From an uncultured Oscillospiraceae bacterium (GTDB lineage: Bacteria; Bacillota; Clostridia; Oscillospirales; Oscillospiraceae), in assembly GCA_947624395.1 (NCBI GenBank), contig CANQKA010000001.1, forward strand, positions 16,446-80,445: a DNA stretch of 64,000 nt, in the 5' to 3' direction. Both the position numbers and the translations under genes were made by a program. Below, piece by piece: positions 1-64,000 of this stretch; the stretch's first letter is position 1, and every line of letters begins with the position of its first letter. The notes beneath the pieces are model-generated. The model was not told the origin of the DNA and did not search any database. It saw only the letters and a list, made by a program, of their open reading frames with translations.

Positions 1-1409
1 TGTTTGTCGCCGCTGGCGTGGGCGTTGCCCTGGTCCCCTTCCTCGCCCTCCAGGCTTGGGTCCAGACCCAGCACGGCCACCACCACGTCGCTTTCCCGGC
101 ACACGGCCTTCACCTCGGACAGCCGGTCGTTGGCCTGACCAAGATGCTCCGCCCTGTCCATAAAGAGGTGGCAGCCCTGGGAATAGACCACCCGCACGTC
201 TCCGCCCAGGTAGTCCTCCAGCCCTTCCAGCACCGTCTCGTACCGGGAGGCAGTGCCCTCATAGTTGCCCACCAGGGCCCGGCGGTTGTCGGCGTTTGGA
301 CCGATGACGCCCAGAGTCTTGATCTTCGTCTTGTCCAGGGGCAGCAGCCCGTCGTTTTTCAAAAGCGTCACACACCGCCGCGCCGCGTCTAAATTGAGCG
401 CTTTCATGGCGGGGCTGTCCACCACGCTGTAGTCGATCTTGTCGTATGACACCGTCCCCGGCTTTTCAAAAAGCCCCAGCTTCATCCGGGTGGTGAACAG
501 CCGCTCGCATGCCTGGGTGATCTTGTCCTCGCCGATAAGTCCCTCCCGGACCGCCTGGATGAGGTTCAGGAAAACCTCGCCGCAGTTCACATCGCAGCCG
601 TTTTCCACCGCCAGGGCCGCTGACTGGCGGGCGTTGGCCGTGACGTGATGGCCCGTGTAAAAATCCTTGATGGCCCAGCAGTCGGACACCACATGCCCGT
701 CAAAGCCCCACTGGCCCCGCAGGATGTCCTTCAAAAGCGTCTCACTGCCGCAGCAGGGCTCCCCGTTGACCCGGTTATACGCGCCCATGACGGCCTCCAC
801 GCCCGCCTCCTGCACCAGGACCTTAAAGGCGGGCAGGTACGTCTCGAATAAATCTTGCCTGGACACCTGCGCGTCGAACTCGTGGCGCAGTTCCTCCGGC
901 CCGGAGTGGACGGCAAAGTGCTTGGCGCACGCCGCCACTTTCAGGTAGTCCGGGTCATCCCCCTGCATACCCCGCACGAACGCGCCGCCCAGACAGCCGG
1001 TCAAAAACGGGTCCTCTCCGTACGTCTCATGCCCCCGGCCCCAGCGGGGGTCCCGGAAGATGTTGATATTGGGCGACCACATGGTCAGGCCCTTGTATAT
1101 ATCCCTATCGCCATAGGCTTGCTGGGCGTTGAATTTGCCTCTTGCCTCGGTGGAGATGGCGTCGCCCACCGTGCGCACAAGCTCTTCATCGAAACTGGCC
1201 GCCATGGCGATGGCCTGGGGAAACACCGTGGCCGTACCGGCCCGTGCCACCCCGTGCAGCGCCTCGTTCCACCAGTTGTAGGCCGGCACGCCCAGCCGCT
1301 CTATGGCCGGGGCGTTGAAGAGCATCTGGGAGACCTTTTCCTCCAACGTCATTTGGGCTACCAGCTCTTGGGCCCGCTTTTTGTACGCATCGACTTTCTT
1401 TTTGTTCAT
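1..1409 (-). CDS. Glycoside hydrolase family 3 (beta-glucosidase/beta-xylosidase-like), N-terminal part; the gene runs off the window start
   Basis: This ORF is not in the track because it is open at the window edge. My own translation of the minus strand from ATG 1409 gives MNKKKVDAYKKRAQELVAQMTLEEKVSQM...PAYNWWNEALHGVA...WSPNINIFRDPRWGRGHETYGEDP, which is typical of a GH3 N-terminal domain. An AGGAG RBS lies upstream. Confidence 0.8.
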   Translation of the reverse strand, partial: MNKKKVDAYKKRAQELVAQMTLEEKVSQMLFNAPAIERLGVPAYNWWNEALHGVARAGTATVFPQAIAMAASFDEELVRTVGDAISTEARGKFNAQQAYGDRDIYKGLTMWSPNINIFRDPRWGRGHETYGEDPFLTGCLGGAFVRGMQGDDPDYLKVAACAKHFAVHSGPEELRHEFDAQVSRQDLFETYLPAFKVLVQEAGVEAVMGAYNRVNGEPCCGSETLLKDILRGQWGFDGHVVSDCWAIKDFYTGHHVTANARQSAALAVENGCDVNCGEVFLNLIQAVREGLIGEDKITQACERLFTTRMKLGLFEKPGTVSYDKIDYSVVDSPAMKALNLDAARRCVTLLKNDGLLPLDKTKIKTLGVIGPNADNRRALVGNYEGTASRYETVLEGLEDYLGGDVRVVYSQGCHLFMDRAEHLGQANDRLSEVKAVCRESDVVVAVLGLDPSLEGEEGDQGNAHASGDK

Positions 1410-1419
1410 AGCCCGCTCC

Positions 1420-2427
1420 TTATCTCGCCTCGCGGCGCCACAGGTCCTCCGCCGTTTTTTCGATCACGTCAAGCAGTTCAAGGTCGTCCAGGTATTTGTG
1501 TGGGATGGCGTCGCAGCCCAGCGCTGCCCCCAGAATATTGCCGGTAATGGAGCCAGTGGAGTCGCTGTCCCCGTCGTGGTTCACGGCGGCCACGAGGGCC
1601 TTTTCAAAATCGTCGGGGTATTTCATCGCGCAGTACACGCCGATGGCCAGGGCCTCGTCCCCTACCCAGCCCTCGCCCAGCTGCCTGATGGCGGTCAGGT
1701 CATCCATGTCCCCGCCGGACAGTTTTACCGCCTTTTCCACGAGGGCCAGCAGCGCGCCCATGTGCCTGGCCTTTGGGAACACCGCCGGCATCGCCTCGAT
1801 GGCGTCGGCCACCGCCGCAGCCACCGTATCGCCGGACCCGGCCACACGGGCGACGATATGGGCCAGCATCGCCGCGGGCAGATATCCCAGCTCGTGGCCG
1901 TGGGTCAGCACCGCGGCCTGGGCGGCCAGCCGGTCGATCTGGGCCTGATCCACGCCGCTGTCCAGGAAATACAGCCCCACCGGCGCGGCCCGCATGACGC
2001 CGCCGCAGCCCCGGCTGTGGTTCAGGGGCTTTTCCATGGTGCCGTTCCCGCCGGCCGCCAGGGCGGACATGCAGGTGTTCCCCGGCGCACGGCGGCTGAA
2101 AAGCCCCGGCACGTGTACGAGACGACAGTGCTTCTCCCCCGCCGGCAGCGGATATGTCTCCGTCTGGGTCCGGTACCAGTCCCGGTAGCACGCCCGGATG
2201 GCCTGCACGTCCCCGCCGCCTGTCACAAGGCCCTCGGCGGTGAACAGGGTCATCTGGGTGTCGTCGGATATCTCCGCCACGCCGTGACGGAGCGCGTAGG
2301 ACCCGATGCCCTGTGGTCCGTATTGCTGAAAAATTGCCGCGGCGGACATGAATTCCACCGGATAGCCCAGGGCGTCGCCCGCCGCGCCGCCCATAAGGCA
2401 GCCTTTGAATCTGTCAAGCGCCCGCAT
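1420..2427 (-). CDS. ADP-ribosylglycohydrolase family protein (DraG/ARH-like)
   Basis: A 335-aa ORF. The N-terminus LMGGAAGDALGYPVEF and the C-terminal NHDGDSDSTGSITGNILGA are hallmark ARH metal-binding motifs. Confidence 0.85.
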   Translation of the reverse strand: MRALDRFKGCLMGGAAGDALGYPVEFMSAAAIFQQYGPQGIGSYALRHGVAEISDDTQMTLFTAEGLVTGGGDVQAIRACYRDWYRTQTETYPLPAGEKHCRLVHVPGLFSRRAPGNTCMSALAAGGNGTMEKPLNHSRGCGGVMRAAPVGLYFLDSGVDQAQIDRLAAQAAVLTHGHELGYLPAAMLAHIVARVAGSGDTVAAAVADAIEAMPAVFPKARHMGALLALVEKAVKLSGGDMDDLTAIRQLGEGWVGDEALAIGVYCAMKYPDDFEKALVAAVNHDGDSDSTGSITGNILGAALGCDAIPHKYLDDLELLDVIEKTAEDLWRREAR

Positions 2428-2442
2428 AGCGCTCCCCCTCCT

Positions 2443-2970
2443 TTACTCAAAATGCGCCAGCTCCCGTATCTGTCGCCAGCACCAGTCCTCCACGTCAAGC
2501 ACGTCCTCCGTCACGGTGACGAAGGGCGTCTTGTCCGTATGATACACGCAGGTAAAACGCCCGTGCCGGCAGAGGAAGTACCAGCGGAAATACCGCTTCT
2601 CGTGCAGACGATCCGCGCTGTCGAAGCAGGGAAACCTCTCACGCAGCACCAGCACGTCCCGGCCGTAAATATCCCTGGCCCAGGGGCTGTTTTTCTCCTG
2701 TCTGAACGCCAGCATGCGCCGGCCCAGATAGGGCAGCCCTGCGGCGAAAAAGAGGAAATCGGGGAAAATCAGCTTTATCCCCCAGGGCTTTCGCACCCGC
2801 TTGGGCTTTCCGGCGGCGTCTGTGTCCCGGCTGCACCACTGAAGGCGCACGCTGGAGCTCTCCGAACAGCCTCCCCCGCCGGAGTGCTTGATCCGCCGGC
2901 CTTCCCCCACCGGGCGGGGGAGCATCGCCCCCGCCCAGCTCTTGCGCGGCCCTCTCGGCTCGTTCGTCAC
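2443..2970 (-). CDS. Hypothetical protein (175 aa), no recognised domain
   Basis: GTG start at 2970, preceded by AAGGAGGGG with about 6 nt spacing and by a near-consensus promoter. The C-terminal half has normal, non-shadow composition (FRWYFLCRHGRFTCVYHTDKTPFVTVTEDVLDVEDWCW). Confidence 0.55.
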   Translation of the reverse strand: MTNEPRGPRKSWAGAMLPRPVGEGRRIKHSGGGGCSESSSVRLQWCSRDTDAAGKPKRVRKPWGIKLIFPDFLFFAAGLPYLGRRMLAFRQEKNSPWARDIYGRDVLVLRERFPCFDSADRLHEKRYFRWYFLCRHGRFTCVYHTDKTPFVTVTEDVLDVEDWCWRQIRELAHFE

Positions 2971-2993
2971 GGCGCACCCCTCCTTTTGCTTCG

Positions 2994-3021
2994 ATTATAC
3001 GGCCTCCGCCGGGAAAGTCAA
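2994..3021 (-). promoter_or_regulatory. Putative sigma-A promoter, TTGACT-16 nt-TATAAT
   Basis: The minus strand reads cTTGACTttcccggcggaggccgTATAATcgaagcaaaaggagggg. It lies in the 66-nt gap between the vWA stop and the GTG at 2970. Confidence 0.55.
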
Positions 3022-3036
3022 GGCGCGGCCGGGGTA

Positions 3037-3681
3037 TTATTTCCGGGACTGGAAGTCCCGCTCGATCTTCTCTTTCCAGCTCTCCGTCAGGGGCTTGGCG
3101 CTGCGCACGGCGGACACGGCGCAGGCCACAGTCTCATAGTTGGTGGCGATGCCCACGCTGTCGTTGTGGAAGCTCACGGCTCTGTCCGCGCCGATGCCGA
3201 TGTGTCCTGCCGCGGCCACCGCGTCGATGTTGGCTCCCAGGAACAGGAACTCCCAGCCGTACTTTTCCTTCTCGTGCTCGATCATGGCCTTGACCTGCTC
3301 GGCGGAATAATGGCGGCTGGCATTTTCCATGCCGTCGGTGGTGATGACGAACAGGGTGTGCTCGGGCACGTCCTCAGGCCGGGCGTAGCGGTGGATGGAC
3401 TTGATATGGTCGATGGCCCCGCCCACGGCGTCCAGCAGCGCCGTGCAGCCCCGGACGTAATAGACCTTGTCCGTCATGGCCGGCACGTCCCGGATGGGCA
3501 TCCGGTCGTGCACCAGCTCCGCCGCGTTGTCGAACAGATAGGTGCTCACGAACGCCTCGCCCGGCTCGCGCTTCTGCTTTTCCAGCATGGAGTTGAAGCC
3601 GCCGATGGTGTCCTTTTCCAGGCCGCTCATGGACCCGCTGCGATCGAGGATGAATACCAGTTCCGTGATGTTGTTTTTCAT
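3037..3681 (-). CDS. Small cytoplasmic von Willebrand factor A (vWA) domain protein
   Basis: A 214-aa ORF with MIDAS motif DRSGSMSG, then TTDGMEN. AGGAGG RBS 8 nt upstream of the ATG. Confidence 0.85.
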   Translation of the reverse strand: MKNNITELVFILDRSGSMSGLEKDTIGGFNSMLEKQKREPGEAFVSTYLFDNAAELVHDRMPIRDVPAMTDKVYYVRGCTALLDAVGGAIDHIKSIHRYARPEDVPEHTLFVITTDGMENASRHYSAEQVKAMIEHEKEKYGWEFLFLGANIDAVAAAGHIGIGADRAVSFHNDSVGIATNYETVACAVSAVRSAKPLTESWKEKIERDFQSRK

Positions 3682-3689
3682 GATGAAAA

Positions 3690-3726
3690 CCTCCTGTACT
3701 GTGTTTGATGGTCACAGTATAGGAGG
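3690..3726 (-). promoter_or_regulatory. Hairpin pairing an anti-SD (CCUCCU) with the vWA Shine-Dalgarno sequence
   Basis: The minus-strand RNA reads CCUCCUAUACUGUG-accaucaaa-CACAGUACAGGAGG. The arms are 14 nt with one A·C mismatch. The 3' arm contains the AGGAGG that serves ATG 3681. Confidence 0.5.
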
Positions 3727-3761
3727 TTTTTGCCTTGATGTGGTCGCTTGCGAAGCGACAT

Positions 3762-4814
3762 TTAAGCCCCCAGCAGACTCTGGTCGAACGCGAACAGGGC
3801 CTCGTTGATCTCGAAGATGTTATAGTTGCCCCGGCGGATGAAGTATTCCACGATCACATCAAATTTGCTGGCGGGGGACAGCGCATACCCCGCCTTGGCC
3901 AGCAGGTCCTCCGTCTCGTCCAGGGGCAGCTCCAGCGCGATGGCGAAGGCCAGGGCCGTGGCCTTGCTGGGTTTATAGTGTACGTCGGAGCGTATCTTGG
4001 AAAAGAGCTTGCGGTCGATGTTGGCCTTTTTGTAGCACTGGGCGTCGGTCATGCCCTTTTCGTCTATCTTGCGCAGGAGCATTTGGGTGAAGCTCTCGTC
4101 GATCTGGCCCAGCAGCTTTTTCAGCGTTTCATAGGGGCCGCGGGCAGTCCTGGGCGCGGCCTTTGGCGCGGCGGCAAATGTCGGAGCGGCGGCCATAGGC
4201 GGCGGGGCAAATTCCCCCCGCTGCGACTCGAACTGGGCACGGCGCATACGGGCGGCGCATGCGTCGTAGTGGGTGTCCACATAGTGGTCGTCGATGTACT
4301 CGTGCACGTCCGGGAACAGCTTCTTGCTCAGCAGGAAGGGCGTGGGGCTGAACACCACCAGGGACACCGTCATCTCGTCGGCGTCCGTGTTTTCCAGCAA
4401 AAAGCCGCTGATGGTATCCACCGCCACCCGCAGGGCCTGGTCCTTGGGATAGCCGTACACCCCGGCGGAGATCAGCGGGAAGGCCACGGTCTTGAAGCCG
4501 TGCTCACGGGCCAGGGCCAGGGACGAGCGGTAACAGCTGCGCAGCACCTGTTCCTCCCCGTGCTGGCCGTCCTCGTAGACCGGCCCCACCGTGTGGATGA
4601 CGTATTTGCAGGGCAGACGGTACCCCTTGGTGAGCTTGGCCTTGCCCCGCTCGCACCCGCCCAGGGTCCGGCACTCTTCCAGCAGCCCCGGTCCGGCGGC
4701 CTTGTGGATGGCCCCGTCAACGCCGCCGCCGCCCAGCAGCGCGGGCTGCGCGGCGTTCACGATGGCGTCCACTTCCATTTTGGTGATGTCGTTTCGCACC
4801 AGTACCAGTGGCAT
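3762..4814 (-). CDS. Macro-domain protein (ADP-ribose/O-acetyl-ADP-ribose hydrolase type) with a C-terminal HTH-like domain
   Basis: A 350-aa ORF. The N-terminus [33 protein letters not shown]...VIHTVGP...[12 protein letters not shown] is a canonical macro domain. The C-terminal roughly 110 aa ([22 protein letters not shown]...) looks like an XRE-type HTH. GGAGGGG RBS. Confidence 0.85.
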
Positions 4815-4845
4815 GACGTTCCCCTCCCCGCGTTATTTCGCTTAT

Positions 4846-4874
4846 ACGATACCGCGCTCCCGCCCGGATGTCAA
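4846..4874 (-). promoter_or_regulatory. Putative promoter for the macro-domain gene (TTGACA-17 nt-TATCGT)
   Basis: Hexamers read on the minus strand in the divergent intergenic region. Confidence 0.4.
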
Positions 4875-4920
4875 GCAGGGACCCACACCCGGCCCAGACC
4901 AAAAATGGCATAAAGATTTT

Positions 4921-4949
4921 TTGCATTTTTCGCGTATACCCGTTATAAT
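4921..4949 (+). promoter_or_regulatory. Putative sigma-A promoter, TTGCAT-17 nt-TATAAT
   Basis: Reads TTGCATttttcgcgtatacccgtTATAAT. It lies 33 nt upstream of the hydrogenase ATG, which has a GGGAGGA RBS. Confidence 0.6.
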
Positions 4950-4981
4950 GTTTAACGACATCTTCATGGGAGGAACAAGCT

Positions 4982-6430
4982 ATGGTGACGAACGACGCGG
5001 CCATCCTGGACGTTAAGCATCAGGTGGTGCAGGAAGTGGCAAGGCTGGCCTGGGAGGGCAAGCTGGACGAGGAACGGGACCAGATACCCTACCGCATCAT
5101 CCCCGGCCCGCAGGCGCAGTTTCGCTGCTGCGTCTACAAAGAGCGGGAGATCATTCGCCAGCGGGTGCGTCTGGCCGAGGGAAAGTGCCCCACCGGCGTA
5201 CACTCCGACAATATGGTCCAGGTCATCCAGGCGGCCTGCGAGGAATGTCCCATCGCGTCCTATATCGTCACGGACAACTGCCGCAAGTGCATGGGCCAGG
5301 CATGCCAGAACTCCTGCCAGTTCGGCGCCATCTCCATGGGTCCCACCCGGTCTTACATAGACCCGGCCAAGTGCCGGGAGTGCGGCAAATGCGCCGCCGC
5401 GTGCCCCTATAACGCCATCGCCCATTTGGAGCGGCCATGCAAAAAGACCTGCCCCGTGGACGCGATAACCTACGACGAATACGGTATCTGCAAGATCGAC
5501 GAATCCCGGTGCATCCGCTGCGGCGCGTGCATCCACAGCTGCCCCTTCGGCGCCATCGGCACCAAGACCGCCGTGGTGGACGTGATCCGGGAGATCAAAG
5601 CAGGCAAAAAGGTGGTCGCCATGCTGGCCCCCGCCACGGAGGGCCAGTTCGGGGAGCGCATCACCATGCAGAGCTGGCGCACGGCGCTGAAAAAGACCGG
5701 CTTTGCCGACATGATAGAAGTGGGTCTGGGGGGCGACATGACCGCCGCCTCCGAGGCCAAAGAGTGGGCCGAGGCGTACAAAGAGGGCAGGAAGATGACC
5801 ACCTCCTGCTGCCCGGCGTTTGTGAACATGATAAAAATGCACTTCCCCGACCTGGAGAAGAACATGTCCGCCACGGTCAGCCCCATGTGCGGCGTGAGCC
5901 GGTATTTGAAGCAGCTGGACCCCTATACGGTCACGGTCTTCGTGGGTCCCTGCATCGCCAAGAAGAGCGAGATCAACCTGCACGACATCGAGGGCAACGC
6001 GGACTATGTGCTCACCTACGGGGAGGTCCGCTCGCTGATGTACGGCAAGGGCGTGGAGCTGGAGCCGGAGGAGAACACCGTCCAGCAGAGCTCCACCTAC
6101 GGCAAGCGCTTCGGCAACGGCGGCGGCGTGGCCGCGGCGGTGGTCCGGTGCTTTGAGGAGATGGGCGAGGATATCCAGCCGGAGGTCATGAAGTGCTCCG
6201 GCGCGGCCGAGTGCAAAAAGGCCCTGCTGCTCATGAAAGCGGGAAAGCTGCCGGCGGATTTCGTGGAGGGCATGGTCTGCGAGGGCGGCTGCGTAGGCGG
6301 CCCCAGCAAGAACATGACTGTGGCCGAGGCCAAAAAGACACGGGACGCCATGATCGCCCAGGCCGACAGCCGTGGCGTGCTGGAAAACCTGAAAAAGCTT
6401 GGCGCCGACGCCGTGCCCATGCACCGATGA
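4982..6430 (+). CDS. [FeFe]-hydrogenase (short form with two ferredoxin-type 4Fe-4S motifs plus an H-cluster domain)
   Basis: A 482-aa ORF. Cys motifs are CRKCMGQACQNSC, CRECGKCAAACP and CIRCGACIHSCP. H-cluster signatures are TSCCPAF (L1), GPCIAKKSE (L2) and EGMVCEGGCVGGP (L3). Confidence 0.8.
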   Translation: MVTNDAAILDVKHQVVQEVARLAWEGKLDEERDQIPYRIIPGPQAQFRCCVYKEREIIRQRVRLAEGKCPTGVHSDNMVQVIQAACEECPIASYIVTDNCRKCMGQACQNSCQFGAISMGPTRSYIDPAKCRECGKCAAACPYNAIAHLERPCKKTCPVDAITYDEYGICKIDESRCIRCGACIHSCPFGAIGTKTAVVDVIREIKAGKKVVAMLAPATEGQFGERITMQSWRTALKKTGFADMIEVGLGGDMTAASEAKEWAEAYKEGRKMTTSCCPAFVNMIKMHFPDLEKNMSATVSPMCGVSRYLKQLDPYTVTVFVGPCIAKKSEINLHDIEGNADYVLTYGEVRSLMYGKGVELEPEENTVQQSSTYGKRFGNGGGVAAAVVRCFEEMGEDIQPEVMKCSGAAECKKALLLMKAGKLPADFVEGMVCEGGCVGGPSKNMTVAEAKKTRDAMIAQADSRGVLENLKKLGADAVPMHR

Positions 6431-6436
6431 CATGAG

Positions 6437-6871
6437 ATGAACAAAATCGCCAAAGGGCTCCTGCGCCTGCTGACAGAGATCATCGCCGTGACCGTTCTGG
6501 TCGTCGTGATCAGCATTTTCACCGACGGCATGTACCTTTTTGGCCTGCCAAATTTGGACGATATTCGCTCGGTCGATATTTCCTGTTCCACCGTTACGGC
6601 TGACGTGAAGGAAGTTTCCAGCCGGGAGGACATGGAGCTGGCGTTGAAGCTGACGGGCTTTTTGAAATACGATCTGTTCAAGAAAGCGGACAGCGACGAA
6701 GAACCGTTGATCGCGGTCACCTATCATTGTAAGGACGGCACAGATAAGACGATCTCCGCCAACGACACCACCGTCTGGTGGAACAGCAAGGCATATGTGA
6801 TAAAAGACAAGGAGTTGTTCGTCAATCTGACCGAAGGCGTTTTCTTTCCAGGCGCTCAACCAGCCGCGTAA
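6437..6871 (+). CDS. Hypothetical membrane-anchored protein
   Basis: A 144-aa ORF with an N-terminal TM helix (IIAVTVLVVVISIF). Its composition is visibly more AT-rich than its neighbours. It starts 7 nt after the hydrogenase stop. Confidence 0.6.
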   Translation: MNKIAKGLLRLLTEIIAVTVLVVVISIFTDGMYLFGLPNLDDIRSVDISCSTVTADVKEVSSREDMELALKLTGFLKYDLFKKADSDEEPLIAVTYHCKDGTDKTISANDTTVWWNSKAYVIKDKELFVNLTEGVFFPGAQPAA

Positions 6872-6883
6872 ACATACCATATC

Positions 6884-7186
6884 GAAAGCCTCCCCTGTGC
6901 AAGGGGAGGTGGGCCGCCGAATGGCGGCTCGGAGGGGTTGTTACCAGTCTCGGAGCATGGTAACAATCCCCCAGACTCGTCGCCGCTCGCTGGGCTAGGC
7001 CGGGATTCGCCGCAAGCGGCAAATCCCAGATAGCCCGCGGCGTCTCCTCTCCCCACGCGACAAGCGTGCCGCGTGGGGACCCCAAAGGCCGGCCGTGCCA
7101 CCTCCCTCGTCAGAGGGAGGCTAATTCTCCACCGGGGTATACCCCCTCTGACGAGGGGGCTGTCGAGCGTCAGCGAGACTGGGGGA
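6884..7186. repeat. Array of at least 7 short GC-rich hairpins (repeat family A, copy A1)
   Basis: Stems include tcccct/agggga, gccgcc-gaat-ggcggc, ggggttgttacc/ggtaacaatcccc, gggattcgccgc/gcggcaaatccc, ccccacgcg/cgcgtgggg, cctccct/agggagg and ccccctc/gaggggg. The first roughly 55 nt are nearly identical to 19294-19350. Confidence 0.7.
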
Positions 7187-7187
7187 G

Positions 7188-7223
7188 AGAAATAAAAGAA
7201 CGGGCCTGCTTCACAGCAGGCCC
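7188..7223 (-). terminator. Intrinsic terminator of typA
   Basis: The minus strand reads GGGCCTGCTgtgaAGCAGGCCC followed by gTTCTTTTATTTC. It lies immediately after the typA stop. Confidence 0.7.
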
Positions 7224-7228
7224 TTGAT

Positions 7229-9040
7229 TCATTTCCGATACTGGCTCTTCATGCGCTTTTCGTGGTTCAATATGCGCTTGCGCAGGCGCAGGTGCTCCGG
7301 CGTGACCTCCAAAAGCTCGTCGTCGGCCAGAAATTCCATGCACTGTTCCAAGCTCATCTGTTTCGGCGGCACCAGGCGGAGCGCCTCGTCGGAGCCGGAG
7401 GCCCGGGTATTGGTCAGGTGCTTGGACCGGCACACGTTGACCACGATGTCCTCCTTCTTGGGGCTCTCGCCCACGATCATACCGGCGTACACCGCCGTGC
7501 CGGGGCTGATGAACAGCGCGCCTCTGTCCTGGGCGTTCCACAGGCCGTATGCCACCGCCTCGCCCGTCTCGAAGGCGATGAGCGAGCCGGTATTGCGGCG
7601 CTTTACCTCGCCTTTCACGGGGGCATAGCTGTCGAACACAGAGGCCATGATGCCCTCGCCCCGTGTATCCGTCAAAAACTCGCTCCGGTAGCCGAACAGA
7701 CCCCGGGTGGGCACCAGAAATTCCAGCTTCATCCTATCGCCGATGGGGGTCATCTCGATGAACTCGCCCTTGCGCTGGCCCAGCTTTTCCATGACCGCGC
7801 CCATGCACTCACCGGGCACGTCCAGAACGACGCGCTCCATGGGCTCGCACTGCTTGCCGTCGATGGTCTTATAGAGCACGCGGGCCGGGGACACCTGAAA
7901 CTCGTACCCCTCCCGGCGCATGGTCTCGATCAGGATAGACAGGTGCATCTCGCCACGACCGGCCACGTTGAACGCATCGGTGCTGTCCGTCTCCGTGACA
8001 CGCAATGACACGTCCTTCAACGTCTCCTGCTCCAGCCGCTGGCGGATGTTCCGGCTGGTGACCCACTTGCCCTCGCGACCGGCGTAAGGGCTGTCGTTCA
8101 CGGAAAACGTCATCTCTATCGTAGGCGCGGATATCTTCACAAATGGCAGGGGCTCCGGCGCCTCCGGGGCGCATATGGTGTCCCCGATGGTCACGTCGCC
8201 GATGCCGCTCATGGCGATGATGCTGCCGGCCTCGGCCACGGTCACCGGCTGACGGCCCAGGGGCTCGAACTCGTACATGCTCACGGCCTTGGCCTTGCGC
8301 ACAGGCCGCTCGTCGTGGTAGTCGCAGACCACGATCTCCTGGTTCTGCTGCACCCGGCCCCGCTCCACGCGCCCGATGGCGATGCGGCCCACGTACTCGT
8401 TATAATCCAGGGAGCTGACCAGCATCTGGAAGGGCTCGTCCACGGGCCGCTCCGGCGCGGGGATATAGTTCACGATGGCCTCGAACAGGGGCGTCAGGTC
8501 CGCGCCCGGTTCGTCGGGGCTGACGGAGCAGATGCCCTGCCTTGCGGAGGCAAAGAGCATGGGGCTGTCCAGCTGCTCGTCGGTGCAGCCCAGGTCCATC
8601 AGAAGCTCCAGTATCTCGTCCACGACCTCGTAAATGCGCTGGTCGGGCCTGTCGATCTTGTTGACCACCACGATGACCTTGTGCCCCAACTGCAGCGCCT
8701 TTTCCAGCACGAACCGGGTCTGGGGCATGGGCCCCTCGGCGGCGTCCACCAGCAGCAGCACGCCGTTGACCATCTTCAAAATGCGCTCCACCTCGCCGCC
8801 GAAGTCGGCGTGGCCCGGGGTGTCCACGATGTTGATTTTTGTGTCTTTATAGTGGATGGCGGTGTTCTTGGCTAAAATAGTGATGCCCCGCTCCCGTTCC
8901 AGGTCGCCGGAGTCCATGATCCGCTCCTGGACCTGCTGGTTGACCCGGAAGGCGCCGGACTGGCGGAGCATGGCGTCCACCAGGGTGGTCTTGCCGTGGT
9001 CCACGTGGGCGATGATGGCGATATTGCGCAGATCCTGCAT
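7229..9040 (-). CDS. typA: Translational GTPase TypA/BipA
   Basis: A 603-aa [28 protein letters not shown]...[14 protein letters not shown]...NKIDR are the G1-G4 motifs, and the length is typical of TypA. Confidence 0.95.
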
Positions 9041-9077
9041 GAAAATTCACTCTCTTCCTTCATTTACGCAATTTCGT

Positions 9078-9106
9078 ATTGTAACACTCACCTCCGCCGT
9101 TTGCAA
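9078..9106 (-). promoter_or_regulatory. Putative typA promoter, TTGCAA-17 nt-TACAAT with an upstream TG
   Basis: The minus strand reads TTGCAAacggcggaggtgagtgtTACAAT. Confidence 0.55.
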
Positions 9107-9185
9107 TCGTCACCCCGCACAAAAAAGGGCCTGTCCGCGACCCAGCCCCCGCCATATTCTCGCCCTATTGAAGCGGTTTGCTTGC

Positions 9186-9308
9186 TATGCTATAATAGCC
9201 GCAAGCGGCTATTATACAGGATTTAGGGCGGTTTTGCTCCCGGCTTGCGCCGGACCGCAAAACATGCCGCATTATAGCATCCCGCCTCCGGCGCTATGCT
9301 ATAATTTT
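9186..9308. repeat. Structured intergenic repeat, family B (copy B1)
   Basis: The element reads tataatagccgc-aa-gcggctattata hairpin, then gttttgc..ccggc-ttgc-gccgg..gcaaaac hairpin, then gcattatagcat...atgctataat. It is about 90% identical by eye to the unit at 21325-21434. It ends in TGcTATAAT (9297-9305), 37 nt before the ABC gene ATG. Confidence 0.75.
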
Positions 9309-9341
9309 AGTCTGGCTCGACAGAGAGACAAAGGGGTGAGA

Positions 9342-10988
9342 ATGTTTATGTGGCGATACACAAAGAGAAATGGAAGCGCCGTGTTTTGCTTTGGGCTGTC
9401 CAATTTACTGGCCGCCATTTCGTCTGTACTTTTGGCCTACTTGCTGGGGGCATTCACGGATGCTGCCATGGGCGGTTTGCAGACAGGTTTTCTGACATTG
9501 GCGATCGTCACCCTGTGCTATATCTTTGTGGATACATTTTTGAACTTCCTCATGGACTACACAAGGGACCGGGCCGTTCATCAGATCGGCAAGTCGCTGC
9601 GCGCAGACGTTATCAGGAAAATAGAACGTCTCTCCAACGAGGAGAAGCGGCAAAACGAGGACAGCTACTATTTGTCGTTGATCAATCATGATATCCCCAC
9701 TGTAGAGCAGGATTATTTCGGCGCGCTGGGCGCTGTCTATTTTCAGGTCTGCTGCTTTGGTCTTGCGATATTTTCCGCCGTAAGAATTCAGCCCATCATG
9801 ACGGTCATCATGCTGGCCATCAGCATCATCCCCGTCATATTCCCAAAACTATCGGAAAAACCGTTGCAAAAAGCGAAAACGGAAGAACAGGAGGCCAAAA
9901 AGACCCATCTGCACATCGTCACGCAAATACTGAACGGGTATTCTTTTTTGCGGGTATTTAACAGTTTTTCCGGGATAAATCAAAAATACGACCAGGAGAA
10001 CGACCAGCTTTTCCAAAAGAAAAAGCAGTTCAGCAAGATGAACGCCATCCTTTACGCGGGGGCGTTCGGCGCGGGGAATCTGGTATTTTTATGCACGTGG
10101 GTCGTTGGCATTTTCTTTGTCACAAAACGGTATATTACCTTGCCGGAGCTCATTATTTTCTCCCAGCTTATGACTTTTGTGGCGGGCCCCATACAGATCA
10201 TCAGCGAGCGGTATACCTCTGTGGTCGCGGCCTCCGCCGTGTGCAGGAAGCTCACAACGTTTTTGGATGATACCGCGGAGGAAGAGGACGCCTGGGGCGA
10301 AAACGAGCTGGCCGATGTGCATGAGATCGTGCTGCGGAATATCTCCGTCCGAAACAACGAAAAGCCGGTATTACGCGGCGTGGACCTGACGATCCGGAAA
10401 GGCGACCGGATCGCGGTCCTTGGGGAAAGCGGTTCGGGAAAATCCACATTGATACGTTACCTCGCCGCCCTGACCAGCGGCAGCGGCGCGTACCTGATAA
10501 ACGGACTGCCAGTCCAGTCATATGCTTATCAGGACTTCCGAAAAAACGTCTCGCTATTGGAGCAGCGGTCCTTTGTTTTTGACGCGACGATCCGGGACAA
10601 CCTAACGATGTTTGACGACAGGTACGCAGATCACGAAAAGCTCACCAAGGTCTTATCGGACGTGGGGCTTGGTCCCTGGTACAACGGGCAAAAAGACAAG
10701 CTGGATACGCGCATCGGCACAGAGGAAACGGGCATGTCCGGCGGTGAAGAGCGGCGTCTGAATCTGGGCCGCGCACTGGTGAGAAATGCGGTTGTTTTGA
10801 TTCTGGACGAGCCCACAACGGGCCTGGACGCGGAAACAAGGCGCTTTGTGGAGAAGAAGATCACGGATATGCAATGCGACATTTTGATTGCTGCCATTCA
10901 TGAGTACTCCCCAGCGTTTTTGGAGACCTTTAACCGGGTGCTCACCGTAAAAGACGGCCAGGTCCTGGAATACAAACGGCCGGAATAA
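9342..10988 (+). CDS. ABC transporter, fused permease/ATP-binding protein (type I exporter half-transporter)
   Basis: The track ORF 8856..10988 has a shadow-like N-terminus. The real start is taken as ATG 9342 ([14 protein letters not shown]...), preceded by AAGGGGTGAG. The protein has 6 TM segments, then Walker [10 protein letters not shown], the signature MSGGEERR and Walker B LILDEPT. The region is visibly AT-richer than its flanks. Confidence 0.85.
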
Positions 10989-10995
10989 AGACATG

Positions 10996-11046
10996 AAAAC
11001 CCCGCACGGCGCGCTCACACACGCCGTGCGGGATCTTTTTGCCTTT
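10996..11046. terminator. Bidirectional intrinsic terminator between convergent genes
   Basis: Reads gaaaaCCCGCACGGCG-cgctcacaca-CGCCGTGCGGGatctttttgccttttt, an 11-bp GC stem with an A-run upstream and a T-run downstream. Confidence 0.75.
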
Positions 11047-12582
11047 TTACAGCACGAAGAAGGTGCAGGTCATGGGGGCCAGGTCCACCTTGCCGGCGGG
11101 CTGGGGCACGCCGTCCAGGGCAGGCAGGGCATTGTCCGGGCCAAGCGCCAGGTCCTTGCCGTTGAGGGTCATGACCGTGGCCCGCTTGTTGCCGTCCTTG
11201 CCGGCCAGGGTGTACCGCTCCGCGGCTTTGGGCAGCTCCACGGTGGTGGTCTCCGTCTCGCTGTTGTTGATGACCAGATACACCGCGCCGGGTTTGCCGT
11301 CCTTCCGGCTGTGGGCGTAAACATGCGCGCCCATGCGGACGGGTTCGCCGGTATCGTAGACCGTTTGGCCCATGAGCCGGATCCACAGCAGCACGGCGAA
11401 GTAGTTGGGCCTTGGTTCATGGGTGACCCGGTCCAGATAGGCGTAGTCGGAAGCGGCCAGGGTATTGTGGAAGATGATGCCGTCGGTGACGGCGGAAAAG
11501 CTGCCCGCCTCGTTCAGCGTCCGCAGCACGTCCAGATAGGTGGAGGCCCAGGTGTCCCCACCGCCGCCGGCGTCGCCGGACTCGGTGACCCACATCTGCC
11601 CGCCGGGGCAGAACTGGTCCCGCAGGGGCACATAGGCGCGGGCGTTATTGGCGGCCACGGCCAAATAGGCCTCGGAGTTGGCCTCCTCCGCCAGCCAGTG
11701 GCCGGAGGGCATAGCCCCCGCCAGCCGCTCGGACACGCCGTTATAATAGTGATAGCTGAACACGTCCAGTGGGCAGGGTTCCGGACCCATCAGCTCACGG
11801 GTGGAGCAGCTGTTGGTCACCAGCTCCACACCGCCGCCGCCGGACTTGTCCCCCTCCTTGCCGATGGAGCCCTCGGACCCCACGGAGCAGGGACCCACGT
11901 ACAGGCAGTCGGGGTAGTTCTTTTTAAGCCATTCGTAGAATATCTTCTGGTCCCGTGCGTGGTCCGCGGCGGTGTACCCCTTGGGGAAGCCGGTATCCTC
12001 CAGCATATTGGGCTCGTTGACGAACTCGGACGCGCTGATGGGCACGCCGTAGTCCGCGCTGAATTTAAAGAGCTTCTCCGCCTCATGGGCCGTCCATGGC
12101 GGGACAGGGGACTGGTCTACGCCGTACACGCCGGGGCAGGCGGACACGGACACCAGCAGCTTTGCCCCCACCGCCTTCACGAAATCCAGCACGCCGACCC
12201 ACTGTTCCCGCGTCAGGGTGTTCAAATACCCCTCGGGGACTTTGCCGCCCATGGACCCGTCCAGGTCGTAGTAGGTCTTGGTGGCCCAGGTGCCGGACAC
12301 GCGCACCCACAGCGGGCCGAACGCCTTTGCCAGGGCCCGCAGCTTCTCGTCGTACAAGTTGATGGGCGGGTAAACCTGCATCAGGTCCTTGTAGGCCGCC
12401 GTGAGCCCGCCGCTCATGTCCACGTTGAAGGGCTCGGTACCGGCGATCTGGCCGGGGGTGTAGGCCTTCCAGAAGGTGCCGCCGGTGACCTCGGCGAACT
12501 CGATGTTGTAGCTCATCAGCGCCGGGTCCACCTGGTGCAGCTGCTTGAGCTCTTCCGGCTTCAGTTTCACGAATTGGGCCAT
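11047..12582 (-). CDS. Glycoside hydrolase, GH79-like (beta-glucuronidase/heparanase-type TIM barrel)
   Basis: A 511-aa ORF. The acid/base motif SEFVNEPN sits in a context resembling GH79, and there is a C-terminal beta-sandwich-like tail. The family call is from memory of motifs only. Confidence 0.65.
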   Translation of the reverse strand: MAQFVKLKPEELKQLHQVDPALMSYNIEFAEVTGGTFWKAYTPGQIAGTEPFNVDMSGGLTAAYKDLMQVYPPINLYDEKLRALAKAFGPLWVRVSGTWATKTYYDLDGSMGGKVPEGYLNTLTREQWVGVLDFVKAVGAKLLVSVSACPGVYGVDQSPVPPWTAHEAEKLFKFSADYGVPISASEFVNEPNMLEDTGFPKGYTAADHARDQKIFYEWLKKNYPDCLYVGPCSVGSEGSIGKEGDKSGGGGVELVTNSCSTRELMGPEPCPLDVFSYHYYNGVSERLAGAMPSGHWLAEEANSEAYLAVAANNARAYVPLRDQFCPGGQMWVTESGDAGGGGDTWASTYLDVLRTLNEAGSFSAVTDGIIFHNTLAASDYAYLDRVTHEPRPNYFAVLLWIRLMGQTVYDTGEPVRMGAHVYAHSRKDGKPGAVYLVINNSETETTTVELPKAAERYTLAGKDGNKRATVMTLNGKDLALGPDNALPALDGVPQPAGKVDLAPMTCTFFVL

Positions 12583-12638
12583 CTTATCGTCTCCTTTTCA
12601 AAAAGTTTTTTACGCTTTTGACCGGCAAAGGCCGGGAT

Positions 12639-13448
12639 TCAGACGAGGAAGCAATTTTCCGCCGGGCGGGCGTAGTCCCGCTCCAGCATGTCCCGGTGGG
12701 ACAAAAAGGCCCGGTCCGTGAAGCTCCTGGCGCCCCGGCGGCATTTCAATACGCACGCCTGACACTTGATGCACACGCCCACGGTCTTGCCCGGATCGTC
12801 CCGGTCGATGCTCCCCATGGGGCACGCCGCGGCGCAGGTCCCGCAGTGGTTGCACAGGGCGTAGTCCACCGTGGGCGTGGCCCGCAGAAAGTCCGCCGGC
12901 GCGCCGTCCAGACCCAGAGGCCGGTAATAGGACGCGTCCGGCTGTCCCGGAATGTCCCGCTGGGACAAGCATGCCCCATCCAGCCATTTTTCCGCCGCCC
13001 GGACCGCGAACGCTCTCGCGGCCTCCAAGTCCTCCGGCGTCGGTCTACCGGTGGCCAGAGCGGCTGTAAACGCGTGCTGGCCCACCACGGCGGCCGCCGC
13101 GGGGATAGCAAAGCCGTCTTGCTGCAAGAGGCTGAAAAGCTCCGCCAGGGCGTTGTCGAAGCTCCGGTTGCCGAAGCACACCACAGGGACCGCCCCGCCA
13201 TTGCCCCGAATACCGGCGGCAACAAACGGCGCTATTTTATTGGGCAAGCGTCCGGCGTACACCGGCAGACCCACGAACACCAGGTCCTCCGGGCCGAAAA
13301 TATAGTCCTTTTTCCTCGCCATGGGCCTTGTGAAGTCCACGAACTGCGGCTCCGTGCCCAGCTTTTCCGCCGCGGCGGACGCCATGGTCCGGACGATGTT
13401 TTCCACGTTGCCGCAGGGGCTGAAATAAAGCCCCGTCACCTGGCCCAT
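12639..13448 (-). CDS. Flavodoxin-like domain fused to a 2x[4Fe-4S] ferredoxin domain (EFR1-type)
   Basis: A 269-aa ORF. The N-terminus LYFSPCGNVENIV...FVGLPVYAGRLP is flavodoxin-like. The C-terminus carries CNHCGTCAAACP and CIKCQACVLKC. Confidence 0.7.
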   Translation of the reverse strand: MGQVTGLYFSPCGNVENIVRTMASAAAEKLGTEPQFVDFTRPMARKKDYIFGPEDLVFVGLPVYAGRLPNKIAPFVAAGIRGNGGAVPVVCFGNRSFDNALAELFSLLQQDGFAIPAAAAVVGQHAFTAALATGRPTPEDLEAARAFAVRAAEKWLDGACLSQRDIPGQPDASYYRPLGLDGAPADFLRATPTVDYALCNHCGTCAAACPMGSIDRDDPGKTVGVCIKCQACVLKCRRGARSFTDRAFLSHRDMLERDYARPAENCFLV

Positions 13449-13450
13449 GC

Positions 13451-14545
13451 TCAGTCCTCCTTATCCCGGAACACCCACTTTTTCTGGATGGAATAGCTGA
13501 CCAGAAAAAGGCACATCTCCACGGGTATCTTGATGGCCGTCTCCATCACGTTGGATACGTGCAGCAGGGAGTTTATCAGATATACCAGCAGCGCGGACAC
13601 GCTGCCCTGGGCCACCACCAGCGCGTAATACCGGACCGCGGACTTACCGGGCGCGCTCTGGCTGCGAAAGACCAGGTTGCGGTTCAGCAGAAAGTTCACC
13701 GCGCTGGACACCGCCCTTGCCCCCAGGGACGAGGCCAGCTCCCGCCCGCCGTCGGCCATGGACTTCAATACCACGGCGTTGAGCAGGGTAAAGATCCCGG
13801 CGTCGATGAGAAAGCACGCGGCCGAGCTGGCCGCAAAGGCCCCGAAAGAGCGCAGGGAGCGGAAGATATGCCGGAAGATGATCTTGTATATTTTCCAAGA
13901 GTCTTTCAACGGGTTAAAATGGCTGGTCTGGTTTTCCTCGATATACACCGTGTCGATGGACACCTCGCCGATCTCGATCTTCTCCGAGCGCAGGGATAAA
14001 AGCATTTGCGTCTCGTACTCATACCGCTCGCCCTCGATAGAGCACATCAGGGGCAGGTACTTGGCCGGGATGGCCCGCAGGCCGGTCTGGGTATCGGTGA
14101 CGGAGACCCCGGCCAGCTTCATGACGCCACGGGTCAGGGTGTTGCCAAACCGACTGCGAAATGGCACCTGCTCCAGGGAAAAATCCCGGCAGCCAAGCCA
14201 AATTTTCTCCGGCTGGCGGACCATGGCCCGGGCGCATGCCAGCACGTCCTTGGCGTTGTGCTGGTTGTCCCCGTCCACGGTGACCACGCCGTCTATGTCC
14301 GGCCGGTTTTTCATGCACCAGTCGAAGGCGGTCTTCAGCGCACGGCCCTTGCCCCTGTTGACCTCGTGGGTCAGCACGGTGACGCCGGGTCTTGTGGCGG
14401 CGTCCCGGAACCGTCCGGCGCAGTCGGCGCGGCTTCCGTCGTTTACCAGCAACAGGTCGTGAAAGCCCGCGCCCAGCATGGCGTCCACCACCTGGCACAG
14501 CTTCTCGTCCGGGTTATAGGAGGGAACGATGATCGTAATGTTCAT
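13451..14545 (-). CDS. Family 2 glycosyltransferase fused to a GtrA-like membrane domain
   Basis: A 364-aa ORF. IIVPSYNPDEKL...LVNDGS...VTVDGDNQH is a GT2 signature, and the C-terminal 4 TM segments with LNRNLVF are GtrA-like. Confidence 0.85.
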   Translation of the reverse strand: MNITIIVPSYNPDEKLCQVVDAMLGAGFHDLLLVNDGSRADCAGRFRDAATRPGVTVLTHEVNRGKGRALKTAFDWCMKNRPDIDGVVTVDGDNQHNAKDVLACARAMVRQPEKIWLGCRDFSLEQVPFRSRFGNTLTRGVMKLAGVSVTDTQTGLRAIPAKYLPLMCSIEGERYEYETQMLLSLRSEKIEIGEVSIDTVYIEENQTSHFNPLKDSWKIYKIIFRHIFRSLRSFGAFAASSAACFLIDAGIFTLLNAVVLKSMADGGRELASSLGARAVSSAVNFLLNRNLVFRSQSAPGKSAVRYYALVVAQGSVSALLVYLINSLLHVSNVMETAIKIPVEMCLFLVSYSIQKKWVFRDKED

Positions 14546-14562
14546 GTTGCCGTCTCACAGAT

Positions 14563-15852
14563 TCAAAGATTCTGGAAGTTGCTCAAATAATATCCGTCGC
14601 CTTCCCGCAGGAAGTAAAGGCGCATGGTGCCGTCCGCGTAATTCTGAGGCTGGCCCCGGAGGGTGCAGTCCGCGTCGTAGTTTACGTCGATGCTGAAGCA
14701 GTTGTCCGCCCAGCGCAGCACATCCCCGGCGTAGGTCTTGCTCACGTCTATATCGTCGTGGTGGGTGGTCCACCGGATGCTCTCATAAGTACTCTGGATG
14801 TCGGCGTAAGCCTGGGTACCCCGGCGCAGATACGCCAGCGCGCCGCCCATGTTGCCGGCGGCGTTTCGTGCGCCGCAGATGAAATAGTACAGGTCTTTTT
14901 GCACGAACTCCACCGCCCGCTGGGCATAGGCGGCGGTGTCGCTCTTATCCAGCAGCAGATAGCCGTCCTCCCCGGTCTGTACCAGATCAAAGCCCTTTGG
15001 CGCTTTTGCCGTCAGCTCCGGCTCCAACAGCAGCCCGTCCACCTCATAGCGCACCCAGGCCACGGGGTTTTCCAAGACCTCGTCCAAGGCGTGGTAGTCC
15101 ATCAGCGTGCCGGCCTCCCGGCGGTACTCCTTGCCAAGGCTCTGGCCGTTGCACAGCACCTCACACCCGCTGGGCACGGTCACGGCCGCGCTTTGCTCCC
15201 CTGCAAAGAGAAGCTCCACGCCGGCCACGGCCCAGTCCAGCTCTTCACCGGCCAGCGTCACACGGGCCAAGGTCTCGTCTCCGTTTTGCAGCACATAGAC
15301 CGGCGCTTCCTGGGTAAACTCCGGGGCCTTGTAAGCCCTAATCGCATCCGGCGCAAAGCGCTGGCTCATATACGCCCGCACCGCGTCCCGCCTATCCAGG
15401 TCGTTGGGGGACTGCTCGTACCACAGGTCCGTCCAGTAATCCGCCGTGAGGGCGTTTTGCCAATCCTCGAACGCCAGCTGGGGGGCCTGGAACAGCGCCT
15501 TTTCATGGGCGGCGCGGGCATTCTCGGCCGCCTCCGTCCTGTCCGTCTCGGTCTGCTGGTCATCCACATAGTGCCAGAACCGATATATCCCGTACCCGGA
15601 GCCTATGAGCAGCGCCAGGGCATACAGGGCCAGCGCGGCCCGCCACAGCTTTTTGCGCCGCTTTTTCTTTTTGGCCGCCTCTGTCCTGGTCGCCACAGGC
15701 GCTTCGGCCCTGGTTTTTTGGGGCTTAGGCTTGGGTTCAGCCTTGGGTTTGGGTTCGTCCTTTGGCTTGGGTTCAGGCTTAGGCTGGGGCTTTGACGCGT
15801 GTTTCGGCTCCCTCACGGGCGCGCTGGAATGTCTTCCCTCGTACCTGGCCAT
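14563..15852 (-). CDS. Hypothetical single-pass membrane protein with a Lys/Pro-rich cytoplasmic N-terminus
   Basis: A 429-aa ORF with PKPEPKPKDEPKPKAEPKPKP low complexity, KKKKRRKK, a TM helix (ALALYALALLIGSGYGIY) and a large ectodomain. It starts 2 nt after the upstream gene. Confidence 0.7.
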   Translation of the reverse strand: MARYEGRHSSAPVREPKHASKPQPKPEPKPKDEPKPKAEPKPKPQKTRAEAPVATRTEAAKKKKRRKKLWRAALALYALALLIGSGYGIYRFWHYVDDQQTETDRTEAAENARAAHEKALFQAPQLAFEDWQNALTADYWTDLWYEQSPNDLDRRDAVRAYMSQRFAPDAIRAYKAPEFTQEAPVYVLQNGDETLARVTLAGEELDWAVAGVELLFAGEQSAAVTVPSGCEVLCNGQSLGKEYRREAGTLMDYHALDEVLENPVAWVRYEVDGLLLEPELTAKAPKGFDLVQTGEDGYLLLDKSDTAAYAQRAVEFVQKDLYYFICGARNAAGNMGGALAYLRRGTQAYADIQSTYESIRWTTHHDDIDVSKTYAGDVLRWADNCFSIDVNYDADCTLRGQPQNYADGTMRLYFLREGDGYYLSNFQNL

Positions 15853-15853
15853 C

Positions 15854-16903
15854 TTACCCCTCCCCCTCGTCCGGGGCCATCACCAGAATGGCCGTGGGTA
15901 TTTTGAGCAGATAGTCGTTCCAGACCACGTGCTCGCCCTGATAGTACATGTCGGAGGACCCGCCGCCGTCCAGACTTCCGGCGTTGACGGCGCCGTATTC
16001 CAGCATGAGCTCGGCCGCCTGCAGGTTCGTGGCGCCGACGCTGTCGGGCCGGCGGCCCTCTATCACCAGCAGCAGCACCGTACCGTCCTCGGTCTGGCCC
16101 AGAGCCGTCCGGGGGTTCAGCCCGCCGCCGGCGTTACACTGTATCTGCCCGTCCTGGACAAGCGTGGGACCGGCGTTGAAGCTCAGGCCGGACACGATGC
16201 CCATGTCCAGAGCCTCCCGGCCCGTCATGTTGCCCACGTGCAGCACATGGCCGGCGTCAAAGCCTATCACGTTGCGGTAATAGCCGCCGGGAGAGCCGTA
16301 GGCGAACTGGCCGTCCCGTATCACCATGCCGTCCGGGGTGCCGCCGGCGGGGGCGTAAAACCCCGCGCCGTTTGTCCCGCCGATGGCGCCGTATTTGTCG
16401 ATGAGGTCCGTGAGCAGCACCCCCAGGCCGCCAAAGCGGTCGATGGAGCCGATGGTGACCAGAGACGGGTCATGTATCAGCAGCATAGAGGCCCGAAACG
16501 TGTTCTTTTTTATCTCCACAAGCTCGACCACATCCGGCGTCTCGTCCGGCTGGGGCGTGGGCTCCGGCTCCTGCGTCGGGTCCGGCGCGAAAGACAGTTC
16601 CGCAAAGCTGTCCGGTATCTCAGGCGTCGGGGTCGGGTGCAGGATGGCGTCGATCTCGTCCTCGTCGAAAAACATACGGGGCACGAATTGGAGCGTGTCG
16701 GACCCGTCAAAGCCCGCCACGAATTTCTGCCGCCATATGTCCGACGGCCCGCGGGCCATCACGGCGCACGCGCCATACCCGGCGACCGCGGCGATGGCGG
16801 CCGTCAGCACCAGCACGGTCAGGACCTTTCCCAGGACCCTCAGAAACACTTTCACGGATGGAACCTCTTTCTCCCGCAGAGATTTTCGTATATACTGCGC
16901 CAT
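15854..16903 (-). CDS. Phosphodiester glycosidase family protein (NAGPA/DUF2233-like), membrane anchored
   Basis: A 349-aa ORF with an N-terminal TM helix. GGTNGAGFY...GPTLVQDG...NPRTALGQTEDGTVLLLVIEGR...AGSLDGGGSS is typical of the family. Confidence 0.8.
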   Translation of the reverse strand: MAQYIRKSLREKEVPSVKVFLRVLGKVLTVLVLTAAIAAVAGYGACAVMARGPSDIWRQKFVAGFDGSDTLQFVPRMFFDEDEIDAILHPTPTPEIPDSFAELSFAPDPTQEPEPTPQPDETPDVVELVEIKKNTFRASMLLIHDPSLVTIGSIDRFGGLGVLLTDLIDKYGAIGGTNGAGFYAPAGGTPDGMVIRDGQFAYGSPGGYYRNVIGFDAGHVLHVGNMTGREALDMGIVSGLSFNAGPTLVQDGQIQCNAGGGLNPRTALGQTEDGTVLLLVIEGRRPDSVGATNLQAAELMLEYGAVNAGSLDGGGSSDMYYQGEHVVWNDYLLKIPTAILVMAPDEGEG

Positions 16904-16966
16904 TATAAAGCTTTAAGGGAAAAAACACAATATAAAAAATAATCTTGAAATTATTACAAGTCTGCC

Positions 16967-16995
16967 TTGACAATTCGTAATATTTGTGATAAGTT
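16967..16995 (+). promoter_or_regulatory. Possible promoter, TTGACA-17 nt-TAAGTT
   Basis: It lies in an AT-rich divergent intergenic region. The -10 box is weak. Confidence 0.35.
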
Positions 16996-17043
16996 TGTTC
17001 CAAATCGTAACCAAATTGTAACTTTCTTGGAGAGAGGACTTAG

Positions 17044-19275
17044 GTGAGCGATATGGCAGACCAGGGATTTCGGCCCACGGCGTTGCTGGCGGGCTATTTG
17101 AAAGAGACGGACCCGGACAAGGCGGTGAAGCTGGCCCGGGAGCTGTGCGACCAGCTTGAGGGCGACCCGGACAGCTTTCACGGCGGCATATGGCCGGGCA
17201 ACGTGGACCTGAACGTGGACGGCAACGCCGTTCTGGGCGGGTCCAACCACACCCCGCCCAACCAGCGTCCGGCGGACCAGGTGGAGTATCTGGCGCCGGA
17301 GTATTTCTGGGACGGCGCCGGTTCCGCCGCGGCGGACGTGTATTCCGTGGCCCTGATGCTCTACGCCGGGTGCAACGGTGGGTATCTGCCCTTCCAGCCC
17401 AAGGGCGCGTTGACGGACAAACAGCGCTCGGACGCCCTGCGCCGGCGCATGAAGGGCGAGCCGATCACCGCGCCGGATGGCGTGAGCCCGGAGCTTAAAA
17501 AGATCATGGAAAAGGCCCTGGCCTACGAGCCGGAGGCCCGGTACATCACGGCCAAAGAGTTCCTCTCCGCCCTTGGCCGGACGGACGAGGCCCTGCCCGC
17601 CGCCGCGCCTGTGACCCACGAAGAGGCCAAACCGGCGGAGGAAGCGCCCGCCGAGGCCGCCAAGACCGAAGAGGCCAAGCCTGTGGAGGAAGCGCCCGTC
17701 GAGGCCGAAGAGGCCAAACCCGCGGACGAGCCCGCCCCTGAGAAGGCGCAGACCGCCGGGGGTGAAAAGGCGGTCGCCGCGGCAGCCGCAGCCACCGGAG
17801 CCGTGGCAGCAGCAGCCGCCAGCAAGGGCGGGAAAAAGCGTTCCAATAAGAAGCGCGCCGCCCAAAACCGGACCCAGGCGCAAAAGAAACCTGCCCCCAC
17901 CGAGGCCAAGCCCGCGGAAGATGCCAAGCCCGCCGCGGAAGAGGCCCCCAAGACCACGGAGGCCAAGCCTACGGATGAGACCCCCGCGAAGGCGGAGGAC
18001 AAGCCCGCGACGGAGGCAAAGGCAACCACCGCCAAGCAAACGGCCGCTCAGCCGCCCAAATACAGCGTCCAGAAGGACTTTGAAAAGACGCCCCGGACCC
18101 AGCAGCAGCGCAGCGCGGCCGTTCCCGCCGCCCAGCGGAAGAAAAAGCGCTCCAAGGCCGTGCCCATTTTGTGCGGCGTGGCCGCCGCGGTGCTCCTTGG
18201 CGGCGTGGGATACATGACCGGGCTTTTCGGCGGCAAGCCGGAATCCTCCGAGGTCTTCAACACCCCGGAGGCGGAGCCGCCCGCGCCCATCGTGGTCTCC
18301 CCCATCCCCAGCGCCACGCCGAAGCCCACCGCCACGCCTGCGCCCACCGGCACGCCCAGGCCGTCGCCCAGCGTCACGCCCCAGCCCACCCCGGGTGAGG
18401 ACGGGACCATCCCCGGTGAGGGGACCGCTGGCGGCGAGAACGGCTCCGTGACCATCGGCGGCGGCACAGGTACCGGCACCGGCACAGGAATTGGAACTGG
18501 CACTGGCACAGGCACGGGTACGGGCACAGGTACTGGCACCGGCGCAGGTACCGGCTGGGGTACAGGTACTGGAACAGGCACCGGCTGGGGCACTGGCACG
18601 GGTACCGGCACCAGCACTGGCACCGGCGCCGGGGCTGGCAACAGCGGCTACACGGTGAGCCCCGCCAGCGGCACGGTCTATCTGACCGGCAACGGCGTAC
18701 GGGTCCGCTCCGGTCCCGGCACGGGCTACGGCATCATCGGCGCGGTGAGCACCGGCGACAGCCTGACCCGCACCGGCACCGTGGCCAACGGCTGGACCCA
18801 GGTGAGCTACAACGGCGTCACCGGCTATGTGTACAGCCAGTATCTGACCGACAGCACCCCCGCCGCCACGGCGACCCCCGCTCCCACGCCGGAGACGCCG
18901 GCCACCGCGAAGACTTACGGGGCCGCCAAGTCCGGCACGACCTATGACGACGCCGTGACCGCCGCCGGGACCCTGGCCGTGATAAGCGGCGACGCGGACT
19001 TTGACGCCGCCACGGCGCAAATGAAGGAGCAGGGCCTGCAGTTTGCCTGGGTCGGCGTGGAATTTGACGGGACCCACTGGACATGGGCCGACGGCACCAC
19101 CCTGTCCACCACCGACGCCCACTGGGCCGCCGGCTACCCCATCGCGGGCCACGCCCACGTGATGGTCGCCATGACCGAGTCCGGCGCTTGGCGGTATATG
19201 TCCGTCCCCGCCGGTTTCGACCCGTCCGCGGACCCCAAATACGCCGACGTGTTCGGGTATATTACGGAAGAATAA
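17044..19275 (+). CDS. Membrane-spanning pseudokinase (kinase C-lobe only) with extracellular Thr-Gly repeat, SH3b domain and C-type-lectin-like domain
   Basis: A 743-aa ORF starting at GTG 17044, with an alternative ATG at 17053. HGGIWPGNV replaces the HRDLKPxN catalytic loop, LGG replaces DFG, APE is retained (YLAPEYF) and [10 protein letters not shown] is retained. There is no Gly-loop/VAIK N-lobe. The remainder is EEAKP-type low complexity, a TM helix ([17 protein letters not shown]), a TG repeat, SH3b ([11 protein letters not shown]...[20 protein letters not shown]) and a CTLD-like [18 protein letters not shown]. Confidence 0.8.
18466..18639 (+). repeat. In-frame hexanucleotide (ACN-GGN) repeat encoding about 29 X-Gly dipeptides, mostly Thr-Gly
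   Basis: Encodes [59 protein letters not shown]. The DNA is an imperfect ggtaccggcacN repeat. Confidence 0.85.
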
Positions 19276-19293
19276 ATTCAACACTTCCACTTT

Positions 19294-19415
19294 GAAAGCC
19301 CCCCTTGTCAAAGGGGGGGTGGGCCGCCGAATGGCGGCTCGGGGGGATTGCTGTTGGACGAAGGACAATCCCCCAGTCATGCTGACGCATGACAGCCCCC
19401 TTTCACAAGGGGGCC
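19294..19415. repeat. Repeat family A (copy A2), five consecutive hairpins between convergent genes
   Basis: Reads gaaagcc-cccccttgtcaaaggggggg-tgg-gccgccgaatggcggc-tc-gggggattg..caatccccc-a-gtcatgctgacgcatgac-ag-ccccctttcacaaggggg. The 5' half matches 6884-6940 and the 3' half matches 22085-22136. Confidence 0.75.
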
Positions 19416-19456
19416 ATCCATAATGAAGGGCGCGGCTTTTGCCGCGCCCATAAACT

Positions 19457-21304
19457 TTATTTCGTGTATTTCAAACTGTTGCTCGCCTTATATGGCCCCA
19501 ACAACGTCTTTTTATCGTTCTCGCAACACCGGACCGTGAACGCATATGTCGCGCCGTTTTTCAGATACTTGGCAGCTCTGGTGTACGTCGTGGCCGTGGT
19601 CGTCCCGATCTTGACCCACCCGCCGCTGTTCTCCTTATAGTACACCATGTACCGGGGCGAACCGGCGATCTTGTTCCAACTGACCTTGATACCGCCGGAT
19701 ACTTTCGCGATCTTCACCGTGGGCGCGGCAAGCTGGGCGGTGGCGGTATATTTCAGGCTGCTGCTGGCCTTGTACGGTCCAAGCACGGTCTTCTTATCGT
19801 TGGCGCAGCACCGGACGGTAAACGCATACGTCGCGCCATTTTTCAAGTACTTCGCGGCTCTGGTGTAGCTCGTTGCGGTGGTAGTCCCTATCTTTGTCCA
19901 CCCGCCGCTATTCTCCTTATAGTACACCATGTACCGCGGCGCGCCGTCTATCTTGTTCCACGTGACCTTGATACCGTCGGCCACCTTGCTGATGGTGACC
20001 GTGGGCGCTGCCAGCTGGGCAGTGGCGCCGTATGTGACGCTGTTGCTGGCGGCATACGGCCCGAGCAGCGTCATTTTATCGTCGGCGCAGCACCGGACCG
20101 TGAACTGGTAGGTCGCGCCGCTCTTCAAATTGGCGGCCTTGCGGGTGTAGCTTGTGGCGGTCGTGGTCCCTATCTGCTTCCAGCCGCTGTTATTCTCTTT
20201 GTAATACACCATGTATCGCGGCGAACCGGCGATCTCGTTCCACGTGACCTGGATGCCGTCAGATACCTGCGCGATGGTCACCGCCGGCGCGGCCAGCTCC
20301 GGAACAGGGGTGGCGGTGGGTTCGGGCGTGGGCGTGGCGGCCGTCAGATAATCGGTGGCGCTCATGGGGTACAGGGCGTAAAACGCGTCGCTGCTCTCCG
20401 GGGGGATACGCATATGCTCCTCGTTCCGTTCAAACGTCTTGTCGCACTGAAGGAAGAACTGCCGCCCGTCGGGGTAGTGAGCGTCCCAGGTGGCGTCCAC
20501 GTTGTAGTAAACGCCGCCCAGCTTCACGATGTTCCAGCCGTGGTACAGGTTGGTGATGACGCGATTGTCGATACCGGCCGTCAGGAGCATGCGGTATAAC
20601 AGGGTTATGAAACCCTGGCACACCGCCGTGCCGTCGTGCAGGGCCGCATAAGCGGTATACATGGGCTGGTAGTCGTCGGGGTGTACGTTGTCGTAGACCA
20701 CGTTATCGCACACGTAATCGTAGATGACCCGTATCTTGTCGTAATCGCTCATGTTCCACACGCCCAGGCCGTTCAGCACTTCCGCGATCTTCCCCTCCAT
20801 CCATGCCTCCTGCTCGGCTGTGGTGTAATACGTCGGCTGGAAGAGGATCAGATTCGAGGAAGCGGTGACGTTCCAGCCGCCCAGGGCATGCAGAAAGAGA
20901 TAATCGCCCTCGTTGGGCTTGCCGGTATGGGCCATAGCGGCGGCGTTAAGCGCCTGGGCGTCAGCGCTGGTCATATGGGTGGGGAACTCGATCCAGAACT
21001 CCGCCACCCGGTCCACCATTTGCTGGCGGATAATGGGGACAGCCTCGTCCCGGCTGGACACCTTATATGTCGGCGGTTCCTCGGGCGGCTCCAGTTCGAT
21101 GGGCGGCTGGTCGTCAACGGCTTCCGGCTCCGCCGTGGGCTCGACCGGCTCTTCTGTGACCACCGGCTCTTCTGTGACCACCGGTTCTTCCGTCACCACC
21201 GGCTCTTCCGTGACTTCCACCGGTTCTTCCTCTGCGAAGGCCGGCGCGCTCAAAGAGAAGAGCGCCGCCACCGCCAGGAGCAAACACAAGCTGCGCTTTG
21301 CCAT
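19457..21304 (-). CDS. Secreted transglutaminase-like cysteine protease-fold protein with three C-terminal Fn3-like repeats
   Basis: A 615-aa ORF. Signal peptide MAKRSLCLLLAVAALFSLSAPAFA, TEEPVV repeats, a Cys-His-Asp core (AVCQGFITLLYRML...YHGWNIV...NVDATWD), then three 90-94-aa repeats. Confidence 0.8.
   Translation of the reverse strand: MAKRSLCLLLAVAALFSLSAPAFAEEEPVEVTEEPVVTEEPVVTEEPVVTEEPVEPTAEPEAVDDQPPIELEPPEEPPTYKVSSRDEAVPIIRQQMVDRVAEFWIEFPTHMTSADAQALNAAAMAHTGKPNEGDYLFLHALGGWNVTASSNLILFQPTYYTTAEQEAWMEGKIAEVLNGLGVWNMSDYDKIRVIYDYVCDNVVYDNVHPDDYQPMYTAYAALHDGTAVCQGFITLLYRMLLTAGIDNRVITNLYHGWNIVKLGGVYYNVDATWDAHYPDGRQFFLQCDKTFERNEEHMRIPPESSDAFYALYPMSATDYLTAATPTPEPTATPVPELAAPAVTIAQVSDGIQVTWNEIAGSPRYMVYYKENNSGWKQIGTTTATSYTRKAANLKSGATYQFTVRCCADDKMTLLGPYAASNSVTYGATAQLAAPTVTISKVADGIKVTWNKIDGAPRYMVYYKENSGGWTKIGTTTATSYTRAAKYLKNGATYAFTVRCCANDKKTVLGPYKASSSLKYTATAQLAAPTVKIAKVSGGIKVSWNKIAGSPRYMVYYKENSGGWVKIGTTTATTYTRAAKYLKNGATYAFTVRCCENDKKTLLGPYKASNSLKYTK
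19460..20293 (-). repeat. Three tandem coding repeats of about 282 bp (Fn3-like modules)
   Basis: The repeat protein units are AAP(A/T)V(T/K)I..V..GI.V.WN.I.G.PRYMVYYKEN.(S/G)GW..IGTTTAT.YTR.A..LK.GATY.FTVRCC..DK.T.LGPY.AS.S..Y. Unit boundaries are 19460-19729, 19730-20011 and 20012-20293. Confidence 0.85.
21143..21232 (-). repeat. 18-bp tandem coding repeat (TEEPVV units)
   Basis: The unit caccggctcttctgtgac is repeated about 5 times with small variations. It encodes EEPVEVTEEPVVTEEPVVTEEPVVTEEPVEP. Confidence 0.7.
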
Positions 21305-21324
21305 GGTATGTGCCTCCCTTTCTT

Positions 21325-21550
21325 GCTATAATAGCCGCAAGCGGCTATTATATTTGATTTAAGGCGGTTTTGCTCCCGGCTGACGCCGGAACCGCAAAAC
21401 ATGCCTCAATATAGCATCCCGCCTCCGGCGCTATGCTATAATAGCCGCAAGCGGCTATTATATTTGATTTAAGGCGGTTTTGCTCCCGGCTGACGCCGGA
21501 ACCGCAAAACATGCCTCAATATAGCATCCCGCCTCCGGCGCTATGCTATA
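21325..21550. repeat. Repeat family B (copy B2): perfect tandem duplication of a 110-bp unit plus a partial third start
   Basis: 21325-21434 and 21435-21544 read identically by eye, and 21545 restarts with gctata. Each unit holds the tataatagccgc/gcggctattata hairpin, the gttttgc/gcaaaac hairpin and a TGcTATAAT box. Confidence 0.85.
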
Positions 21551-21594
21551 TTGAGGCCATTATAATGTGCACAGGCAGGCAATGCAAATATTTT

Positions 21595-21623
21595 TTGACA
21601 AAGCGCTCATTCTATGATATAGT
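21595..21623 (+). promoter_or_regulatory. rpsO promoter, TTGACA-17 nt-TATAGT with extended -10 (TGa)
   Basis: Reads TTGACAaagcgctcattctaTGaTATAGT, about 100 nt upstream of rpsO. Confidence 0.65.
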
Positions 21624-21721
21624 ACCAGAGCTTGGAAGCCCGCGAGCTTAGTTTGGGGCGCCGCCCCTTACCCAGCCGTTGGGTCTAGCAAATCTCAAAT
21701 TCAGAAAGGGCATCTATCACC

Positions 21722-21988
21722 ATGATCACTAAGGAACAGAAAACCAACATCATCGAGGCCAACAAGACCCATGAGGGCGACACCGGTTCGCCGGAGGTCC
21801 AGATCGCCATCCTCACCGAGCGCATCAACCAGCTCACCGAGCACCTGAAGGTGCACAAGAAGGACAATCACAGCCGCATGGGCCTGTTCAAGATGATCGG
21901 CAAGCGCCGCCGTCTGCTGGACTACGTGGCCAAGAACGACATCGAGCGCTACCGCGCCATCATCGCCAAGCTGGGCATCCGTAAGTAA
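21722..21988 (+). CDS. rpsO: 30S ribosomal protein S15
   Basis: An 88-aa [51 protein letters not shown] is canonical S15. Confidence 0.95.
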
Positions 21989-22022
21989 GGTCATCTTACA
22001 CTGAGGGGTATGAAGGTTTTTT

Positions 22023-22053
22023 CAGGAGGGACAAGTGCATACTGTCCCTCCTG
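22023..22053 (+). terminator. Stem-loop after rpsO (terminator or attenuator ahead of pnp)
   Basis: Reads CAGGAGGGACA-agtgcatac-TGTCCCTCCTG followed by ATTTCGTTT. Confidence 0.55.
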
Positions 22054-22084
22054 ATTTCGTTTGCATGCAAGCATGCAAACGAGA

Positions 22085-22136
22085 CAATCCCCCAGTCAGC
22101 GCAAAGCGCTGACAGCCCCCTTTACACAAGGGGGCC
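22085..22136. repeat. Repeat family A (copy A3, 3' half only) in the pnp leader
   Basis: Reads caatccccc-a-gtcagcgcaaagcgctgac-ag-ccccctttacacaaggggg-cc. It is collinear with 19365-19415 but has a different, still self-complementary, middle stem. Confidence 0.7.
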
Positions 22137-22210
22137 TTTGAAAAAGGAAAGTTACCCGCTGGGGCGGGTTTCCCGGATAGAATTTGGATGTGTACGAAAG
22201 GAAGAAGAAA

Positions 22211-24358
22211 ATGATCATCAACCACAAGACATTCGACAACCTCCACCGCTGGGAGATGGACTTCTGCGGCCGGCCTCTGAAGATGGAGGTAGGCCGTATG
22301 GCGGAACTGTGCAACGCCGCCGTGCTGGTCCAGTACGGCCAGACCACGGTCCTGTGCACCGCCACTGCCTCTCCCCGGCCCAAGGACGGCATCGACTACT
22401 TCCCTCTGGCTGTGGACTTCAACGAGAAGCTCTACGCCGTGGGCCGTATTCCCGGCTCCTTCATGCGCCGTGAGGGCCGTCCCTCCCTGCCCGCCGTGCT
22501 GGCAAGCCGCCTGATCGACCGGCCCATGCGGCCTCTGTTTCCCTCCGACCTGCGCAACGACGTGGTGATAGCCTGCGAAGTGCTGAACGTGGACCGGGAC
22601 TGCTCTCCCGAGATCACCGCCATGATCGGCGCGGCCGCGGCCGTGTCCATCTCCGACATTCCCTTCAACGGCCCCATCGCCGGCATCGTGCTGGGCTGGG
22701 ACGGCGAAAAGTACCTCTTCAACCCCACCCACGCCGAGAAAGAGACGAACCAGATGACCGTCACCGTGGCGGCCACCCACAAGAAGATCGTCATGATCGA
22801 GGCCGAGGCCAGGGAAATTCCTGACGATATCATGTACGAGGGCATCGTCCAGGCTCACGAAAAGCTCCAGGGCGTGCTGGACCTGATCGACCAGATGGTG
22901 GCCGAGGTGGGCAAGCCCAAGTTTGAGTATGAGCACGCGGCGTTCGACCAGGAGCTGTTCGACACCCTGGTGGCCAACGAGTTCGAGGGCATGGAGCACT
23001 GCATGGACACCGATGACAAGAACGTGCGGGAGGCCCGGGTCAACGAGTGGGTCACCGCCATGCAGGAAAAGTACGGCGAAGAGCATCCCGACATGATGCA
23101 GTACATGGACGAGATACTCTACAAGCTGCAAAAGAAGGTCGTGAAGAAGTGGCTGCTGGCCGGCAAGCGTGTGGACGGCCGTGCCATGAACGAGATACGG
23201 CCTCTGGACAGCCAGGTGGACGTGATACCCGGCGTGCACGGTTCGGCCCTGTTCACCCGTGGTCAGACCCAGGTGCTGTCCATCACCACCCTGAACACCC
23301 TCTCCGCCTCCCAGAAGCTGGACACCATTTGGGAGGAGACCGAGAAGCGGTTCATGCACCACTACAACATGCCCAGCTATTCCACCGGCGAGGCCCGCGC
23401 CAGCCGGTCTACCTCCCGCCGCGAGTACGGCCACGGCGCGCTGGTGGAAAAGGCCCTGGAGGCCGTGATACCCTCCGTTGACGAGTTCCCCTACGCCATC
23501 CGCGTGGTCAGCGAGGTCCTCTCCTCCAACGGCTCTACCTCCCAGGGCTCCATCTGCGGCACCACCCTGAGCCTGATGGCCGCCGGCGTGCCCATCAAGG
23601 CCCCCGTGGCCGGCATCAGCTGCGGCCTTATCCAGGACGGCGACGACTTCACCACCTTCATCGACATCCAGGGCGTGGAGGACTTCCACGGCGAGATGGA
23701 CTTCAAGGTGGCCGGCACCAAGAAGGGCATCACCGCCATCCAGATGGACCTGAAAAACGACGGCCTGAAGCATGAGATCGTGAAGAAGGCCTTTGAGATG
23801 ACCCACGAGGCCCGTTTGCAGATCCTGGACGAGATCATGCTGCCCGTTATTTCCGAGCCGCGCCATGAGCTGGCCGCCACCGCCCCCAAGATGATAAAGA
23901 TGACCATCGACCCGGACAAGATCCGGGAAGTGATAGGCTCCGGCGGCAAGGTGATACAGAAGATCACCGCCGACACCGGCTGCAAGATCGACATCGAGGA
24001 CGACGGCACCATCTACATCGCCTCCGAGGACATCGAGGCATGCCGTGCCGCCAAGAAGACCATCGACAACATCGTCTTCGTGCCCGAGGTTGGCCAGCTT
24101 TACTACGGCAAGTGCGTGCGCATCATCCCCATCGGCGCGTTCATCGAGCTTGTCCCCGGCAAGGACGGCATGGTCCACATCAAGGACCTGGAATTCAAGC
24201 GCACCGAGAAGGTGGAGGACGTGCTGAATGTGGGCGACTGGACCTGGGTCAAGGTCAGCGAGATCGACGACCGTGGCCGGGTGAACCTGAGCCGCAAGGA
24301 CGCCATCAAGGAGCGCCAGCAGGCCGGCCTGCCCATCGACGGCCCCGACCCGGAATAA
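22211..24358 (+). CDS. pnp: Polyribonucleotide nucleotidyltransferase (PNPase)
   Basis: The track ORF starts at 22184. ATG 22211 (MIINHKTFDN...) is preferred because AAAGGAAG lies just upstream. The protein has two RNase PH domains plus KH and S1 (GKCVRIIPIGAFIELVPGKDGMVHI). Confidence 0.95.
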   Translation: MIINHKTFDNLHRWEMDFCGRPLKMEVGRMAELCNAAVLVQYGQTTVLCTATASPRPKDGIDYFPLAVDFNEKLYAVGRIPGSFMRREGRPSLPAVLASRLIDRPMRPLFPSDLRNDVVIACEVLNVDRDCSPEITAMIGAAAAVSISDIPFNGPIAGIVLGWDGEKYLFNPTHAEKETNQMTVTVAATHKKIVMIEAEAREIPDDIMYEGIVQAHEKLQGVLDLIDQMVAEVGKPKFEYEHAAFDQELFDTLVANEFEGMEHCMDTDDKNVREARVNEWVTAMQEKYGEEHPDMMQYMDEILYKLQKKVVKKWLLAGKRVDGRAMNEIRPLDSQVDVIPGVHGSALFTRGQTQVLSITTLNTLSASQKLDTIWEETEKRFMHHYNMPSYSTGEARASRSTSRREYGHGALVEKALEAVIPSVDEFPYAIRVVSEVLSSNGSTSQGSICGTTLSLMAAGVPIKAPVAGISCGLIQDGDDFTTFIDIQGVEDFHGEMDFKVAGTKKGITAIQMDLKNDGLKHEIVKKAFEMTHEARLQILDEIMLPVISEPRHELAATAPKMIKMTIDPDKIREVIGSGGKVIQKITADTGCKIDIEDDGTIYIASEDIEACRAAKKTIDNIVFVPEVGQLYYGKCVRIIPIGAFIELVPGKDGMVHIKDLEFKRTEKVEDVLNVGDWTWVKVSEIDDRGRVNLSRKDAIKERQQAGLPIDGPDPE

Positions 24359-24372
24359 GCTCAACAAACCAA

Positions 24373-24405
24373 AGCGCAGACCTCGCCAGGTCTGCGCTTT
24401 TCGTT
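24373..24405 (+). terminator. Intrinsic terminator of pnp
   Basis: Reads GCGCAGACC-tcgcca-GGTCTGCGC followed by TTTTCGTT. Confidence 0.8.
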
Positions 24406-24461
24406 GTGTTGACGCCCGTGGTGTGTTATACTTTACCTGAATATGACCGAGGGAGGCAGCC

Positions 24462-25490
24462 ATGATCCGATTCAACAACGACTACAGCCGGGGCGCGCAC
24501 CCCGCCGTGTTAAAGGCACTGGCCGAGACCAACGCCGTAAGCTACGGAGGCTACGGCATCGACCCCTGGTGTGAGAAGGCCGCCGACGAGATCAAAAAGC
24601 ATCTGGATAAGCCGGACGCGGCGGTACACTTTCTGGTGGGCGGCACCCAGACCAATATGATCGCCATCGCCGCGTGTCTGCTGCCCTTCCAGTCCGCCGT
24701 CAGCGCCGAGACCGGCCATATCCACGCCCACGAGACCGGCGCGCTGGAACACGGAGGCCACAAGATACTGACCCTCCCCGCGAAAGATGGCAAGCTGGAC
24801 GCCGGCCAAATCGAGGCCGTGGCCGAGCAGTACAGGTCCAGCCCCATTCAGGAGCACATCACCCAGCCCCGGCTGGTGTACCTCTCCTTCCCCACCGAGT
24901 ACGGCACGGTGTATTCCCTGACGGAGCTCAAGCGCATCCGCGCCGTGTGCGACAAATACGGCATGGTGCTGTTCGTGGACGGGGCGCGGATGGGCTACGG
25001 CCTGGCCGCCTCGGATGTGACGCTGCGGGATATGGCCCGGCTGGCGGACATGTTCTCCATCGGCGGGACCAAGTGCGGGGCGCTGTTCGGCGAGGCGCTG
25101 GTCATCACTGACCCGGCCCTCAAGCCCAACTTCCGCAGCTATATCAAGCAAAACGGCGCCATGCTGGCCAAGGGCTGGCTGCTGGGGGTGCAGTTTCACG
25201 CGCTGTTTGAAAACGGGCTCTATTTCGACATCTGCCGCCGGGCCGTGGACCAGGCGATGCAAATTCGCGCCGCCTTTGAGGCCAGGGGCATACCCGTCTA
25301 TGTGCCCAGCCCCACCAATCAGCAGTTCGTGGTCCTGGACCACGGCCAGATCGAGGCGCTGGAGAAAAAGTACGTCTTCGAGCCGGACCACCACGTGGAC
25401 AAAACCCACATGTGCGTGCGCTTCTGCACCAGCTGGCATACCTCGGACGAGGATATCGCCGCCCTGACGGCGGACATCCAAAATCTGTAG
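24462..25490 (+). CDS. PLP-dependent low-specificity threonine aldolase / beta-eliminating lyase family protein
   Basis: A 342-aa ORF. MIRFNNDYSRGAHPAVL...VGGTQTN...FVDGARM...SIGGTKCG contains the PLP lysine. Confidence 0.8.
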   Translation: MIRFNNDYSRGAHPAVLKALAETNAVSYGGYGIDPWCEKAADEIKKHLDKPDAAVHFLVGGTQTNMIAIAACLLPFQSAVSAETGHIHAHETGALEHGGHKILTLPAKDGKLDAGQIEAVAEQYRSSPIQEHITQPRLVYLSFPTEYGTVYSLTELKRIRAVCDKYGMVLFVDGARMGYGLAASDVTLRDMARLADMFSIGGTKCGALFGEALVITDPALKPNFRSYIKQNGAMLAKGWLLGVQFHALFENGLYFDICRRAVDQAMQIRAAFEARGIPVYVPSPTNQQFVVLDHGQIEALEKKYVFEPDHHVDKTHMCVRFCTSWHTSDEDIAALTADIQNL

Positions 25491-25519
25491 TTGCATTTTC
25501 CGTTTTAACGTGCTATAGT
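25491..25519 (+). promoter_or_regulatory. Promoter of the FMN riboswitch/ribU unit, TTGCAT-17 nt-TATAGT with TGc extension
   Basis: Reads TTGCATtttccgttttaacgTGcTATAGT. Confidence 0.55.
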
Positions 25520-25540
25520 AAGCGTTGACAACCGAACAAG

Positions 25541-25660
25541 CGAACGATGTCTTCAGGGCAGGGTGCAATTCCCGATCGGCGGTACAGTCCGCGAGCGAAA
25601 GCAGATCCGGTGGAACTCCGGGACCGACAGTATAGTCTGGATGGAAGAAGATGTGTTGAG
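25541..25660 (+). promoter_or_regulatory. FMN riboswitch (RFN element) aptamer
   Basis: Reads gtcttcAGGGCAGGGTGcAATTCCCGAtCGGCGGTacAGTCCGCGAGCgaaagcaGATCCGGTGgAAcTCCGGgaCCGACAGTATAGTCTGGATGGaAGAAGat. This matches the conserved RFN core from memory, and the downstream gene is a RibU-type transporter. Confidence 0.9.
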
Positions 25661-25719
25661 CGGCGCCGTTATGGCGGCGGGCGTTTGAACGCCCCGCCCC
25701 ATGGACGCGGCCCGATATG

Positions 25720-25753
25720 GACACCTGGAAGGCACACGCAGCTTCCAGGTGTC
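25720..25753 (+). promoter_or_regulatory. Expression-platform hairpin of the FMN riboswitch
   Basis: Reads GACACCTGGAAG-gcacacgcag-CTTCCAGGTGTC, a 12-bp stem. It is followed by AAATTCTATATCGGAGG rather than a clean U-tract, so termination versus SD occlusion is undecided. Confidence 0.45.
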
Positions 25754-25779
25754 AAATTCTATATCGGAGGTACCCTTCC

Positions 25780-26466
25780 ATGGACAGCCATCCCACGACC
25801 AACGCAAGCCCCAGACCCGCCAACGCCCGCCGGCCTGCCGCCATCGGCATGCTGTGCGCCGTGGCCTATGTGGTCATGCTCATAGGCCAGCTCATCCCGC
25901 CTGTCATGTTCCTCAGCTACGACCCCAAGGACGTGGTAGTTGTCATCAGTGGCTTCATCTTCGGCCCGCTCACCGCCGTGCTCATCACCGTCATCGTGGA
26001 CCTGGTGGAGATGGTCACCGTGTCCTCCACGGGCGTGTACGGCTTCATCATGAACACCGTGCAGACCTGCTCTTTCGCGGTGCCTGCCGCGCTCATATAC
26101 CAGCGCTGGCGCACCTCCAAGGGCGCTGTCGGCGGCCTGGCCGCGGCCGTGGCCAGCATGACGGCGATGATGTGCCTGTGGAATTATATCATCACGCCCT
26201 TTTACATGGGCCAGCCAAGGGAGGCCGTGGCCGCCCTGCTGCCCACGCTGTTTCTTCCCTTCAACCTGGTCAAGGGCACCATCAACGCGGGGCTGACGCT
26301 GCTCCTCTATAAACCCATGGTCACCGCCCTGCGGCGGGCGAACCTGGTGGCGCCGTCCTCCGGCCACGGCGGCAAGGGCGGCTTGAACTGGGGTATGGTC
26401 CTGCTGGGCGCAGTGCTGACCCTCACCGGCGCGCTGTTCATCCTGGTCATGCTGGGCGTGCTGTAA
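25780..26466 (+). CDS. ribU: ECF-transporter S component, riboflavin type (RibU-like)
   Basis: The start is taken at ATG 25780 (MDSHPTT...), 9 nt after GGAGG; the track start 25717 lies inside the riboswitch platform. The protein is a multi-TM protein (IGMLCAVAYVVMLIG...FLPFNLVKGTINAGLTLLLYKP) behind an FMN riboswitch. Confidence 0.8.
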   Translation: MDSHPTTNASPRPANARRPAAIGMLCAVAYVVMLIGQLIPPVMFLSYDPKDVVVVISGFIFGPLTAVLITVIVDLVEMVTVSSTGVYGFIMNTVQTCSFAVPAALIYQRWRTSKGAVGGLAAAVASMTAMMCLWNYIITPFYMGQPREAVAALLPTLFLPFNLVKGTINAGLTLLLYKPMVTALRRANLVAPSSGHGGKGGLNWGMVLLGAVLTLTGALFILVMLGVL

Positions 26467-26484
26467 AAAAAGACGATAAGAACC

Positions 26485-26520
26485 GCGCCCGGAAACTTCC
26501 GTTCCCGGGCGCTATTTCTT
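26485..26520 (+). terminator. Possible terminator after ribU
   Basis: Reads GCGCCCGG-12 nt loop-CCGGGCGC followed by TATTTCTT. Confidence 0.4.
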
Positions 26521-26532
26521 GCCCAGAGCCGC

Positions 26533-27540
26533 TCACGCCGCGGCGCCCAGCATGGTGTTGATGAATATCCCATACCCCCGCGTCGGGTCGTTCACCAGCA
26601 CATGCGTCACCGCGCCGACGAGCTTGCCGTCCTGGATGATCGGGCTGCCGCTCATGCCCTGGACGATGCCGCCGGTGCGGGCCAGCAGCTCCGGGTCCGT
26701 CACGTGCACGGTCAAGTCCCGGCCGGTGCCGCTGGCCATACCCGTGCGGGCGATCTCCACGTCATATTCCTCGATCTGCCTGCCGGCCACGCATGCCAAT
26801 ATGGTGGCAGGGCCACGCTGCACGTCCGCCGGCGTGCCCACGGGCAGGGCCGGGCAGACCGTGTCCAGCCCGCCTTTGACCACGCCGAAGATGCCGCAGG
26901 GGGTGTTGCTGTTGATGCAGCCGATCACGTCACCCGCGTCAAAGCTGCCGGCCAGCTCACCCGGCGCGCCGGCCGCGCCGCGCTTCACGTCCACGATCTG
27001 CGCCTTGCAGACCTGGCCGCTGCCCACCGGCACCAGCACGCCCGTATCCGTGTCGTTCACCCCGTGGCCCAGCGCGCCGAAGGCCCCGGTGTCCGGGTCC
27101 AAATATGTGACGGTGCCGATACCGGCCACGCCGTCCCGGAGCCACAGGCCCAGCCGCCAGCCGCCGTTCACGTCCTGGGCCGGACACACGCGCACGCGCA
27201 TGTCCCGGCCGTCCCGCCGGACGGTCAGCTCCACGCTCTGGCCGCCGCAGCTCTCCAGCGCCTTTATGAGCCCCGCGGCGTCGTCCACGCTCTGGCCGTT
27301 CACGGCCGCGATCACGTCTCCTGCCTTGAGCCCCGCGCTCTCGGCGGGGTTTTTCTGGCCCTCGGCCGTCTCGACCGGCGTCACGCCCGCCACCAATACG
27401 CCTTGCATCTCAATTTGTATACCCACCGTCTCCCCCACGGGGATCAGTGTCCTGTCCGCGTAGGCCGTCACCGTACAGACGACCGTCATGAACCAGACTG
27501 CGGCTGCCACAGGCAGACGCAGTACCCATCGTTTTGCCAT
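26533..27540 (-). CDS. spoIVB: SpoIVB peptidase (S55 family, PDZ domain), sporulation signalling protease
   Basis: A 335-aa ORF with a signal/TM N-terminus, a PDZ domain (GLKAGDVIAAVNGQSV) and a catalytic region (GIGTVTYLDPDTGAFGALGH...GIVQGMSGSPIIQDGKLVGAVTHV). Confidence 0.85.
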   Translation of the reverse strand: MAKRWVLRLPVAAAVWFMTVVCTVTAYADRTLIPVGETVGIQIEMQGVLVAGVTPVETAEGQKNPAESAGLKAGDVIAAVNGQSVDDAAGLIKALESCGGQSVELTVRRDGRDMRVRVCPAQDVNGGWRLGLWLRDGVAGIGTVTYLDPDTGAFGALGHGVNDTDTGVLVPVGSGQVCKAQIVDVKRGAAGAPGELAGSFDAGDVIGCINSNTPCGIFGVVKGGLDTVCPALPVGTPADVQRGPATILACVAGRQIEEYDVEIARTGMASGTGRDLTVHVTDPELLARTGGIVQGMSGSPIIQDGKLVGAVTHVLVNDPTRGYGIFINTMLGAAA

Positions 27541-27741
27541 AATTACTCCTCCCGTCTTTCTGCCGGCCCATTCAGTATGCGAGAAAACGGGTCACGAAAC
27601 CGCGCTAAAATATCTCTTTGCTTCCACCGGCCCCGAAAGCGCCGTCACGCGGGCCCTGGCGGACAAAGACAGGTTTTGCCATATAATTTGTTTACATCAA
27701 TATCGTGTCCACGCGTCGGGAAAATAGCATGGAAAATTCTA

Positions 27742-27771
27742 TAAAAAAAGACCTCCGGATTTTCGGAGGTC
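27742..27771 (-). terminator. Intrinsic terminator of the TRAP transporter operon
   Basis: The minus strand reads GACCTCCG-aaaatc-CGGAGGTC followed by TTTTTTTAT. Confidence 0.75.
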
Positions 27772-27790
27772 ATTCGTTCGTTTGATTTTT

Positions 27791-29782
27791 TTACGCGGCC
27801 GCTTTCGTCTTCTTGCCCATAAAGGTCTGGAACAGGAAGATACCGGCCACCACGGCCAGACCCACGATGTCGCTGACGGTGCCGGGGTATATCAGGAACA
27901 ATCCCGCCGCCAGGGCGATGATCCGCAGGACCCAGGGGACCGTACCCTTCAAATACCCCTCCAGCCCCACGCCCAGGGCCACGATGCCCAGCACGGAGGT
28001 AATGACCACCTGCACCACCTCCAAAACGGTGGTGTCGATGAGCAGCATGGACGGGTTCAGCGCGAATATATAGGGCACCACGAAGGCGGCGATAGCCAGC
28101 TTTGTGGCGTTGAAGGCGGTCTTCATGGGCGGGGCTTTGGCGATGGCGGACCCGGCGTAGGCCGCCAGGGCCACCGGCGGGGTGATGTCCGCCACGATGC
28201 CGAAGTAGAACACGAAGAAGTGGGCCGCCATCTGGGGGATGCCCATTTGGATAAGTATCGGCGCGCAGGTGGAGGCCATGATGCAGTAGTTGGCCGTGGT
28301 GGGCACGCCCATACCCAGCACGATGCAGCACAGCATGGTCAGAAACAGCGCCACGATGAGATGTCCGCCGGACACGGACACGATGGCGGTTATCAGCTTG
28401 CTGGCCAGGCCCGTCAGGTTGATGCAGCCGGAGATGACCCCGGCCATGCCGCAGGCCGCCGCCACGGTGATGCAGCTTTTCGCGCCCGCCGCCAGCGCGT
28501 CCAGGAACGTGGCGGGGGTCATGCGGGTCTCCTTGTTGAACATGCTCACCGCCACGGCCACCACGATGGACAGCGCCGCGGCGAAGGCCATGGTCTTGCT
28601 CCCGCTGGACACCAGATACACCAGCACGACCAGGGGCAGCAGCAGGTATATCTTGCCGATAAGGTGACCGAATTTGGGCAGCTCATCCTTCGGGATGCCC
28701 TTGAGTCCCAGCCGCCGTGCCTCCAGATGTACGCAGATAAAGATGCCCAAAAAGTACAGCACCGCCGGCAAAATGGCCCGGACGATGATGTTGGAATAGG
28801 GCACGCCCACGTACTCCGCCATCAAAAACGCCGCCGCTCCCATGATGGGCGGCATGATCTGCCCGCCGGTGGATGCGGCCGCCTCCACAGCCCCGGCGAA
28901 CTCCGGCTTGTACCCGGTTTTTTTCATCATGGGGATGGTGACGGAGCCGGTGGTGACCGTGTTGCCCACGGAGGAGCCGGACACCATGCCGCACAGGGCG
29001 GAGGAGATGACCGCCACCTTGGCCGGTCCGCCGGAGGACGCGCCCGCCACGCAGTTGGCAAGATTGATAAAGAAGTCGGAGATACCCGTCCGCTCCAAAA
29101 ACGCGCCGAAGATGATGAACACCACGATGAACTTGGCGCACACCTGCACGGGGGTGGTCAGCACGCCGGTGGTCTGGTAGAAAAGCCCGATGGTGATCTG
29201 CCGGATCGCACGGCCCGGACCCAGGCCCCGGCCGAACCAGTAATAGTACAGCGCGTAGAGGAAAAACGCGCCCGCCACGCACAAAATGGGCAGCCCCACG
29301 CTCCGGCGGCACAGCTCCACCAGCGCCAGCACGCCGATGACGCCGATGACGATCTCATAGGTCTTGATGTTCATGGTGCCCAGCCGGATGGTCAGGCTCT
29401 GGGCGTTGACCACCACATAGAAAAACGCCGCCGCGCCTAAAATCATGATCACCCAATCGTACCAGGGCATGTGGTTGACCTTCTGGGTACCCTTTTTGAT
29501 GGGGAAGGTCAGATAGCCGATGACGATGATGCAGCCCAAAAAGGACGGATAGCGTATCAGGTCCAGCCAGGTGGCGAACAGCGTCACATAGATGGAGAAG
29601 CAGGAAAACGCGGCCAGTACGGCGCTCACGGCCCACTTCTGCCAGCCCTCCCAGACCCGGGTGTTGGACTCCCGGTCGTATTTTTTCATGACCTCGTCCA
29701 CCGCGGCCTGGTCGAACATATGTTCCTCGGCCCGGTGTTCGGCGATCTCGTGTTCCAGCTCCAGTTTCTTTTCCTTGTCCAT
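27791..29782 (-). CDS. TRAP transporter fused permease (TAXI-type, DctQM-like)
   Basis: A 663-aa polytopic membrane protein. Motifs such as GGPAKVAVISSALCGMVSGSSVGN and the large fused size are typical of TAXI-TRAP permeases. Confidence 0.9.
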   Translation of the reverse strand: MDKEKKLELEHEIAEHRAEEHMFDQAAVDEVMKKYDRESNTRVWEGWQKWAVSAVLAAFSCFSIYVTLFATWLDLIRYPSFLGCIIVIGYLTFPIKKGTQKVNHMPWYDWVIMILGAAAFFYVVVNAQSLTIRLGTMNIKTYEIVIGVIGVLALVELCRRSVGLPILCVAGAFFLYALYYYWFGRGLGPGRAIRQITIGLFYQTTGVLTTPVQVCAKFIVVFIIFGAFLERTGISDFFINLANCVAGASSGGPAKVAVISSALCGMVSGSSVGNTVTTGSVTIPMMKKTGYKPEFAGAVEAAASTGGQIMPPIMGAAAFLMAEYVGVPYSNIIVRAILPAVLYFLGIFICVHLEARRLGLKGIPKDELPKFGHLIGKIYLLLPLVVLVYLVSSGSKTMAFAAALSIVVAVAVSMFNKETRMTPATFLDALAAGAKSCITVAAACGMAGVISGCINLTGLASKLITAIVSVSGGHLIVALFLTMLCCIVLGMGVPTTANYCIMASTCAPILIQMGIPQMAAHFFVFYFGIVADITPPVALAAYAGSAIAKAPPMKTAFNATKLAIAAFVVPYIFALNPSMLLIDTTVLEVVQVVITSVLGIVALGVGLEGYLKGTVPWVLRIIALAAGLFLIYPGTVSDIVGLAVVAGIFLFQTFMGKKTKAAA

Positions 29783-29808
29783 AGGGTACCTCCGCTGATT
29801 TCAATCAA

Positions 29809-29837
29809 GGAGTGCCGCTCTTGGCAAGCGGCACTCC
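29809..29837 (-). other. Intercistronic stem-loop between the TRAP binding-protein and permease genes
   Basis: Reads GGAGTGCCGCT-cttggca-AGCGGCACTCC, an 11-bp perfect stem with no U-tract. It resembles the mRNA-stabilising hairpins often found after binding-protein genes. Confidence 0.5.
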
Positions 29838-29859
29838 CTGCGCTCGGTTGATTCAGATC

Positions 29860-30837
29860 TTACTCGGCCACATCGACCTCGATGCCATTCTCGGCGAAGA
29901 ACTTGGCCGCGCCGGGATGGAAGGGAACGGCGATGCCGTCGGTGGCAAAGGTCAGGTCGAGCTCAGCGCCCTTGGCGTGCAGCTCGGTGATGGCGTCCTT
30001 GTTGTCAGGATTGAAAATCGTGGACACGATGGTATAGGCGGTGTCCTCATCCAGGTCGGCCCTGCAGATCATGGTAGCCTTCACGGTGATGGTGGTGCAG
30101 TCCTCGTCAAAGCCCTTGTAGGTGCCGCCGGGGATGGTCAGGGAGGCATACCAGGGGCAGGTGTCCAGCAGCTTTTCCATGTGCTCGTCGTCGATGGAGA
30201 CCAGGTAAACATCGTTGCTGGAGGCCAGGTCGGTGATGGCGGGGGTGGGAGCGCCGGCGCACAGGAAGGCGGCGTCGATCTTGCCGTCCTTCAGGCTCTC
30301 GGTGGAGTCGCCGAAGGACTGGTAGATGGGGTTGATGTCGTCCATGGTCATGTCATAGGCGGCCAGGATGTCGCTGGTGTTGTAGACGGTGCCGGAGCCG
30401 GCGTCGCCCACGCACACGTCCTTGCCCTTCAGGTCGGCAATGGACTTGATGTCGGGGTCGCAGGTGACCAGCTGCACGGTCTCGGCGTACAGGGCGCCCA
30501 GGGTGACAAAGCTGGTGATGGCGCCGGTCTCTGCATAGGAGTTGGTGCCGTTGTAGGCATAGGTCATCACGTCGGACTGGACCGTGGCCAGATCGTACAG
30601 GCCCTGGTCGATGCCGGTGATGTCGGCGGCGGAACCGCCGGTGGCGTTGACGGTGATGTCCACGCCGGTCTCCTGCTTCAGGTAGGTAGCCAGCACGCCG
30701 CTGTAAGCGTAATAGGTGCCGGACTCGCCGCCGGTGCCCATGGCCAGGTTGCCGGAGGCGAACGCCGCGCTGCTCAGACTCAGGACCATGACCAGCGCCA
30801 GCGTCAGCGCAAAAGCCTTCTTGAGGGACTTCTTCAT
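29860..30837 (-). CDS. TAXI-family TRAP transporter solute-binding protein
   Basis: The start is taken at ATG 30837 (MKKSLKKAFALTLALVMVLSLSSAAFASG), preceded by GGAGG; the track start 30906 is an upstream extension. GGESGTYYAY...TGGSAADI...DVCVGDAGSGT fits the TAXI (TTT/immunogenic protein) family. Confidence 0.85.
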   Translation of the reverse strand: MKKSLKKAFALTLALVMVLSLSSAAFASGNLAMGTGGESGTYYAYSGVLATYLKQETGVDITVNATGGSAADITGIDQGLYDLATVQSDVMTYAYNGTNSYAETGAITSFVTLGALYAETVQLVTCDPDIKSIADLKGKDVCVGDAGSGTVYNTSDILAAYDMTMDDINPIYQSFGDSTESLKDGKIDAAFLCAGAPTPAITDLASSNDVYLVSIDDEHMEKLLDTCPWYASLTIPGGTYKGFDEDCTTITVKATMICRADLDEDTAYTIVSTIFNPDNKDAITELHAKGAELDLTFATDGIAVPFHPGAAKFFAENGIEVDVAE

Positions 30838-31060
30838 GATATGTATCCTCCTTGTGATGTTTCTCGCGTTTGCAGTTTTTATTTGTCGAATCTGCAATGT
30901 AAGCACATTATAAGCGGTTTTCCCCGAGATTTCAAGGGAAAAATGAAATTTAATGTTCCAAAACTTTCATTTTATCATTTTCGCCGATATTCTCCCCTCA
31001 TCTTCTTCCGTTTTGGTGGATTTGTACAACGGCTTGGCCGCATTGACTTTTGCAACGCAT

Positions 31061-31150
31061 GTTATATAACAGCGGCAAAGCCGCCGTTATACCTCAAAAT
31101 ACCGGTCGTGCTCCCGGCTTGCGCCGGAACCGCACGACATGGTATAATGG
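31061..31150. repeat. Repeat family B (diverged copy B3), ending in an extended -10 box
   Basis: Reads tataacagcggc-aaa-gccgccgttata hairpin, then gtcgtgc..ccggc-ttgc-gccgg..gcacgac hairpin, then TGgTATAAT (31140-31148), 31 nt before ATG 31180. The architecture matches B1/B2 with compensatory stem changes. Confidence 0.6.
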
Positions 31151-31179
31151 GGAAAAACGCACTTTGGGAGGACGATACC

Positions 31180-32199
31180 ATGACATATGACGAGATATTG
31201 AAAGCCGCCCGGGACCAGGTGGGGCCATACTGCAAGGCGTGCCCGGTGTGCAACGGCCTTGCCTGCGCCAACACCATACCCGGTCCGGGCTGCAAGGCCC
31301 CCAACAACACCGCCGCCCGCAACTACGCCAAGTGGCAGGAGGTCCTGGTGAACATGGACACCCTCTGCCCCAACGCGCCCATCGACACGTCCTTCAGGCT
31401 CTTTGGCCGGGATTTCAAGGCCCCGGTTTTCATCGCGCCCCTGGGCTCTTTAAAACTGCACTATGGGGACAAGTACGACGACTTTGCCTACAACAGCGTG
31501 CTGGTGCCCGCCTGCTATGAATACGGCGTGGCCGCCTTCACCGGCGACGGGGTTGACCCGGAGATCATGAAAAGCGCCGTGCAGGACATGGAAAAGGTGC
31601 AGGGCGTGGGTATCCCCACCATCAAGCCCTGGAACAAGGAGGCCGTGTTTGAAAAGCTGGACATTTTGAACGCCAAAGGCATTTTTGCCGCCGCCATGGA
31701 CGTGGACGGCGCGGGTCTGCCCTTCTTAAAGGCCATGAACCCCAACGCCGGCAGCAAGTCCGTCTCCGAACTCAGAGAGATCACCGCCTACGCCAAAATG
31801 CCCTTCATCGTCAAGGGCGTTATGACGGTCCGTGGCGCGGAAAAGGCTATCGAGGGCGGCGCGGCCGCCATCGTGGTGTCCAACCACGGCGGCCGGGTGC
31901 TGGGCGGCGTGCCCGCCACGGCGGAAGTCCTGCCCGCCATCGCCAAGGCTGTAAAGGGCCAGGTGCCCATTTTCGTGGACGGCGGCATCCGCTCCGGCAT
32001 GGACGTGTTCCGTGCCCTGGCCCTGGGGGCCGACGCGGTGCTGCTGGGCCGGCCGGTAGTCCCCTTCGTGTACGCCGCCGGCGCCGAGGGCCTGAAGGTC
32101 TACCTGGACAAAGTGATCGCGGAGCTCAAGGACACCATGACCATGTGCGGTACCCCCACCCTGGCCGACATCGGCCCGGACAACGTGGCGTCCTTCTAA
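31180..32199 (+). CDS. FMN-dependent alpha-hydroxy-acid dehydrogenase/oxidase family protein with an N-terminal CxxCxxCxxxxC motif
   Basis: The start is ATG 31180 after GGGAGGA; the 795-aa track ORF is an antisense-fused artefact. Motifs are GPYCKACPVCNGLAC, VKGVMT, VVSNHGGR and DGGIRSGMDVFRALALGA. Confidence 0.85.
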   Translation: MTYDEILKAARDQVGPYCKACPVCNGLACANTIPGPGCKAPNNTAARNYAKWQEVLVNMDTLCPNAPIDTSFRLFGRDFKAPVFIAPLGSLKLHYGDKYDDFAYNSVLVPACYEYGVAAFTGDGVDPEIMKSAVQDMEKVQGVGIPTIKPWNKEAVFEKLDILNAKGIFAAAMDVDGAGLPFLKAMNPNAGSKSVSELREITAYAKMPFIVKGVMTVRGAEKAIEGGAAAIVVSNHGGRVLGGVPATAEVLPAIAKAVKGQVPIFVDGGIRSGMDVFRALALGADAVLLGRPVVPFVYAAGAEGLKVYLDKVIAELKDTMTMCGTPTLADIGPDNVASF

Positions 32200-32220
32200 G
32201 CGTTAAAAACCACATAAAAA

Positions 32221-32249
32221 ACACCGTTCACGGCTTTCGTGAACGGTGT
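32221..32249. terminator. Stem-loop terminator (stronger on the minus strand)
   Basis: Reads ACACCGTTCACG-gcttt-CGTGAACGGTGT, a 12-bp stem. The plus strand is followed by CAGTTTG. On the minus strand the stem is followed by TTTTTTATGTGG. Confidence 0.7.
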
Positions 32250-32274
32250 CAGTTTGTCAAAGAAGGAGCTGTTT

Positions 32275-32478
32275 TCAGGGAGTGAGAACGGCTCGTTTTT
32301 GCATAAAGGCAGGGAATAGCCAAAAGATATGGGAAAAGCAGGGGGTTCCCCAACTCCATACCGCCAGCTTTTTCAAGTTCATTGCAGCAAACTTCAGCCT
32401 CACCCATGTCGTCACCCGGGCCAGACCTCGGTGCTGCGTGTACCGCATCGCGTGCTTCTCCTTCGCGTCCGCGAACAC
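32275..32478 (-). mobile_element. C-terminal fragment of an IS1182-type (DDE) transposase gene: an IS remnant
   Basis: The 67-aa ORF FADAKEKHAMRYTQHRGLARVTTWVRLKFAAMNLKKLAVWSW matches the characteristic C-terminal end of IS1182/IS5-like transposases (..RYRGL.KV......AAMNLKKLA.W) from memory. No upstream catalytic part is present. Confidence 0.6.
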
Positions 32479-32489
32479 GCGCTCTGGCG

Positions 32490-33905
32490 ATCAACCGCCT
32501 GCCGAAGAAAACCTTTTTGGCATTGTGGGGCATTACACTGACGCGGCTGTTGGTTCCCTATTCTGTGCCCTCAGCGTTCAGCGTGTACTCGCTGCCTGGC
32601 AAACTCCTTTCTCCGGCAAAGACAGAGCCATTCAGGGCCAGCGTTTCTGCGGTCCAACCGGCCAGTTTACTTGTACCCGGTACTGGCATAGTGCCTTTGG
32701 CTCCCACTGCCTCTGCTGCTTCTTTAGCCGTCCCGTCCTACAAATTGGTTTGGATGGCAGGGGCGTTGGTCTGTGCTGCGTTTTTTACAGCAGCTTATCT
32801 GAGATGCCGCCGGGAGTTCCGGGAGGCGCTGCCCGTGGATCGCGATTTCGCGCAGGACTGGCTCAAAGAGCACCGGCTTTACCGCTCAATTCAACTTCGA
32901 CAGTCGGACAGGATCTCCGCTCCGCTGACCTACGGTGTGTTTTGCCCGGTGATCCTCCTTCCAAAGCACATTAATTGGGATGACAAAACGACTCTGTCGT
33001 ATGTGTTAACGCATGAGTACATCCATATCCGCCGCTTTGACGCGGTCACAAAGATGGTGCTGGCTGCCGCATTCTGTATCCATTGGTTCGATCCGGCGGT
33101 GTGGGTCATGTACGTTCTTGCGAATCGGGATTTGGAATTGAGCTGCGATGAAGCGGTGATCCGCCTGTTCGGAGAACGTACAAAATCGGCCTATGCCATG
33201 ACGCTCATCCGCATGGAGGAAAAACGAAGCGGCCTCCAGCCCCTTTGCAACAATTTCAGCAAACACGCGATTGAAGAAAGGATTATTGCAATTATGAAAA
33301 TAAAAAAGACTTCATTGACTGCCGTTATTGCGGCTGTGGCTTTGGTTACAGGTGTCACCACGGCGTTTGCCACCTCCGGGCAGGCTGCGACGGAAAGCGA
33401 CATAGCTCAGAACGGCACCGCTAATGCCATTCAGACTACCATGAGCGACTACACGGTAATGTCCTACACTGACCCTGCGGACGGGAAAACCTATTACAGC
33501 ATGGATGATGGCAACACTTGGATACCCATGACCGACGAAGAATTCAGTGCCGCATCTGGCTGGGACAATGTGGAATGGTGGACAGCGGAGGAGTATTCTG
33601 CTTGGCTGGAACGGGAGAAGGTCGATCTCCAGTCTATCATCGGCTCCAAGGGCTGGACGCCTTCCACAGGCTGGTTTACCTGGACACAGGAAATGGTGGA
33701 TGAAACGATTGTCCAATATGAGCAGACCTTAAGGGACATTCAGGCCGGACAGAAGATTTCCAAACCCACATCTGACGGCGATACGATGATACTGTCCGAC
33801 TATGACTCTGACGCACAAACCTCTGTCACAGACACGCAGGCTGCAGTTGGCTGCAAGCAGCAACCTGCTCCCGAACTATTGGCAGAATATAAGACCTATG
33901 GCTGA
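32490..33905 (+). pseudogene. BlaR1/MecR1-family M56 peptidase sensor, 5'-truncated at the IS remnant
   Basis: The reading frame of track ORF 32382..33905 becomes BlaR1-like only from ...LPKKTFLALWGITLTRLLVPYS. It carries the zinc motif THEYIHIRRFD. The first TM helix and the start codon are missing, and the N-terminal 35 codons of the ORF are antisense to the transposase fragment. Confidence 0.55.
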
Positions 33906-33934
33906 ACTCTCGACCGGCGGGGGAGCGCCGCGTC

Positions 33935-34597
33935 CTATCTGTCCCCTGGGTCCAACGTCCCCGCGGCGGTGTAAATAAGGGCGTTGCATATGGCGGCCGC
34001 CACGGTGCTGCCCCCCTTGCGCCCTCGTGCCACGATGGCGGGCACGGCGTATTTTTCGCACGCCGCGAGAATTTTCTCCTTGCTCTCCACCACGTTCACG
34101 AACCCCACCGGTGCGCCGATCACCAGCGCCGGACGCAGCCCCCGGTCCAAAAGCTCGCACAGCGCCAGCAGCGCCGTAGGGGCGTTTCCCACGGCGTACA
34201 GGGCGGCGGGGTGTTCCCTCGCGGCCAGGTTCATGGACACCGCCGCCCTTGTGACGCCCTCGGCCCTGGCCCGCGCCGCCACCGCCTCGTCGGCCATATA
34301 GCAATATACGCCGCCGCCCAGCTTCCCGAGAGCTGCCTTACTCACCCCGGCCCGGGCCATATTGGTGTCGGTGACGATGTCCGCCCCGGCCTTTAACGCA
34401 GCCACGGCCTTTTGAACCGCCCCCGGCGTGAACACGAGATTTTCTGCAAAATCAAAGTCGGCCGTGGCGTGGATGGCCCGCAGAATGACCGCCTCGTTCT
34501 CCGGCGGTAATGCGACGCCCCGGCCCGCAAGCTCCGCCCGTATGATCTCCATGCTGGCCCGCTCGATGGCGGCCGGGTCCGTAAATTTTCCGCTCAA
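33935..34597 (-). CDS. cbiC: Cobalt-precorrin-8 methylmutase
   Basis: A 220-aa ORF. HATADFDF...GNAPTAL...GAPVGFV...KGGSTVAAAICNAL. The TTG start overlaps the cobO stop (TTGA). Confidence 0.9.
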   Translation of the reverse strand: MSGKFTDPAAIERASMEIIRAELAGRGVALPPENEAVILRAIHATADFDFAENLVFTPGAVQKAVAALKAGADIVTDTNMARAGVSKAALGKLGGGVYCYMADEAVAARARAEGVTRAAVSMNLAAREHPAALYAVGNAPTALLALCELLDRGLRPALVIGAPVGFVNVVESKEKILAACEKYAVPAIVARGRKGGSTVAAAICNALIYTAAGTLDPGDR

Positions 34598-35094
34598 AAC
34601 TCCACGCCCTTTCTGGCCCGCACGCCCTTTTGATAGGGGTGCCGGTGGCAGCGCATTTCCGTGTCATAGTCGGCGCATGTCCGCATCCAGTCCGCCGGGT
34701 CACGGCCCGTGAGCACGATCTCCCGGCCCGCCGGCGCTTCCTCTACGGTTTGGCGCAGCAGCGCCCGGTCTACCATGTCAAGCCCCCACGCGGCGCAGGC
34801 CTCGTCCAGTATCAGCGTGTCCGGTTCAGTTGCCAGCGCGGCCCGCAAATTTTCGTCCTGCACCCGCCGGGTCTCGGCCCGCTCTGTGTCATCCATTTGG
34901 GCGACGAATTTCTCTGTGCTCTTGCCCCGGAAGAATTTTGCCCCCAGCGCTTCCAGCGACCAAACCTCACCGGACGGAGCGCTTTTCAAAAACTGCACCA
35001 CGGCCACCTTTTGTCCCGCGGCCAGCGCCCGCAGGGCCAGACCCATGGCGGCGGTGGTCTTGCCCTTGCCGTCGCCCCAATATAAATGGATCAT
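34594..35094 (-). CDS. cobO: Cob(I)yrinic acid a,c-diamide adenosyltransferase (CobO/BtuR type)
   Basis: A 166-aa ORF. MIHLYWGDGKGKTTAAMGLALRA...ILDE...HPYQKGVRARKGVEF. Confidence 0.9.
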   Translation of the reverse strand: MIHLYWGDGKGKTTAAMGLALRALAAGQKVAVVQFLKSAPSGEVWSLEALGAKFFRGKSTEKFVAQMDDTERAETRRVQDENLRAALATEPDTLILDEACAAWGLDMVDRALLRQTVEEAPAGREIVLTGRDPADWMRTCADYDTEMRCHRHPYQKGVRARKGVEF

Positions 35095-36569
35095 GCCGTA
35101 CCCTCCAATATGCGGTATACCGCGTCCATGTCCAGCGCCCGGCGCACCGCCTCCGCCAGAGTGTCAAGCTGCCCGTCCAGCCTTTCGGCCCGGTCGTCAT
35201 ACCCATGGTCCGCGTATGCCACGCCCTTGCGCCGGCACAGCGTCCGGGCCAACGCCTGCACCGCCTCGCCGGTGTCGAACAGCCCGTGCAGATAGGTCCC
35301 GCACACGCTCCCCCGCACGCAGCCGTCCATGCGCCCGTCGTCCAGGCGGCAGAAGGCGGGACCATCCGCCGTGGTATTTCCGGTGTGTATCTCGTAGCCC
35401 TCCACACGCGCCCCCGCGACAGGACCTGCCAGCGTCACGCCCCGGACCCGCACCCGTGTCTTTTCCGGGCCGAACACCGTGTCCACGGGCAGCAGCCCCA
35501 GACCCTGGACCGGCCCCGGCCCGCCGCCCTCCGTACCGTCCGGGTCCGTCAGCGTCCGGCCCAGCATTTGATAGCCGCCGCACACCCCCAGCACCGGTGT
35601 ACCCGACCCGGCCAGCGATATTATGGCGTCGGCCAGCCCGGTCTTGCGCAGCCAGAGAAGATCGCCCACCGTGCTTTTCGTCCCGGGCAAAACGAGCATA
35701 TCCGGTTGGCCCAGCCCCTCCGGCCGGTCCACGTACCGCACCCCCAGCATCGGATGAGAATCAAGCGGCGAAAAGTCGGTGAAATTGGAAATGCGGGGCA
35801 GCCGTATCACCGCGATGTCCACGGCCTTATGGGCGGCCTTTTGCCGGAGGCTGGGCGCCATGGAGTCCTCCTCGTCCAGGTCCAGCCGCAGCCATGGCGC
35901 CACCCCCAGCACAGGCAGGCCGGTCAGCTCCTCCAACATGCCCAGACCCGGTTTTAGTATCTCCACGTCCCCCCGGAACTTGTTGACGATCAGGCCCTTG
36001 ACCCGGGCCCGTTCCTCCGGCTTCAGCAGCGCCACGGTCCCGTACAGCTGGGCGAACACCCCGCCGGGGTCGATGTCCCCCACCAGCAGCACCGGCGCGT
36101 CCACCAGCTCTGCCAGACCCATATTCACGATGTCGTTTTCCCGCAGATTGATCTCCGCCGGACTGCCCGCGCCTTCTATCACGATAGGGTCATATTCCGC
36201 CGTCAGACTTTCGTAAGCGGCCAGAATGTCGGGAATGAGTTCAGTCTTGTACCGGAAATACTCTTTTGCCGCCATTTGCCCCCGGACCGTTCCGTTGACG
36301 ACGATCTGACTGCCCGTGTCGCTGCACGGTTTGAGCAGCACCGGATTCATGCGCACGTCCGGCTCCGCCCCGGCGGCCTGGGCCTGCAAGACCTGGGCCC
36401 TGCCCATTTCCAGCCCGTCAGCGGTCACGAAGCTGTTCAGCGCCATATTCTGGCTTTTGAACGGCGCGGGCCGCAGCCCGTCCTGTTTAAAAATGCGGCA
36501 CAGCGCGGCGCATAAAAGGCTCTTGCCCGCGCCGGACATGGTGCCCTGGATCATGATTCGTCTGGTCAT
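35091..36569 (-). CDS. cobQ: Cobyric acid synthase
   Basis: The start is taken at ATG 36569 (MTRRIMIQGTMSGAGKSLL...), which overlaps the cobD stop as ATGA; the track start 36728 is an extension. There is a GATase domain with GVCGGYQMLG. Confidence 0.9.
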   Translation of the reverse strand: MTRRIMIQGTMSGAGKSLLCAALCRIFKQDGLRPAPFKSQNMALNSFVTADGLEMGRAQVLQAQAAGAEPDVRMNPVLLKPCSDTGSQIVVNGTVRGQMAAKEYFRYKTELIPDILAAYESLTAEYDPIVIEGAGSPAEINLRENDIVNMGLAELVDAPVLLVGDIDPGGVFAQLYGTVALLKPEERARVKGLIVNKFRGDVEILKPGLGMLEELTGLPVLGVAPWLRLDLDEEDSMAPSLRQKAAHKAVDIAVIRLPRISNFTDFSPLDSHPMLGVRYVDRPEGLGQPDMLVLPGTKSTVGDLLWLRKTGLADAIISLAGSGTPVLGVCGGYQMLGRTLTDPDGTEGGGPGPVQGLGLLPVDTVFGPEKTRVRVRGVTLAGPVAGARVEGYEIHTGNTTADGPAFCRLDDGRMDGCVRGSVCGTYLHGLFDTGEAVQALARTLCRRKGVAYADHGYDDRAERLDGQLDTLAEAVRRALDMDAVYRILEGTA

Positions 36570-37615
36570 TTTTTGAGCGCCTCCCCGATGGCGTTTATGA
36601 GCCTTTCGTTGTCCGCCTCCGTGCGCACGGCGGCGCGGTACCAGCTCCTGTCCAAACCCCGAAAGCCCCCGCAATTGCGCAGCAATATCCCCCGCCGCGC
36701 CAATGGCCCCGCCAGGTCCACGGGACATTGAAACAGCAGATAATTGGCCTCGCCCGGTACGACGAACATGCCCTGCGCTTCCAGCGCCGCCTTCAGCCTT
36801 GGCCGCTGCTGGCGTACCAGCGCCCGCACACGCTGGGCGTAGGCCGTATCACCTAATGCCGCCAGCCCCGCCGCCTGGGCGGGACCCGACACGGACCAGG
36901 GCGGTCCCACGGCCTCCATCGCCGCCAGCAGCGCCCCGTCGGCGCTGAGGCAATACCCCAGCCGGAGCCCCGCCATGGCGTACAGCTTGGTGAAGGACTT
37001 CAAAATGAGCAGCCCTTCCCCGTCCAGCGCCCCGGTCAGGGTAATTTTCTCCGGCTGGTCCGTCAGGTCCGCGAAGCACTCGTCCACCACCAGCAGCGCG
37101 CCGCTCCCTCGGCACCGGTCCAGCACCCGCCCCAACAGGGGCATGGGCACGGCCACGCCGGTGGGATTGTTTGGTTGACATAAAAACACCATATCCATCC
37201 CGTCAACGGCGTCTATGATCCCCTCGTCCGGGACAAAGCCCGCGTCCCTATCCAGCGGGTAGTACGCCACCTGACACCCGGCGGCGTGCAGCGCCGATTC
37301 GTACTCCGAAAACGCCGGGGCCGTCACCAGCGCCCGCCTGGGCTTTCGGGCCAGCACGACCCGGTAGATCAGGTCCGCCGCCCCGTTGCCGCATAGGACA
37401 TACGCCGCCGGAAGGCCCTCTTTTTCCCCGATGGCCGCCCGCAGCGCCCCACAGGCCGGGTCCGGGTACCGGTCCGCCTGCTCTACGGCGTCCCGCACCG
37501 CCCGCCGCACGCTCTCCGGTACGCCAAGGGGGCTGACGCTGGCGGAGAAATCCAGGGGCAACACCCCATACGCCTGTTCAAATCCGGCCCAATCGCCGCC
37601 ATGATCGTGTCCCAT
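36566..37615 (-). CDS. cobD: Threonine-phosphate decarboxylase (class I/II aminotransferase fold)
   Basis: A 349-aa ORF. YPDP...NGAADLIY...QPNNPTG...KSFTKLYAMAGLRLGY contains the PLP lysine. The operon context supports the call. Confidence 0.85.
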   Translation of the reverse strand: MGHDHGGDWAGFEQAYGVLPLDFSASVSPLGVPESVRRAVRDAVEQADRYPDPACGALRAAIGEKEGLPAAYVLCGNGAADLIYRVVLARKPRRALVTAPAFSEYESALHAAGCQVAYYPLDRDAGFVPDEGIIDAVDGMDMVFLCQPNNPTGVAVPMPLLGRVLDRCRGSGALLVVDECFADLTDQPEKITLTGALDGEGLLILKSFTKLYAMAGLRLGYCLSADGALLAAMEAVGPPWSVSGPAQAAGLAALGDTAYAQRVRALVRQQRPRLKAALEAQGMFVVPGEANYLLFQCPVDLAGPLARRGILLRNCGGFRGLDRSWYRAAVRTEADNERLINAIGEALKK

Positions 37616-37619
37616 GCCC

Positions 37620-38585
37620 TCACCTCACAACGAAAAACCGCAATAGCAGCCCCACCGCCGCCGCAAGAAAACTGGCGGCGTACAGCATCTTGTTGGCCCG
37701 CAAAATATCCTCAGGCTCCACCGGACGCATATCGTCCCCGATGGTGGGCTTGTCGTACCTCTCGCCGAAATAGCTGGCCGGCCCCGCCAATTGGACGCCC
37801 AGAGCCCCGGCGCACGCGGCCTCGCACTGGGCGGCGTTGGGGCTGGCATGTTTCCGCCTGTCCCGCCGCCAAATGCGCCACGCCCCGGCCATATTCTGAC
37901 CCGTGAGCCCCGCCGCGCCTATCCAAAACAGCGCCGCCAGCCGTGCGGGGATAAAATTGGCAACGTCGTCCAGCTTTGCCGCCGCATGCCCAAAATGCAG
38001 ATACCGGGCGTTTTTGTACCCCACCATGCTGTCCATGGTGTTCACGGCCTTGTAGGCCATCGCCAGTGGCGCGCCGCCCAGCAGCATGTAAAAAAGCGGA
38101 GCGAAAACGCCGTCGGAGAAGTTCTCCGCCACCGTCTCCACAGCGGCCTTGACCACGCCCTGTGCGGTCAACGCGTCCGTGTCCCGGCCCACGATGCGGC
38201 CCACCGCCGACCGGGCGGCGGTCAAATCGCCGGAGGAAAGCGCGTCGTAAACGCCCCGGCTCTCATGGCCCAGGTCCCGCATCGCCAGCGCCTGCCAGCA
38301 CCACAGGACCTGGAAGACAAACCCGATCGCCGGGTGCACCGCCGCGCTGCCCCAGCATATAAGCCCCGTCACGGCCAATGTGCCCACCGGCAGCAGCGCC
38401 GCCAAGCAACCCCCCGCCGCCAATTCGCCCCTGGGCGTGGCGGGAAAGCGGCGGCGCAATACTTTTTCCAGCCGGGTAATGACCCGGCCCATGACCACCA
38501 CCGGGTGGGGGAAATGGGGGATGACCGGGTCCCCCAGCAGCGCGTCCAGCGCGCAGCCGCATAAAATGGCCAGCGTGACGGTCAT
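37620..38585 (-). CDS. cbiB: Adenosylcobinamide-phosphate synthase
   Basis: The start is ATG 38585 (MTVTLAILCGCALDALLGDP...HPVVVMG), which overlaps the cobC stop as ATGA. It is a polytopic membrane protein. Confidence 0.9.
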   Translation of the reverse strand: MTVTLAILCGCALDALLGDPVIPHFPHPVVVMGRVITRLEKVLRRRFPATPRGELAAGGCLAALLPVGTLAVTGLICWGSAAVHPAIGFVFQVLWCWQALAMRDLGHESRGVYDALSSGDLTAARSAVGRIVGRDTDALTAQGVVKAAVETVAENFSDGVFAPLFYMLLGGAPLAMAYKAVNTMDSMVGYKNARYLHFGHAAAKLDDVANFIPARLAALFWIGAAGLTGQNMAGAWRIWRRDRRKHASPNAAQCEAACAGALGVQLAGPASYFGERYDKPTIGDDMRPVEPEDILRANKMLYAASFLAAAVGLLLRFFVVR

Positions 38586-39184
38586 GACGGCTCCTTTGCG
38601 TACTGCACAGCGCCCACCAGCGTCAGCGTCCGCGTTTTGGCCCACCGCTCCGCGTCTGTCTCAAGGACAAACCCGCCGCCCAGAGGCGACTGCCAGTCCC
38701 AATAGTCCCGCGCCGGACTACCGAACCGCTCCAGCGCCGCCATTTGCGTGCCCCCGTGGGCCACGATCACCAGCATGTCCCGGCCATCGGCCAGGGTGTT
38801 TTCCACCAGCGCGGCAAAGGCGCTGCACACCCGCCGGGAAAACCCAGCCCGGTCCTCGCCGCCGGGGGTTTGACCCACGCATCCCCCGTCCACCCAGGCC
38901 CGATAATCGGCGTCGTGTTCCATCTCCACGTAATTTTTGCCCTCGAAGGCGCCGAAGTCCATCTCCCGCAGGTCCGGCACCTCTATGAGCGCCGCGTTGG
39001 GGAACAAAATCTCCGCCGTCTGTCTGGCTCGAACAGTCCGACTTATGTAAACCATTTCCGGCTCTATGTCCGCCCGCCCCAATGCGTCCCGCCCTGACCG
39101 GGACAGGGGGCTGTCCGTGGCGCCCTGATAGCGCCGCTGGGCGTTATATTCCGTGGCCCCGTGGCGCAGCAGATACACCCTCAC
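38582..39184 (-). CDS. cobC: Alpha-ribazole phosphatase (histidine phosphatase family)
   Basis: The start is taken at GTG 39184 (VRVYLLRHGATEYN...), which overlaps the upstream stop as GTGA. The RHG catalytic motif is present, with HGG later. Confidence 0.8.
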   Translation of the reverse strand: MRVYLLRHGATEYNAQRRYQGATDSPLSRSGRDALGRADIEPEMVYISRTVRARQTAEILFPNAALIEVPDLREMDFGAFEGKNYVEMEHDADYRAWVDGGCVGQTPGGEDRAGFSRRVCSAFAALVENTLADGRDMLVIVAHGGTQMAALERFGSPARDYWDWQSPLGGGFVLETDAERWAKTRTLTLVGAVQYAKEPS

Positions 39185-39501
39185 GGCAGTTCCCCCCTGA
39201 TGACCGTGGGGATGCCGCAAAACACCCGCACCACCGCGTCCGCTCTGGCCGCCAGCAGACAAGAAAGCCGTCCGGCCGCCTCCCGCTGTACCCGCTGCAC
39301 CGGGTCAATGGGGACTATGCCGCCGCCCACCTCCGCGGCAGTGATCACCGCGTACTTGGCCGCCAGCTCCTCCGCCAGAGCAGCCAGATCGCTTGTCCCA
39401 TCGGCCAGCTCATGGGCGTTTAAGAGCAGCTCATCCTCCGGGCAGAGCGTCCGGGCATATTCGGCCTTGCCGCTAAAAAGCGGCCCTGTGACGAAGATCA
39501 T
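39181..39501 (-). CDS. Truncated CobU-like protein (about 106 aa): P-loop plus the C-terminal CobU segment only
   Basis: The start is ATG 39501 (MIFVTGPLFSGKAEYA...), which overlaps the cobS stop as ATGA. The C-terminus ITAAEVGGGIVPIDPVQRVQREAAGRLSCLLAARADAVVRVFCGIP parallels the CobU tail (TNEVGMGIVP...R.FRD..G..NQ.LA..AD.V.LVV.G.P). Confidence 0.6.
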   Translation of the reverse strand: MIFVTGPLFSGKAEYARTLCPEDELLLNAHELADGTSDLAALAEELAAKYAVITAAEVGGGIVPIDPVQRVQREAAGRLSCLLAARADAVVRVFCGIPTVIRGELP

Positions 39502-40265
39502 GAACCCACCCCCAAGAGTTGACATAATACAAGCGCCGCCAGCTGCCACAGCTCGCATTTTTGCAAAAACCACCCGGCCAGGTCGCCGGATATGCCGCCA
39601 AACTGCTTTTTCGCCACCCGTGCGTATTGCCACAGCGTGAGCAATGCCGCCAGCGCCATCGCGGCCCCGGCCCAGCCGGCCAGCACGATCTGACCAACAG
39701 CCAGTAAAACGGCCAGCACCCCCAGCACCCGCCCCACGGTCTTTTTGTCCGCCGCGGACGCGAACGTATGGGCCAGCCCCGTATCAAGCGCCAGGGGCAG
39801 CGTGGCGATGGCCCAGCCGGACAATGCGCGGCTGAGCACAAATCCCACCCCGGCGCAGACCACGGCCCGCCCGGTGGGTTTCAGCGTCACGCACAGGGCC
39901 AGGTACAGCAAAAACCAGCATATAAGCCGTATGACGGCGAAGGCCCCGCAGTGGGGGTCGTGCAGGATCTGCTGCTTTTTCTCCTTGTCGCCCAGGCTTG
40001 CCAGGGCGTCGGCGGTATCGGCGTAGCCGTCCAGGTGGATGCCGCCGGTGACCAGGGCGGGCGCGAGGCAGAGAAGCACACCCCGCAAAAACCCCGGCAG
40101 GGGCAGCGCCGCCAGCGCTGTCCACACCAGCGCGCACAAGACCCCCACCAGCGGAAAGGCGCACAGGGCGTAGCGCATGTTCTTTTCGGTCCAGGCAAAT
40201 TGCGGCATGGGCACGGCGCTGAACATGGAAAAGGCCACGGCCACGGTCTGCAATACGGTCCTCAA
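39498..40265 (-). CDS. cobS: Adenosylcobinamide-GDP ribazoletransferase (cobalamin 5'-phosphate synthase)
   Basis: A 255-aa membrane protein. GGIHLDGYADTADAL and GGISGD motifs. The TTG start overlaps the cobU stop (TTGA). Confidence 0.9.
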   Translation of the reverse strand: MRTVLQTVAVAFSMFSAVPMPQFAWTEKNMRYALCAFPLVGVLCALVWTALAALPLPGFLRGVLLCLAPALVTGGIHLDGYADTADALASLGDKEKKQQILHDPHCGAFAVIRLICWFLLYLALCVTLKPTGRAVVCAGVGFVLSRALSGWAIATLPLALDTGLAHTFASAADKKTVGRVLGVLAVLLAVGQIVLAGWAGAAMALAALLTLWQYARVAKKQFGGISGDLAGWFLQKCELWQLAALVLCQLLGVGS

Positions 40266-40780
40266 TGCGGCTCCCTCCCCTTGTGATATACGGCCACGCC
40301 GCAGACAAGCTCGGCCACGTTGTCCGCCCTTTCCGCCAGCGCCCGGTTGATGTTGCCCAGCGCCCGGAGATAGCGGTCCGTGTCGCCTTCATACTCCGCG
40401 CCGCCGGAGTTGGTGTCGTTGGACACCACCACCAGCGTATGGCATTTTTTAAACAGCGCCTCCACGCCAAGCACCACGGCCTCTTCCCCCGCGCCACCGG
40501 GGCCATAGAGCTCGTTGGCCGTGAGATTGCCCACGTCCTCCAACAGCGCGGTGCAGCCCGCGGGCACGTCCGCGTTTGCCAGGTCCCGGTACCGCTCCAC
40601 AGTCCGGAAGCCCTTGCCCGCCCGCATAGCCCGGTGGCGGGCGATGCGCTCCCGGCACTCGCCGTCGAATGGCTCCATGGTGGCGATATAGACCAACGGC
40701 CCGCCGGCGCAGCGCAAAAGCAGGTCCTCGGCGTAACGGCTCTTGCCGCTGGCCGCGCCGCCCACGATCAGGGTGAACAT
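40262..40780 (-). CDS. cobU: Adenosylcobinamide kinase / adenosylcobinamide-phosphate guanylyltransferase
   Basis: The start is ATG 40780 (MFTLIVGGAASGKSRYAE...) after GGGAGGAG; the track start 41110 is an extension. It overlaps the cobT 3' end by 13 nt. It is full length (172 aa) with HR...R and VSNDTNSG segments. Confidence 0.9.
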   Translation of the reverse strand: MFTLIVGGAASGKSRYAEDLLLRCAGGPLVYIATMEPFDGECRERIARHRAMRAGKGFRTVERYRDLANADVPAGCTALLEDVGNLTANELYGPGGAGEEAVVLGVEALFKKCHTLVVVSNDTNSGGAEYEGDTDRYLRALGNINRALAERADNVAELVCGVAVYHKGREPH

Positions 40781-41829
40781 GACTCTCCTCCCAATGGCCT
40801 GTAGGCCGGTATGCCGTAGTCGTCGAACGTGCTGCCCCGCGCATATACCGCGAGAGCCATATCCAGAAGCGGCAAGGCCGCCAGCGCACCGGTGCCCTCG
40901 CCCAGACGCAGCCCCGCCGTAATGAGGGGCTTTTTGCCCAAGGCCTTTAAAAGCGCGGCACCCACCGGCTCGGCGGAGAGATGGCTTGCCAGGATGGCCC
41001 TGCCCGCCTCCGGCGCCAGACGCACCGCGCACAGCGCCGCCGCCGCGCTGATGGCCCCGTCCATGACCACCGGCAGCCGGTACAGCGCCCCGCCTAAAAA
41101 CAGGCCGCACAGCCCCGCGATGTCGAACCCGCCCACCTTGGCCAGCACGTCCAGCGGGTCAGTCGGGTCCGGTTTGTTCAATGCCAGCGCCGTTTTGACC
41201 GCATGGCACTTGCGGGCAAGCCCATCGTCGGAAAGACCGGCCCCCCGGCCCACGGTGACCTCCGGCGTCAGACCCAGCAGGGCCGACGCCACCGCCGCCG
41301 CAGTTGTCGTGTTGCCGATGCCCATCTCCCCGGCGGCCAGGAGCTTCGTCCCCCTGGCCTTTTCCGCCGCCGCCAATTCTATGCCGATCTCCACGGCCTG
41401 CTCCGCCTGGGTTCGGCTCATGGCGGGACCCAAGGTGATGTCGGCGGTACCATTGCCCACCCGCCGGTCCAGCACGCCGGGGCATGGCGCGAAATCCAGC
41501 ATGCCCATGTCCACCGGCAGGACCCGGCAGTCCGCCACCGCCGCCATTCGATTGGCCGTGGACGCGCTCGCCGCCAATGCCCGGGCCACCACGCCGGTGA
41601 CGGCGCTGCCCGTCTGGGTCACGCCCTGGGCCACCACGCCGTTGTCGGCGCAGAATACGACCAGCGTCCGGGGCCTGAGGGCGATGTCCGCGCTGCCCGT
41701 CATCGCCGCGATATCCTCCAACGCCGTTTCCAACAGCCCCAGACTTCCCAGCGGGTGGGCGCAGTTGGCCCAGCGAGAGTGGGCGGCGGCCCGCGCTTTC
41801 TCATCGCTGGGCAGGATATGACAGTTCAT
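40768..41829 (-). CDS. cobT: Nicotinate-nucleotide--dimethylbenzimidazole phosphoribosyltransferase
   Basis: A 353-aa ORF. KPLGSLG-like PLGSLGLLE, GEMGIGNTT and DGAISAAAAL. Confidence 0.9.
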   Translation of the reverse strand: MNCHILPSDEKARAAAHSRWANCAHPLGSLGLLETALEDIAAMTGSADIALRPRTLVVFCADNGVVAQGVTQTGSAVTGVVARALAASASTANRMAAVADCRVLPVDMGMLDFAPCPGVLDRRVGNGTADITLGPAMSRTQAEQAVEIGIELAAAEKARGTKLLAAGEMGIGNTTTAAAVASALLGLTPEVTVGRGAGLSDDGLARKCHAVKTALALNKPDPTDPLDVLAKVGGFDIAGLCGLFLGGALYRLPVVMDGAISAAAALCAVRLAPEAGRAILASHLSAEPVGAALLKALGKKPLITAGLRLGEGTGALAALPLLDMALAVYARGSTFDDYGIPAYRPLGGESCSP

Positions 41830-43166
41830 CGGCTTGCCTCCTTTGCGGCCAGCACGAACCGGCTCGCCAGTTCAGGCCGTCCGGCGAAGTATAGATGGGG
41901 GAACCCGGCGTACAGCGTGGGCGAGGCGTATCCTTCCGCCCAGGTCCGGCCCGTCACAGGCTTTTGCAGCCGGAACGCCCCGCCGGGACATTCCGTGTCC
42001 CAATAGTGAAATTCGTGTACGTGTACTGTCTCCCCGGCCCGGAACAGCAGACTGTCCTCCCCGGCGATCATATCCGCGTACCCAAAGCGCACGGGCCGGT
42101 CCCGGCGTGTGCCATCACCGGGCAGCACGCCGGCCATGGGAAAGCGCTCCCCCGTTTCGTCCTTCAGGCTTTGGCAGAGGTAGAGATACCCTCCGCACTC
42201 CGCCACGGTGGGCAGCCCGTTTTCCACCGCTTGCCTCACAGCGGCGCGCATGGACCCGTTTTCCGCCAATGCCCGGGCGTGCAGCTCCGGGTACCCTCCC
42301 GGCAGGTACAGCCCGCCGATGTTCTCCGGCAAACGCTCGTCATGCATCGGGCTGAAAAACGCCAGCTCCGCCCCCGCGTCAACCAGCGCGTCCAAGCTCT
42401 CGGCGTAGGCGAAGCAGAACGCCTCGTCAAGCGCCACGGCGATACGGGCCACTGTCGGCGTATGGGGTACGGTCACCGCCTCCGGCGCGGGCCCGTCGCA
42501 CAGGGCCAGCAGCCGGTCTATGTCCGCGTTTGCCTCCAACGCCGCCCCCAGCGCGTCCAGCCGTCCGGTCAGCGCCGGTATCTCCCCGGCGGTCACCAGC
42601 CCCAAATGACGGCTGGGCAGCGCCGCCAGGTCCACGTGGGGCAGAAAGCCCACCACGGGCAGGCCCGTCTCCCGCTCCAACATGGGCGCCAGACTCTCCG
42701 CCAGCGCGGGCGTGCAGTCATTGAGAATAACAGCGGCCAAATGGCTGGGCGTGCGGAAATCATTAAGCCCCTTCACCAGCGCCGCCAGCGTCAGGCTGGC
42801 CCCCTTGGGCCGCAGCACCAGCAGAGCGGGCATGTCCAGCGTGTCCGCCAAATGCCACGCGCTGGCCCTGTCCGTGCCCCCAAGGCCGTCGTAATGGCCC
42901 ATGACGCCCTCGCATATCGCCCCGCCGTGACCAGCCGCGTACCGGGCGTAAACGGCCCGGACCCGGTCTTCCCCGGCCAAAAACAGGTCCAGGTTGTGGC
43001 TGTCCGCCCCCAGAGCCGTCCGGTGGAACATGGGGTCTATGTAATCCGGCCCGCATTTAAAGGCGCACACGTCCACGCCCCGCCGCTGCATGGCCCGCAG
43101 CAGGGCGCAGGTGAGGGCCGTTTTGCCGCCGCCGGATGCCGGCGCGGTCACCAGCAGCCGGATCAT
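41826..43166 (-). CDS. cbiA: Cobyrinate a,c-diamide synthase
   Basis: The start is ATG 43166 (MIRLLVTAPASGGGKTALTCALL...KCGPDYIDP), which overlaps the upstream stop as ATGA; the track start 43613 is an extension. The C-terminal GATase has AECGGYLYL. Confidence 0.9.
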   Translation of the reverse strand: MIRLLVTAPASGGGKTALTCALLRAMQRRGVDVCAFKCGPDYIDPMFHRTALGADSHNLDLFLAGEDRVRAVYARYAAGHGGAICEGVMGHYDGLGGTDRASAWHLADTLDMPALLVLRPKGASLTLAALVKGLNDFRTPSHLAAVILNDCTPALAESLAPMLERETGLPVVGFLPHVDLAALPSRHLGLVTAGEIPALTGRLDALGAALEANADIDRLLALCDGPAPEAVTVPHTPTVARIAVALDEAFCFAYAESLDALVDAGAELAFFSPMHDERLPENIGGLYLPGGYPELHARALAENGSMRAAVRQAVENGLPTVAECGGYLYLCQSLKDETGERFPMAGVLPGDGTRRDRPVRFGYADMIAGEDSLLFRAGETVHVHEFHYWDTECPGGAFRLQKPVTGRTWAEGYASPTLYAGFPHLYFAGRPELASRFVLAAKEASR

Positions 43167-44353
43167 GACCGGCCTCCCGTGATGAGAAACACCGGGTCGT
43201 TGGCTTGGAGCATGTGCAGCTGCCCCGCCCTCTTCACCCCGCTCACGGCGATCTGCACGATGTCCGGCTCCACGCCCAGGCGGGCAAAGCCCTCCACCGC
43301 GGCGTGCACCGTCTCCAGCGTCACGGCGCTGACACATGCCCGCACGGCCTGATTTTTCCCAAAGGCCGCGTCCAAAATGGCCCCCAACTTCCCGCCGCTG
43401 CCGCCGATAAACACCGCGTCCGGCGCGGGCAAATTTTCCAGCGCCTCCGGGGCTGTGCCTTGCACGACCGACAGGTTCCAGGCGTAAAACTTCTCCCGGT
43501 TTTGCCGGATCAACTCGCAGGCGTCGGTGTCTCGCTCCACGGCGTACACCCGCCGCGCCAGCGCTGCCAGCTCCACGCTGACGCTGCCCGTTCCCGCGCC
43601 CACGTCCCAGCACACGTCATGGGGCGTCACCGCCAGCTTGGATAAAACCGCCGCCCGGACCGTCTGCTTGGTCATGGGCGTGTTGCCCCGGATAAACACA
43701 TCGTCCGGCCAGCCGGGGGTCCGGCGTGGCAGCACCGGGGCCGCCTCCGCCAACAGCACGCTCAGGGGCGCGAAAGATTTTTCCGCCAGCGCCGCCGCCG
43801 TGCCGGAGATCATGCGCTCGCCGGGGCACGCCAGGTTTTCCCCCACCGTGACGGCAAGCCCGCCAAGCCCCGCCCGGACCAGCTGCCCGCACAGTTCCGC
43901 CGGACCCAGCTTCCCGCCGGTCAAAAAGAACACGGGCTTGCCGCCCATGAGCTCCGCCGGCGCGTCCGCGTCCACGCCGTGGGCCGACGCCAAATGCCAG
44001 TCCTGCCAGGGCCGGCCCAGCCGTGCGGCCAGCATTTGCACGCTGGATATACCGGGCAGCACGGCCGTGTCATAACCCCGCTCGCGCAAAAGCGGCAACA
44101 ATGACCGCGCCCCGGAGAAAAAGCCGCTGTCCCCGCTGAATACCACCGCCGCACGCTCACAGTCCAGCGCCTCCAGCGCGGCCAGCATATCCCGGGCCGT
44201 GCTGGCCGGATATGCGGGACATTCGTACAGCGCCCCGAGACTTTCCAACAGTCTTGGCGCGCCCACCAGGGCCTGGGCCTGGGTCAGAGCCGCCAAAGCC
44301 TGGGCGGTCAGGGTATCCGGTCCGGCTCCCGCGCCGATCAGCGTCACTTGCAT
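43163..44353 (-). CDS. cbiET: Fused cobalt-precorrin-7 (C5)-methyltransferase / cobalt-precorrin-6B (C15)-methyltransferase (decarboxylating)
   Basis: A 396-aa ORF. The N-terminal tetrapyrrole methylase reads IGAGAGP...SGDSGFFS. The C-terminal SAM-MTase reads DVGAGTGSVSVE. Confidence 0.9.
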   Translation of the reverse strand: MQVTLIGAGAGPDTLTAQALAALTQAQALVGAPRLLESLGALYECPAYPASTARDMLAALEALDCERAAVVFSGDSGFFSGARSLLPLLRERGYDTAVLPGISSVQMLAARLGRPWQDWHLASAHGVDADAPAELMGGKPVFFLTGGKLGPAELCGQLVRAGLGGLAVTVGENLACPGERMISGTAAALAEKSFAPLSVLLAEAAPVLPRRTPGWPDDVFIRGNTPMTKQTVRAAVLSKLAVTPHDVCWDVGAGTGSVSVELAALARRVYAVERDTDACELIRQNREKFYAWNLSVVQGTAPEALENLPAPDAVFIGGSGGKLGAILDAAFGKNQAVRACVSAVTLETVHAAVEGFARLGVEPDIVQIAVSGVKRAGQLHMLQANDPVFLITGGRS

Positions 44354-45087
44354 TTCAAAAGCTCCTTACAATATTGCAGCACCGTTTCGTAGTCCTCGCC
44401 GTCCTCCACTGGCCGGCGCAGGACGATCAGCGTCGCGCCAGCTTCAGACGCGGCCCTGGCCTTTGCATCGAACCCACCGGGCCCGCCGCCGTCCTTGGTC
44501 ACCAGATAGCGGATATCAAACTGCCGCAGCAGCGCCAGGTCCAGCTCCGCGGAAAACGGTCCCTGCATGGCGATGATGTTCCGGCTGGGGATGCCCGCCA
44601 AAGCGCACAGCGCAAGGCTCTCCGCCGCCGGGAGCACCCGAGCGTACAGCCGCGCCCTGTCCAGCCCTGCGAAAGCTTGCAGTTCCCTGGACCCGGTAGC
44701 CAAAAGCACGTTGCCCGGTCTATCCGCCAGATACGCCGCCGCGCTTTCCGCGTCCGGCACGGTCACGGCGTCGGCGGGAAGCTTGCTTTCCGGCCGCAGC
44801 AGCCGCTTGTAGGCCACCCCCGCCAGCTCTGACGCGGCCCGGATATTGGCCGTGGCAGCCGTGGCGTAAGGGTGGGTAGCGTCCACGCACAGGTCCGCCC
44901 CGGATAAAACCGCCACCATGCCGCCCGCGTCCAGATGTCCGGTGCGGACATCAACGCCCTGGGCCACGCCCTGCTGCTCCCGGCCATAGTCCGTGGCCAC
45001 GCAGACCGTGACCGACGCGCCCAGCGCCGCCAGCGCGTGGGACAGTTCCCGGCCCTCGGTCGTTCCGCCGAATACCACGATCTTCAC
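44344..45087 (-). CDS. cbiJ: Cobalt-precorrin-6A reductase
   Basis: The start is taken at GTG 45087 (VKIVVFGGTTEGREL...), which overlaps the cbiH stop as GTGA. DATHPYA and LVTKDGG motifs are present. Confidence 0.85.
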   Translation of the reverse strand: MKIVVFGGTTEGRELSHALAALGASVTVCVATDYGREQQGVAQGVDVRTGHLDAGGMVAVLSGADLCVDATHPYATAATANIRAASELAGVAYKRLLRPESKLPADAVTVPDAESAAAYLADRPGNVLLATGSRELQAFAGLDRARLYARVLPAAESLALCALAGIPSRNIIAMQGPFSAELDLALLRQFDIRYLVTKDGGGPGGFDAKARAASEAGATLIVLRRPVEDGEDYETVLQYCKELLKCK

Positions 45088-45815
45088 AGCCCATACCCCC
45101 TGGGCGTAATGAGCCTGTCGCCCTGCACGAAAGTGGCTCTGCTGCCCACAAACACGGTGGTGAACATGTCCACAGCTTCTTCCCGCAGCGCGGCCAGGGG
45201 CAGGATACGGCGTGTCTCGCCGGCGCGTCCGATGTTGCGGACCCAGCCGCATGCCGTGTCCGGGCTTTTCCCTGCGTCCAGCAGCACATCGCAGGCCCTG
45301 CGCAGATGGTCTGGTCTTCGGCTGGACGCGGGGTTATAAAGGCACAGCACGAAATCCCCCGCCGCCGCTGCCCGCAGCCGCCGCTGGATCATGTCCCAGG
45401 GCGTGAGCAGGTCGGATAGAGAAATCACGCAAAAATCGTGGCCCAACGGCGCGCCCAGGGCCGCCGCCCCCGCCAGCGCCGCCGTCACGCCGGGGATGAC
45501 CTCGATGTCCGCCGCCGGGTAGGCCTCCGCCAGCTCCAGCACCGGCGCGGCCATGCCGTACACCCCGGCGTCACCGCCGCACACCAGCGCCACGGTTTTT
45601 CCCGCCGCCGCCATTTCCAGCGCGGCGCGGCACCGCTCCGGCTCCCGGCGCATGGGCGTGGTATGGATTTGCTTGCCAGGGTACATGTCCCGGATGAGGC
45701 CTACATATGTGTCATAGCCGCACAGCACGCCGGCCTCGTCCAGCGCGGCCCGTGCCTGACCGGTCATCATTGCCGGGTCGCCGGGGCCGATGCCCACCAC
45801 GAACAGCTTACCCAT
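45084..45815 (-). CDS. cbiH: Cobalt-precorrin-3B (C17)-methyltransferase
   Basis: A 243-aa ORF. MGKLFVVGIGPGDPAMMT...VCGGDAGVYGMA...LYNPAS. Confidence 0.9.
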   Translation of the reverse strand: MGKLFVVGIGPGDPAMMTGQARAALDEAGVLCGYDTYVGLIRDMYPGKQIHTTPMRREPERCRAALEMAAAGKTVALVCGGDAGVYGMAAPVLELAEAYPAADIEVIPGVTAALAGAAALGAPLGHDFCVISLSDLLTPWDMIQRRLRAAAAGDFVLCLYNPASSRRPDHLRRACDVLLDAGKSPDTACGWVRNIGRAGETRRILPLAALREEAVDMFTTVFVGSRATFVQGDRLITPRGYGL

Positions 45816-46803
45816 CGAGCCACCTCCACGTGAACCGGCAGGGCCTGAGCGCCACGGCCATGGTGACGCCGCCGCCGGCCATCTTTTTCCACCGCAAAAC
45901 CCCGCCGGAGGCCAGCACAGCCGCCCGCTCGCACACGTTGTCCACCCCGGTCACGGTTTGGACAAAAGCGGACGACGTAAACTCCCCCGGCACCGCGCCC
46001 AGCGCGCCGGCGCTATAAGTCAAAAGCGGCCAGCCGTGGGCGTTGCAAAACCCCAGCAGTCCCGGCTCGTTTTGCTTGAGATCGATGGACGCCACGGCGC
46101 AAATGGCCTCCGGGCGCAGCCCGGTCCTTTCCAGCATGCCCGCCAGTGCCTCTTCCAGCGCGGCCTGATCTATGCCGCTTTTGCACCCCACGCCCAGCAC
46201 GGCCACCCGAGGCGCCAGCCGCAGCGCGTCCGTTTGCGTATCCCGCACGTCCAGGCGCACGTCGCAGTTTTCATCGTCCGTCAGCTCCACCCCCGCCGGA
46301 GGCTCACCCTCAATGGGCCAAGGGCTATGCAGCCGTATAGACCCGTCGGCCAGCAGCCGGCCTGAGATCGTCTTGATTTTTTCAGGGTCCAGCACGGCGC
46401 AGTTTTGGCTGCGCGCCCAGGCGTCCACGGCGAACACGCCCCCCGCGTCCGTGGCCGTGGTGACGGCGGCCACAGCGCCGCAGACACGGGCGATGGACCG
46501 GGCCAGATCGTTTGCCCCGCCCAAATGCCCGCTGAGCAGCGGCACGGCGAAATGGCCGTACTCGTCCACCGCCACCACCGCCGGGTCCCGCGTCTTGTCC
46601 CGCACGTACGGCGCGATGGCCCGCACGGCGATACCCGCCGCGCCCACGAATATTAACCCCGCGCCGGCATTAAACCGCGCCGCCGTCCACCCGTCCAGGT
46701 CAAGCGGCTCTCCGCATCTGGCCGCCTCGCCGCCCAATGCGCCGGCCAGTTTTTCGGCCAGTTCCATGCCCCTGTCTGAAAAGGCCAGATAATATAGCTT
46801 CAT
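45808..46803 (-). CDS. cbiG: Cobalt-precorrin-5A hydrolase
   Basis: A 331-aa ORF. The GAAGIAVRAIAP...PAVVAVDE.G.FAVPLLSGHLGGAN N-domain and the ASIDLK...TVTGVDNVCERAA C-domain are present. Confidence 0.9.
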   Translation of the reverse strand: MKLYYLAFSDRGMELAEKLAGALGGEAARCGEPLDLDGWTAARFNAGAGLIFVGAAGIAVRAIAPYVRDKTRDPAVVAVDEYGHFAVPLLSGHLGGANDLARSIARVCGAVAAVTTATDAGGVFAVDAWARSQNCAVLDPEKIKTISGRLLADGSIRLHSPWPIEGEPPAGVELTDDENCDVRLDVRDTQTDALRLAPRVAVLGVGCKSGIDQAALEEALAGMLERTGLRPEAICAVASIDLKQNEPGLLGFCNAHGWPLLTYSAGALGAVPGEFTSSAFVQTVTGVDNVCERAAVLASGGVLRWKKMAGGGVTMAVALRPCRFTWRWLDG

Positions 46804-47558
46804 GGCCCCTCCCCCTGGCGAAAGCCGGTGGTAAAGCTGGGGTCATAGAGCTTGCTTCGCTCATAGTCCGGACCCAGAAAGTCCCCCACCAAAATCAGCG
46901 CCGTGTTTTGGATACCAGCCTCTTGTCCAAACCGGGCCAGCGTACCCACCGTGCAGCGCACCACCCGCTGCTCCGGCCAGGTGGCCTTGTACACCAGCGC
47001 GGCGGGGGTATCGGGCGTATATGCCCCCTGCAGCAGGGCCTCCTGCACCGCCGGCAGCATCCCGGCGGAGAGAAAGAGCACCATGCTGGCCCCGTGTTCG
47101 GCCAGGGCGGACAGCGCCTCCCGCTCCGGCACGGCCGTCCGTCCGGCAAGACGGGTGATGATGACCGTCTGGCTCACACCGGGCAGGGTGTACTCGGCGT
47201 TCAATGCCGCGGCCGCGCCGCAAAAGCTGGACACCCCCGGCGTCACGTCGTAGGCAGCGCCGGCGGCTTTCAGCGCGTCCATCTGCTCCCGGATAGCCCC
47301 GTACAGGCTGGGATCGCCGGTGTGCAGCCGTACGGCGGTCTGGCCCGCCTTTTCCGCGGCCAGCAGCACGTCCAGCACCTGTTCCAGCGTCATCTCCGCG
47401 CTGTTGTACACCCGGCAGCCGTCTTTGGCATAGGCCAGCAGCGCAGGGTTCACCAGACTTCCCGCGTACACGATCGCGTCCGCTGTGCGCAAATGCTCCG
47501 CGCCTCGCAATGTGATCAGGTCCGCCGCGCCGGGACCTGCGCCCACAAAATGTATCAT
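46800..47558 (-). CDS. cbiF: Cobalt-precorrin-4 (C11)-methyltransferase
   Basis: A 252-aa ORF. MIHFVGAGPGAADLITLRG...VYAGSLV...RLHTGDPSLYGA. Confidence 0.95.
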   Translation of the reverse strand: MIHFVGAGPGAADLITLRGAEHLRTADAIVYAGSLVNPALLAYAKDGCRVYNSAEMTLEQVLDVLLAAEKAGQTAVRLHTGDPSLYGAIREQMDALKAAGAAYDVTPGVSSFCGAAAALNAEYTLPGVSQTVIITRLAGRTAVPEREALSALAEHGASMVLFLSAGMLPAVQEALLQGAYTPDTPAALVYKATWPEQRVVRCTVGTLARFGQEAGIQNTALILVGDFLGPDYERSKLYDPSFTTGFRQGEGP

Positions 47559-47567
47559 AGTTCTCTC

Positions 47568-48698
47568 CTATCCCTGCCAACGGGTCAAGATCGCACTGGC
47601 CCCGTCCGTACAGCCCAGCGGGCCGAATTCATTGGAAAACACCGCCGCGCCGGCCGTATAAGCCCCCCGGACCCGCAGGTCCAAATGCCGCTGGACGGCA
47701 GTCAGAATGCTTTGCAGCACAGGCTCACGCAGCCCCGCTTCATCCAGTAGCGCCAAGCATGCGTCCGCCGTGGCCGCGTCCATGAGCCCTCGGCATAACG
47801 CCCGGTCCGCCCCGGCTAAAGCGGCGTGGGCGCAAAAGACCTCCGCTCGACCGTCGGCATAGCGGGAGTGGGTGTTCATGACTCCCGCCGCCAGCTTGAC
47901 CAGCTTGCCGATGTGCCCCACCAAAAGCACCTCCGAAAACCCCAGTTGGGCGGCGGCGTCCAGAGCGTCGCCAATAAAATTGGAGCACTTCACCACCGGC
48001 GCCAGTCGGTCCCAGCCCTGCTCGCGCACATAGTCCATGCCGTAATTGCCCGGCGTCAGGATGAGCCGCCCGCCCCGCGCCGCAACCTGGCGCAGCTCCA
48101 ATTCGATGGTGTCCACCAGGGCCTTTTCGCTCATGGGCTCCACCACGCCGGAAGTGCCCAGAATGGAAATGCCGCCCTCCACGCCCAGTTGGGGGTTAAA
48201 CGTGCGTTTGGCCGCTTCCTCCCCGCCGGGGACCGAGAGCGTGACGGCCAGCCCAGCCGTATAGCCGCATTTTTCGCACACGGCCCGCACCTGGTCCTCG
48301 ATCATGCGCCTTGGGACGCTGTTGATGGCCGCCGCGCCCACCGGCTGGTCCAGCCCCGGCCTCGTCACCCGGCCCACGCCCGGGCCGCCGTCGATGGTGA
48401 TACCGGGAGCGCTTGTCCTGCGGACCGTGGCCACGATAGCCAGCCCGTCGGTCACGTCCGCATCGTCGCCCGCGTCCTTCTCCACGGCGCAGACGGCGCT
48501 TTCACCCTCCATGCGGCAGTAAAGCGGCGCCACGGACACGGGTACGCCCTTGGGCGTGGTCAACTCCAGCGCCTTTGGCCCTTGGCCTGTGAGCAGCAGC
48601 GTGGCAGCCCCCTGGGCCGCCAGGGCCGCGCAGGTGCCGGTGGTATAGCCGCAGCGCAAAAGCTTTTGTCCCGCCCGGACATAGTGCTCAAAAGCCAT
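47568..48698 (-). CDS. cbiD: Cobalt-precorrin-5B (C1)-methyltransferase
   Basis: A 376-aa ORF. LRCGYTTGTCAALAA...GISILGTSGVVEPMS. GGAGG RBS. Confidence 0.9.
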   Translation of the reverse strand: MAFEHYVRAGQKLLRCGYTTGTCAALAAQGAATLLLTGQGPKALELTTPKGVPVSVAPLYCRMEGESAVCAVEKDAGDDADVTDGLAIVATVRRTSAPGITIDGGPGVGRVTRPGLDQPVGAAAINSVPRRMIEDQVRAVCEKCGYTAGLAVTLSVPGGEEAAKRTFNPQLGVEGGISILGTSGVVEPMSEKALVDTIELELRQVAARGGRLILTPGNYGMDYVREQGWDRLAPVVKCSNFIGDALDAAAQLGFSEVLLVGHIGKLVKLAAGVMNTHSRYADGRAEVFCAHAALAGADRALCRGLMDAATADACLALLDEAGLREPVLQSILTAVQRHLDLRVRGAYTAGAAVFSNEFGPLGCTDGASAILTRWQG

Positions 48699-49476
48699 AG
48701 AGCTCCTCCCACCTGAGCCCTTCAGCCCTGGCCTGGGCCAGCAACTCTTCCGTCACGCCGAACAGCCGCGCCATAGTGCCCGGGGTGAAAATCTCCTCCG
48801 GCGGACCGATACGGTCGATGACACCGTCCGCCACGCACACCAGCGTGTCGGACACCCGGCGGGCCAGGGCCAGCTCGTGCAGGCTCATGAGCACGGCCAG
48901 CCCTTCCCGCGCCGCCAGGTCCTTCAGCACCGTCAACAGCTTTAATTTATACCGCACGTCCAGGTACGACGTGGGCTCGTCCAGCACCAGCAGCCGTGGC
49001 CGCTGGCATATGGCCCGTGCCAGCATCACAAGCTGGCGCTGCCCGTCGCTGACCCGGGTAAAATCCTTGTCCGCAAGGGCTGTCACGCCCACTAAATCCA
49101 TGGCCCGCCGGACCTCTGCCCGGTCGGCCTCGGTGAGAAGCCCCAGCCGCCCGGTATATGGATACCGCCCCGCGCTGACCACATCGAAGCATGTCATCAG
49201 CTCCGGCGCGGGCCGTGCCGTCATCAATATCGCCTCGGTCCTGGCCAGGTCCCGCTCGGGCACAGCGCGCAGGTCCCGGCCATCCAGGACCACCGCGCCG
49301 CCGGTAGGCGCAAGCTGGCGGGTGATGGTTTTCAGGACCGTGGACTTGCCCGCCCCGTTGGGGCCAATGAGCGTGACGATGCGCCCCGGCTGTACGGAAA
49401 GCTCGATGCCATTTACCACGGTCACGCCGCCGTAGCCCACGGCCAGGTCCTTTGTATAGAGCAGCCCGTCACCCAT
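48688..49476 (-). CDS. ABC importer ATP-binding protein (FecE/BtuD-like)
   Basis: A 262-aa ORF. Walker A GPNGAGKST, signature VSDGQRQ and Walker B LLVLDEPTS. Confidence 0.9.
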   Translation of the reverse strand: MGDGLLYTKDLAVGYGGVTVVNGIELSVQPGRIVTLIGPNGAGKSTVLKTITRQLAPTGGAVVLDGRDLRAVPERDLARTEAILMTARPAPELMTCFDVVSAGRYPYTGRLGLLTEADRAEVRRAMDLVGVTALADKDFTRVSDGQRQLVMLARAICQRPRLLVLDEPTSYLDVRYKLKLLTVLKDLAAREGLAVLMSLHELALARRVSDTLVCVADGVIDRIGPPEEIFTPGTMARLFGVTEELLAQARAEGLRWEELYGF

Positions 49477-50509
49477 CGTCCCGCCCTCCCTGTCGCCGGA
49501 GCATGAGCCATATGACCACCGGCGCGCCGAACACCGCCGTCACGGAGCCGATGGCCAGCTCCGTGGGCGCGAACAGCGTCCGGGCCAATAAATCGCAGAA
49601 AAGGCAGAACACTGACCCGCCCAGAAAGCAGGCCGGCAGCGCCGCCAGGGGCTTTGCGGTGCCAAAAAGGCTCTTCACCAGGTGGGGCACCGCCACGCCC
49701 ACGAAGGACACCGGCCCGGCGAAGGCCGTGACGCAGGCGGACAGAAGGCTGGACAGCACAATGAGCGCCGCCCGGAGCCGCCGGACGTTCACGCCCATAT
49801 TGGCCGCGTACACCGGCCCCAGCTGGTAAGCCCCCATGGGCTTGGACAGCGCCATGGCGCAGCCGAACCCCGCCAGCACCACCAGCGCCATGGTGCGCAC
49901 ATTGGCCCAGGTGACGCCGGAAAAGCTGCCCATTGACCAGTTGTGCAGGTTCACGATGTTGGCGTCGTCCGCGAAGGTGACCAGCAGGTCCGTGATGGCG
50001 GCGCATATGTACCCGATCATCACGCCGCATATAATGAGCGTGCCCATGCGCCGGACCTTGCCGGACACGGCCAGTATAAACCCCGTAGACAGCAGCGACC
50101 CGGCGAAGGCCGCGGCTATGAGCGCGGCGGACGGCAGCGCCAGCCCCCGGCCCAGGGCGGCGATCATCACCAGCGCCACCGCCAGCTTGGCCCCGGAGGA
50201 AATGCCCAGCACGAATGGCCCCGCGATGGGGTTGGCGAAAAACGTTTGCAGCAAAAATCCTGACAGTGCCAGCGCCCCGCCCAGCAGCGCCGCCGCCAGC
50301 GTCCGGGGAAAGCGTATCTGCCACAGTATCCGCGCCTGGGCGCTCTGGCCGCCCGGGTGGCGCAGCAGCGCCAGAATTTCTCCCGGCCGCATGCCCACGG
50401 TGCCGATGCCCAAGTTCATGGCCAGCAGCAGCCCCAGCAGCGCCAAAAGCACGGCGTAGCCCAGCATATACCGTTTTTTTCGGGCCAAGATCGCGGCCCC
50501 CTTTCTCAT
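49469..50509 (-). CDS. FecCD/BtuC-family ABC importer permease
   Basis: The start is ATG 50509 (MRKGAAILARKKRYMLGY...), which overlaps the upstream stop as ATGA. IRFPRTLAAALLGGALALSG is typical of the family. Confidence 0.9.
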   Translation of the reverse strand: MRKGAAILARKKRYMLGYAVLLALLGLLLAMNLGIGTVGMRPGEILALLRHPGGQSAQARILWQIRFPRTLAAALLGGALALSGFLLQTFFANPIAGPFVLGISSGAKLAVALVMIAALGRGLALPSAALIAAAFAGSLLSTGFILAVSGKVRRMGTLIICGVMIGYICAAITDLLVTFADDANIVNLHNWSMGSFSGVTWANVRTMALVVLAGFGCAMALSKPMGAYQLGPVYAANMGVNVRRLRAALIVLSSLLSACVTAFAGPVSFVGVAVPHLVKSLFGTAKPLAALPACFLGGSVFCLFCDLLARTLFAPTELAIGSVTAVFGAPVVIWLMLRRQGGRDDG

Positions 50510-51621
50510 GTGAGCCGGTGCAGGAAAGTCAAATCCGCCTCGTCCCCTTGGCCGGATATCACGGCGTACAGGTCCGCCAGCAGGTCCCCCAGGCCCGTGG
50601 CCCGCTGGTACATATCCCGGCCCATGCACCACACGTCCCCGCTCTGCACGGCCTTAAAGTCCGCCAGCAGCGGGCTTTTTTGCAGCAGCTGGTCGATCGT
50701 TTCCAGCTCGGCGTCGATGGTGCTGTTATAAATGAGCACGTCCGCGTCCCGTGCCGCGTCATAAAACGCCTCCATCTGCATGTTCATGGTGGACAGATCG
50801 TTGTCGTCCTCACCGTCAGAGTGGAGGACATATTCGCCCCCGGCCATCTCGATCAGCCGGGCGATATAGTCCCCCGGCTTGCGCACGTTCACGGCGCCGT
50901 TGGAGTTGATGAAGAAAAACGCCACCGTGGGACCGCCGTCATTATTCTCAGCGCTTTCCAGCACGGTCGCCAGCCGCTCCATCTGAGCGTCGAAAAAGGC
51001 CGCGGCCTCTTCCTCCCGGCCGGTGAGCAGACCGTACAGCTTGATCCACTCCATCCGCCCCAAAGGGTTCGGCTCATAGCTGGACCGCTCCACCAGCACG
51101 GGGATACCCAGCGCCTCCAGCTGTTCGGCGGTCTCCGGACTGTGCCAGATCATGGTGGACTCGATGGCGATGTCGGCACGCTCCGACAGCACCAGCTCAT
51201 AGTCCGGGGAAGCGTATTTGCCCGCATAGAGCATGCTGCCCTCGTCCAGCGCCTCGACCACCTCCGGCAGCGTCCAGTTGGCGGCGGTGGTGCTGGTCAG
51301 GCGCACCGCGTCCAGCGCGTCCAGCGCCCGGAAAAAGTCCATCGCCGCCGACGCCGCCAGATACACCCGGTCCAGGGGCCCGCGCAGCACGGTGATGTCC
51401 TCGTCCAGATCGTCCGGGGCGTCGGCCCCCTCGGGCGTCAGCCAGTACCGCTCCCGGCCCGCTATGGTGATGAGCGCGGCCCCGTCCGGGTAATAGTCCA
51501 CGGAAAACTGCTGGGCGTAAGCAAGCTCCATGGAGCCCACGGGCCCTTCCGCCGCATGCGCGGGAACGGCCCACAGCCCCAGGCACAGCGCCGCCAGCAG
51601 CCAGCACAGCGCCCGTCTCAC
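50506..51621 (-). CDS. Class III periplasmic-binding-protein-type substrate-binding protein (BtuF/FhuD-like), secreted
   Basis: A 371-aa ORF with a GTG start that overlaps the upstream stop as GTGA. Signal peptide MRRALCWLLAALCLGLWAVPAHA. The context is between the chelatase-like gene and the FecCD permease. Confidence 0.85.
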   Translation of the reverse strand: MRRALCWLLAALCLGLWAVPAHAAEGPVGSMELAYAQQFSVDYYPDGAALITIAGRERYWLTPEGADAPDDLDEDITVLRGPLDRVYLAASAAMDFFRALDALDAVRLTSTTAANWTLPEVVEALDEGSMLYAGKYASPDYELVLSERADIAIESTMIWHSPETAEQLEALGIPVLVERSSYEPNPLGRMEWIKLYGLLTGREEEAAAFFDAQMERLATVLESAENNDGGPTVAFFFINSNGAVNVRKPGDYIARLIEMAGGEYVLHSDGEDDNDLSTMNMQMEAFYDAARDADVLIYNSTIDAELETIDQLLQKSPLLADFKAVQSGDVWCMGRDMYQRATGLGDLLADLYAVISGQGDEADLTFLHRLT

Positions 51622-53303
51622 GGCCGGGTCTGGATAGACGCGCCGTCGAAGCGCAGGGTGTACTCGATCTCGTGGGGCGTGCCCATGGCCACCGTGTCCG
51701 CCACGATGGGGATGTCCTCATCGAAGGCCGGCACGGGGATGTCGAAGGCCGAGTTGCCCTCGGTGTTGGCCATGTCGTACCGCACGCCGTCCACCTTCAT
51801 GTAATCATAGTTGGCGCTGCTCCACACGATATGGGCCGTGGCCTTGCCGTCCTCCACCGTGAGCGCGGCGGGGCTTTCCACGGTGGCCTTCCCGGACCCG
51901 CCGGAGAGGGTCACCTCCACGGTGTACGTCCCGTCGGCCAGGTCCAGGCCATCCGATTCGGCAAAAGCGTCCTCCGGCAGCGCGTCGGAGCGGAACACCA
52001 GGGTCCTGTCGTACCAGGTCTGCTTATTTTTGCTGAACGCCGCCAGGGGTACGTCGGCGTTCAGCGCTTCCACCGGCACAGAAAACACATGCGCGCCGTC
52101 GCCGTTTTCCCCATAGGGGATATAGTCCGCCGTATCCGCTTTGGCGGCCTCGTCCGCCGTGCCGGGGTAGACATACAGATACCCCGTGCCGCCCATGGTC
52201 ATTTCGGCGGTCATGGCGCCGTCGGCCACCGTCAGGGTGCAGGAGACCACGCGGAACATGGATGAGCTGGAATCCACGGCGATGTCATATGCGCCGTCCA
52301 GCAGGTCCTCCGCGTACACGGGACCGTTCGCCTCATCCTGTCCCGCCGCCGGGGCAAGCTCTCCCTGGCCCAGTGTGTCCATAGCGGCCCTTGCATGGGA
52401 CACTAAAAGCGCCTGTATGTCCTCCATCTCTCCCAGGCCCTGCACGACGCACGCCACGTCGTACCCGGCGGCCTGGAAAGCGCTCTTCCAGGAGTCCTCC
52501 CCGTCCCCGGCCATATCGTTGTTGGCGTGGTCCCCGGCCACGATCATCAGCGGCCGGAGCACCACCCGGCTGTAATCCCCCGCGCCCACGGCGGCCAGCA
52601 CGTCGTCAAGATCGGGTTTTGCCTCCACGGTGCCCACGAAGTAGTTTGCATACCCCCCGTCCGTCAACGCCCGCTGCATTTTGGCGTACACGCCGTTGGA
52701 CGCGGCCTCGGTGCCGTGGCCCATGAACACGATGGCGGTCCGGCCGTCGTCGTATGCCGCCGTGGCGGCGGTGACAGCCTTTGCCACCGCCTGAAAGTCG
52801 GCGTCGTCGGCCAGGACCGGCTTGCCCAGCGCCACCGCCTCAAAATCGTCCGCGTACCGAGCCACCGCGTCCGCCAGGTCGTTGTACTCATAGCCGTCCA
52901 TCAAATGGGTAGGCTGGACCACCAGCCGCTTCACGCCGTTGTCCACGGCCCGCTGCAACGCCTGGTCCACGTTGTCGATGACCTCCCCGTCCCGCTCGAG
53001 CACGTGGTCGATGACGATCTGGCTGGTGAAGCCCCGGCGCACGCTCCAGTCGGGAAACGCCTTCTCCAGCGCCGTCTCGATGGCGCCGATGGTCAGGCGG
53101 CGGTTGTCGTTGAAGCTGGTGCCGAAGCTGACCACCATCAGTTCATTGTCCCCGATGCCGTCGGCGTTGCGGGCGTCGTCCAGAGAGGCGTCGCCGGTCT
53201 CGTAGTTTTCCTCGTCCTCCTCGGCTTCCTCGGCGGCAAAAGCGGTGGCCACCAGAGAGAACACAAGCAGCGCGGCCAGCAGGATGGATACAAACTTCTT
53301 CAT
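51618..53303 (-). CDS. Secreted CbiK-type (class II) chelatase-fold protein fused to two NEAT-like domains
   Basis: The start is ATG 53303 (MKKFVSILLAALLVFSLVATAFA, a signal peptide) after GGAG; the track start 53714 would run through the riboswitch. CbiK-like region: VVSFGTSFND...VVQPTHLMDGYEY...IVFMGHGTEA...LRPLMIVAGDHANNDM. Two roughly 120-aa modules follow (LDGAYDIAVDSSSSMFRVVSCTLTVADGAMTA... and ADGTYTVEVTLSGGSGKATVESPAALTVEDGKATAHIVWSS...). Confidence 0.75.
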   Translation of the reverse strand: MKKFVSILLAALLVFSLVATAFAAEEAEEDEENYETGDASLDDARNADGIGDNELMVVSFGTSFNDNRRLTIGAIETALEKAFPDWSVRRGFTSQIVIDHVLERDGEVIDNVDQALQRAVDNGVKRLVVQPTHLMDGYEYNDLADAVARYADDFEAVALGKPVLADDADFQAVAKAVTAATAAYDDGRTAIVFMGHGTEAASNGVYAKMQRALTDGGYANYFVGTVEAKPDLDDVLAAVGAGDYSRVVLRPLMIVAGDHANNDMAGDGEDSWKSAFQAAGYDVACVVQGLGEMEDIQALLVSHARAAMDTLGQGELAPAAGQDEANGPVYAEDLLDGAYDIAVDSSSSMFRVVSCTLTVADGAMTAEMTMGGTGYLYVYPGTADEAAKADTADYIPYGENGDGAHVFSVPVEALNADVPLAAFSKNKQTWYDRTLVFRSDALPEDAFAESDGLDLADGTYTVEVTLSGGSGKATVESPAALTVEDGKATAHIVWSSANYDYMKVDGVRYDMANTEGNSAFDIPVPAFDEDIPIVADTVAMGTPHEIEYTLRFDGASIQTRP

Positions 53304-53363
53304 GATACACACTCCTTTTTTGATACAGCGTTCCCGGAGCGAGGGCGTGTGGACGGTCGGGGG

Positions 53364-53402
53364 CGCAAAAAACGCCCTTTGTCCCACATGGGACAAAAGG
53401 CG
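53364..53402 (-). terminator. Riboswitch-controlled intrinsic terminator (expression platform)
   Basis: The minus strand reads GCCTTTTGTCCC-atgt-GGGACAAAGGGC followed by GTTTTTTG. It lies between the aptamer and the start codon. Confidence 0.75.
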
Positions 53403-53504
53403 GCAACGACCCAGGCCCCGCCGCGGGAGCGTTTGCCCCCACGGCAGCGCCGGTACCGATACGGCCAAGTCCCTCGTGGCCTGGGGCCCGCTGAAAGCCC
53501 CTGT

Positions 53505-53712
53505 ACCAAACGCGCCGGCAGGTTTCCTGGCTGACGGATCATTACATAAAGCAGCCTTCCCACCATAACGGCAGTGACCGCGCTTTTCGCGCCATGCCTT
53601 ATGCTCCCCGAACACAGTGACGAGTTCGTGCGGGATTCGCACCCGCTTCCCTTTTACCCCCTGGCCCCGCGGCGTACTGCGGTCAGGGGCACCGGACGTT
53701 TTCTCCGTATTC
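53505..53712 (-). promoter_or_regulatory. Cobalamin (AdoCbl) riboswitch aptamer
   Basis: The minus strand reads ...GGTGCCCC...GGGGTAAAAGGGAAGCGGGTGCGAATCCCGCACGAACTCGTCACTGTG...GGGGAGCA...GTCACTGCC...GGGAAGGC...GTCAGCCAGGAAACCTGCC. The conserved core and a B12-box-like element were recognised from memory. Confidence 0.9.
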
Positions 53713-53724
53713 AACTACAGGAAA

Positions 53725-53754
53725 ACTATACCACAATCCCCACCCGTTCCGCAA
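53725..53754 (-). promoter_or_regulatory. Putative promoter of the riboswitch/cob operon, TTGCGG-18 nt-TATAGT with TGg extension
   Basis: The minus strand reads TTGCGGaacgggtggggattgTGgTATAGT. Confidence 0.45.
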
Positions 53755-53766
53755 TATGTCGTTTCA

Positions 53767-53796
53767 TTGGACGTATGAACAAAAACGTGCTATGAT
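53767..53796 (+). promoter_or_regulatory. Putative divergent promoter, TTGGAC-18 nt-TATGAT with TGc extension
   Basis: Reads TTGGACgtatgaacaaaaacgTGcTATGAT, upstream of the esterase gene. Confidence 0.4.
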
Positions 53797-53827
53797 AGCA
53801 TCATCCAATTTCTGGGAGGCTTTTCCG

Positions 53828-54604
53828 ATGCTGATAAAGCGCGACATGCTCTTCACCCCCAAAAACAAGAACCGCCCGCTGCACATCTGGCTGCCCGAGG
53901 GCTACGACAACTCCACGGACCGCTACCCGGTCATGTACTTTTTCGACGGCCATAACCTCTTCACCGACGCGGACGCCACCTTTGGCAAGTGCTGGGGGCT
54001 GCTGGACTTTCTGCAGAGCTGGGAAAAGCCGCTCATCGTCGTGGGCATCGAGTGCGGCCACGAGGGCAACGAGCGGCTTTATGAATACTGCCCCTACCAC
54101 TTCCGGGGCAAGTTCTGGGGCGACCTGCTTGGAACGGGCGAGGCGACCATGGACTTCATGACCGAAGAACTCAAACCTCTGATCGACCGGGAATACCGTA
54201 CATACCCCGCCCGGGAGGCCACGGCCATCGGCGGGTCCTCCATGGGCGGGCTCATGAGCCTGTACGCCGCCGTGAAATATAACGGCGTATATTCCAAGGC
54301 CGCGTGCGTATCCAGCTCCATCAACCCCTGCATGCCCAGTCTGCGCCGGGACATCCGGGATTCTTCCATCGACCCGGACAGCCGGATATACCTCTCCTGG
54401 GGCACCAAAGAGGCCAAGCGCCCCCGGAGCAAGCTGGACGACTATGAAACGCCCACCGCGAAGCACAACCTGGAGCTGGCCCAAATGCTCCAGGACAAGG
54501 GCGCGGTGACAAAAGTCGAATGCCAGCAGGGCGGCGCCCACAACGAGGCCAGCTGGGAAAAGCTCATCCCCGGCTTCATGGACTTCCTCTGGCTGGACAA
54601 ATGA
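53828..54604 (+). CDS. Alpha/beta-hydrolase, 'putative esterase' family (esterase D / enterochelin-esterase-like)
   Basis: The start is taken at ATG 53828 (MLIKRDMLF...) after GGGAGG. PVMYFFDGHN and the nucleophile elbow GGSSMGG are present. Confidence 0.8.
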   Translation: MLIKRDMLFTPKNKNRPLHIWLPEGYDNSTDRYPVMYFFDGHNLFTDADATFGKCWGLLDFLQSWEKPLIVVGIECGHEGNERLYEYCPYHFRGKFWGDLLGTGEATMDFMTEELKPLIDREYRTYPAREATAIGGSSMGGLMSLYAAVKYNGVYSKAACVSSSINPCMPSLRRDIRDSSIDPDSRIYLSWGTKEAKRPRSKLDDYETPTAKHNLELAQMLQDKGAVTKVECQQGGAHNEASWEKLIPGFMDFLWLDK

Positions 54605-57130
54605 TCATCGCCCGCCGGTGATATGCCGCCTTAGATACCGCCCCGTCTTGCTTTTTTCACAGGCGCATATCGCCTCCGGCGTGCCGGCCGCGACGATCTC
54701 GCCGCCCTGTTCGCCACCATCCGGGCCCATGTCGATCACATAGTCGGCGTTTGCGATCACGTCCAGATCGTGCTCAATGACGATGACAGTCGCGCCGTTT
54801 TCCATGAGCCGCTCAAACACATGCAGCAGCGTCTGCACGTCCAGGGGGTGCAGGCCAATCGTGGGCTCGTCAAAGACGAACACCGCGTCGGTCTGGCCTC
54901 TGCCCATCTCGCTTGCCAGCTTCAGCCGCTGCGCCTCTCCGCCGGAGAGGCTTGGCGTTTCCTCCCCCAGGGTGAGATAACCCAAGCCCAGCTCCCGCAG
55001 CACGTCCAGCCGCCGTGCCACCAGAGGCAGGTCGGCGCACACGGCCAGGGCCTGGTCCACGCTCATGTCCATCAGCTCCGGCAGCGCGTAAGCCTGACCG
55101 CCGCCCCTGGGCACGCGCCGGACCAGTCCGGCTTTTTTGCCGTACCGGGACCCGCCGCAGTCCGGGCATGGTATCTGCACGTCCGGCAAAAACTGCACGT
55201 CCAGCTGGATGACCCCGGTGCCGTCGCAGGTCTGGCAGCGCAGCCGTCCGGTGTTGTAGGAAAAATCCCCGGCCTTGTACCCCTGCGCTTTTGCGTCCGC
55301 CGTGCGGGCGTAGGCCTTGCGCAGCTCGTCGTGTACATCGGCATATGTGGCCACCGTGGAGCGCACGTTGACGCCGATGGGCGTGGCGTCGATGAGCTTG
55401 ACCTGCCCGATGCCGCCGGCGGATATGGCCTTCACGTGCGCCGGCAGCCGGCCGCCCCGTATGGACGCCTCCAGCGCCGGGATGAGACTTTCCAGCACCA
55501 TGGTGGTCTTGCCCGAGCCAGACACGCCGGTCACCGCGATGAGCCGCCCTTTCGGGAAATCGACCTCCAACGGCTTCACTGTGTGTATTTCGGACGTGGA
55601 CAGGTGGATGGTCCCCAGGGCGAACATCTCCCCCGGCGGGACATGCCTGCCCACCCGGACGGTGCTTTTCCCCGTGAGAAACCCGCCGATGCGGGAGGCC
55701 GGGTCATTCTCCGCCTGGGCCAGCGGGCCCTGGACGATGATCTGCCCACCGTCCGCGCCCGCCCCCGGACCCAGCTCAATGAGCCAATCCGCCTGGGATA
55801 GCACGTTCGTGTCGTGGTCCACCAGCACCACCGAGTTGCCGTCGGCCACCAGGTCCTGCATCACCCCGGTCAGCCCCTCCAGATTCGACGGGTGCAGACC
55901 GATGGACGGCTCGTCCAGCACATACAGCACGCCGGTGGTGCGGTTGCGCACGGCCCGCGCCAGCTGCATCCGCTGGCGCTCGCCGGTGGACAGCGTGGAG
56001 GCGGCCCGGTCCAGCGTCAGGTAGGAAAGCCCCAGGTCCGTCAGGCGCTTTGCCGCGCCCTGGAACGACTGGCAGATGCTCTCCGCCATGGGCCGCATTT
56101 CCTCCGGCAGGGACCCCGGCACGCCGTTGACCCATTCCACAAGCTCGGCCAGGGTCATTTCGCACGCCTGGGCCAACGATATGCCCCGGAGCTTTGGCGC
56201 ACGGGCGGCGTCGGAGAGCCTTGTCCCGCTGCAGTCCGGGCACACGTCCTGGCGCAGAAATTTCTCCACCCGCTTCATGCCCTTCTCGTCCTTCACCTTG
56301 GAAAGGGCGTTTTCCACGGTATAAGTGGCGTTGAAGTAGGTGAAGTCCATATCCCCGGCCGCGCCGCTGGTCTTGTTCTGATAGATGATATTTTTCTTGA
56401 CGGCGGGTCCGTGAAAGACTATCTCCCGCTCTTTTTCGGTCAGCTCCCGGAAGGGCACGTCGGTACGCACGCCCATCTCCCGGGCGATATCCTTCATCAG
56501 CGACCACATGAGCGTCTGCCAGGGGGCCACCGCCCCCTCATCGATGGACAGAGACTCGTCCGGCACCAGCGTGGTCTCGTCCACCGTGCGCACCACGCCC
56601 GTACCGTCGCAGGTCTTGCATGCGCCCTGGCTGTTGAAAGCCAGCTCCTCCGCGCCGGGGGCGAAAAAGCTCTCGCCGCACACGGGGCATACCAGCGGCA
56701 GACCCGCCGCCACCCGCAGGGACGGCGGCACGTAATGGCCCTTGGGGCAGCGGTGGCTTGCCAGCCGGGAGTACATCAGCCGCAGGCTGTTCAAAAGCTC
56801 CGTACCGGTGCCGAACGTACTGCGTATACCGGGCACACCGGGCCGCTGGCGCAGGGCCAGCGCCGCCGGGACGTACAGCACCTGGTCCACCTGGGCCTTT
56901 TCCGCCTGGGTCATCCTCCGGCGGGTGTAGGTGGACAGGGATTCCAGGTACCGCCTGGACCCCTCCGCGTACAAAATGCCCAGGGCCAGGGAGGATTTGC
57001 CGGACCCGGACACGCCCGCGATGGCCACGATCCTGCCCAGCGGTATGTCCACGTCGATGTTTTTCAGGTTATGCACCCGCCCGCCGCGTATGACGATCCT
57101 GTCCGGCGTATTTGGCTCTCCCCTGTTCAT
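54605..57130 (-). CDS. UvrA-family ABC ATPase paralog (841 aa, shorter than canonical UvrA)
   Basis: HNLKNIDVDIPLGRIVAIAGVSGSGKSSLA..., zinc modules (CPVCGESF, CKTCDGTG, CPDCSGTR, CQTCDGTG...CPDCGGSRY), a second Walker A GVSGSGKTTM, and the signatures LSTGERQR and LSGGEAQR. Confidence 0.9.
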   Translation of the reverse strand: MNRGEPNTPDRIVIRGGRVHNLKNIDVDIPLGRIVAIAGVSGSGKSSLALGILYAEGSRRYLESLSTYTRRRMTQAEKAQVDQVLYVPAALALRQRPGVPGIRSTFGTGTELLNSLRLMYSRLASHRCPKGHYVPPSLRVAAGLPLVCPVCGESFFAPGAEELAFNSQGACKTCDGTGVVRTVDETTLVPDESLSIDEGAVAPWQTLMWSLMKDIAREMGVRTDVPFRELTEKEREIVFHGPAVKKNIIYQNKTSGAAGDMDFTYFNATYTVENALSKVKDEKGMKRVEKFLRQDVCPDCSGTRLSDAARAPKLRGISLAQACEMTLAELVEWVNGVPGSLPEEMRPMAESICQSFQGAAKRLTDLGLSYLTLDRAASTLSTGERQRMQLARAVRNRTTGVLYVLDEPSIGLHPSNLEGLTGVMQDLVADGNSVVLVDHDTNVLSQADWLIELGPGAGADGGQIIVQGPLAQAENDPASRIGGFLTGKSTVRVGRHVPPGEMFALGTIHLSTSEIHTVKPLEVDFPKGRLIAVTGVSGSGKTTMVLESLIPALEASIRGGRLPAHVKAISAGGIGQVKLIDATPIGVNVRSTVATYADVHDELRKAYARTADAKAQGYKAGDFSYNTGRLRCQTCDGTGVIQLDVQFLPDVQIPCPDCGGSRYGKKAGLVRRVPRGGGQAYALPELMDMSVDQALAVCADLPLVARRLDVLRELGLGYLTLGEETPSLSGGEAQRLKLASEMGRGQTDAVFVFDEPTIGLHPLDVQTLLHVFERLMENGATVIVIEHDLDVIANADYVIDMGPDGGEQGGEIVAAGTPEAICACEKSKTGRYLRRHITGGR

Positions 57131-57211
57131 GGCTGCCCCTCCCGTGTTATCATTTATGCTGTCATTATAGCAAAAATCGCCCCAAATGGGGAGGGTTTTG
57201 CCGCCGCGCTA

Positions 57212-57240
57212 TGGAAAAACCCGCGGATATCCTGTATAAT
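57212..57240 (+). promoter_or_regulatory. Putative pyk promoter (TGGAAA-17 nt-TATAAT with TG extension)
   Basis: Reads cctGtTATAAT at 57231-57240. The -35 box is weak. Confidence 0.45.
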
Positions 57241-57284
57241 AGCGTCATGGCTCAAGAACAGACTTCATTCAGGAGGCGCACGAT

Positions 57285-58718
57285 ATGAGAAGGACAAAAA
57301 TCATCTGCACGCTTGGTCCCGCCGTGGACAGCGAGGAAAAGATACGCGGCCTGATCCGCGCCGGCATGGACGCCGCCCGGTTCAATTTCTCCCACGGCAC
57401 CCATGAAGAGCATCTGAAACGGCTCCATCTGCTCAACTCCGTGCGGGACACCATCAGCCGCCCTGTGGCCACGGTGCTGGACACCAAGGGCCCGGAGATC
57501 CGCATCCGCACCTTTGCGGAAAACGCCGTGACCCTGACGGAGGGGGACACCTTCACCCTGACCACCGAGGACGCGGTGGGGGACAGTCATCGTGTGGCGG
57601 TCACCTATAAGGAGCTGCACAACGAGGTAGCCCCCGGCCAGCAGATCCTGATCGACGACGGCTTGGTGGCCATCCGGGTGGAGAAGATCGACGGCCGGGA
57701 GATCGTCTGCCGGGTGGAGAACGGCGGCGTTCTGTCCAACCACAAGTCCATCAACATCCCCGGCGCCAGCATCCATCTGCCCGCTATCACGGAAAAGGAC
57801 ATCGAGGACATCCGCTTCGGCGTGGAGAACGACTTCGATTTCATCGCCGCCTCCTTTGTCCGCAAGGCCAGCGACGTGCAGGCCATCCGTGAGGTCCTGC
57901 ATGAATGCGGCGGCGACGGCGTGCGCATCATCGCCAAGATCGAGAACCAGGAGGGCGTTGACAACATGGAGGAGATCATCATGGCCGCCGACGGCGTCAT
58001 GGTGGCTCGCGGCGACCTGGGCGTGGAGATCCCCGCCGCCCGTGTGCCCATCATCCAGAAGAAGATGATCGACAAGTGCCTTCTGGAGAGCAAGCCCGTC
58101 ATCACCGCCACCCAGATGCTGGACTCCATGATACGCAATCCCCGGCCCACCCGGGCGGAGGTATCCGACGTTGCCAACGCCGTGTTCGACGGCACCAGCT
58201 GCGTCATGCTCTCCGGCGAGACCGCCAGCGGCAAGTACCCCATCGAGGCCCTGACCGCCATGGCCGATATCGTCACAGAGGCGGAGTCCGCCGCAGGCTA
58301 CTGGCGGGAGTTCAAGGAATTCGAGCAGGTCGCGGCCCCCTCCATCAGCGACGCCATCACCCACACCAGCGCCATCACCGCCAAGGACCTGAACGCCACG
58401 GCCATCCTGACCGCCACGGCCTCCGGCAGCACCGCCCGCATGATCGCCCGCTTCCGGCCCGCCTGCCCGGTGGTGGCCCTGACCATGCACGAGCGGGTCC
58501 GCCGGCAGCTGGCCCTGTGCTGGGGCACCATCCCGGTGCTCACCGGCGAGGTTACCAGCACCGACCGTATCATGGCCATGGCCTGTGAGGTAGCGGTGAA
58601 AGAGAAGCTGGTGAACCTGGGCGACACGGTGGTCATCACCGCGGGCGTGCCCCTGGGCCGCACCGGTCACACCAACCTTCTCAAGGCCCACGTGATAGAA
58701 GAAGACGATCTGCTGTGA
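57285..58718 (+). CDS. pyk: Pyruvate kinase
   Basis: A 477-aa ORF. MRRTKIICTLGP...FNFSHG...LDTKGPEIR...MVARGDLGVEIP...MLSGETA. Confidence 0.95.
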   Translation: MRRTKIICTLGPAVDSEEKIRGLIRAGMDAARFNFSHGTHEEHLKRLHLLNSVRDTISRPVATVLDTKGPEIRIRTFAENAVTLTEGDTFTLTTEDAVGDSHRVAVTYKELHNEVAPGQQILIDDGLVAIRVEKIDGREIVCRVENGGVLSNHKSINIPGASIHLPAITEKDIEDIRFGVENDFDFIAASFVRKASDVQAIREVLHECGGDGVRIIAKIENQEGVDNMEEIIMAADGVMVARGDLGVEIPAARVPIIQKKMIDKCLLESKPVITATQMLDSMIRNPRPTRAEVSDVANAVFDGTSCVMLSGETASGKYPIEALTAMADIVTEAESAAGYWREFKEFEQVAAPSISDAITHTSAITAKDLNATAILTATASGSTARMIARFRPACPVVALTMHERVRRQLALCWGTIPVLTGEVTSTDRIMAMACEVAVKEKLVNLGDTVVITAGVPLGRTGHTNLLKAHVIEEDDLL

Positions 58719-58745
58719 GGCTGCTATGGCGTGATACGCAACATT

Positions 58746-58789
58746 GGAAAAAAGACTGCCTTCCCCCACGGGAAAGCAGTCTTTTCTCT
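58746..58789. terminator. Bidirectional intrinsic terminator between pyk and the dipeptidase gene
   Basis: Reads gAAAAAAGACTGCCTTCCC-ccac-GGGAAAGCAGTCTTTTCTCTT, a 14-bp stem with one mismatch, an A-run upstream and a T-run downstream. Confidence 0.75.
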
Positions 58790-58802
58790 TGTCCGCTCCG
58801 GC

Positions 58803-60464
58803 TCACTGGATGCCCAGCTCCGCCTTGTCGTCCAGGCTGGTCTGGCCGTAGCCCACCGCTTCCAGCCGATCCACGGGATAACCGGGAGTCTCGTAGCCGT
58901 CGCCCAGCTCATCGCCCACGACCATGCCGTCCTGATAGCGGCCCACCAGCGTCCAGGCGAAGTCCCACCGGCCCTCGTAGACCTGGTTCATGTTGTCGTT
59001 CACATAGCCGGTCAGCACGGCTTTGGCGCCGTCGATATCCCCGGCGTTGTAAAGCGCAAGGGCTTTGGCCTCCACCTCGGCGTGGCTGGCGAAGAACGCG
59101 TCCTCATATTTGGCTCTCTCGGCGCGTATATCGGCATAGATGGCGTCCCAGCGCAGATTGGCCCAGTTGTTCACGAAGTTGAAGGCCCACCAGGCGCAGC
59201 TTTGGTCGAAGTGATAGCGGTCGCCGGTGGACCACGCCTCTGGCACTTCCGTCGTCCCGGCGTACACAGGCACGTAAACGGTGGTGTCGGGGGAATCCTC
59301 GCCGAACCACATCAAACTTCCGATCTCGCCGGGCAGGTCGGGGCGCAGCTCGGCCACGAAGCTGTAGGTGCAGCGGAACTGGGCGATCTGGCGCTCCCAA
59401 TCCTCATCGGCCGCGGCCTCGGGCTTGTCGCCGCCCTGCCAGCGGGTGGGATTATGGAACGGCCCTGCGGCCAGACCCTGGGTCATATCATATTTCGTCC
59501 CTTCAAAGTGGTCGCTGAATATGTCCATGATGTTCTGCACGCTCACAGGCTCGTCGGGCGTGACGGAGAAATCGTAGTACTCCTGACTGCCCACCACCGG
59601 AAAGTTCTGGGACGGCGCCAGCAGGTTCAGCATGCGCCACTCGCGGCGGCTGGCATAAAATTCATAGCCAAAGGGCTCGGGGTCAAATAGCCTGGAATAG
59701 TTGAACGGCTCGCCCTGCTTCCACCAGCCAAGCGCTTCCGGCAGGACAGTAATGTCGGTGGACCACATGAAGTTTTCCGTATCGTCAAAGTCGATCACGC
59801 CGACGCGGGACCGGTTGGCGCCGACGAACACCTGGTCGTCGCCCAGCCGGCGTGCGACCCAGTGAGCGCCGGGCGCGCCGCTGTCGGCGGTCCACTGCGG
59901 GCCGCCGCCGCATATCTCGAATATCCACACCTCGCTGTTGTCGGCGACCAGCAGGCACTCGCCGCCGTCGCAGTAGCCGTACTGCTCGGCGATCTGGCCC
60001 ATGATCTGCACGCACTCCCTGGCGGTGTCGGCCCGGGCCAGCCCGATCTGCTCCAGGTTGGCGATGACCATCATGCCGTTGGGGCTGACGATATCCTCGG
60101 TGCCGGTCCAGGTGAACTCGCCGATGACGACGCCCTTCTCGTTCATGAAGGGGTACGCGATGCTGAAATAGGTGTATGTCTCGGGGACCTGCGGTATCTG
60201 GCCCACCAGCTCCGGGGCGACCTTTGTGTCGATGCATGGGTCGTTGTAGATATCCACCATCTCGCCGTCGGCGTGGGAGCCGCCCTGCACGACCCGCAGG
60301 CGGTGGTCGTACCAGCCGTCGCAGGTGTGGGAGACCAGCACGGAGCCGTCGGCGGAGGCGTCCTTGCCCACCGCCACCGTGGTACAGGCCAGGGCGCTGC
60401 CGCCCAGGGAGACCACCAGCGCCGCCGCAAGAATCGCGGACACGAGCTTCTTCACGAGTTTCAT
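58803..60464 (-). CDS. C69-family dipeptidase, secreted
   Basis: The start is taken at ATG 60464 (MKLVKKLVSAILAAALVV...), because the upstream ATG 60479 lies inside the SD (atGAGGAGGaaccgaATG). The catalytic Cys follows the signal peptide (ALACTTVAVGKDAS...). Confidence 0.85.
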   Translation of the reverse strand: MKLVKKLVSAILAAALVVSLGGSALACTTVAVGKDASADGSVLVSHTCDGWYDHRLRVVQGGSHADGEMVDIYNDPCIDTKVAPELVGQIPQVPETYTYFSIAYPFMNEKGVVIGEFTWTGTEDIVSPNGMMVIANLEQIGLARADTARECVQIMGQIAEQYGYCDGGECLLVADNSEVWIFEICGGGPQWTADSGAPGAHWVARRLGDDQVFVGANRSRVGVIDFDDTENFMWSTDITVLPEALGWWKQGEPFNYSRLFDPEPFGYEFYASRREWRMLNLLAPSQNFPVVGSQEYYDFSVTPDEPVSVQNIMDIFSDHFEGTKYDMTQGLAAGPFHNPTRWQGGDKPEAAADEDWERQIAQFRCTYSFVAELRPDLPGEIGSLMWFGEDSPDTTVYVPVYAGTTEVPEAWSTGDRYHFDQSCAWWAFNFVNNWANLRWDAIYADIRAERAKYEDAFFASHAEVEAKALALYNAGDIDGAKAVLTGYVNDNMNQVYEGRWDFAWTLVGRYQDGMVVGDELGDGYETPGYPVDRLEAVGYGQTSLDDKAELGIQ

Positions 60465-60487
60465 TCGGTTCCTCCTCATGATTTTTG

Positions 60488-60523
60488 CAAAACGCGCCTG
60501 AAGCCAGCTTCAGACGCGTTTTG
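60488..60523 (-). terminator. Palindromic stem-loop after the upstream secreted-protein gene
   Basis: Reads CAAAACGCGcCTGAAG-ccag-CTTCAGaCGCGTTTTG. The U-run is part of the stem, so terminator function is uncertain. Confidence 0.45.
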
Positions 60524-60542
60524 ACCAAAATGCTTTACGCGT

Positions 60543-61664
60543 TTATTCCGCGGGGACCTCCCCGATCATGGCGATGACGAGCGCTCCGATAACGTCGCCC
60601 AGCCACGTCTGCATATCCGCCGCCAGCGGACTCTCCTCGCCCGCGGCGGCCAGCTCGCTCAGGTTGACGACGTTGGCCATGTCAACGTCATCGGTGCTGA
60701 AGGCGCCCTCCGCGACGGGGTGCTTTTCCACGACGAACTGGGCGTCCAGGTGGCTCTCGCCGCCGTCGCCGAGAACGTCGAAGGTGAAGGTCGTGCCGTC
60801 CTCGTCGGTGGACATGATATAGTACATGCCGTTATAGCCCTCGATCTCGCCGGCGGAGGCGGTGATGAACATATAGCCCACGCTGGTCTGCAGATCGCCC
60901 TGGCCCTCATAGATGCCGCCCACCATCTGGGCGTCCGTGTCCTCGTCCTTCAGCATCTCAATGTTGGGGATGGGCTCGCCGTTCAGGGTCATGTTGCCCA
61001 GTATCTTCACAAGCAGCTCTTTGTCCACGGTGAAGGAGGACACCTTATACTCGCCCGCGGGCACCAGCACCTCGCCGGTATCCGGGTCGGTAACGTCCTC
61101 GTCGATGGTGACGGTCTTCTCGGGGTTGACGCTCTCCTCCAGTATCGCCCCGATGTCGCCGGTCACTTCCAGACCGGGCTCGGGGGTCTCCGCGGGTTCC
61201 TCCTCCACGGGTTCCTCCTCCGCGGGCGCGGCCTCATCCGCGCCGTAGAAGAAGTCAAAGATGGTCTGGGCAGCCGCGGTGGTGTCCATGCCCTGCAGCG
61301 CCTCGATCAGGCCGTTGCGCATTTCGTCCAGGCTGTTGGCCAGCTCCATGACCGGGTCGATGGCATAGTCCTTGTGGCCCAGGGTGGGGCTGTCCAGGTG
61401 CATGATGGACAGGCCGTCCACCTGGGTAAAGCCGATCTCGCAGACCCGCTCATCGCCATTGTCCACGTGCACCGCCACGGCCCCCGGCTCACCCTTCATC
61501 ACGTCCACGCCTATCTTCAGGTCAGACAGGTCGATGTTCGTCTCGCCCGCCTCCACGGAGATGCCGGACAGGCAGTAGCAGGTGCCGGCCTCCGGGCCCT
61601 CCGCAAAGGCGCATGTGCTGAGCATGAGCACGGCGCTCAGGATGACGGCTAGCAGTTTTTTCAT
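60543..61664 (-). CDS. Secreted acidic hypothetical protein (possible lipoprotein)
   Basis: A 373-aa ORF. Signal peptide MKKLLAVILSAVLMLSTC with a lipobox-like LSTC. It is rich in Asp/Glu, with a PAEEEPVEEEPAETPEP linker. GGAGG RBS. Confidence 0.7.
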   Translation of the reverse strand: MKKLLAVILSAVLMLSTCAFAEGPEAGTCYCLSGISVEAGETNIDLSDLKIGVDVMKGEPGAVAVHVDNGDERVCEIGFTQVDGLSIMHLDSPTLGHKDYAIDPVMELANSLDEMRNGLIEALQGMDTTAAAQTIFDFFYGADEAAPAEEEPVEEEPAETPEPGLEVTGDIGAILEESVNPEKTVTIDEDVTDPDTGEVLVPAGEYKVSSFTVDKELLVKILGNMTLNGEPIPNIEMLKDEDTDAQMVGGIYEGQGDLQTSVGYMFITASAGEIEGYNGMYYIMSTDEDGTTFTFDVLGDGGESHLDAQFVVEKHPVAEGAFSTDDVDMANVVNLSELAAAGEESPLAADMQTWLGDVIGALVIAMIGEVPAE

Positions 61665-61874
61665 TTTTTGTGTTCCTCCTTGCGTTCAACAAATTTTGCT
61701 ATATCGGCGCGGCGCGCCGCCGCACGCCTATATAATGGAAAATCCCCCCGGATTGTCAAGGGTTTTGTCCTGAATCGACAAAAAACGACCTGAATTGCAT
61801 CTCCCCACCCCAAACAGGCGATCAGATCTGTTGGCAAATAATGATTGTCGGTCCAATATAACGACAAGATCACG

Positions 61875-61921
61875 CTTGATATTATGGCCATATCATGGTA
61901 CAATAAGGCCATAATATCAAG
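61875..61921 (+). promoter_or_regulatory. Toxin-antitoxin promoter/operator: perfect 15-bp inverted repeat bracketing TTGATA-17 nt-TACAAT
   Basis: Reads CTTGATATTATGGCC-atatcatggtacaataa-GGCCATAATATCAAG. The left arm contains the -35 (TTGATA, 61876-61881), the -10 TACAAT is at 61899-61904, and the right arm abuts the GGAGG RBS. Confidence 0.65.
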
Positions 61922-61932
61922 GAGGTGCCGGC

Positions 61933-62193
61933 ATGCCCCATATCATTCCTATAAAAGACCTGAAAGACACCGCTTCCATTTCCAGAATGTGCCAGGAATC
62001 CAATGATCCAGTGTATATCACGAAAAACGGCTATGGCGACATGGTCATCATGAGCATGAAAGCCTATGAGGAAAAGATGCTGATGCTGGATGTCTATACA
62101 CGTCTGGCCCAGGCGGAAGACGATATTCAAGCTGGTCATGTCAAGGATGCCCGGACCGCTCTGAAGGCGCTGCGGGAAAAGTACGATGTATAA
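61933..62193 (+). CDS. Type II antitoxin, Phd/YefM family
   Basis: An 86-aa ORF. IPIKDLKDTASISRMCQESNDPVYITKNGYGDMVIMSMKAYEE fits the Phd/YefM fold pattern. It overlaps the toxin gene by 8 nt. Confidence 0.8.
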   Translation: MPHIIPIKDLKDTASISRMCQESNDPVYITKNGYGDMVIMSMKAYEEKMLMLDVYTRLAQAEDDIQAGHVKDARTALKALREKYDV

Positions 62194-62494
62194 GGTGACG
62201 ATCAGCGATGCCGCCGATGCGGACCTGGACGAGGTCATCGGGTATATCGCCACTGTGCTCGCCGATCCCCAGGCCGCCGCTTCTTTGGCCGACAAAATAG
62301 CCGCGTGCTATGACGACTTGTCGCGCACGCCTTATATGTACAGCCAGTGTCTGAATCTGCGATTGCAGGCTCTTGGTTACAGGCGTGTCAGCATTCAAAA
62401 TTACATCATGGTGTACCGTGTTGACGAAGAGCGCAAAACCGTCTATATTCTCCGCTTCTTCTACGGCCCCCGCGATTATGAACGGTTGATATAA
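62186..62494 (+). CDS. Type II toxin, RelE/ParE superfamily
   Basis: A 102-aa ORF. The pattern YKVTISDAADADLDEVIGYI...YRRVSIQNYIMVYRVDEERKTVYILRFFYGPRDY fits the superfamily. Confidence 0.8.
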   Translation: MYKVTISDAADADLDEVIGYIATVLADPQAAASLADKIAACYDDLSRTPYMYSQCLNLRLQALGYRRVSIQNYIMVYRVDEERKTVYILRFFYGPRDYERLI

Positions 62495-62523
62495 CCGCCT
62501 CTGACCGACGAATGAGCGCTGAC

Positions 62524-64000
62524 CTATTGCGCCACTGTATAGAGCGCATAGAAATAGCCTTTCCTGTCCATTAACTCATCAAACATTCCGGATTCGACGA
62601 TATGGCCGTCTTTCAGAACGATGATGCCGTCATACTGCTTCAGGAGCGACCCTGCCAACGCGTGCGTTACGACGATGCGGGTGATGCCATCCAATTGCAA
62701 TATATCGCCCGTCACTTGATAAGCTGTCTCGGCGTCAAGCGCCGCGGTCACTTCATCGGCAAGCAAAACCGACGATTTTTGCAAGAGGCTGCGGGCAATG
62801 GATATGCGCTGTTTCTCGCCGCCGGACAGGTTCTTGCCGTTCTCGCCGCACAGATAGTCCCCGCCGCGCTGGTTTATGAGCCGTGACAGCCCCGAAAGCT
62901 CGATGGCCCTATCCACATCGCCAGCCGGGAAATCTCGAAACATGGTAATGTTGTCACGGATGGAGGCGTCAAACACAAACACATTCTGCTCGACCATGGA
63001 AACCAGCTCATACAGCGACTTGCTGCTGATATCCCGTAATTCCGCGCCGTCAAAACAGATGGTCCCTCCATAGTCGTGGCGCGACGCCATCAGAAGCTTC
63101 AGGAGCGTAGATTTCCCACTGCCGGAATTGCCAACGATGGCATAGCTCTTTCCTGCCTGAAAATCTATATTGATGTGGTGCAATATCTCATTGTCCGGCT
63201 CATAGCCGAAGCACAGATCATGTACCGCAATGCCGTTTTCCAAACAGTTGGGGATATTTTTTCCCTCGTCGCGGACGTTTAACTCCAACGACAGCGCCAT
63301 TTTATCCACCAACGCCAGCGCCGCCCGACGGCTTGCCAGAAGCTCCGGCATTTGACCCACGACCGTTATCACCGCGCCGGTCAGATCGATAAAGACAAAG
63401 AGCATGCCTGGGGTGATACCAAACCCCTGTTGCGCCAGCACAGCGCCGACAAGGAGCGTTCCCAGCTGTGTGGATGCCTCCGCTATCCCGCCGATCGCGG
63501 AGAGGATCACAGAGAGCTTCCGTTTGCGGCACTTGGCTTCCTCAACCGCCAGACTGCTCTGCTCCAGCTGATCGATCGCAGCGTTTTCAGCCCGAAAGCT
63601 TTTTATCACGGAAAAACCACTGAGAATGTCCCTCAATGACGCCGCAAAACCGGCGTTTCGCTCCGATGTTTCCCTTTCCGCCTTTTCCATAGTTCGCCCG
63701 GTGCATGAGGAAGCCAGCAGCGGCATTACGCAAAGACCGATGGCGACAATGGCAAGCACAGGGCTGTATACCAGCATCAGCGCAACGGCGCCGCAGGCCC
63801 ACACCGTGTTGAAGACCAGCGCGGACTGCTTCTCGAGATAATTTGTCTCAATGGCTGTCAAATCGTTGGAAAAGGCGGAGATATACGTGCTCGTGGCCTC
63901 GCTCTGAAAGCAGGCGATGCTTTTTCCTGTCAGTTTTTCAAAGGCAAAGCGCTTGAACTGCATCAGCGCCTTTTTCATAAAACGCGGCTGTGAAAAATAA
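62524..64000 (-). CDS. ABC transporter, fused permease/ATP-binding protein (exporter); the 5' end lies beyond the window
   Basis: The frame stays open upstream of the track's Met (…YFSQPRFMKKALMQ…) to position 64000. Walker A GNSGSGKST, signature LSGGEKQR and Walker B LLADEVT are present. The region is visibly AT-richer. Confidence 0.85.
   Translation of the reverse strand, partial: YFSQPRFMKKALMQFKRFAFEKLTGKSIACFQSEATSTYISAFSNDLTAIETNYLEKQSALVFNTVWACGAVALMLVYSPVLAIVAIGLCVMPLLASSCTGRTMEKAERETSERNAGFAASLRDILSGFSVIKSFRAENAAIDQLEQSSLAVEEAKCRKRKLSVILSAIGGIAEASTQLGTLLVGAVLAQQGFGITPGMLFVFIDLTGAVITVVGQMPELLASRRAALALVDKMALSLELNVRDEGKNIPNCLENGIAVHDLCFGYEPDNEILHHINIDFQAGKSYAIVGNSGSGKSTLLKLLMASRHDYGGTICFDGAELRDISSKSLYELVSMVEQNVFVFDASIRDNITMFRDFPAGDVDRAIELSGLSRLINQRGGDYLCGENGKNLSGGEKQRISIARSLLQKSSVLLADEVTAALDAETAYQVTGDILQLDGITRIVVTHALAGSLLKQYDGIIVLKDGHIVESGMFDELMDRKGYFYALYTVAQ

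Follow-up and report, generated by a model that had tools for sequence, protein, structure and literature searches.

Why would a chelatase of the cobalamin pathway be exported from the cell, with NEAT-like domains fused behind it and a cobalamin riboswitch ahead of its gene? This question is raised by a locus in a 64,000-nt stretch of DNA from an uncultured Oscillospiraceae bacterium (here, the window). The chelatase-NEAT gene lies on the minus strand at 53303..51618, with its ATG at 53303 and its stop codon at 51620-51618, and encodes a product of 561 aa. Residues 1-23 (53235..53303, minus strand) make up a Sec signal peptide consisting of MKK, a hydrophobic core and AFA|AEE; the leader, MKKFVSILLAALLVFSLVATAFA|AEE, has an n-region, an h-region of 17 residues and an A-x-A site, and it lacks a lipobox Cys. 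Leaders were called by inspection and with a regular expression. A signal-like N-terminus is present in 113 of the 120 best homologues, 91 of which have a lipobox, and together with the leader features of the window protein this upholds the signal peptide claimed in an earlier note on this DNA. The family-wide occurrence of signal and lipoprotein leaders supports the prediction that the protein is extracytoplasmic. The leader is followed by an acidic, family-specific linker (residues 24-54; 53142..53234, minus strand) with the motif ENYETGDASLDDARNADGIGDNE. Ahead of exported CbiK units, TGDA..D..N.D..G..E is conserved at a level of at least 90%, and the acidic TGDA motif was not found in the cytoplasmic CbiK encoded at one locus, L053.

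The chelatase-NEAT gene is indeed the first cistron after a cobalamin riboswitch, since aptamer, terminator and ATG follow in that order on the minus strand. The aptamer (RF00174; 53500..53711, minus strand) scores 95.5 bits (gathering score, 31.5; E 1.6e-22) and covers model positions 1-189 of 189. In the expression platform, an intrinsic terminator (53363..53402, minus strand) combines a 13-bp stem, including 8 GC pairs, with a TTTTTT tail, and its hairpin is present in the minimum-free-energy fold too. Downstream of the terminator lie AAAAAGGAG and then the ATG at 53303, ahead of which there is a good Shine-Dalgarno sequence. With aptamer and expression platform on the same strand, and with RF00174 or RF01482 in relatives, the gene belongs to a cobalamin riboswitch regulon.

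The CbiK class II chelatase domain spans residues 55-308 (52380..53141, minus strand). It matches PF06180 at 253.3 bits (cutoff, 26.2; E 3e-75) over profile positions 3-261 of 262, and its cobalt-site residues His196, Glu227 and His259 align with His145, Glu175 and His207 of Salmonella CbiK. The chelatase region is therefore complete, as previously described, with an intact metal triad. Of 271 unique exported CbiK domains, 268-270 retain the His-Glu-His triad, and all chelatase motifs are retained as well. By analogy with the homologues CbiK(P) and FetB, the exported CbiK is predicted to insert cobalt. The score against NCBIfam NF047852, the equivalog for biosynthetic sirohydrochlorin cobaltochelatase, was 218 bits, below the cutoff of 400. 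Public annotation labels the exported CbiK family “sirohydrochlorin cobaltochelatase”.

Two mutually homologous modules (hhalign probability 96%, E 1e-9) follow the chelatase at residues 333-442 (51978..52307, minus strand) and 454-559 (51627..51944, minus strand). The gathering score of the Pfam NEAT family, PF05031, was not reached, with module 2 alone matching at 22.6 bits against 32.8. Some relatives exceed this threshold (55 bits for homologue P0362), and precomputed PF05031 matches are on record for many relatives. In an AlphaFold model of residues 328-561 (pLDDT 91), the modules have a NEAT beta-sandwich fold. A Foldseek search of the PDB with this model returned NEAT domains as matches 1-21, among them IsdH N2N3 (E 9e-7) and IsdX1 (target-normalised TM-score 0.69); target-normalised TM-scores against single NEAT domains were 0.6-0.7, and two-NEAT proteins aligned across both modules. 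The model and these matches bear out the earlier description of the modules as NEAT-like.

The YxxxY motif of the last NEAT strand, which supplies the Tyr ligand to heme iron, was not found in either module of the window protein. Module 1, with the lip SSSSMF (M349), has K427xxxY431 in its place, and module 2, with the short lip GGSGK, has H544xxxY548. Across the family, the first position of the motif is His, Lys or, less often, Tyr, and the Tyr at +4 is conserved; homologue P0227 keeps the canonical YxxxY. From these sequence alignments, Lys or His together with Tyr may act as axial cobalt ligands. The window protein ends in ...RFDGASIQTRP and has no LPXTG or NPQTN sortase sorting signal, and its relatives are N-terminally lipidated rather than sortase-anchored. 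Giant NEAT-like proteins with many repeats also exist.

Immediately downstream are genes for an ABC importer. A class III substrate-binding protein of 371 aa (Peripla_BP_2; 50506..51621, minus strand) starts at a GTG that overlaps the chelatase-NEAT stop codon (GTGA), a FecCD/BtuC-type permease (49469..50509, minus strand) starts at a probable ATG at 50509 that overlaps the binding-protein stop codon (ATGA), and an ABC ATPase (48688..49476, minus strand) overlaps the permease by 8 nt. These overlaps are consistent with the translational coupling proposed earlier for the whole set. Pfam scores of 99.9 bits for Peripla_BP_2, 261.2 for FecCD and 102 for the ABC ATPase correspond to a BtuFCD-type (type II) composition. 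The top NCBIfam models are BtuC (208.9 bits) for the permease, which equals its relative at locus L087 in length, and “corrinoid ABC transporter ATPase” (206 bits) for the ATPase, both under cutoff; in the same search, the binding protein matched no BtuF model. Among PDB sequences, it best matches a binding protein of the hydroxamate type (E 1e-5), and its structural model most resembles PhuT and ShuT (also RhuT and BhuT), all of which bind heme, with BtuF at rank 26 and similar E-values.

Directly after the importer, the operon continues with 15 genes for anaerobic B12 synthesis that the earlier note overlooked: CbiD-CbiF-CbiG-CbiH-CbiJ-CbiET-CbiA-CobT-CobU-CobS-CobC-CbiB-CobD-CbiP-CbiC (33935..48698, minus strand), all transcribed in the same direction. 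By ORF coordinates, CbiD overlaps the ABC ATPase by 11 nt. The 64-kb window yielded no CbiL, uroporphyrinogen methyltransferase, SirC or cytoplasmic CbiK/CbiX, and the ORFs scanned there included no further chelatase and no cobalt transporter, whether CbiMNQO-type or other. The chelatase complement of four cultured carriers was taken from gene counts in Hungate1000 Supplementary Table 12 (PMC6118326). Pseudobutyrivibrio sp. 49, R. flavefaciens Y1, Lachnospiraceae bacterium AC2012 and Butyrivibrio sp. AE2015 are each listed with a single PF06180 gene and without PF01903, and the last three also lack the TIGR01469 methyltransferase (PMC6118326). The cassette CbiK is a lipoprotein in each of the four. 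By gene content, the pathway of all four is nearly complete in other respects and has this lipoprotein as its sole CbiK/CbiX, where “sole” refers to published Pfam counts for draft or complete genomes, with CobN-type or novel chelatases falling outside the count.

Conservation of the cassette extends to 80 species-level genome loci, which have the order riboswitch-CbiK-NEAT1-NEAT2-binding protein-permease-ATPase, and all components share one strand in 65. A B12 riboswitch lies directly upstream in 68 of the 77 assessable loci (88%), which come from different species, so the link to B12 is conserved beyond the window. cbi/cob genes flank 42 of 67 loci, with corrin-ring genes in 29 of those 42. 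At L064, the exported CbiK directly follows CbiJ within a cbi operon. L038, L041 and L044 have one ORF between CbiD and CbiF, which matches CbiL at L038 (TIGR01467, 208.7 bits) and is a close sequence relative of that ORF at the other two. Split, tandem and binding-protein-fused variants of the cassette occur, including proteins with two or three CbiK units and natural fusions of NEAT to binding protein (P0365, P0368) or of CbiK, NEAT and binding protein (P0115). L053 and L056 also encode a cytoplasmic CbiK, leaderless at L053, and in Agathobaculum (L001) and Oscillospiraceae (L085) the cassette stands alone, the surrounding 8-9 kb being free of cbi genes. A full-text literature search found no characterised example of the exported CbiK-NEAT architecture, in agreement with the earlier note. 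The CbiK-NEAT-importer module is thus widespread and uncharacterised.

A leader on CbiK and adjacent Peripla_BP_2, FecCD and ATPase genes place the window protein among exported CbiK paralogues. Its CbiK domain finds its best solved-structure match in Porphyromonas gingivalis IhtB/FetB (PDB 9b86, E 1e-41), a surface lipoprotein that similarly adjoins a Peripla_BP_2/FecCD/ATPase importer, IhtACDE (PMC12094164). FetB is a Co and Mn chelatase acting on porphyrin, with no Fe-insertion or dechelatase activity, and production of Mn-PPIX in vivo depends on fetB (PMC13065792). P. gingivalis lacks the steps to precorrin-2 (PMC6461909). Unlike the window protein, IhtB/FetB belongs to an outer-membrane system with a TonB-dependent receptor, has no NEAT modules, and has been discussed for heme, iron and Mn-porphyrin, not for B12. 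The next exported homologue, Desulfovibrio vulgaris CbiK(P) (PDB 2xvx-2xvz; match E 4.5e-33), also has an intact Co site, but it is a Gram-negative periplasmic protein without the NEAT-like modules and the TGDAS motif. CbiK(P) is reportedly chelatase-active, and is said to bind heme at the interface of its tetramer and to occur alongside a cytoplasmic CbiK in D. vulgaris. Following Lobo 2008, we take the B12-regulated cbiK of Desulfovibrio to be the gene for this periplasmic protein. A single B12 element in Desulfovibrio controls cbiK-cbiL and btuCDF (PMC545781), the same logic of chelatase, type II ABC importer and B12 riboswitch as in the window cassette. This element and the Co/Mn activity of FetB contradict the earlier statement that exported CbiK proteins are linked to heme, not B12 (PMC545781, PMC13065792).

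Other known systems share parts of the module. Cytoplasmic Salmonella enterica CbiK (PDB 1qgo, 2xwp; E 6e-40) shares the full-length chelatase domain, with the SFGTS, GHG, VE and GDHA motifs as well as the metal triad, whereas the window protein adds the signal peptide, the N-terminal acidic motif and two C-terminal domains. The Isd, IsdX and Hbp2 relays of Staphylococcus, Bacillus anthracis and Listeria share the NEAT fold, tandem or multiple NEAT domains and an importer with a class III binding protein, implying a chain from receptor to NEAT, binding protein and permease. In contrast to these relays, the window protein has HxxxY and KxxxY for YxxxY, a shortened 3-10 “lip”, a sub-threshold Pfam NEAT score, no sortase anchor, a B12 riboswitch instead of iron control, and a chelatase fused in front. 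A functional analogy is possible with Bacteroides BtuG, BtuH and BtuJ, extracellular accessories of riboswitch-controlled corrinoid importers (PMC13616437). Profile, PDB-sequence and structure searches found no CbiK or NEAT relationship to these proteins, which bind finished cobamides and serve auxotrophs, whereas the window cassette type is found mostly within cbi operons.

Outside the cell, the module probably either inserts cobalt into a B12-type pigment or captures such a pigment, feeding the downstream B12 pathway; in the broadest terms, the cassette is likely to supply the B12 economy with a cobalt tetrapyrrole of some kind. A more specific proposal, advanced tentatively and with a little less than an even chance of being correct, is that the cassette is a B12-repressed extracytoplasmic entry station, with cobalt insertion taking place extracellularly and the resulting cobalt-tetrapyrrole being relayed into the anaerobic cobalamin pathway. 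When adenosylcobalamin is scarce, the riboswitch would let transcription through the terminator. Outside the cell, the secreted protein, which is lipidated in most relatives, would use its CbiK site to bind Co2+ together with an early tetrapyrrole that carries no metal; this substrate would most likely be sirohydrochlorin (factor II), obtained from the community by salvage. The CbiK domain, which retains the catalytic residues, would form the cobalt complex, and the two NEAT-fold modules could take it over through axial ligation by KxxxY and HxxxY. The modules would hand the ligand to the class III binding protein, a transfer suggested by the observed fusions, and the FecCD/ATPase importer would move it inside, delivering cobalt and macrocycle together. 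The ligand would then join the pathway at CbiL/CbiH, the pathway enzymes being encoded directly downstream.

Several lines of evidence point to such biosynthetic entry: the riboswitch with its terminator, the family-wide export signals and triad retention; conservation of the cassette, its cbi/cob flanks and the operon positions at L064, L038, L041 and L044; the 15 downstream B12 genes with no second chelatase or cobalt transporter in 64 kb; and the single lipoprotein CbiK of four carriers, three of them without TIGR01469. Further support comes from the NEAT fold, HxxxY and KxxxY, YxxxY in P0227, the PhuT/ShuT-like binding protein and the fusions, and from the exported homologues FetB, a Co/Mn chelatase, and CbiK(P). 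Consistent with salvage, tetrapyrrole-precursor salvagers are mostly Firmicutes (PMC6461909). Against biosynthetic entry, the cassette contains no exporter gene that would account for a sirohydrochlorin source, and the cytoplasmic CbiK at L053, at L056 and in D. vulgaris means that the outside enzyme is not always the sole one. Stand-alone cassettes and the BtuC and corrinoid-ATPase models also weigh against it, as do the double and triple CbiK tandems, which resemble capture modules rather than enzymes.

The stand-alone cassettes, the BtuC and corrinoid-ATPase models and the tandems also favor the main rival, corrinoid scavenging, in which non-catalytic CbiK/NEAT surface receptors would hand cobamides, cobinamide or cobyric acid to a BtuFCD-type importer, a role like that of Bacteroides BtuG, BtuH and BtuJ. 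A riboswitch in 68 of 77 loci fits scavenging too, and joint repression of uptake and synthesis is common in B12 producers; CbiK multiplication and giant NEAT-like repeat proteins recall multi-domain receptors, and CbiK and BtuF share a chelatase-like two-lobe fold (SCOP). However, scavenging leaves the near-perfect retention of the Co2+ site, Glu included, unexplained, and it would mean that four cultured carriers possess about ten corrin-ring genes without any cobaltochelatase. No BtuF model matches the binding protein, whose fold is nearest to that of heme-binding proteins, NEAT pockets are known to take planar metalloporphyrins with a free axial site but are not known to take nucleotide-loop cobamides, and a literature search found no precedent for CbiK or NEAT binding a corrinoid. 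Scavenging is rather unlikely, and triad retention and the sole CbiK/CbiX of the four carriers favor biosynthetic entry over the earlier suggestion of a Gram-positive analogue of surface B12-capture proteins. The broad wording of that suggestion, surface handling of cobalt-tetrapyrroles, stands; its B12-capture version is less well supported.

The remaining alternatives are less probable. The exported CbiK and the acidic TGDAS motif might bind scarce Co2+ in a sulfidic habitat and pass the metal to the importer, replacing CbiMNQO in cbi operons, given the conserved cobalt site, B12 feedback typical of cobalt importers (PMC7689651), the lack of a CbiMNQO-type gene among the ORFs scanned in the window, and cbiK-bearing Desulfovibrio species without known cobalt transporters (PMC545781). 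This is improbable: Peripla_BP_2/FecCD systems normally carry chelates rather than free cations, the pair of NEAT-fold modules would be left without a role, as would their axial-ligand motif, and carriers would still lack a cytoplasmic chelatase. Isd-like uptake of heme, iron or another metalloporphyrin, unrelated to B12, was first proposed for IhtB and CbiK(P), and would suit the NEAT fold and a binding protein that most resembles PhuT, ShuT, RhuT and BhuT. CbiK(P) was reportedly purified with heme or porphyrin. FetB, too, was purified with heme or porphyrin, but it has no Fe-insertion or dechelatase activity (PMC13065792). The riboswitch in 88% of loci, cassettes inside cbi operons, replacement of the iron-binding NEAT Tyr by His or Lys, and the lack of a sortase signal or any iron-regulator context seen make heme uptake quite improbable. 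It is scarcely credible that the protein is an ordinary cytoplasmic CbiK with a mis-called start and decorative extra domains, as its family annotation and its place within a cbi operon might suggest: the Shine-Dalgarno sequence at 53303 is good, leaders and lipoboxes are conserved (113 of 120 homologues), the CbiK equivalog score falls short (218 against 400), and a separate, leaderless true CbiK coexists at L053.

If correct, the proposed entry of extracellularly formed cobalt-tetrapyrrole would explain how Clostridia can use a full corrin-ring enzyme set while having neither a cytoplasmic cobaltochelatase nor a uroporphyrinogen methyltransferase. A stronger version, which is distinctly unlikely, holds that cobalt insertion is obligatorily extracellular in many gut and rumen Clostridia, with a surface protein as the sole cobaltochelatase, metallating sirohydrochlorin, and a new, non-heme His/Lys class of NEAT domain relaying cobalt-sirohydrochlorin to a dedicated importer; the sirohydrochlorin would be salvaged from neighbours or self-released as a “cobaltophore”. 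If true, this would add a compartment-crossing step to the textbook B12 pathway, identify the uptake route of “tetrapyrrole precursor salvagers”, and explain Desulfovibrio CbiK(P) and Porphyromonas IhtB/FetB in retrospect.

The gene for the CbiK-NEAT protein, an exported CbiK fused to two NEAT-fold modules, occupies the position given in the earlier note, 51618-53303, but lies on the minus strand, with its ATG at 53303, its stop codon at 51620-51618 and a product of 561 aa. It is preceded on the same strand by a Shine-Dalgarno sequence, by a strong intrinsic terminator with a 13-bp stem and a T-run (53402..53373, minus strand) and, furthest upstream, by a full-length cobalamin riboswitch aptamer (53711..53500, minus strand; RF00174, 95.5 bits, E 1.6e-22). 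Importer genes follow, in the order Peripla_BP_2 binding protein, FecCD permease and ABC ATPase. The binding-protein gene overlaps the CbiK-NEAT gene at GTGA, the permease gene overlaps the binding-protein gene at ATGA, and the ATPase and permease genes share 8 nt. The ATPase gene also overlaps CbiD by 11 nt, and B12 genes then continue on the same strand, without real gaps, to position 33935: CbiD, CbiF, CbiG, CbiH, CbiJ, CbiET, CbiA, CobT, CobU, CobS, CobC, CbiB, CobD, CbiP and CbiC. Since the cbi and cob genes are contiguous behind the ATPase gene, the riboswitch heads an anaerobic B12 operon of ~20 kb, the first product of which is an exported chelatase. This downstream operon had been missed in the sequence-only reading. 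The same layout is observed at the locus of a 96%-identical relative, P0003 (MAG GCA_947624385.1). The CbiA ORF as listed (41826-43613, minus strand) is extended at the N-terminus by 150 aa that overlap CbiET; its true start is probably internal, because the family match begins at residue 151.

None of the ORFs scanned in the 64-kb window was identified as CbiL, uroporphyrinogen methyltransferase, SirC, a cytoplasmic CbiK or CbiX, or a CbiMNQO-type cobalt transporter. CbiL acts right after cobalt insertion. In the window, CbiF directly follows CbiD (46800-48698, minus strand), and three Oscillibacter loci (L038, L041 and L044) have an ORF between the two. That of L038 (12278-13080) scores as CbiL (TIGR01467, 208.7 bits), and those of L041 and L044 are its close sequence relatives. 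CbiL has been lost or relocated in the window species. On the other side of the riboswitch, a divergent gene for a "putative esterase" (PF00756, 53756-54604, plus strand) starts ~45 nt away, and the relative L087 has a homologue close to its cassette; the PF00756 family also takes in siderophore esterases. The window holds a further riboswitch, of the FMN class (RF00050, 113.7 bits; 25545-25656, plus strand), directly 5' of an ECF-transporter S component (PF12822; 25717-26466, plus strand) that is presumably a RibU-type riboflavin importer.

The CbiK-NEAT protein begins with a Sec-type leader, MKKFVSILLAALLVFSLVATAFA, ahead of AEE, and continues with an acidic linker that terminates in ENYETGDASLDDARNADGIGDNE. 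Pfam places a complete CbiK domain at residues 55-308 (253 bits), and its H196, E227 and H259 align with the cobalt site H145/E175/H207 of Salmonella CbiK. Leaders are present in 113 of the 120 best homologues and lipoboxes in 91 of the 120, so that predicted export is a family trait of these CbiK homologues. A mis-called start codon was rejected on the strength of those leaders and of the Shine-Dalgarno sequence at the ATG, and a chance ORF on the Pfam E-value of 3e-75. About three quarters of the homologues are lipoproteins. The window leaders are of the SPase-I type, lacking a lipobox Cys, both in the CbiK-NEAT protein (53235-53303, minus strand; AFA/AEE) and in the binding protein (51553-51621, minus strand; AHA/AEG), and lipobox-free leaders also occur in the 96-97% relatives P0003 and P0241. 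Of 271 unique exported CbiK domains, 268-270 retain the H/E/H site, alongside the motifs SFGTS, QPTHLM, FMGHGT, GTVEA and VAGDHANNDMA, a pattern that points to strong selection on the chelatase site.

A family-specific acidic motif, TGDAxxD(D/N)PxNxDxIGxxE, precedes exported CbiK units, including each unit of the tandem double and triple forms. A longer form, ENY(D/E)TGDASLD(D/N)PxNxDxIGExE, is found in P0001-P0120 and lies in the window at 53142-53234 (minus strand). In Lachnospiraceae CbiK lipoproteins (first ~100 residues; L030, L047, L061, L072 and L028), an extra conserved helical segment, ..VAALIDAIYVQ..T.ET.AQC.AAKEAWDALTD.QKELVEGE..DPDYFG, stands between the lipobox and the TGDAS motif. 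The acidic motif is missing from the short exported CbiK of L083 and from a leaderless CbiK of L053 (273 aa, 4470-5291), which is ~50% identical to the exported domain and lies just upstream of the riboswitch. L056 has the same layout, and in both loci the genes before the leaderless CbiK are methyltransferase-like, with a B12-binding-domain-like stretch. A leaderless CbiK beside the cassette indicates that cytoplasmic and exported paralogues coexist in Anaerovoracaceae. D. vulgaris is said, by Lobo in 2008, to have a cytoplasmic CbiK as well. The outside enzyme is therefore not the sole CbiK in these carriers.

The two C-terminal modules (residues 333-442 and 454-559) are mutually homologous (hhalign probability 96%). 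Pfam matches NEAT in the second module alone and below threshold (22.6 bits vs 32.8), and a profile search against PDB sequences matched weakly, at the N-terminus only (E 0.07-0.4). When residues 328-561 were modelled with AlphaFold from 21 sequences (pLDDT 91), all of the first 21 PDB matches to the model were NEAT domains, among them IsdH-N2N3, IsdB, IsdX1, IsdX2-N5, Hbp2-N2, IsdC and Hal, with target-normalised TM-scores of 0.6-0.7 for single domains. The description of these modules as NEAT-like in the earlier note is thus borne out at the level of the modelled fold. Heme-binding NEAT domains use an iron-binding YxxxY in the last strand. In its place are K427xxxY431 in module 1 and H544xxxY548 in module 2, a correspondence drawn from the hhalign comparison of the two modules and one YxxxY homologue rather than from superposition; the ligand-residue assignments rest on alignments. 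That homologue has the canonical YxxxY at the same spot, and HxxxY is found in the divergent module 1 of Lachnospiraceae and Anaerovoracaceae. Across the family, H, K or Y fills the first position, and Tyr at +4 is conserved. The NEAT "lip" is shorter in the window modules (SSSSMF; GGSGK) than in IsdX1 and IsdX2. Searched alone, the NEAT-like pair yields 2,487 clusters at 50% identity (E<=1e-3), or 1,823 at 1e-10, and the pair also occurs as a separate protein of ~300 aa. Giant NEAT-like proteins (P0361, 1965 aa; P0506, 2538 aa; P0363, P0408 and P0508) have up to nine module matches, lack any further significant Pfam domain and may serve the same system as multi-valent receptors at the surface.

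Homologues of the full protein number in the thousands and are annotated, where at all, as "sirohydrochlorin cobaltochelatase"; the others are "hypothetical protein". A census with one genome per species yielded at least 592 relatives among the 600 pattern matches listed. In the best 80 loci of these, the order riboswitch, CbiK, NEAT1, NEAT2, binding protein, permease, ATPase is nearly invariant. They come from Oscillospiraceae, Lachnospiraceae, Butyrivibrio, Pseudobutyrivibrio and Ruminococcus flavefaciens, and a few from other phyla. Loci assigned to bins of Gaiellales, Anaerolineales, Prevotella, Flexilinea and Treponemataceae (L021, L023, L051, L058 and L080), some at ~70% identity to the window protein, arose by horizontal transfer or else belong to MAG contigs placed in the wrong bin. 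Of the 77 loci that could be assessed, 68 have a B12 riboswitch immediately ahead of the cassette and nine have none that could be detected. Detection combined an nhmmer profile, built from ten aptamers confirmed by Rfam, with three Rfam calls. The profile accounts for 65 of the 68 loci, and the others are L053, L056 and L014, where the cassette follows an AdoCbl-variant riboswitch (4688-4815; RF01482, 56.8 bits) and not RF00174. Same-strand cbi/cob genes adjoin the cassette at 42 of the 67 loci whose flanks are long enough, 29 of these 42 having corrin-ring genes there, and in L064 the exported CbiK sits right behind CbiJ within a cbi operon.

Departures from the common arrangement concern how the parts are joined. 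In Agathobaculum, a cobalamin riboswitch (107.7 bits) precedes separate genes for a CbiK lipoprotein, a two-NEAT protein, the binding protein, permease and ATPase, which makes the window gene a Rosetta-stone fusion. CbiK is doubled in P0021, tripled in P0001, and doubled with NEAT2 in P0005. The binding protein is fused to NEAT2 in P0365 and P0368, and CbiK, NEAT2 and binding protein form a single chain in P0115. Some Ruminococcus/Ruminiclostridium loci (L067, L071, L075 and L083) are permuted to riboswitch, NEAT2, binding protein, permease, ATPase, CbiK, NEAT1, then CbiA or CbiD, with the NEAT modules split over two proteins and the riboswitch detected in L075 and L083 only. In stand-alone cassettes, the ATPase is ~370 aa long with a C-terminal PF27219 (MJ0874) domain (L001, 11086-12198; L085, 14059-15162), a domain that the 262-aa window ATPase lacks.

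Among solved homologues of the window CbiK domain, P. gingivalis FetB/IhtB is the closest (E 1e-41), and D. vulgaris CbiK(P) follows as the second exported protein. We take the Desulfovibrio cbiK that lies under a B12 element to be CbiK(P), following Lobo 2008. What exported CbiK paralogues do has been under debate since 2000-2008. Both cbiK-cbiL and btuCDF are controlled by one B12 element in Desulfovibrio (PMC545781). A 2026 paper described FetB/IhtB as a surface Co/Mn chelatase that has no Fe-insertion or dechelatase activity and is needed in vivo for Mn-protoporphyrin production (PMC13065792), and P. gingivalis is without the steps that lead to precorrin-2 (PMC6461909).

Evidence from cultured carriers came from the B12 gene counts per rumen isolate in Hungate1000 Supplementary Table 12 (PMC6118326). 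Pseudobutyrivibrio sp. 49 (L072), R. flavefaciens Y1 (L079), Lachnospiraceae bacterium AC2012 (L061) and Butyrivibrio sp. AE2015 (L030) each have one PF06180 (CbiK) and zero PF01903 (CbiX); TIGR01469 (methyltransferase) is counted once in the first and zero times in the other three, and corrin-ring and lower-pathway genes are essentially complete in all four (PMC6118326). All listed R. flavefaciens strains share the CbiK, CbiX and methyltransferase counts of Y1 (PMC6118326). The cassette CbiK has a lipoprotein leader in all four loci (...AVCGCG, VVGCGS, FTACGQ and FVSCGD, respectively), which places the sole CbiK/CbiX-family chelatase, by published Pfam count, outside the cell in these four genomes. 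Most of the four isolates cannot make precorrin-2. Shelton et al. (2019) defined such "tetrapyrrole precursor salvagers", mostly Firmicutes (PMC6461909), and the Hungate authors suggested cooperative pathway completion between rumen species (PMC6118326).

B12-repressed surface acquisition of a cobalt tetrapyrrole is a probable role for the cassette. Within it we tentatively favour, at somewhat less than an even chance, cobalt chelation outside the cell followed by inward relay of the product, a model that builds on observed sequence features, fold, conservation, gene order, riboswitch association and gene content, and in which we infer catalysis, ligand identity and transfer. When B12 is scarce, the riboswitch would open. 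Surface CbiK would bind Co2+ together with an early tetrapyrrole that carries no metal, the most plausible being sirohydrochlorin supplied by the community, and form a cobalt complex. The His/Lys-type NEAT modules would take up this complex through axial ligation and hand it over to the binding protein; that modules and binding protein touch directly is supported by the natural fusions. The type-II ABC importer would then pass the complex to CbiL/CbiH and onward.

The main rival, proposed in the earlier note, is that the proteins capture corrinoids at the surface. The B12 riboswitch, the cassettes that stand alone and the multiplication of CbiK units all fit this idea, but it accounts neither for the conserved cobalt site nor for the genomes without any other chelatase, and we consider it rather unlikely. 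The binding protein, annotated at source just as "ABC transporter substrate-binding protein", matched no BtuF model. The heme-binding PhuT, ShuT, RhuT and BhuT are the nearest structures to its model (pLDDT 87.5), with BtuF ranking 26th. This is a lean only, because binding proteins for heme, siderophores and B12 match alike at E ~1e-13 to 1e-12. Uptake of heme or iron by the cassette is improbable, as is, to almost the same degree, delivery of cobalt ions. A cytoplasmic enzyme, set beside the leaders of the family, is hardly credible. Some of the probability is assigned to none of these readings.

CbiK, the NEAT fold, the type-II importer and the B12 riboswitch are already known, and two Gram-negative phyla offer earlier examples of an exported CbiK beside a chelate importer. 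What is new is that CbiK is fused to, or obligatorily paired with, a NEAT class that is divergent and non-YxxxY, that the setting is Gram-positive, that the cassette stands at the head of cbi operons, and that there is evidence for an exported CbiK as the only cobaltochelatase. Full-text literature searches found no description of the CbiK-NEAT architecture. In the gut and rumen, Lachnospiraceae, Oscillospiraceae and ruminococci count among the chief producers and consumers of corrinoids. The surface steps of B12 metabolism in these Gram-positive bacteria are a stated knowledge gap (PMC13616437). If cobalt is inserted outside and the complex relayed inward, tetrapyrrole-precursor salvage, a category that dates from 2019 (PMC6461909) and has no known uptake route, would gain its first candidate transporter; the cassette would also give exported CbiK paralogues a function and provide the first NEAT-type domain other than a heme receptor. 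If corrinoids are captured instead, it would be the first Gram-positive surface corrinoid-capture system. Two open questions, the role of exported CbiKs and how precursor salvagers feed the corrin pathway, become directly testable. Either reading bears on genome-based predictions of which organisms make, need or share B12; genomes are scored as "having CbiK" despite the enzyme being outside the cell.
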